From the NCBI GenBank assembly GCA_022486705.1, contig JAKVKC010000016.1:17213-41212 (forward strand): 24,000 nucleotides of DNA, given 5' to 3'. Below, piece by piece: positions 1-24,000 of the stretch; position 1 is the first letter of the stretch, and each line of letters starts with the position of its first letter. The position numbers and the translations under genes were made by a program. The notes below the pieces were generated by a model, which was not told where the DNA came from, ran no database searches, and saw only the letters and a program-made list of their open reading frames with translations. The DNA comes from Solobacterium sp. (GTDB lineage: Bacteria > Bacillota_I > Bacilli_A > Erysipelotrichales > Erysipelotrichaceae).

Positions 1-1306
1 ATTCGTTGAAAAGGATCATTGAACCAGGAACTAAGCTATCGGCAATCGCATCCATGCGAGCGAGCTCTTCATCGAGCTTGCCGCTTTTCATTGCGGTATC
101 TTCTTCTCTTTTAAAGTGAGTGAAGATCTTTTCTCGGATTGGACAGGCAAACTGTTCTGCGGCAACAGGCATGCCGCACTGTGCCATAAGCTGTGCCTGG
201 CCGATACTTCGCAGGAAGGTCGACTTTCCGCCTTGGTTTGCACCGGTTATCAGGAAAAGGATTTTATGATCGGATGAGAGATCATTTCCAATGACAGAAG
301 TATTCTGATTCAAGGCAAGACTGATATCATACAGCGATCGGCAGTTTCTTTCTTCACTGCTGGTGGGATACAGCTCAGGTATACAGAAAGGTGCATGGAT
401 CTGATCCAGCCTGTCAGCCAAATTGATGCATCCGGCATAGAAGGAAAGCTCCAGCCGAAGTTTTGCAAAGAAGTCCTGAAGATTCTCGGCTGCCTGTGCC
501 ATTGCATTCGCTGCATTATTTACGGCTCGTCCTTTTCGGCATCCTAGATCTTTTGCGGCCTCATCATCTCTGTCGGCAATCGTAAAGGCAGGAGAAAACT
601 GCCAATGACGCCAAAAGTGACTGTCTTCTTTTTTACGCAGTACGTAATCGACGCCCTGCAGATAGGAGCCAAAGGATGCACTGATCATGGTCCCGCTTTG
701 GTCTGTGAGGCTTTGCAGGACAGATTTTACCTGCGCAAAGTATTGATCGCTCAATTCACTTTTCAGCTGCGCAAATAGATGCTGAAAGCCTTCTGAAGAG
801 AATTGGCCGCTGGCTGCATCGGCAGTACGGCGCAGTTTCATCAGCATTTCTGTATAGAGCTTCAGCAGATTGATCCCGCTGGCATAAGTACTGTCAATAT
901 AAGATGATCCCAGCCAGTACATCGAACCTGCTCTTTGTTTTTCAGTATCAATTGTAGTTTGATAGAGCTGGCGTATTGTGCTGCGGTTATGGAGGGCATC
1001 GCGGAGGCAGTCAAGCCGAAAGGAAATATCTTCTTTGTTCTGCAGCGGAGCAAAGAGCGCGGCAGAGCAGGCGGTCAGAATGATCTTATCCCCGTTTGCC
1101 ATCTGTTCTAAAAGACGAAAGAGCCCAAGATCTGCGGCAAGTTCTTGATATGATTGGCAGAGCTTCTGGGCTGGATCAGCAGTTTCTTTCTGCAGCTGTT
1201 CTTCTAATCTGCGCAGCTGAAAATCTGATATCAGAACGGATGACTGCAGCAATGCTTTGATATCGGGAAGGAAATCCTTCTGACGGAACATTAAATGTAC
1301 ATTCAT
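1..1306 (-). CDS. MutS-family domain-V (ABC-type) ATPase, paralog B; partial, 3' end lies beyond the window
   Basis: Absent from the ORF track because it has no in-window stop. Hand translation of the minus strand from ATG at 1306-1304 (SD AGGAG at 1315-1319) stays open down to base 2: MNVHLMFRQKDFLPDIKALL...DHKILFLITGANQGGKSTFLRSIGQAQLMAQCGMPVAAEQF...HFKREEDTAMKSGKLDEELARMDAIADSLVPGSMILFNE. Walker A is GANQGGKST. Architecture matches the upstream paralog. ATGA start/stop overlap at 1303-1306. Confidence 0.8.
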   Translation of the reverse strand, partial: MNVHLMFRQKDFLPDIKALLQSSVLISDFQLRRLEEQLQKETADPAQKLCQSYQELAADLGLFRLLEQMANGDKIILTACSAALFAPLQNKEDISFRLDCLRDALHNRSTIRQLYQTTIDTEKQRAGSMYWLGSSYIDSTYASGINLLKLYTEMLMKLRRTADAASGQFSSEGFQHLFAQLKSELSDQYFAQVKSVLQSLTDQSGTMISASFGSYLQGVDYVLRKKEDSHFWRHWQFSPAFTIADRDDEAAKDLGCRKGRAVNNAANAMAQAAENLQDFFAKLRLELSFYAGCINLADRLDQIHAPFCIPELYPTSSEERNCRSLYDISLALNQNTSVIGNDLSSDHKILFLITGANQGGKSTFLRSIGQAQLMAQCGMPVAAEQFACPIREKIFTHFKREEDTAMKSGKLDEELARMDAIADSLVPGSMILFNE

Positions 1307-2847
1307 TTTTCCAATCTCCTGCTGAGCTGTTCATAAGTAAGCCCATGTTGATGGACAATATACATTGCGTAAGCCAAGCCATCCGGTGGCCTGCGGACAA
1401 TACGATAGGATCTTTCCGGCGGATCGCTGGAAAGAAGTGTGCTCATCAGGCTGACAGTTTCCGGGCCATGCAGGGCAAGCTCATCCAGAAAAGTCACGAT
1501 GGCACAGGGTGCGCCAAGCGCAGCGAAGAAGTCCACCATGCGTGTGCCTAAAGACTCAGCGTCAGTCAGCGTTGTTGAAGAAAAGATCTCATTGATGATG
1601 ATCAGGCTCCGCTTTGTTGCTTTATCTTCTATTTCATGAAGACGGATCAGATCATCCTGAAGCTTTCCATTCTGACTGGATGGCACTTCCTCTCGTTCAA
1701 AATGAGTCAGGATCTGATCAAAGAGGAACAGCGATGCTTTTTTCGCCGGAACAGGAAGACCCAGTGATGCAAGATAATGGATCTGTCCAAACATACGGGC
1801 AAAAGTGGTCTTGCCGCCTTGGTTTGGACCGGTGATCACAAAGATCCTTTCGCCAGCCTGAAAATGAAAATCATTGCTGATGGTATTTCGACCTATCTTT
1901 GCTGCCAGAGCTAAGTCATATCCTGAGACGGCATAGACTTTGTCAATCGTATCTGTAATTGCGGGACGGCAGAATGAAATGCCTGCTTCCTGCATCGGAT
2001 GAATGAAACTGATCCATGATGCATAGAATTGAAATTCACGTGAAAACTGTGTCAGAGTTTTATCACAGAAACAGCAGAATCGGTCATAGAACAGATCCAA
2101 TTTTTGAAATGGTTCGCGAAAGATCTTGCTCAGCATTCCCAGCACAGCTGTCTCCACATGTTCTGCTCTTGGATCTTCACTGAAGTGATGCCGGTAATCC
2201 TGATTGGATCCCTGGTCAAACTTTTTAAAAAGATCCAGCACCTGAGAAGAAAGATCAGGCTGTCCTTCATATTTTCGGACTCTGATTGTGCCGCCCTTCA
2301 GCAGCATGCAGTACTGCAGACCGCTGAACTCCTTGCGAAGAGAGACCGATGTCTGTTTTAAATCGGTAAATGCGGCCGAAGAAGAGTAGCTTTTCAGATA
2401 TGCTTTGAAAGCCAGCATTCCTGCTGACTGCAGTGCACTGTGCGCCAGAGCATCTTCCAATGTCAGAACAGAAGTGCAGTATTGTTCAGCACAGTGAAGC
2501 ATTTTTCCACGCAGCAGATAATCATTCTCTTTCGTTTTCTGCGCAGAGATCTCCTGACGAATCGAATCCATGCGCTGATCAAGCTGATATACCGTATGGG
2601 AGAATTCAGTCAGGACCTGATACAGACTGCTGCTGTTCAGCTCTTCAAAAATAGCCTGCCGGTATGATATGAGGAATCTGTCCTGCAGAGGGACATAGAA
2701 GAAATCCTCCAATTGATACTCTTTGCCTGACTTCAGGATGGGATCGATGATCTGATCAAGATTCAGATCATGAAAGCATGCAGGCTGCAAAGCATGGCGT
2801 GATCTTTCTTCCTGAGCACTGTCAGTGAATAATATACTGAAATACAT
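1303..2847 (-). CDS. MutS-family domain-V (ABC-type) ATPase, paralog A (no mismatch-binding or Smr domain)
   Basis: 514-aa ORF with SD AAAGGAG upstream of ATG 2847. C-terminal half carries MutS domain V motifs: Walker A ITGPNQGGKTTFARMFGQ, SSQNGKLQDDLIRL (signature-like position), Walker-B-like SLIIINEIFSSTT, and tail SYRIVRRPPDGLAYAMYIV (compare MutS SYGIxVA). N-terminal half is helical with no recognisable domain I. Short compared with canonical MutS, which carries additional N-terminal domains. Confidence 0.8.
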   Translation of the reverse strand: MYFSILFTDSAQEERSRHALQPACFHDLNLDQIIDPILKSGKEYQLEDFFYVPLQDRFLISYRQAIFEELNSSSLYQVLTEFSHTVYQLDQRMDSIRQEISAQKTKENDYLLRGKMLHCAEQYCTSVLTLEDALAHSALQSAGMLAFKAYLKSYSSSAAFTDLKQTSVSLRKEFSGLQYCMLLKGGTIRVRKYEGQPDLSSQVLDLFKKFDQGSNQDYRHHFSEDPRAEHVETAVLGMLSKIFREPFQKLDLFYDRFCCFCDKTLTQFSREFQFYASWISFIHPMQEAGISFCRPAITDTIDKVYAVSGYDLALAAKIGRNTISNDFHFQAGERIFVITGPNQGGKTTFARMFGQIHYLASLGLPVPAKKASLFLFDQILTHFEREEVPSSQNGKLQDDLIRLHEIEDKATKRSLIIINEIFSSTTLTDAESLGTRMVDFFAALGAPCAIVTFLDELALHGPETVSLMSTLLSSDPPERSYRIVRRPPDGLAYAMYIVHQHGLTYEQLSRRLEK

Positions 2848-2904
2848 AGTCTGCTCCTTTCTCTGTATTCATGTTCCTTCTAAGAGAACGATACTGTCAT
2901 AAGG

Positions 2905-3525
2905 TCAATGTTTTGATGCATGTTTTGCCAAAGCACAGAGCGATGCCGATAGATCTTCATTGCGCACCAGAACGTGCGGCGGTACTTTCAGATTTGCTGA
3001 AGTGAAATTCCAAATGGCAATGATGCCGCAGGAGACCAGTGCATCGCAGACCGTCTGGGCGTGCCCTCCGGGTACAGTAATGATGCCAATCTCTGCATGC
3101 AGGGTGCGGCAGATATTACCAAGCTGATCGACAGGATAGACTGGCTTTCCGCATACACCTCTTCGAATGATCTTTGCATTGATATCAAAGCCTGCCATGA
3201 TGTCCAGACCATAGACCGAGAATCCCGCATAGCTCATCAAGGCTGAACCAAGTTTTCCAGCTCCTACAAGAATGACACCAGCTGTACTGCGCAGGGATAG
3301 ATACCTTCCTGCTGCATTCAGCAGTGCATCACGATCTTCATTCTCTATGTTTTCTTTCTGAAGCAGATCTTTCAGATCCTGCCTCACTGTGGGTAGCGGC
3401 AGCGAGAGCGCCTGTGCCATATCTTTTGGTGAGATGGAGAGAATATCCCAGGGCAGATCTTTCAGATAATGGAGATATAGATTCAGCCGGTGAATGGTGC
3501 CGACACTCAGCGGTTCATGATTCAT
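2905..3525 (-). CDS. rex: Rex-family redox-sensing transcriptional repressor, divergent in the DNA-binding region
   Basis: 206 aa. N-terminal winged-helix-like segment: IHRLNLYLHYLKDL...ISPKDMAQALSLPLPTVRQDL. Rossmann/CoA-binding-type domain with VILVGAGKLGSAL (GxGxxG), then IGIITVP and AIWNF, typical of Rex. SD AAAGGAGAA before ATG 3525. Confidence 0.7.
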   Translation of the reverse strand: MNHEPLSVGTIHRLNLYLHYLKDLPWDILSISPKDMAQALSLPLPTVRQDLKDLLQKENIENEDRDALLNAAGRYLSLRSTAGVILVGAGKLGSALMSYAGFSVYGLDIMAGFDINAKIIRRGVCGKPVYPVDQLGNICRTLHAEIGIITVPGGHAQTVCDALVSCGIIAIWNFTSANLKVPPHVLVRNEDLSASLCALAKHASKH

Positions 3526-3549
3526 GTGTTTCTCCTTTCTGCTGTATAT

Positions 3550-3590
3550 AAAAAAGCTGACAGCATCTGCATTGTGCAGAAGTCATCAGC
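3550..3590 (-). terminator. Intrinsic-terminator-like hairpin plus U-tract between aspA and the rex-like gene
   Basis: Minus-strand RNA: GCUGA-UGACU-UCUGCA-CAA-UGCAGA-UGCUG-UCAGC-UUUUUUAUAUA. Inner 6-bp stem is 3566-3571/3575-3580; outer 5-bp stem is 3556-3560/3586-3590, with an internal loop. U-tract is the complement of A3550-3555. It ends about 25 nt before the rex ATG. Confidence 0.5.
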
Positions 3591-3640
3591 TGATCAGCAG
3601 TTTCGGCATGGCCGTGGGAGAACTTCTTTCCCGTGCCCAA

Positions 3641-3669
3641 ATTATATTACAAGTGATTTTTCATAGCAA
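3641..3669 (-). promoter_or_regulatory. Sigma-A-type promoter candidate TTGCTA-17 nt-TATAAT directed toward the rex-like gene
   Basis: Minus strand: -35 TTGCTA (3669->3664), 17-nt spacer, -10 TATAAT (3646->3641). It starts 9 nt after the aspA stop codon and lies upstream of the terminator-like hairpin. Confidence 0.5.
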
Positions 3670-3677
3670 CGGATATT

Positions 3678-5018
3678 TCAGCTGTGGATCCTCTCACTGA
3701 TCTTTGCAATCAGCTGATCTAGGATCTCTTTCGCATTCTCTGGTGTGTTTTCTTTGATAATATGGCTGACCCGGTCATATCCCAGACGTCCGATATAAGC
3801 AGTGCCAAAAGCACTGGAGCTCATCAATAAGCGATGGCATTTTTCAGCATTCGGTGTCAGTGTCTCGATGCATTTGACATTGAACAGATGCACGCCTGCA
3901 TTCAGCAGATCCAAGCTTTCCAGCAGACTGTCTGCGATCAATGGAAAGAAAGCATTCAGTTCAAACTCACCGCGGGAAGAAGCCATTGTGATTGCTTCAT
4001 CATTGGCAATGACGCGCATTGCGACTTCCATGATCATTTCCGGTATGACTGGGTTGATCTTGCCTGGCATAATAGAAGAACCTTGCTGCAGAGCCTGCAG
4101 ATGGATCTCATTCAGACCGCCATTTGGACCGCTGGACATCAGCCGGATATCACCGGCGATCTTCAGTAAATTGACAGCCAAGGCTTTTAGCAGCCCAGAC
4201 ACTTCTACGAAGACATCATTATTCTGCGTCGGATCCATCAGATCTTCTGGTTCTTCTAAATGCAGCCCCGTAATCTCATTCAGTTTCTGTACAGCCAATA
4301 CACGGTATTCTTTCGTAGAGTTGTTGCCAAGGCCAACCGCTGTGCCGCCAAGATTGATCTTGCTTAAACGATCTTCACTGACTTTCATACGGCCATGGTC
4401 GCGATGGATGGCATCGGCATACGCATTGAATTCATTCCCTAATGTAATAGGTACGGCATCCATCAGCTCTGTTCTGCCAAGTTTGCGGATCTCAGCAAAT
4501 TCATCTGCTCTTTTTCTAAGAGATGTTTCCAGCAGATCGCATTCATTGCTTAAGTGCCTTAGTCTGATGATGGCAGAAATGCGCAGTGCTGTAGGACAGT
4601 CATCATTGGTCGACTGCCCGCGGTTGACATCATCCAAAGGATGAATGATGGCATACTCTCCTGGCTTATGACCAAGCTTTTTTAAAGCAGCGTTGGCAAC
4701 AACTTCATTGACATTCATGTTGGTCGATGTGCCAGCACCGCCCTGGAATGCGCTTAAGAAGAAAGAACTGTCATATTTTCCTGCCGTGACATCATCACAG
4801 GCGCTGGCGACTGCCTCATAGATTCCTTTCTCGCGGACACCTAACTGTTCATAGGCAAGGGCAGCAGCCTTTTTGACAATGGCCAAGGAATGGATCAATT
4901 GCAGATCTGTGATCTTTCCAGGCAGTTTGAAATTGGAAGCTGCTCTTAAGGTATTGATGCCAAAAAGGTCATCATCCTGCAGTTCCATGGAACCAAGTGA
5001 ATCCTGTTCAATACGCAT
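3678..5018 (-). CDS. aspA: Aspartate ammonia-lyase (aspartase), class II fumarase/aspartase superfamily
   Basis: 446 aa. N-terminus MRIEQDSLGSMELQDDDLFGINTLRAASNF. Signature loop GSSIMPGKINPVIPE; NPVxPE is aspartase-like, whereas fumarase has NPTQCE. SD GGAGGG before ATG 5018. Confidence 0.85.
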   Translation of the reverse strand: MRIEQDSLGSMELQDDDLFGINTLRAASNFKLPGKITDLQLIHSLAIVKKAAALAYEQLGVREKGIYEAVASACDDVTAGKYDSSFFLSAFQGGAGTSTNMNVNEVVANAALKKLGHKPGEYAIIHPLDDVNRGQSTNDDCPTALRISAIIRLRHLSNECDLLETSLRKRADEFAEIRKLGRTELMDAVPITLGNEFNAYADAIHRDHGRMKVSEDRLSKINLGGTAVGLGNNSTKEYRVLAVQKLNEITGLHLEEPEDLMDPTQNNDVFVEVSGLLKALAVNLLKIAGDIRLMSSGPNGGLNEIHLQALQQGSSIMPGKINPVIPEMIMEVAMRVIANDEAITMASSRGEFELNAFFPLIADSLLESLDLLNAGVHLFNVKCIETLTPNAEKCHRLLMSSSAFGTAYIGRLGYDRVSHIIKENTPENAKEILDQLIAKISERIHS

Positions 5019-5101
5019 GTTTTATTTTCCCTCCGAAAATGATTTTATGCCGGCATGCACCGTATGATTTATCTTTGCATTGTTCTCAAATTTCTTACTT
5101 C

Positions 5102-5130
5102 ATTATAGGCAGAAATAAAGTAACGCTTAA
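5102..5130 (-). promoter_or_regulatory. Candidate aspA promoter (-10 TATAAT, weak -35 TTAAGC) overlapping a degenerate cre-like core
   Basis: Minus strand: TATAAT (5107->5102), 17-nt spacer, TTAAGC (5130->5125). The TAAGCGTTA core (5121-5129) resembles the centre of a CcpA cre box, but the flanks do not match. Confidence 0.35.
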
Positions 5131-5148
5131 GAAAAATGCTAGTTTGAA

Positions 5149-7056
5149 TTAGAACATTTTACTGATAAATTCTTGATATGTTTTACTTTCAATTAAAGCA
5201 GATAGCTGATCGACATTATTTGAAAGATTTGTCATCCAGTCAAAGAATGGCTTAACAGCCTGACTTTCCATTTTTTCAACAGCCAGGAGAAAAATGATGC
5301 GAACCTCATAAGAGCCCCATTGAACTGGTTTGCGCAGAATCATGACAGAGATATTGGATTGCAGGACAGTGTGGTTGACGGGATGCGGAATAGCAAATCC
5401 GCAACTGAAAGAGGTTGGCGACATCGATTCCCGCTTCAGCAATGAACTGTAAAAATCTTTGGATACCGCAAGGGAATGATAGAGATCATCTGACAGAAAG
5501 CGCAGAATCTCTTCTCTTGAATCAAAGACCATGTCTTTATAGAAATGCTGAGGACGTATCATTTCTCTGAGGTATTCCGAGTATTCATCTTTCAATCTTT
5601 TCTGCTCGATATTATTTAATAGGGAAAAAATCTTTGCTTCATCCTCACGCGATAAAAAAATGGAAATCTGAACGGTAGGAATAGGAAGATTATGCTGCAG
5701 TGGTACAGAACAGATGATTAAATCAGGATGAAGGCGGAGAATCTTGCTTTCTTCAAAATAATCAAATGCTTCAACTACAGTCATGTATTCAGAAAAATTT
5801 AAGTTCATTCTCTGAAGGATTGAATCAGTGATTGCCTGTGTTTTCGGCATGATCAAAACAGCTCTCAGAAGCTTATCATCCTCAAGACGTTTATATGCCA
5901 TGCCTAGATGCAGAGCAATAAAACCGATTTCATCTTCAACGATTGGAATATTCAGACGTTCAGAAAGATAATTGGCACTGGTAACACCAAGTTCAAAAAT
6001 CAGAGGAAATTTACGCTTTATTTCCTGAAGATATAGATTTGCTGCATTGATATTTTTATGAGATCTTTCAACTAATGACTGCAGATGCAGAGCCAGTCCT
6101 ACTTTCAGTACTTCATCATTGCTAAAGTTTATGCCATACTGCTGATCAATATATTGAATCAGATCTGTGACTAACTCTTTGGCATTGATATCTGCAATGC
6201 CAATCAGCTGAGCATCATTATATGCAGATCCTTTTTTCCCCATCAGAAGCAGAGCAAGCTGTGCAGCTTCACTGTCAGCAACATGTGTCTGATACAGTTT
6301 GCTGATTCTTTGAAAGAATTCTATGGCTATCTTGAACTCTTCAGAATCATAGACTGCTTCGGTTGAATGTGATGACTGTACATATTTTCCATTGATAATG
6401 CGATCAACTGAAATGCCGACATGCAGGATCAAAGATGGAAAAGAAGAATCATCAACAGAATAGTTATGTGCTTCCAAAATTGTTTCCAAAATATACTTGC
6501 ACTTCAATAGATCAAAGTTAGTGTACATTGAAGCAATTTCATTGATATTCAGAAAGTTTCTATGTGTTTCATCAAGCATCATGATCTTATAAAGTTCACG
6601 GATACTTTCCTCTGGTCCCTGCAGAGAAAGCAAATCTCCGCTTCTCTGTATCTCCAGATCAGGATATGAACTGATGGCTCTGCGAATGCTCTTTAGATCA
6701 TTTTCCAGCGTATATTCAGAGATATACAGATCGTTCAGAAGACGATTTACATGAACTCTATCACGGCATACCAAAAGCTGTTTAATAATATAGCTTTTTC
6801 GTTCATTTGGTGTCTGCGGAATAGATGAATGGTTTTTTTCGCTGATAGCTGTTTGTGTCATCTGCTCCGGTTCAATACGGTATCCCTGACGGATACTTGA
6901 TTCAATCAGAGGCTGTACAGTATTGCTGTTGATTGTATTGACATCAGAACGGATAGTACGGTCTGATACATTCAGAATCTTTGAAAGTTCGCGTGCAGTG
7001 ATCCATCCGCCTTGATTTCTTAAGATACTGATTAATTGCTCCTTGCGATTATTCAT
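5149..7056 (-). CDS. PRD-domain, PTS-controlled transcriptional regulator (HTH - PRD - PRD - EIIB-like - EIIA(Mtl/Fru)-like; LicR/MtlR/ManR class)
   Basis: 635 aa. N-terminal HTH: ITARELSKILNVSDRTIRSDV. PRD-type His motifs: SLILHVGISVDR, GLALHLQSLVER, GFIALHLGMAYKR. C-terminal EIIA-2-type GFAIPHP. Divergent from a PTS operon. Confidence 0.85.
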   Translation of the reverse strand: MNNRKEQLISILRNQGGWITARELSKILNVSDRTIRSDVNTINSNTVQPLIESSIRQGYRIEPEQMTQTAISEKNHSSIPQTPNERKSYIIKQLLVCRDRVHVNRLLNDLYISEYTLENDLKSIRRAISSYPDLEIQRSGDLLSLQGPEESIRELYKIMMLDETHRNFLNINEIASMYTNFDLLKCKYILETILEAHNYSVDDSSFPSLILHVGISVDRIINGKYVQSSHSTEAVYDSEEFKIAIEFFQRISKLYQTHVADSEAAQLALLLMGKKGSAYNDAQLIGIADINAKELVTDLIQYIDQQYGINFSNDEVLKVGLALHLQSLVERSHKNINAANLYLQEIKRKFPLIFELGVTSANYLSERLNIPIVEDEIGFIALHLGMAYKRLEDDKLLRAVLIMPKTQAITDSILQRMNLNFSEYMTVVEAFDYFEESKILRLHPDLIICSVPLQHNLPIPTVQISIFLSREDEAKIFSLLNNIEQKRLKDEYSEYLREMIRPQHFYKDMVFDSREEILRFLSDDLYHSLAVSKDFYSSLLKRESMSPTSFSCGFAIPHPVNHTVLQSNISVMILRKPVQWGSYEVRIIFLLAVEKMESQAVKPFFDWMTNLSNNVDQLSALIESKTYQEFISKMF

Positions 7057-7079
7057 ATATCAGCTGTTCTCCGATTTCT

Positions 7080-7107
7080 ATTATAAAGAAGAAAATAAAG
7101 CAAGCAA
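7080..7107 (-). promoter_or_regulatory. Candidate promoter of regulator 1 (TTGCTT-16 nt-TATAAT)
   Basis: Minus strand: -10 TATAAT (7085->7080) and -35 TTGCTT (7107->7102). The same AT-rich block (TATTATAAA, 7079-7087) is the only -10-like element for the divergent plus-strand operon, which has no good -35. That is consistent with activator dependence. Confidence 0.4.
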
Positions 7108-7115
7108 CGATACAT

Positions 7116-7135
7116 ATTTCCTAGTACTAGGAAAT
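7116..7135. promoter_or_regulatory. Perfect 20-bp palindrome ATTTCCTAGTACTAGGAAAT, 11 nt upstream of the first operon ATG
   Basis: Self-complementarity checked base by base. It lies between the -10-like element and ATG 7147. As RNA it would form an 8-bp stem with a GUAC loop that includes the only SD-like AGGAAA. Confidence 0.45.
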
Positions 7136-7146
7136 AACTAACATAC

Positions 7147-8073
7147 ATGGATCTTCAAACGTTCTGTAATATAGTTGCAGGGGCTCGGAGAATGCAGAAA
7201 TTGGCAAAACAAGTGAAGCGTCAGATATGGTTCCGATATTTCTATACGGCTCTGATGGTCGCTTTATCTGCACTTATGATCACAGCAGCACTGGAAATGT
7301 TCCTGCGCCCAGCCGGCTTTTTGCCAAGCGGATTTACAGGACTGGCAAATTTAATACAGATGTCCGCTGAACAAGGCGGAATCCACCTGAATCTTGGCAT
7401 GATTGTTGTTCTGCTGAATATCCCTGCGGCGCTTCTTTGCCTTAAAGGTATTTCACTGAAATTCACTATATTTTCTTCTCTTCAGGTCATTCTGCTTTCG
7501 ATTTTTTTGAATTGCTGTCATTTTACACCAGTATTTGCTGATCCGATTTTAAATGCAATTGTTGGAGGTGTTATTTATGGCCTGGGTATTGTAGTTGCTT
7601 TGAAGGGCAATGCAAGTACCGGAGGAACAGATTTTATTGCTTTATATATTTCTAATAAAACAGGCAGAGGAATCTGGAATTATGTTTTTTTGTTCAATTG
7701 CAGTCTTCTTTGCATATTTGGCATCAAGTTTGGCTGGGAATTGGTTGGATATTCAGTTTTATGTCAATTTATATCTACGAAGATGATTGAGTCTCTCTAT
7801 CACCGATATGAACGTTCGACTTTGCAGATCACCACAAAAAAGCCTGAGGAATTGGTCAGGGCATATACTAGCCATTACCGTCATGGCATTACGATTCTGC
7901 AGGGCGTAGGCGGATATTCAAATACACCATATTATGTACTGAATACAGTAGCTTCGTCATATGAGGCAAAAGATATTGCGCATCAGATGCTGAGTGTGGA
8001 TCCTCACGCCATCATCAATGTATATAAGACCGAGGAATTTTACGGCGGATTCTATCGCGAACCAATGGAATAA
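7147..8073 (+). CDS. YitT-family integral membrane protein (DUF161-type repeats plus C-terminal DUF2179-like domain)
   Basis: 308 aa with multiple TM segments. GGTDFIALYIS motif. C-terminal soluble domain: ITILQGVGGYSNTPYYVLNTVASSYEAKDI...INVYKTEEFYGGF. Start is uncertain: ATG 7147 or 7192, neither with a well-spaced SD. Confidence 0.75.
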   Translation: MDLQTFCNIVAGARRMQKLAKQVKRQIWFRYFYTALMVALSALMITAALEMFLRPAGFLPSGFTGLANLIQMSAEQGGIHLNLGMIVVLLNIPAALLCLKGISLKFTIFSSLQVILLSIFLNCCHFTPVFADPILNAIVGGVIYGLGIVVALKGNASTGGTDFIALYISNKTGRGIWNYVFLFNCSLLCIFGIKFGWELVGYSVLCQFISTKMIESLYHRYERSTLQITTKKPEELVRAYTSHYRHGITILQGVGGYSNTPYYVLNTVASSYEAKDIAHQMLSVDPHAIINVYKTEEFYGGFYREPME

Positions 8074-8085
8074 GGAGAAAAAGGT

Positions 8086-9039
8086 ATGTGGACGATTGTA
8101 GCAACATGGCGAATGGCATTGGAAGGTGTTCAGGAGGCATCAAAGATCTTGGCAGAACAGGGAGATGCCTGTGATGCAGTAGAAACGGCAGGGAAAATGG
8201 TAGAAGACAACCAGTGGTATAAATCGGTTGGATTCGGCGGACTGCCAAATGAAGAAATGGATGTGGAACTTGATGCTGGATTTATGAATGGCAATACGAT
8301 GGGAGTTGGTGCTGTTGCAGGTATTCATGATTTTGCAAATCCAATATCTATTGCCAGAAGACTGAGCAGGGAAGAAACGAATTGTATGCTTGCAGGATTG
8401 GGGGCAGAACGTTTTGCATCTCATGAAGGTTTTGAAAGAAAAAACATGCTGACAGACAGAGCAAAGAGACTGTATCGTGAAAAAATACAGGAAACGAAAC
8501 AGACACAGAATCCATATAAGGGACATGATACGGTCGGCATTGCGGCAGTTGACCAAAATGGAAAGATTGCTGCTGGAACATCTACTAGCGGCCTGTTCCT
8601 TAAGAAACCAGGAAGAATTGGAGATTCGCCCGTTGTTGGAAGCGGCTTCTATGCAGACAGTGAGACAGGCGCAGCCTGTGCTACTGGTCTTGGCGAAGAT
8701 TTAATGAAAGGATGCATATCTTACGAAATTGTACGTCGGATGAAAGATGGCGAAGGTGTACAGGATGCCTGTGATCATGCTGTATCTGCTCTAGAACAGA
8801 AATTGAGAAGAAGCCGTGGTAAAGCAGGAGATCTTTCTGTTGTTGCTATTGATAAGAATGGAAATTATGGTGCCGCAACAAATATTGATGGTTTCTCCTT
8901 TGTTGTTATGAAAGAAAATGAAGAGCTAAAAGTATTTGTTACAAAAGCAAACAATGGACATACGACATATTCTGAAGCAAGCGAAGAATGGCTGGCGGAG
9001 TATATGTCGACACACAGTGCACTAGTGGAGAAAAAATGA
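8086..9039 (+). CDS. Glycosylasparaginase (N4-(beta-N-acetylglucosaminyl)-L-asparaginase; Ntn-hydrolase, asparaginase-2 family), no signal peptide
   Basis: 317 aa. ATW...DAVE...SVGFGGLPNEEMDVELDAGFMNGNTMGVGAVAG. Autoprocessing/nucleophile motif GHD-TVGIAAVD. AAGTSTSG and GRIGDSPVVGSGFYAD closely parallel human AGA HDTIG/AAGTSTNG/GRVGDSPIPGAGAYAD as I recall them. The protein starts directly with the mature domain (MWTIVATW). SD AGGAGA precedes it. Confidence 0.8.
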   Translation: MWTIVATWRMALEGVQEASKILAEQGDACDAVETAGKMVEDNQWYKSVGFGGLPNEEMDVELDAGFMNGNTMGVGAVAGIHDFANPISIARRLSREETNCMLAGLGAERFASHEGFERKNMLTDRAKRLYREKIQETKQTQNPYKGHDTVGIAAVDQNGKIAAGTSTSGLFLKKPGRIGDSPVVGSGFYADSETGAACATGLGEDLMKGCISYEIVRRMKDGEGVQDACDHAVSALEQKLRRSRGKAGDLSVVAIDKNGNYGAATNIDGFSFVVMKENEELKVFVTKANNGHTTYSEASEEWLAEYMSTHSALVEKK

Positions 9040-9797
9040 AGATGAGAGTAGAAATATGCTGCGGTAGCTATGATGATTGTATTCAATCCGAAAAAGGCGG
9101 TGCAGATAGAGTGGAACTGAACAGTGCATTATTCCTTGGCGGTCTGACTCCATCGGATGCAACTGTCAGAAAAACAATTGAGAACTGTCATCTGCCGATT
9201 ATCTGCATGGTCAGACCTCGCGGAGCCGGATTCTGCTATCAGCCATGGGAAGCGGAAATCATGTTCTCTGATGCTGAAAGAATGCTGAATCTTGGGTGTG
9301 CCGGCATTGCTTTCGGGTTTCTAAATGAGGATCGAACAATCAACAATGCATGGACAAAAAGAATGATTGAATTGATCCATTCCTATCCAGGAAAAAGAGA
9401 AGCAGTTTTTCATCGCGCATTCGACTGTGTGCAGGATATGGATGCTTCAATACAGCTTCTGATTTCACTAGGATGCGATCGTGTCTTGACGTCTGGCGGC
9501 AAAGGAAAAGCATTTGATGGTGCAGAAAGAATCAGAGATCTGCAAAAGAATTATGGAAATAAAATCGAAATTTTAGCAGGCAGCGGTATCAATGCTGGGA
9601 ATGCTGCAGACCTAATTCTGCAAACCGGCATTGCCCAAGTGCATTCAAGTGCAAAAACATGGGAGATTGATTCAACGACGACTGCTCAAGATGTCAGCTA
9701 TGCCTATCATGGGAAATTTGACTATGATGCTGTGTCTCTATCAAAAGTCAGAGAGTTGGCAGATGCAGTACGAAACATGCAGCATTCAGGAAGATGA
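9036..9797 (+). CDS. cutC: CutC-family TIM-barrel protein (annotated copper-homeostasis protein; true function unclear)
   Basis: Start trimmed from track ORF 8988 to in-frame ATG 9036, giving an ATGA overlap with the upstream stop (9037-9039) and a GGAG 6 nt upstream. MKMRVEICCGSYDDCIQSEKGGADRVELNSALFLGGLTPS is a typical CutC N-terminus. 253 aa. Confidence 0.85.
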   Translation: MKMRVEICCGSYDDCIQSEKGGADRVELNSALFLGGLTPSDATVRKTIENCHLPIICMVRPRGAGFCYQPWEAEIMFSDAERMLNLGCAGIAFGFLNEDRTINNAWTKRMIELIHSYPGKREAVFHRAFDCVQDMDASIQLLISLGCDRVLTSGGKGKAFDGAERIRDLQKNYGNKIEILAGSGINAGNAADLILQTGIAQVHSSAKTWEIDSTTTAQDVSYAYHGKFDYDAVSLSKVRELADAVRNMQHSGR

Positions 9798-9807
9798 GGG
9801 ATTGAAT

Positions 9808-10128
9808 ATGGAAGGCAATGAATTGATAAGTTTTCACATTATTTCAGCAGCAGGAGCATCGAGAAGTATGTATATTGAAGCCATGCGTGCAATCCGTGAA
9901 GGAAATTTGACGAAAGCAGAAGCTTTGGTAGATCAGGGGACAGAAGAATTTAATAAAGCTCATTTGGAGCATGCATCACTGATTCAAAAAGAAGCGGCAG
10001 GTGAAAAGGTAATGATGGATCTTCTCTTGGTGCATGCGGAAGATCAGATTATGAGCACAGAAACAATCAAGATCTTAACAGATGAAGAACTTGCCTGGGC
10101 ACAGAAAAATGCAGAAAGAAAGGTTTAG
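9808..10128 (+). CDS. PTS EIIA component, lactose/cellobiose (Lac) family
   Basis: Start trimmed to ATG 9808 (SD GAGGG, 7-nt spacing). 106 aa. ISFHIISAAGASRSMYIEAMRAIREGNLTKAEALV...LLLVHAEDQIMS (phospho-His region). Confidence 0.85.
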   Translation: MEGNELISFHIISAAGASRSMYIEAMRAIREGNLTKAEALVDQGTEEFNKAHLEHASLIQKEAAGEKVMMDLLLVHAEDQIMSTETIKILTDEELAWAQKNAERKV

Positions 10129-10131
10129 TTT

Positions 10132-10755
10132 ATGACAGCAAGAAAGAAAACAAGAATAGCAGTGAACAGTAAAGCATCCAGCAGAGTTGGATATTTTATT
10201 CGCAGGATACTTGCCTTTGGACTTGATTATCTGATCGTCAATCGTGTCTGCATCATGGCAACAGCACTTGTATATGGAATGATGAACCATGGAGAGGTAA
10301 TTATTTTGAGTGACCTTTCCAGTGTGCCGCTCCTACAATGTGCAGTGATCTTAACTGTGATTTTTATCATATCCATTCTGTATTTTGTTTATATTCCATA
10401 TCATGTCTGGAAAGGACAGACACTTGTACAGCATGTTTTTCAGCTGAAAATGGTCAATGAGAATCATGAGGATGTAGATCTCAAGACACAGCTGAAAAGA
10501 TTTATTATTGGCTGCCTATTATTGGAGGGGACATTTTATTACTTTACATCTGTACTGAAAAATGTAGTTATTCTGAAGTTCTTATACAGCAATCCGGAAA
10601 CAATGGATTGGATCTTGAGCGGTCCGATCTTACTGCTGTCAGCATATTCAATGATCTCGTCTTTGCTTGATAAAAAACAGAGCAGGACACTGCATGACCG
10701 TATCTTTCATACAGAAGTCATTGATATTTATGATGGTACCGGACATGCATTGTAA
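10132..10755 (+). CDS. RDD-family-like integral membrane protein, function unknown
   Basis: 207 aa. N-terminal YFIRRILAFGLDYLIVN resembles the RDD-domain signature. Several hydrophobic segments. Starts 3 nt after the EIIA stop. Confidence 0.5.
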   Translation: MTARKKTRIAVNSKASSRVGYFIRRILAFGLDYLIVNRVCIMATALVYGMMNHGEVIILSDLSSVPLLQCAVILTVIFIISILYFVYIPYHVWKGQTLVQHVFQLKMVNENHEDVDLKTQLKRFIIGCLLLEGTFYYFTSVLKNVVILKFLYSNPETMDWILSGPILLLSAYSMISSLLDKKQSRTLHDRIFHTEVIDIYDGTGHAL

Positions 10756-10846
10756 TTTTCCTAGGAAGCGGAAATGAGCTTGCAAAGAAGCGTATAAATT
10801 ATCCGCTAGGATAAAGGTAGCAAAAAAAGATGAAAGGAGGATAATC

Positions 10847-11188
10847 ATGATTCGAAAGATATATCTGTTCTGCAATGCCGGCATGTCAACATCATTGATG
10901 GCCAGCAAAATGCAGAAAGTTGCTGATGATCATAAGATCCCTGTGGAAGTGAAAGCCTTCCCAGATGGACAGATTGATAAGATCGTCGCAGAGAGCAATC
11001 CAGATGTCATATTGCTTGGACCTCAAGTGAAGTATCTGTATGAAAAAATTACAGATAAGTATGGAGATTCAGGAAAACTGATTGATGTCATTGATCAGGA
11101 AGACTATGGAAGCATGAATGGTGAACGTGTATTGAAACAAGTGTTAGTCAATCTTAAAAAACAAGAAAGTGAAAAAAAGGGGAAATAA
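10847..11188 (+). CDS. PTS EIIB component, Lac family
   Basis: 113 aa. IYLFCNAGMSTSLMASKMQ contains the catalytic Cys loop. Strong SD AAGGAGG at 10834-10840. Confidence 0.9.
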   Translation: MIRKIYLFCNAGMSTSLMASKMQKVADDHKIPVEVKAFPDGQIDKIVAESNPDVILLGPQVKYLYEKITDKYGDSGKLIDVIDQEDYGSMNGERVLKQVLVNLKKQESEKKGK

Positions 11189-11194
11189 TTCATT

Positions 11195-12538
11195 ATGATG
11201 AAAAAACTGGAAAGCTGGCTGATGCCGATAGCCAATACTTTATCTAAGAATAAAGTGTTGATATCCATCAGAGATGGCTTCATCTTCGCACTGCCAATGA
11301 TTGTTATTGGCTCTATCTTCCTGCTGATCTCAAACTTCCCAATTGAAGGCTGGTCTGAATTTGTTGCCAGTTTTGCTGGAAAAGGATGGGAAACCAATTT
11401 TGATGCAGTAACTTCAGCAACATTCGACTGCTATGCGATTCTTGGATGTATGGGTATTGCATATGCCTATGCACGTGAGAATGGTGTAGACAAGATTGAA
11501 TGTGCACTTCTTTCGTTAGTCAACTTCTTGATCTTAGCACCTAAGTCATTCCCTGATTATGTCAATGCGAATGGCAAGGCATTCTCTGGATTTGCCTTTG
11601 CAAATTTGGGAACAAAAGGCATCTTCTTAGCTATGATCACAGCTATCTTCACAGTTCTGATGTTTAAATTTGTTGTGAAGAAGCATTGGGTCATCAAACT
11701 TCCTGATGGAGTTCCGCCTGCAGTTATGGATTCCTTCGCTGCTTTGATCCCGGCTGCATTTACAATGGTCGTCTTCTTTATTGTAAATATCATCTTCACG
11801 CATACATCATTTGGCAATGCACCTGCTTTCATCTACGCAGTGCTGCAGGCACCATTGATGGGAGTTGGACGGTCTGCTGGATTTGAGGTACTGTATCAGT
11901 TCTTGAGCACACTGTTCTGGCTGTTTGGTATCAATGGACCTGCTGTTACAAATACAATTTTCTCGCCAATCCATCAGGCATTGACACTGGAAAACTACGA
12001 AGCAGCAGCTGCTGGTCTGCCAATGACAAACATCTTTACCGCAGGGTTCTCAGACTTCTTCTGCAATTTCGGCGGCGGCGGTTCTACACTGGGCTTAGTA
12101 ATCATGATGGCATTCTTTGCCAAGTCAAAGCGCATGAAGACTTTAGGAAAGCTTTCACTCCCAGCTGCTATCTTTGGAATTAATGAGCCGATCATCTTCG
12201 GACTTCCTATTGTGCTGAACCCATTGATGGCTATTCCATTTATGCTGGCACCTGTACTGAACACAATACTTGCACAGATTGCAACGCAGATTGGGTTCAT
12301 ACCAATTACCATCGGTGTTCAGCTGTCATGGACAACGCCGATCTTTATCTCAGGATTCTTAGTTACAGGATCAATCAATGCAGTTATTCTGCAGGCAGTA
12401 CAGCTTGCAATGGATATGGGAATCTATTATCCATTTATGAGAATGCAGGACATCAAGTATCTTGAAGATGAGAAAAATGTAGATAATAAGAAAGATGATC
12501 TGGACGATCTGTCCTTCGATGATCTGCAGCTGAATTGA
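11195..12538 (+). CDS. PTS EIIC permease, Lac (cellobiose/chitobiose) family
   Basis: 447 aa, polytopic. The N-terminal LSKNKVLISIRDGFIFALPMIVIGSIFLLISNFP and INEPIIFGLPIVLNP motifs are typical of ChbC/CelB-type EIIC. Confidence 0.9.
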   Translation: MMKKLESWLMPIANTLSKNKVLISIRDGFIFALPMIVIGSIFLLISNFPIEGWSEFVASFAGKGWETNFDAVTSATFDCYAILGCMGIAYAYARENGVDKIECALLSLVNFLILAPKSFPDYVNANGKAFSGFAFANLGTKGIFLAMITAIFTVLMFKFVVKKHWVIKLPDGVPPAVMDSFAALIPAAFTMVVFFIVNIIFTHTSFGNAPAFIYAVLQAPLMGVGRSAGFEVLYQFLSTLFWLFGINGPAVTNTIFSPIHQALTLENYEAAAAGLPMTNIFTAGFSDFFCNFGGGGSTLGLVIMMAFFAKSKRMKTLGKLSLPAAIFGINEPIIFGLPIVLNPLMAIPFMLAPVLNTILAQIATQIGFIPITIGVQLSWTTPIFISGFLVTGSINAVILQAVQLAMDMGIYYPFMRMQDIKYLEDEKNVDNKKDDLDDLSFDDLQLN

Positions 12539-12539
12539 T

Positions 12540-13064
12540 ATGAAAGTTGTGCTGATATTTGATTCCGGTCTATCCGGCGAAGGAGGAAAATCCAATCCTA
12601 ACTGTCCTTTAGGAGCAGCACATGGTGGGATTGGAACGGCTCAGATCATGGAGCCTGCATTTAAAAAGATTAATGCGGAAGTACAGGCAACTCTCTATTG
12701 CGGTGTTGGCTATTACGCTGAGCATTCAGAAGAGGTCGTTGCAAAAATGACGGCGATGATCAAACGTTTAAACCCGGATTTTGTTGTGTGCGGTCCTGGG
12801 TTCAACTTCCCTGAGTATTCTGAAATGTGTGCTGCATGCTGTGCATCGATTTTAGCAAATACAGATGTACATGCATGTGCAATGATGTCAAAGGAAAATG
12901 TTGATGTGATTGACAAGTATGCAAAACAGGTGCCAATTTTGAAAATGCCAAAAAAAGGCGGCACAGGATTAGGGGATTCCTTTGATGCATTGGCAGAATA
13001 CATGGAAGCAAGTGTTTCTCATCCAGAAAAAATTGCTGAGCTTTCCGAAAAGTACTGCTATTAA
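12540..13064 (+). CDS. Small soluble protein resembling the N-terminal part of glycine/sarcosine/betaine/D-proline reductase component B (GrdB/PrdB family); function unknown
   Basis: 174 aa. MKVVLIFDSGLSGEGGKSNPNCPLGAAHGGIGTAQ...NPDFVVCGPGFNFPEYSEMC parallels my recollection of GrdB N-termini (VVHYINQFFAGIGGEEKA...P...GPG...PDLFIAGPAFNAGRYG). ATG lies 1 nt after the EIIC stop with no SD, suggesting coupling. Confidence 0.45.
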   Translation: MKVVLIFDSGLSGEGGKSNPNCPLGAAHGGIGTAQIMEPAFKKINAEVQATLYCGVGYYAEHSEEVVAKMTAMIKRLNPDFVVCGPGFNFPEYSEMCAACCASILANTDVHACAMMSKENVDVIDKYAKQVPILKMPKKGGTGLGDSFDALAEYMEASVSHPEKIAELSEKYCY

Positions 13065-13072
13065 CGAAACTG

Positions 13073-13104
13073 ACCCGGGATCCCTATGCGATCTCGGGTT
13101 TTCT
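13073..13104 (+). terminator. Intra-operon intrinsic-terminator-like hairpin (10-bp stem, 7-nt loop, UUUUCU)
   Basis: ACCCGGGAUC (13073-13082) pairs with GAUCUCGGGU (13090-13099), including one G-U pair. Followed by UUUCU. Immediately upstream of SD AAGGAG (13107-13112) and ATG 13119. Confidence 0.55.
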
Positions 13105-13118
13105 AAAAGGAGACTAAA

Positions 13119-14162
13119 ATGAAAGACGAAAATATAAAACGTGCGATGCAGCTTGCTTCAGCGATGGGTGTCAGCGGTGAAGAAAATGATGTTCGAAAAA
13201 TAATGACTCATGCATTTGGAAATGATCATCTCTGCAGTGATCGTCTCGGCTCACTTTTCTGTGTAAAAGAAACGAAAAGCAAAGATGCTCCAACTTTGAT
13301 GATTGCAACAAATTTAGATGAGCCAGGCTTAATGATCGATGAGATCCTTTCTGATGGCAGACTTTCTTTTGTTGCATTGGAAGATCTTTCACCAGCCAGT
13401 TTGCTGCATCAGAGAGTGCAGATCTGGACACGAAGTCATAAATGCCGCTATGGCATCATTTCATGCATTCATACAAAATTTATGGAAGAAGCTAAATCAT
13501 CTGTTTTACTTTCTGAACTGACAATTGAAACGGGAATGAGTCAAAAAGAAGCAGATGAAACATTTCATATAGGCGATCTGGCATGTATTGACGGTGATCC
13601 AATGATGCTGAATGAACATATGATGACTGGTAAAGCATTATACAATCGTATTCTTCTTGAAGCAATATTGGAAATAAGAGAATCTTTGGAGAAAGACAAA
13701 TTAGATTATAGAATTGCTTTTGGCGGCATTGCACAGTCGGTGATTGGATGGCGTGGGACTAAAACAGCTACATATGTAGTCAGACCGGATGCGGCGCTCG
13801 TCTTGACAGGCTTCGAGATCAATGCATCTGATCCGTTAATTCATTTTGGTGACGGTACAATCTGTGAATACTATGATAAGCAGATGCTGCCAAGCAGGAT
13901 GCTGCTGAATGATTTTACAAAAAATGTCGAAACAGTCCCTTATTTCGGCTATTACGGGAATGATGGTTCATTTATACATAAAACAATCAAAGGAACACCA
14001 TCATTGGCTGTGGGAATTGGAATGAAGAATATCGGAACTAACACAGTGATTGCTGATCTGAACGATATAGATACTTTAGTAAAGAATGTTGCTGCATACT
14101 GCCGTCATCTAAATGCTGAACAAATACGGAAGTTCCAGTTTGAGGCTGAACATGAACACTGA
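13119..14162 (+). CDS. M42-family (TET/FrvX/YsdC-like) peptidase homolog with all metal ligands substituted; predicted non-catalytic paralog
   Basis: 347 aa, clearly alignable with the next gene. Active-site positions differ: ATNLDEPG vs AAHMDEVG; KALYNRILL vs KALDDRAGC; IAQSVIGWRG vs IQEEPGLRG; LVLTGF vs LAVDTT; MKNIGTN vs IRYMHSM. Confidence 0.8.
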   Translation: MKDENIKRAMQLASAMGVSGEENDVRKIMTHAFGNDHLCSDRLGSLFCVKETKSKDAPTLMIATNLDEPGLMIDEILSDGRLSFVALEDLSPASLLHQRVQIWTRSHKCRYGIISCIHTKFMEEAKSSVLLSELTIETGMSQKEADETFHIGDLACIDGDPMMLNEHMMTGKALYNRILLEAILEIRESLEKDKLDYRIAFGGIAQSVIGWRGTKTATYVVRPDAALVLTGFEINASDPLIHFGDGTICEYYDKQMLPSRMLLNDFTKNVETVPYFGYYGNDGSFIHKTIKGTPSLAVGIGMKNIGTNTVIADLNDIDTLVKNVAAYCRHLNAEQIRKFQFEAEHEH

Positions 14163-15234
14163 AAGGTTATTGCAAGAATTGGCTGAGGCACCTGGCATCT
14201 CAAGTATTGAGGATGAGCCTAGAAAGATCATGCGGATGCATTTGCAGCAGCTTTCTGATCGTGTGTACCAGGATGGTCTTGGCTCGGTGATCGGTGTGCA
14301 GAATGAAGATGCTGATGGAATCAAAATTCAGTTTGCGGCTCACATGGATGAAGTGGGATTTATGGTGAAAATAGTCGATGAACATGGCTATCTTCGACTG
14401 CAGCCGATTGGTAGTATGTGGACACATGTTCTTCTTGGACAGCGTATGGATGTAAAAGCCGATAATGGCAGGATCTATGCTGGGGTTATCGGCTCGCCTG
14501 CCAGTCACGGACTACCAAAAGAAGTGAAAGAACGTACGATGGCAATGAATGATCTATATTTAGATATAGGGGCATCTTCACAGCTGCAGGTTTACAAAGC
14601 TGGCATCAGGCCTGGCTGTATGGTATTCCCTCATGGCTTATTTACTAAGATGCTAGACAATGATCGTGTCATGTGCAAAGCATTGGATGATAGAGCTGGG
14701 TGCGCGGCTGAATTAATTGCTTTTGAATATCTGCATGGCAGATACAATGCACCTTTATACTGTGCCGGAACAATTCAGGAAGAACCGGGATTGCGCGGGG
14801 CACGTACTGCAACGGACGTGATTCATCCAGATCTGTCTTTGGCAGTTGATACAACTGTTGCTGGCGATACGCCAGCAGACCATAATACATGCAGACTTGG
14901 CGGGGGTGCCGTTCTATCTATGATCGATTCAAATACAATTGCCCATCGTGGACTGATACGCTATGCTGAAACAATTGCAGCCGAGAAGAAGATACCAATC
15001 CAGTATGCTGTTTTCAAAGGCGGCGGCACGGATTCAGGAAATATTCATAAATCATTTGAAGGAATACTATCAATGACGATTTCAATTCCTATCCGTTATA
15101 TGCATTCAATGCAGTCAATTATCAGTATGCATGATGTGGAAGCATGTGCAGAACTTATGTCTGCAATGGTGCTTGGTATGAATCAAACAAAATATAAACA
15201 GCTGCTGAATGGCTGGGAGGACGATGATGACTAA
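14152..15234 (+). CDS. M42-family metallo-aminopeptidase (all canonical ligands present)
   Basis: Start trimmed to ATG 14152 (SD GAGG at 14142-14145), giving an 11-nt overlap with the upstream gene. 360 aa. LLQELAEAPGISSIEDEPRKIM; HMDEVG, DDRAG, QEEPG, AVDTT, RYMHS motifs present. Confidence 0.85.
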   Translation: MNTERLLQELAEAPGISSIEDEPRKIMRMHLQQLSDRVYQDGLGSVIGVQNEDADGIKIQFAAHMDEVGFMVKIVDEHGYLRLQPIGSMWTHVLLGQRMDVKADNGRIYAGVIGSPASHGLPKEVKERTMAMNDLYLDIGASSQLQVYKAGIRPGCMVFPHGLFTKMLDNDRVMCKALDDRAGCAAELIAFEYLHGRYNAPLYCAGTIQEEPGLRGARTATDVIHPDLSLAVDTTVAGDTPADHNTCRLGGGAVLSMIDSNTIAHRGLIRYAETIAAEKKIPIQYAVFKGGGTDSGNIHKSFEGILSMTISIPIRYMHSMQSIISMHDVEACAELMSAMVLGMNQTKYKQLLNGWEDDDD

Positions 15235-16354
15235 GGAAGAAATATTCAATCAGGTAGAAAGAAGAAGGCAGGATCTTATCGATGATGTATGCACAATGAT
15301 CCATATTGATTCACAGCGCAAAGAATCTCAGCTAGGCATGCCTTTTGGCAACGGCGTTGATGAAGCATTGCAGAAAGCTTTAAAAATCTGCCAAAGAGAA
15401 GGCCTGAAAATTGGAAATACAGACGGTTATATGGGATATGGACAATGGGGAATAGGCGAAAATCATATTGGTATTATGGGACACTTGGATGTTGTTGATA
15501 TTGGCGAAGGATGGGATGACCCAGCATTTTCTGCCGCAATTCATGATGGCAGAATCTGGGGAAGAGGCGCTTTAGATAATAAAGGGCCATTGTTTGCAGC
15601 ATTCTATGGTATGCTCGCACTTAAAGATTTAGGTATTATACCAAACATTCCAGTTCGTGTGATTTTTGGAACGAATGAAGAAACGGGCATGAAAGACTGC
15701 GTATACTATCTACAGCATGAAAAAGCACCGTTGATGGGATTTACACCAGATAATAAATTCCCAGCTGTTTACGGAAAGAAAGGACGTGCCGTCTTTGAAG
15801 TCAGCGGAGCGATAGATCGTGTTGTGAAATTTGCTAATGATTATCTTTTAAATGCCCGTTCAAATGGAGATCGATTAGGAATTGCATATAAAGATTCACG
15901 CTTTGGCGAAATGCAGATCCGTACAAAGACTCTGTTTCAGACAAAGGATGGTATAGGAATCAGATTTGCACTGAGCTACCCGGATTGTGATATCAATGAT
16001 GTTACTGCAAAGATTTCTTCTGCAGCCAATGGATTGAAAACAGTGCTTGCTGAGGATTCTCCGGTTTTAGCACATGATCCAGATTCATGGTTCGTACAGA
16101 CGGTAAATCATGCTTATGAAGAGGCAACAGATACGAAAGCTGAACCAACAACAACTTCTGGTGGGACATATATGAATGTCTGTCCAACGATCATCAATTA
16201 TGGTCCGAGTTTCCCTGGGCAGAATGGTATAGCACATCAGCCGAATGAATGGATGGATATTGAAGATTTAGTGAAATGTACCAAGATTTATGCATGGACA
16301 TTGTATAAACTCTGTATGTCTGAATCGGACATTGATCCATGGGAGAAAGCATAA
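15224..16354 (+). CDS. M20-family dipeptidase, PepV/Sapep-like with a short lid region
   Basis: Start at ATG 15224 or 15227 (SD GGGAGG at 15215-15220), overlapping the upstream stop at 15232-15234. Motifs: GHLDVV, GRGALDNKGP, GTNEETG, FTPDNKFP, and C-terminal GGTY...IAHQPNEWMDIEDL. About 376 aa. Confidence 0.75.
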   Translation: MMTKEEIFNQVERRRQDLIDDVCTMIHIDSQRKESQLGMPFGNGVDEALQKALKICQREGLKIGNTDGYMGYGQWGIGENHIGIMGHLDVVDIGEGWDDPAFSAAIHDGRIWGRGALDNKGPLFAAFYGMLALKDLGIIPNIPVRVIFGTNEETGMKDCVYYLQHEKAPLMGFTPDNKFPAVYGKKGRAVFEVSGAIDRVVKFANDYLLNARSNGDRLGIAYKDSRFGEMQIRTKTLFQTKDGIGIRFALSYPDCDINDVTAKISSAANGLKTVLAEDSPVLAHDPDSWFVQTVNHAYEEATDTKAEPTTTSGGTYMNVCPTIINYGPSFPGQNGIAHQPNEWMDIEDLVKCTKIYAWTLYKLCMSESDIDPWEKA

Positions 16355-16359
16355 ATATT

Positions 16360-16401
16360 TCTGCAAAAATGTTCTGTTAGCAAACAGAAGGATCCTGCAG
16401 A
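16360..16401 (+). other. Nested stem-loop in the pepV-like/AEC intergenic region (no U-tract on the plus strand)
   Basis: Inner stem TTCTGTT (16372-16378) / AACAGAA (16383-16389) with a 4-nt loop. Outer stem TCTGCA (16360-16365) / TGCAGA (16395-16400). Confidence 0.3.
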
Positions 16402-16447
16402 AGCAATCCTTGTTTATTGATAGGATTTATCCACGGAGGATTGCCAG

Positions 16448-17362
16448 ATGGAAGTAGGGATCATACTGCTGAAACAAATAGTTATGATGTTTGCAATGCT
16501 CGGCATTGGTTTCTTTCTCTATAAGAGAAAAATGATCACAAATCAAGGAAGCAAAGATATTGGCAGGATATTGCTGTATATTGTGATACCGATTGTGATC
16601 ATCTCTAGTTTTTGGATTGATAGGACACCAGAAAAAACAGTTGTATTAATTGAATCGGCGGTAATTTCTGCTGCTGTGATGTTTATTGCAGTGGCAGTTA
16701 GTTATTTCATATTTGGCAGAAAAGATGGAACTGCATGTTTCAGCAGTTCTTTTTCAAATGCCGGGTTTATCGGTATTCCTTTAGTCCAGATGGTATTAGG
16801 GAGCGATGCGGTATTCTATATATCTATCATGATCGTTCTGATCAATGCACTGCAGTGGACTTTTGGTGTATACATGATCTCTGGCAATAAGAATGTTATG
16901 AATCTTAAAGCAATCGTAAAGAACCCAATTGTGATCTCGGTAGGAGCAGGCTTGATCCTGTACTTTGTCAATATTCCCTGTCCTGCTATGGCCTCCTCGC
17001 TTTTTTCTTCCATCAAGGGACTGAATACTCCATTGGCAATGATTGTTTCAGGTGTGTTCCTGGCACAGTCCGATTTGATTGGTATGTTCTTTAATAAGGA
17101 GATCTGGAGGGTATCCATCTATAGACTGCTGATCATTCCTGCAATTACACTGCTGCTGTGCTGGATCCTGCCATTCGGGTCAAATGAAGTGAAAATGGCA
17201 ATCCTGATTGCCGCTGCCTGTCCTGTAGGATCGAATGTGGCAATATTTGCGCAGCAGTATGATAGGAATTATAAAGAAGCGGTAGAGCATGTCTGCCTTT
17301 CAACGATTCTCTGTATTATTACGCTGCCTTTCATCGTTGCTGCTGCATCGCATCTATGGTAA
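16448..17362 (+). CDS. AEC-family (auxin efflux carrier / malate-permease-like) transporter
   Basis: 304 aa, about 10 TM segments. The N-terminus IVMMFAMLGIGFFLYKRKMITNQGSKDIGRILLYIVIPIVI is typical of the family. SD GGAGG at 16435-16439. Confidence 0.85.
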   Translation: MEVGIILLKQIVMMFAMLGIGFFLYKRKMITNQGSKDIGRILLYIVIPIVIISSFWIDRTPEKTVVLIESAVISAAVMFIAVAVSYFIFGRKDGTACFSSSFSNAGFIGIPLVQMVLGSDAVFYISIMIVLINALQWTFGVYMISGNKNVMNLKAIVKNPIVISVGAGLILYFVNIPCPAMASSLFSSIKGLNTPLAMIVSGVFLAQSDLIGMFFNKEIWRVSIYRLLIIPAITLLLCWILPFGSNEVKMAILIAAACPVGSNVAIFAQQYDRNYKEAVEHVCLSTILCIITLPFIVAAASHLW

Positions 17363-17363
17363 A

Positions 17364-19268
17364 CTAGATCGCCATAAAAATTCTCATAAAAGTATGATAA
17401 TCCGGTGCTTTTGCCAATGCCTGCTGCAAAGGAGCACTTTGGATTGCTTTGGAGATATGTTCCATAAACCAAGAAGATGTGGAAGAACTGGAAGCACTGA
17501 TCATGAAAATTAAAGAAATTGGTTTCTGATCCCAAATGATAGGGGAATCCAATACGGCAATCGCTAGGAAATCAGGAACATCATCTGTATTCAGCGGATG
17601 AGGTATTGCAATCTGATTATCAAATTCCGTAGGGCCGATCTTTTCTCTGGCTAAGACTTTATTTTTGAAATCGGCAGGAAGAAGCACCGTTTTTGATACC
17701 TGCTTAATCATTTCTGAGATTGCTTCTTCTTTGCTATGACAGTTGGTCAGCTGCATAAATAAAGATGGACTGCAGAGATGAGTGATCTTTCTTTCACTTG
17801 AAAGACCGGTCAATGTACTGCGGATCATTTTCATTTCATCTACCGTAATGAAGTTGGATATGCTCAAGGTCTTAATGGGCAGATCGATGTTCAGATCCGT
17901 CAAATTCAGCATCAGGTCAAAGGTGTCGCTGGATGCAGAACGGATGCGTTCCAGATCAGATACACGGATAAACGAGAGAGAACGGATCAGATCATGAAGA
18001 TCGCGGTCCAGTTTGAATGAAGCAATATGATAAACTGAGTCTACTTCCTGACAAAGGATACCAATATTATACTGTGCTTCAGACTGACGGTTCTTTTCCA
18101 GACTGAGTTCCAGATGCAGAGCAAAATAGGAGATCTCAGCAGGTTCTATCTGTCCTTCTGAAAACATAGAAAGACCATACAGCGCCAATTCGTATGCATA
18201 TGGGAATTCGTTTTTAATGTTATTCAGTTCTGATTTTCTGATCTGAAGATTGTTCTTCACGCGATTGCGGAAAGGGATAATATGATTCAGCAGAGTCATG
18301 CGGAGCTCATCATCTTCAAAGAAGTCAACGTCACTGTATTTATAGATATTTCTGAGAAATCTATTGTAAAAGATGATATCTTCTTCTGAAGCTTTGAACT
18401 GCAGCTTCTGATGGCCATAGAATCGCTGCTTGCCATTGATATGCAAGGTCAGATACAGAAGCTCGTTCTCTGGAAGCGATATATCCAATACTTTTTCCAG
18501 GTCTCGATTGATGCGGTTTGCCACAAAGTATTCGGGCGATCCCTTCAGCTGAAGCAGAGAAAATTCATTGGCTAAAGATACCGTATTGTTTGTCTCAATA
18601 CGATTGATCGCAATCATAATATGAAGAGCCAGGGCACTGATCCCCTTATCTGTTAAGGAAATGCCATAGTACTGAAGACTTTTTGTGATAATGCTTGAAA
18701 CGGAAGAAATCTGACTGTCATTGAATTTGGCACCGATCAAAACGGAGCTCATGTCAGAATCATCTTTGCATTCACATGTCAGGCAATGCCTGATATCAAT
18801 CTCATTGCCAATGATGCGATAGCCATTCTGATGAGAATTCTCCAGATGAAGATGATACTGCTGAGCCGTACCTTTTAAAGAACGAATAATATTCCGGAGC
18901 AATGACGGAGAGATGTAGAGCTCATCTGCCAAGTCATAGAGACTGATGTAATCACCATTTGTTAAAAGACGCATCAGTACATAGGATCTTCTTGTCTGGG
19001 GATTGTTGAGAATGCCCTTTTCCTGAGAAGAGAACTGGCGCAGATACTCTTGAAAGATCTTATCGTTCTGAATGATAAGCTTTGAGCCAATACCATGTCG
19101 GATGTCTAAAACAGCGCCATGATCTTCCACTTCGTATTTTAGAATATTCAAGTACTTTAAAACGGTCTTTTCGGAAGTGTTGAGCTCAAGAGCGAGGTCT
19201 TTGCTTGTCTGATATTCACTTTTTGACATCATTACATGCAGAATGTTGTCAATTTTATCGTATCGCAT
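17364..19268 (-). CDS. PRD-domain, PTS-controlled transcriptional regulator 2 (HTH - PRD - PRD - EIIB-like - EIIA(Mtl/Fru)-like)
   Basis: 634 aa. HTH: TSKDLALELNTSEKTVLKYL. PRD His motifs: ALALHIMIAINR, YLTLHINGK, LLNHIIPFRNR, YFALHLELSLEK. C-terminal IAIPHP. Divergent from the second PTS operon. Confidence 0.85.
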   Translation of the reverse strand: MRYDKIDNILHVMMSKSEYQTSKDLALELNTSEKTVLKYLNILKYEVEDHGAVLDIRHGIGSKLIIQNDKIFQEYLRQFSSQEKGILNNPQTRRSYVLMRLLTNGDYISLYDLADELYISPSLLRNIIRSLKGTAQQYHLHLENSHQNGYRIIGNEIDIRHCLTCECKDDSDMSSVLIGAKFNDSQISSVSSIITKSLQYYGISLTDKGISALALHIMIAINRIETNNTVSLANEFSLLQLKGSPEYFVANRINRDLEKVLDISLPENELLYLTLHINGKQRFYGHQKLQFKASEEDIIFYNRFLRNIYKYSDVDFFEDDELRMTLLNHIIPFRNRVKNNLQIRKSELNNIKNEFPYAYELALYGLSMFSEGQIEPAEISYFALHLELSLEKNRQSEAQYNIGILCQEVDSVYHIASFKLDRDLHDLIRSLSFIRVSDLERIRSASSDTFDLMLNLTDLNIDLPIKTLSISNFITVDEMKMIRSTLTGLSSERKITHLCSPSLFMQLTNCHSKEEAISEMIKQVSKTVLLPADFKNKVLAREKIGPTEFDNQIAIPHPLNTDDVPDFLAIAVLDSPIIWDQKPISLIFMISASSSSTSSWFMEHISKAIQSAPLQQALAKAPDYHTFMRIFMAI

Positions 19269-19346
19269 GAAATAATAATATCATAAGAAAGAACGGGATC
19301 AGTTCTTAGGAAAATCAAAAAGTTCCTTTGGCAAGCGGAACTTGAA

Positions 19347-19386
19347 TGCATCTTCATCATTTTGATTCCCCTATGATGAAGCTGCA
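19347..19386. promoter_or_regulatory. Inverted repeat CTTCATCAT-N12-ATGATGAAG (extendable to 13 bp with 1 mismatch) just upstream of the EIIBC SD
   Basis: Arms at 19352-19360 and 19373-19381. Flanking pairs 19347-19350/19383-19386. Ends 3 nt before SD AAGGTGAGG (19390-19398). No U-tract follows. Confidence 0.35.
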
Positions 19387-19400
19387 GAAAAGGTGAGGAC

Positions 19401-21104
19401 ATGAAAGACAAGAAAACGATTCTGCTGATCTGTGCCAACGGTGCTTCTACGGGGCTGTTTGCGGAAAGAATGAAAAAAGGCCTGCATGACAATGAGAAAT
19501 GGATCATTGAAGCCAAGCCGGTCAGTGAACTTCCGTTAGTCGTGGCAAAGTATGACATGATCCTCATCGCACCTCAGATCGGATATGAACGATCAAGGAT
19601 CCAGGAACTGGCAGCACCCTATGGCGATATTGACATTATGGAGATCGATCCGGACGATTTTGCCAAAGGGAGAACGGATAAGATCCTGGACCAGATCCGC
19701 TCACGGGATGATGGATCTGAGGACTGCATGACATTGCATGATGACGAAAGGGGAATTCAAATGTCAGAAACAGCAGGTAAAAAATCATTTATGGACAGAA
19801 TGTCTGACTGGATGCAGAAATTCATTGTGCCGATTGGCATGAAGATCTCAAACCAGAGACATCTCGCCGCAATTCGCGATGGGCTCACGATCCTGATCCC
19901 AGCGACCATTATCGGAGGTATTGCGTGTTTGATCGCAATTCCGCCAATTCCTTCTACGATTACCGAACCAAGCAACTTCTTCTATGCCTTCCTATTGGCA
20001 TGGAAATCGTTCGCTGCCGCAAACAGCAGTGTACTGATGATCCCATATTATATGACCATCGGTGTGATTGCTATTTACGTTGTCTGTGGTGTTGCCTATG
20101 AACTTGCCAAGTCTTATAAAATGGATGGCATCAATAATATGGTAGCTGCCCTCTTGGTCTACTTATGCGTTTCAGGAGCAGTCAATCTGGAAACAGTTTC
20201 CTTGACAATCGGCAAGCTGGGAGCAGCGTATATGTTCTCTGCAATGATCGTTGCGATCATTACAGTTGAGATCAACCGTTTCTTTGCCAAGCACAACATT
20301 GTGATCAAACTTCCGGATTCTGTTCCGCCAAATGTAGCAGCTCCATTCAATGTTCTGCTGCCGTTAGGATTTACCGTTATTGTAATGCTTCTGATTGATT
20401 CAGGATTGACCGCATGGACCGGTGCTGGTTTTGCAAGTCTTATTTATACAATTTTCCAGCCATTGATGAGCGCGACCGGATCATTGCCATCTGTCCTGCT
20501 GATCAACTTCTTAATGACAACATTCTGGTTCTTTGGCATTCATGGCGCAAATATGCTTTCGGTCGTTACGACACCAATTACAACAGCAGCTTTAGCAGCG
20601 AACGCCGAAGCAATTGTCAATGGGACAACGCCTCCATATATCTATGCCGGTGCAATGAATTCTGTGTTTGGAAACTGGATCACATACAATGTAATTCTCC
20701 TTGTAATTTTCCTTTGGTGCAAATCCTCTCAGGCTCGTTCGATTGCAAAAGTTGCGGTTGTGCCGTCTTTATTCAATATCAATGAACCTACGATCTTCGG
20801 CTTGCCAACGGTGCTCAATGTTTATACATACATTCCTCTATTGCTCTGCGGCATGCTGAATACAGCAGTGTACTATCTATGCGCATCGGCGAATCTTGTT
20901 GGAAGATTCTATATCACGCTGCCATTTACGGTACCAGGCCCTCTGCAGGCATTCCTAGCGACAGGAGATGTCAAGACAATCATTCTTTGGATCATTTTAT
21001 TCCTTTGCGATATTCCTCTGGTATATCCGTTTATCAAAACTTATGATAAACAATTGGTCGCACAGGAAAAAGAAAATGCGGAAAAGGCCGCGGAAGCAAA
21101 TTAA
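19401..21104 (+). CDS. PTS EIIB-EIIC fusion protein, Lac family (B domain N-terminal)
   Basis: 567 aa. Residues 1-~100: KTILLICANGASTGLFAERM (EIIB Cys loop). An acidic linker follows, then the EIIC domain: FMDRMSDWMQKFIVPIGMKISNQRHLAAIRDGL...NINEPTIFGLPTVLN. Confidence 0.85.
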   Translation: MKDKKTILLICANGASTGLFAERMKKGLHDNEKWIIEAKPVSELPLVVAKYDMILIAPQIGYERSRIQELAAPYGDIDIMEIDPDDFAKGRTDKILDQIRSRDDGSEDCMTLHDDERGIQMSETAGKKSFMDRMSDWMQKFIVPIGMKISNQRHLAAIRDGLTILIPATIIGGIACLIAIPPIPSTITEPSNFFYAFLLAWKSFAAANSSVLMIPYYMTIGVIAIYVVCGVAYELAKSYKMDGINNMVAALLVYLCVSGAVNLETVSLTIGKLGAAYMFSAMIVAIITVEINRFFAKHNIVIKLPDSVPPNVAAPFNVLLPLGFTVIVMLLIDSGLTAWTGAGFASLIYTIFQPLMSATGSLPSVLLINFLMTTFWFFGIHGANMLSVVTTPITTAALAANAEAIVNGTTPPYIYAGAMNSVFGNWITYNVILLVIFLWCKSSQARSIAKVAVVPSLFNINEPTIFGLPTVLNVYTYIPLLLCGMLNTAVYYLCASANLVGRFYITLPFTVPGPLQAFLATGDVKTIILWIILFLCDIPLVYPFIKTYDKQLVAQEKENAEKAAEAN

Positions 21105-21107
21105 GAT

Positions 21108-21137
21108 CACGAGCACTGCATCTGCAGTGCTTTCGTG
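21108..21137 (+). other. Intercistronic stem-loop between EIIBC and chbG-like gene
   Basis: CACGA-GCACTGCA-tc-TGCAGTGC-tt-TCGTG, 13 potential bp. No U-tract. SD AAGGAG follows at 21141. Confidence 0.35.
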
Positions 21138-21151
21138 CGTAAGGAGAAAAT

Positions 21152-21862
21152 ATGCAGATAATTGTAAATGGAGATGATCTAGGCTATACAAGGGGCGTGA
21201 CGGAAGGAATCTTGGAGGGATATCATAAAGGGATCCTGAGATCAACGACAGCGCTGATGAGTGCTCAATATATTGAAGAAAGTGCAGAATTGACCAAAGA
21301 CTGTGAAGATCTTGGTATCGGTGTACATTTGAATCTGACTCTAGAGCATCCATTGACAGAAAATCAGACACTTACAGATCCAGCTACGGGAGAGTTTTAT
21401 CATGGCCGTACAGAAATATGGAAACATGATCCCGATTATCATGAGATTTATGAGGAATGGCGGGCACAGATTGAACGCTTTATACAGGTGTTTCATAAAT
21501 ATCCAACGCATTTAGATTCACATCATGGTGTTCATGATGCAACACCTAAAGCGCTGGAGATTGCGCAGCAGTTAAGCAGAGAATATGGTCTGCCTTTGCG
21601 AAGATACAGTCAGTTTACTTATGTCCCTGATTTCTTTGGCTCTTCCAAGCCGCAGCAATTGATTGATATTTTGGAGAAATATAAAGGCCAGAATATTGAG
21701 ATTATGGCACATCCAGCCTTCGCTGACCTTGATCTGTACCGCAAATCCTCTGTATGTTTCAGCCGAGTTCAGGAATTGGATGTACTGTGCAGCAGTCAGG
21801 TGATGCAGTATATCAAAGAAAACAATATTCAGCTGGTCCACTATGAAAGGATACAAAAATAA
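21152..21862 (+). CDS. chbG: YdjC/ChbG-family carbohydrate deacetylase (chitooligosaccharide deacetylase-like)
   Basis: 236 aa. MQIIVNGDDLGYTRGVTEGILEGYHKGILRSTTALM (compare the NADDFG motif). GVHLNLT and LDSHHGVH provide the expected Asp/His/His metal ligands. Confidence 0.8.
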   Translation: MQIIVNGDDLGYTRGVTEGILEGYHKGILRSTTALMSAQYIEESAELTKDCEDLGIGVHLNLTLEHPLTENQTLTDPATGEFYHGRTEIWKHDPDYHEIYEEWRAQIERFIQVFHKYPTHLDSHHGVHDATPKALEIAQQLSREYGLPLRRYSQFTYVPDFFGSSKPQQLIDILEKYKGQNIEIMAHPAFADLDLYRKSSVCFSRVQELDVLCSSQVMQYIKENNIQLVHYERIQK

Positions 21863-22686
21863 TGAAAGTACACTTCACAAAGGAACAGGTAACGGAGCAT
21901 ATCTATCGTATCAGAGGCATTGGCGATGCATGCATGTACTACATTCATGGAAACAGTAGCGGGCTGCTGATCGATACTGCTTATGGCGTCGGCGACTTAC
22001 AATCTTTTATCGATACTGCTTTTGACCAGCCTTATGAAGTGGTGATCACACACGGACATGCGGATCACGCCAATGGGATTGCACAGTGGAAAGAGGTATA
22101 TCTGAATCGGTTGGATCGAGATCTTTATTATACGAAAACAGCGATTTCTTTAAGAAGGATCATGCTGAAAAGAACGGTCCCGGATATTGATACTTATCCT
22201 GATACGGAATTTCAAAAACAATTTCTCGGAACATTCAAAGATATTGAGGATGGCATGATATTCGATCTTGGAAACTGTACGGTACAGACGATCGGTGCAC
22301 CTGGACATACGCAGGGCATGATGGTCCTGCTGGTCAGAGAGGATCGTACAGCATTATTCGGCGACGCATGCGGTGTCTGTACATTCTTATTCAAACCCGA
22401 ATCATCTACGGTGGCTGAATACTGCAGAACATTGCAGAAACTTCAGTCATATGAAGATCGCTTTGATATTGTACTTCGGCAGCATGGTACCTGTTCTTCA
22501 GCCAAATCAATAACCGATGAGAACCTTGAAACAGCCAAAAAAATAATTGCCGGGACCGATGCACATCTTCCGTTTGATTATTTAGGGGAACATGTTTGGA
22601 TGGCCGAACCTTATGATCCTGCTACAGGTATGCGCAAGGATGGCAAATCGGGAAATATTGTATACAGTATGGACAAGATAAAGTAA
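21862..22686 (+). CDS. MBL-fold metallo-hydrolase, substrate unknown
   Basis: 274 aa. VVITHGHADHANG (HxHxDH), APGHTQG and LFGDACG motifs. ATG overlaps the chbG-like stop by 1 nt (TAATG). Confidence 0.8.
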   Translation: MKVHFTKEQVTEHIYRIRGIGDACMYYIHGNSSGLLIDTAYGVGDLQSFIDTAFDQPYEVVITHGHADHANGIAQWKEVYLNRLDRDLYYTKTAISLRRIMLKRTVPDIDTYPDTEFQKQFLGTFKDIEDGMIFDLGNCTVQTIGAPGHTQGMMVLLVREDRTALFGDACGVCTFLFKPESSTVAEYCRTLQKLQSYEDRFDIVLRQHGTCSSAKSITDENLETAKKIIAGTDAHLPFDYLGEHVWMAEPYDPATGMRKDGKSGNIVYSMDKIK

Positions 22687-22691
22687 GCATA

Positions 22692-22723
22692 AAAAATGAT
22701 TCCTTCATTCTGGAATCATTTTT
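22692..22723. terminator. Bidirectional rho-independent terminator between convergent MBL and nanK-like genes
   Basis: AAAAATGATTCC (22692-22703), loop ttcattct, GGAATCATTTTT (22712-22723). Perfect 12-bp complementarity, with an A-run on the left and a T-run on the right serving both strands. Confidence 0.7.
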
Positions 22724-22737
22724 ATATACACGCATGT

Positions 22738-23637
22738 TTATTGATTGGTGATTTTTTCCTTTACATTTCTCATAGCACCATAGAGCCCTGCCTGATTGCC
22801 TAACTGAGCAGATACAATTGTTACATCCTGAAAGCCGGGAATAGCAGAAGCACGGATGCGTTTCTGGATCTCAGCCAGAACAAATGGCTGTTCCAAAATA
22901 CCGCCGCCAAGTACGAGACAGGGAATGTTGTATATGTGCAGGATGCTGAGCAGGCCGACAGTTACTTCATCCAGCCATGCATTCACAGCTTCTTTGACGT
23001 TTGCCTCCTCTATTCTGGCAAAGATCCTGCGGCCATTATCCAGTGAAGGATCTGCTTTTTCAGCAATCCTGACGAGAGCTGCTGTGGATGCACAGCGCTC
23101 ATAGCTGCCGGCAAAAGGATCATTTGGATCTCTTCGTTCGGGATGCGTGATCAGACCGCCGATCATCAGATTGGCACTGCCGCCCTTGCCATAATAAGGC
23201 TGATGATCAAGGATGACACCGCCGCCGATGCCGGTACCGTAGGTGATGCAGATATAGTCGGCCTGCCCTTTGGCTGCGCCATCTGTACCTTCGCCAACAG
23301 CTGCACAGTAGGCATCATTCATCACCGCACATGGGCAATGAAAATGATCGGCAAAGAAGGCCTGTACATTGGTGCCGGTATAGCCTGGCAGATTCTCATT
23401 GGCATAGCGGATGATACCGGTATTTGGATCGACCTGTCCAGCCGTACTGATGCCGACAGCGTCAAAAGGACCGATGCTTTCCAACAGCTTGACTGCGTTC
23501 TGCAGCATGACTTTCGCTCCCTGCTTTGCCATCGTATCTGCTTCATCTGTTCTGAGCAGTTTCCCTTCTTCAAAAAGACCTGCTTTGATGCGGGTGCCGC
23601 CGATATCAAGGGCAGCAATGCGCATAGAGGAAGTCAT
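22738..23637 (-). CDS. nanK: ROK-family sugar kinase, probable N-acetylmannosamine kinase
   Basis: 299 aa. MRIAALDIGGTRIKAGL (ATP-binding DxGGT). GTGIGGGVIL. ATGA overlap with nanE (23634-23637). The classical ROK CxCGxxGC zinc motif is not visible (region reads PFAGSYERCAS). As I recall, this has been reported for some Gram-positive/Fusobacterium NanK enzymes. Confidence 0.7.
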   Translation of the reverse strand: MTSSMRIAALDIGGTRIKAGLFEEGKLLRTDEADTMAKQGAKVMLQNAVKLLESIGPFDAVGISTAGQVDPNTGIIRYANENLPGYTGTNVQAFFADHFHCPCAVMNDAYCAAVGEGTDGAAKGQADYICITYGTGIGGGVILDHQPYYGKGGSANLMIGGLITHPERRDPNDPFAGSYERCASTAALVRIAEKADPSLDNGRRIFARIEEANVKEAVNAWLDEVTVGLLSILHIYNIPCLVLGGGILEQPFVLAEIQKRIRASAIPGFQDVTIVSAQLGNQAGLYGAMRNVKEKITNQ

Positions 23638-24000
23638 TGCTTGATCACCGCCGTAAACTTCTTGGTGATCTGCAGCGGACGGGTGATTGCACCGCCGACG
23701 ACGGCACAGTGCACACCAAGATCCAGAGCTGTCCTAAGCTGGTCTGGCGTACCGATGTTGCCTTCGGCAATGACTGGCCTGCCGCAATTCTTTACTAAGT
23801 ATTCGATCATATCAAAAGGCGGCACGGTCCTTCCTTCTGTGTAGGAAGTATAGCCTGCCATCGTTGTACCGATCAGATCAAAGCCCATTTCTGCAGCAGC
23901 CATGCCTTCTTCTTGTGAAGAGCAGTCTGCCATGAATAGCTGCTCTGGGTAGAGTCGCCGGACTTGTGCAAAGAAATGTTCTAAGTTCTCCCCATATGGC
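23634..24000 (-). CDS. nanE: N-acetylmannosamine-6-phosphate 2-epimerase; partial, 5' end beyond the window
   Basis: The frame stays open upstream of the track's Met: ...PYGENLEHFFAQVRRLYPEQLFMADCSSQEEG. C-terminal DLIGTTMAGYT...RPVIAEGNIGTPDQL...AVVGGAITRPLQITKKF is typical of NanE. Confidence 0.85.
   Translation of the reverse strand, partial: PYGENLEHFFAQVRRLYPEQLFMADCSSQEEGMAAAEMGFDLIGTTMAGYTSYTEGRTVPPFDMIEYLVKNCGRPVIAEGNIGTPDQLRTALDLGVHCAVVGGAITRPLQITKKFTAVIKQ

Follow-up and report, generated by a model that had tools for sequence, protein, structure and literature searches.

A ligand-free M42-fold protein conserved beside an intact sister peptidase, probably a non-catalytic subunit of a hetero-oligomeric TET-like particle

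The genome of this Solobacterium sp. holds exactly two M42 genes, which are adjacent in the 24,000-nucleotide stretch of DNA analyzed here (the window) and, like every feature described below, lie on its forward (+) strand. The downstream gene, M42b (14152..15234), encodes an intact M42 aminopeptidase of 360 aa, and the upstream gene, M42a (13119..14162), encodes a 347-aa M42-fold protein devoid of metal ligands. The locus raises the question of why a pseudo-peptidase should be kept immediately 5′ of a complete member of the same family.

A sequence-only reading of the window had described tandem, co-linear M42 paralogs with a full-length, 347-aa upstream ORF preceded by a strong Shine–Dalgarno sequence. 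The ORFs are as that reading gave them, with AAGGAG at 13107..13112, 6 nt 5′ of the M42a ATG by direct inspection, and both match PF05343 (cut-off 23.2 bits), M42a at 126.7 bits over profile positions 1-290 of 292 and M42b at 280.8 bits, with 243 bits to 1vhe; the two proteins are indeed co-linear, at 24% identity. Metal-site positions were assigned from HMMER alignments to the solved M42 structures 1vhe and 1y0r and from MAFFT alignments. In M42a, both methods place N65 (13311-13313) at the first His ligand, Y175 (13641-13643) at the bridging Asp that is the first D of the 'DD' pair, N176 at the second, non-ligand position of that pair, S207 and V208 (13737-13742) at the catalytic Glu and the ligand Glu, respectively, and G306 (14034-14036) at the last His, while T230 (13806-13808) occupies the second Asp position by MAFFT and a gap stands there in HMMER. 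Each motif replacement that had earlier been called by eye was correct: none of the five metal ligands is kept, nor is the catalytic Glu, and the binuclear His/Asp/Glu/Asp/His site is absent. The Asp of the HxD motif, two residues after the first His, is kept as D67. M42a falls under the cut-offs of the NCBIfam equivalogs NF007421 (aminopeptidase; 114.4 versus 412 bits) and TIGR03107 (glutamyl aminopeptidase; 107.7 versus 469.7 bits), as does M42b (252.7 and 212.9 bits, respectively).

The AF2 model of M42a (pLDDT 88.8, pTM 0.90) predicts that the protein retains the two-domain M42 fold, with a catalytic and a PDZ-like dimerization domain, and Foldseek aligned it over its full length to 9a5r, 5ds0, 1vhe, 3kl9 and 1y0r with TM scores of 0.80-0.88, the best match being 9a5r, a model of the Bacillus subtilis YtoP-YsdC M42 heteromer. 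M42b keeps H64, D179, E210, E211, D233 and H318, which gives it the ligand signature HDDDEEDH. Its ATG lies at 14152; the open frame extends back to 14113, yet homologues align from 14152. The stop/start overlap with M42a accordingly spans 11 nt (14152..14162), as previously claimed, and an SD-like GAGG (14141-14144) precedes the M42b ATG within the end of the M42a coding sequence.

A search for related loci with the M42a protein alone yielded a single near-identical MAG contig. The pair was compared across 17 loci from Erysipelotrichaceae, Helcococcus, Enterococcus, Romboutsia, C. innocuum and metagenome contigs. M42-M42 fusion proteins of ~700 aa also exist, one lineage of which combines a live with a dead domain (e.g. 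P0364). In all 17 loci M42a stands directly 5′ of an M42b that has kept every ligand. M42a itself takes intact, partly degenerate and fully dead forms across the set: in 16 loci one or more of its ligand or catalytic positions are substituted, and the substitutions comprise at least three separate partial patterns (HDNGEQDN, HDDNNEDK, HDxxEEGY) and one complete loss. The two genes overlap or abut (-14 to 0 nt) in every one of the 12 fully dead loci, an arrangement confined to the dead clade, and are separated by +8 to +44 nt in the five loci whose M42a is intact or has degenerated only in part. A quick 201-row tree left the relationship between the half-dead and dead M42a groups unresolved, and a careful maximum-likelihood tree of 55 rows resolved it. 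In the latter, the 17 M42a sequences fall on one side of a single branch (100/96) and the 17 M42b sequences on one side of another (100/100), and the clade of fully dead M42a (100/99) has its mirror image in a single M42b subclade (98/94). Catalytic-site decay is one-sided, affecting only M42a, and repeated, and the linkage of M42a to an always-intact M42b is obligate, with co-diversification of the two. Shared operon inheritance alone would also yield mirrored trees, without physical contact. When columns fixed in the dead M42a clade were compared with those of the M42b partners as a test of co-adaptation, none was shared at a threshold of 0.9, and at 0.8 the three shared columns against 0.93 expected were not significant (p=0.058).

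The loss of every catalytic residue is what would be expected if M42a were a decaying pseudogene still open by chance, but the conservation data leave that reading next to no probability and we reject it. Against a 94%-identical relative the dN/dS of M42a is 0.080, compared with 0.053-0.111 for four neighboring genes (0.053 for M42b); at least 113 full-length homologue clusters, at 34-93% identity, all lack the ligands; 29 columns are invariant among 30 diverse members of this dead clade; the M42a ORF is uninterrupted in every locus examined; and the AF2 model is confident. Purifying selection on M42a is well supported, and the dN/dS check that the sequence-only reading had suggested, together with the depth of the ligand-less clade and the lack of frameshifted ORFs among the loci, bears out its view of a gene maintained rather than decaying. 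A divergent but active peptidase that binds metal through alternative residues is very unlikely on the same alignments. Such a site could draw on several invariant acidic residues and one His (E22, D41, D67, E68, D153, D253, D282, H287), but most of these, including H287 as the only His, are equally conserved as non-ligands in canonical M42 proteins, and the sole acidic residue specific to the dead clade, E88, lies in the PDZ-like domain. The five ligand positions hold N/S/P/A, Y/F/N, V/T/I, T/C and G/S across the dead clade, none of them a typical ligand set, and the catalytic-Glu position is Ser in every case. A cryptic metal site was rejected because the dead-clade alignment contained no clade-specific set of His, Asp or Cys residues.

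More serious, though still rather doubtful in our estimate, is the idea that M42a has been repurposed as a stand-alone, metal-independent ligand-binding protein or enzyme, linked to M42b only through a common pathway. A set of near-invariant residues peculiar to the dead clade lies in or close to what was the active site and the S1 pocket (S207, F232, N281/G283/S284/F285, E88, Y252, Q255, M256 and P258), of which F232 corresponds to S1 Thr232 of PfTET3, N281/G283/S284/F285 to the canonical T-D-x-G-x loop and E88 to a canonical invariant Gly, and the clade's long stem branch (0.66-1.3 substitutions per site), followed by rates resembling those of M42b, is the pattern that a shift in function should leave. 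No catalytic or binding motif of a known kind was recognized, however, and D282, H287 and K288 are conserved in active M42 proteins too and so are probably structural. M42 proteins are, moreover, obligate oligomers, and the stop/start overlap seen in the dead clade alone, together with a retained inter-dimer loop (Q206/R212/Y219), argues for stoichiometric assembly with M42b. A different partner is offered by the gene upstream of M42a, which encodes a 174-aa GrdB-like protein without selenocysteine (12540..13064; NCBIfam NF041545, 211 bits, cut-off 175). It lies 5′ of the M42 pair in all 16 loci with upstream sequence, including those with an intact M42a, directly so in 15 and ~1 kb away in L012, and is itself constrained (dN/dS 0.067 against the relative), so that the key contact might be between the GrdB-like protein and M42a rather than between M42a and M42b, or all three might form one machine. 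We regard this as improbable: the GrdB-like gene is also translationally coupled to a PTS EIIC gene on its upstream side, and no PDB relative of its product was found. A contact of this kind would in any case be compatible with M42a acting as a subunit alongside M42b.

Because the M42a site is lost while the gene remains under selection, always just 5′ of an intact sister, M42a is most likely a non-catalytic partner subunit, and from sequence we consider it probable that it belongs to a hetero-oligomeric TET-like peptidase serving a GlcNAc-Asn or glycopeptide pathway. The earlier suggestion of a dead partner subunit stands as the best fit to the strict adjacency, the translational coupling, the mirrored phylogenies and the one-sided loss of the catalytic site; its physical side, that is, the association of M42a with M42b, the geometry of that association and the substrate, is what we infer. 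In the proposed scheme, the catalytic site of the upstream member of an old tandem pair would have become dispensable, and M42a would have been retained because it co-assembles with active M42b into a TET-like particle, for which translational coupling would supply roughly equal amounts of the two proteins.

To compare subunit interfaces, M42a residues were mapped by sequence onto the published residue roles of PfTET3 and PhTET2 (PMC4745047, PMC8993905). In PfTET3, the inter-dimer contacts are made by loop residues Q206, R212 and F219 (PMC4745047), which the dead clade conserves as Q206 (0.96), R212 (1.00) and Y219 (0.93); the two Glu between them are lost. The PfTET3 dimer salt bridge R311-D137′ is not conserved in M42a, where K303 is variable and E137 is D/E in ~60%, and M42a also lacks the trans-acting loop His (TET2 H123); M42b retains both salt-bridge residues and the trans-acting His, so b2 homodimers fit at least as well as a:b heterodimers. 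The candidate geometries are an assembly of a:b heterodimers and a single dodecamer that combines a2 with b2 dimers. In TET peptidases the metal site has a stabilizing effect on the oligomer, and removal of M1 causes partial dissociation of PfTET3 (PMC4745047), which makes it possible that a subunit lacking metal would not join a dodecamer in the canonical manner.

The neighboring genes bear on the substrate. Genes for EIIB (10847-11188) and EIIC (11195-12538) of a Lac/cellobiose-family PTS, identified by Pfam and NCBIfam matches, lie upstream of the GrdB-like gene, and EIIC precedes that gene in those related loci that reach far enough upstream. An Asparaginase_2 gene of the glycosylasparaginase/isoaspartyl-peptidase family (8086..9039; PF01112, 225 bits) recurs in nine of the ten long related loci examined, with none seen in L043. 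A gene for a short PepV-like M20 peptidase of 381 aa (15209..16354; Pfam/NCBIfam) overlaps the end of M42b, and its counterparts in related loci encode 353-377 aa. L. casei has a GlcNAc-Asn pathway that consists of an M20 peptidase, a glycosylasparaginase and a ROK kinase, and glycosylasparaginase requires free alpha-amino and alpha-carboxyl groups (PMC6960285). The sequence-only reading had suggested that the dead subunit could bind the glycan part of a glycopeptide; the operon context here (Asparaginase_2, Lac-family PTS, M20, CutC, ROK and YdjC) fits a glycopeptide substrate, and the PTS, Asparaginase_2, M20 and CutC genes point to trimming of a glyco-amino acid or glycopeptide in the cytoplasm. 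As part of this locus, the M42 pair and the GrdB-like protein would help to trim an imported compound, probably one containing GlcNAc-Asn, to the free glyco-asparagine on which glycosylasparaginase would act. A bolder version, which we put forward as a speculation with a small chance of being right, is that the GrdB-like protein joins M42a and M42b in a TET machine dedicated to glycopeptide trimming, in which the remodeled site of the dead subunit (S207, F232, N281/S284/F285, E88), having given up metal, would bind the (phospho)GlcNAc of an imported N-glycopeptide and present its N-terminus to the active neighbor.

TET/M42 peptidases have been studied as homo-dodecamers. Inactive paralogue subunits occur elsewhere, as ClpR in the ClpP/R rings of plastids, as inactive beta subunits in the eukaryotic 20S proteasome and as the Arabidopsis pseudoenzyme PDX1.2, which co-assembles with active PDX1 dodecamers. 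PDX1.2 reportedly boosts vitamin B6 biosynthesis (Moccand et al. 2014, listed in PMC6522883). Like M42a in the reading favored here, these subunits are duplicated paralogues from homo-oligomers that lost catalytic residues and were kept as structural or modulating subunits, although they belong to folds and families other than M42. Mixed M42 particles from paralogues are described in one archaeal case, PhTET2/PhTET3 (PMC4220976), and one Bacillus case, YtoP-YsdC (PMC10090944). In the P. horikoshii heterododecamer (PMC4220976, which cites Appolaire et al. 2014), two M42 paralogues of one cell likewise come together, there in one tetrahedral particle whose mixing alters function, but each of the two archaeal subunits is an active enzyme with a specificity of its own, and homodimers are the building blocks of the complex; M42a, by contrast, lacks the metal site, its gene is adjacent to and overlaps that of M42b, and we infer the assembly. 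YtoP-YsdC is also a Bacillota M42 paralogue pair, whose contact in B. subtilis was shown by in-cell cross-linking MS (PMC10090944; PDB 9a5r), whereas contact between M42a and M42b is presumptive; no inactive member is reported for YtoP-YsdC, and its description includes neither operon coupling nor a PTS context. The L. casei alf-2 system for fucosyl-GlcNAc-Asn shares with the present locus a linked glycosylasparaginase (Asparaginase_2), an M20 PepV-like peptidase, proposed there to cut glycopeptides down to GlcNAc-Asn, and a ROK sugar kinase, but uptake is by an MFS permease instead of a PTS, and M42, GrdB-like and pseudo-peptidase genes are absent (PMC6960285). Our literature searches found no description of an inactive M42/TET subunit or of an operon combining PTS, GrdB-like and M42a/b genes.

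If the partner-subunit reading is true, the M42 family would gain its first pseudoenzyme member, a subunit free of metal ligands yet conserved and co-evolving, and TET particles would be tunable by non-catalytic subunits. The M42a series from intact through half-dead to dead would then offer a natural progression from a homo-oligomeric enzyme to an obligate hetero-oligomer, and, should the glycopeptide machine exist, it would place a substrate-receptor pseudo-subunit inside a self-compartmentalized bacterial peptidase. The pair also marks a widespread, uncharacterized Bacillota locus (PTS, GrdB-like, M42a/b, Asparaginase_2, M20, CutC) that probably exploits N-glycopeptides of host or dietary origin, a reading under which the roles of the GrdB-like protein and CutC become testable.

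M42a (13119-14162, + strand, 347 aa), the upstream of two M42 paralogues, follows a Shine-Dalgarno sequence AAGGAG (13107-13112, +) and overlaps by 11 nt the downstream gene M42b (14152-15234, +, 360 aa), whose ATG at 14152 is preceded by GAGG (14141-14144, +). The pair comprises exactly the two M42 genes of the source genome, and its proteins are co-linear, 24% identical over their full length and score 126.7 (M42a) and 280.8 bits (M42b) against Pfam PF05343. Ligand positions were taken from MAFFT alignments and from alignments made with HMMER to two solved structures, 1vhe and 1y0r (PhTET2). At the positions of PhTET2 ligands His68, Asp182 (bridging), Glu213, Asp235 and His323, M42a carries N65, Y175, V208, T230 and G306, and the general base Glu212 is replaced by S207; M42b has all six residues. 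The replacements that the sequence-only reading had listed for M42a were correct in every detail. Because M42a is an M42-fold homologue outside the family's catalytic definition, we file it as a pseudo-peptidase.

We rejected the reading of M42a as the wreck of a gene on the grounds of its dN/dS, the deep conservation of its ligand-less clade and a confident structural model. Compared by the Nei-Gojobori method with the closest relative (Erysipelotrichaceae MAG contig L001, 94% amino-acid identity), dN/dS was 0.080 for M42a and 0.053 for M42b, with values of 0.067, 0.111 and 0.069 for the GrdB-like, M20 and AEC transporter genes. A search of 5.8 billion proteins returned 115 clusters of M42a homologues, 113 of which lack all ligands (identity 34-93%); throughout these 113 the HxD Asp (D67) is invariant and Ser occupies the catalytic-Glu position, and 29 invariant columns are common to 30 diverse members of the dead clade (all ligand and catalytic residues replaced). 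An AlphaFold2 model from the 30-member alignment (pLDDT 88.8, pTM 0.90) matched M42 structures at TM 0.80-0.88, the best match being the B. subtilis YtoP-YsdC heteromer model 9a5r. The earlier proposal that M42a is maintained, not decaying, is thus borne out. Confidence is low at 210-213, directly after S207/V208, and at about 281-290; the weakest parts of the model are the former two-Glu loop (207-213, window 13737-13757) and the highly conserved GNDGSFIHKT loop (281-290, window 13959-13988), both of which may gain order only in a complex or with ligand.

In a careful maximum-likelihood tree of 55 sequences (17 M42a, 17 M42b and 21 other Bacilli M42), one branch sets apart all 17 M42a (support 100/96) and another all 17 M42b (100/100). 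A single clade (100/99) contains the 12 fully dead M42a, a single M42b subclade (98/94) contains their partners, and the internal groupings match, implying that the pair is old and inherited as a unit. On this tree, complete loss of the site occurred once in M42a, with partial losses at least three further times. Path lengths in the dead clade resemble those of the partners (window to locus L009, 1.14 for M42a vs 1.21 for M42b), which means a burst of change on the stem followed by normal constraint. Such one-sided, repeated decay is the expectation where catalysis is required of one member of a pair only.

M42b is intact in 17 of 17 loci, M42a has one or more of its ligand or catalytic residues replaced in 16 of the 17, and across the loci examined M42a was not met without an intact partner. 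A dead-clade profile search of 399 genomes of the phylum gave seven matches of at least 380 bits, all from the window's own family and separated by a clear gap from the next (at most 257 bits); directly after each dead gene lies an M42 gene with the ligand/catalytic-site signature HDD[DN]EEDH (HDDDEEDH in M42b of the window). A half-dead first paralogue with some of these residues replaced (HDDNEEGY, HDESEEGY) occurs in two genomes, of which one belongs to the window's genus; in both it is followed by an intact M42. In the half-dead variant locus (L038, genome G378 of the window's genus, 176-10937; L039), M42a lacks the D235 and H323 equivalents, and extra M81/MlrC-like, M19 and M3 peptidases lie beside EIIA, EIIB, Asparaginase_2, M20 and CutC. 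Among homologues of the half-dead protein, that of C. innocuum is intact (HDDAEEDH), those of Enterococcus viikkiensis (HDNGEQDN) and Romboutsia weinsteinii (HDDNNEDK) are partly degenerate, and that of Erysipelothrix rhusiopathiae (NDSNSVDD) is fully dead; each of the four lies in the module EIIC, GrdB-like, M42a, M42b. The order EIIB, EIIC, GrdB-like, M42a, M42b, M20 is common to Bulleidia, Helcococcus kunzii and two metagenome contigs, surrounded there by Asparaginase_2, EIIA, an RDD protein, CutC, MupG, ROK and a PRD/EIIA regulator.

The GrdB-like gene (12540-13064, +, NCBIfam NF041545) lies between EIIC and M42a. A protein of this kind (172-186 aa) occupies that position in 16 of 16 loci with upstream sequence (among them the window, L004-L007, L009-L012, L014, L038, L040-L043), directly before M42a in 15, including the half-dead locus L038, whose contig extends upstream, and about 1 kb off in L012. 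It is present also where M42a is still intact, and the GrdB-like/M42a/M42b triad may be a conserved unit. No PDB relative of the GrdB-like protein was found.

M42a and M42b overlap or abut (-14 to 0 nt) in 12 of 12 dead loci and are +8 to +44 nt apart in all five loci whose M42a is intact or partly degenerate. At window 14120-14151, and at the corresponding 3' ends of M42a in L004-L014 and L042, the M42b Shine-Dalgarno (GGAG/GAGG/GGGG), inside the M42a coding end, coincides with the conserved C-terminal 'F-G-F-G / FQFEAE' of dead M42a. An RNA signal for M42b may account for part of this protein conservation.

Heteromers are known among M42 proteins, namely YtoP-YsdC (PMC10090944) and the archaeal PhTET2/PhTET3, whose building blocks are homodimers (PMC4220976). 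Neither an M42 subunit free of ligands nor this operon was found described in the literature searched. We compared 111 dead-clade with 36 canonical sequences, taking residue roles from PfTET3, in which the loop bearing the two Glu also forms inter-dimer contacts via Q206, R212 and F219 (PMC4745047). The M42a loop has lost both Glu and kept Q206 (0.96), G210, R212 (1.00), G213 and Y219 (0.93). In the dead clade, Phe (F232) invariably occupies the position of S1-pocket Thr232, the Arg311-Asp137' salt bridge of the dimer lacks conservation (K303 variable; E137 D/E in ~60%), and K120 replaces TET2 H123, a loop His that extends into the neighbouring active site (PMC8993905); M42b retains the Thr232 feature, the salt bridge and the loop His. 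E88, which replaces a Gly otherwise invariant in the PDZ-like domain, is near-invariant and dead-clade-specific, as are S207, N281, G283, S284, F285, Y252, Q255, M256 and P258. This pattern of kept and lost residues fits a subunit still docking via the inter-dimer interface; the building blocks may be a:b heterodimers or, as in PhTET2/PhTET3, homodimers (a2 and b2). The M1 metal stabilises the oligomer in TET peptidases (PMC4745047), and the assembly of a subunit with no metal may therefore differ. A co-adaptation test between M42a and M42b was not significant. On balance, we lean towards a physical association of the two.

Profile searching of 1.84 billion representative proteins brought up ~15 clusters (50% identity level) of the dead clade, along with many M42 lineages that are degenerate in other ways and M42-M42 fusion proteins of ~700 aa. 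Further partly or fully degenerate ligand sets include SDDTAKQK, NDSGNKEN and FDRRNEDN (proteins P0118-P0160, P0178, P0190, P0193, P0198, P0254). The natural fusions (~640-790 aa; P0121, P0138, P0149, P0155, P0158, P0166, P0191, P0365-P0368) have first and second domains in different M42 clades and therefore resemble joined hetero-paralogue pairs. In one small lineage a live domain (HDDDEEEH) is fused to a dead one (GD[SA]NKRN), and the fusion follows a third M42 gene in non-PTS surroundings; here a dead M42 domain arose independently and is covalently joined to a live one. In the trio of locus L044 (4974-8046), a 344-aa M42 gene overlaps the 681-aa live/dead fusion P0364 (dead domain GDANKRN; also P0188, P0363).

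Genes that recur around the pair encode Lac-family PTS components, Asparaginase_2, a short PepV-like M20, CutC, ROK or MupG, and YdjC, with GH4 among the locus genes in Romboutsia. In the R. weinsteinii locus (L041 2260-4314), GH4 occurs with YdjC, as it does in chitobiose (chb) operons, and the E. rhusiopathiae locus lies ~1.2 kb from a GH101 endo-alpha-N-acetylgalactosaminidase gene (L042 1-999). The M20 of the window (15209-16354, +) has 381 aa vs ~466 for PepV; local truncation was ruled out, as short M20 genes are conserved in related loci (353-377 aa in L004-L007, L038, L041, L042). The GlcNAc-Asn pathway of L. casei is made up of glycosylasparaginase, PepV and a ROK kinase, and glycosylasparaginase requires Asn with free alpha-amino and alpha-carboxyl groups (PMC6960285), which would give aminopeptidases and a dipeptidase a role in trimming imported glycopeptides. 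By analogy, the pathway of the locus is likely the trimming of imported glycopeptides, its putative substrate.
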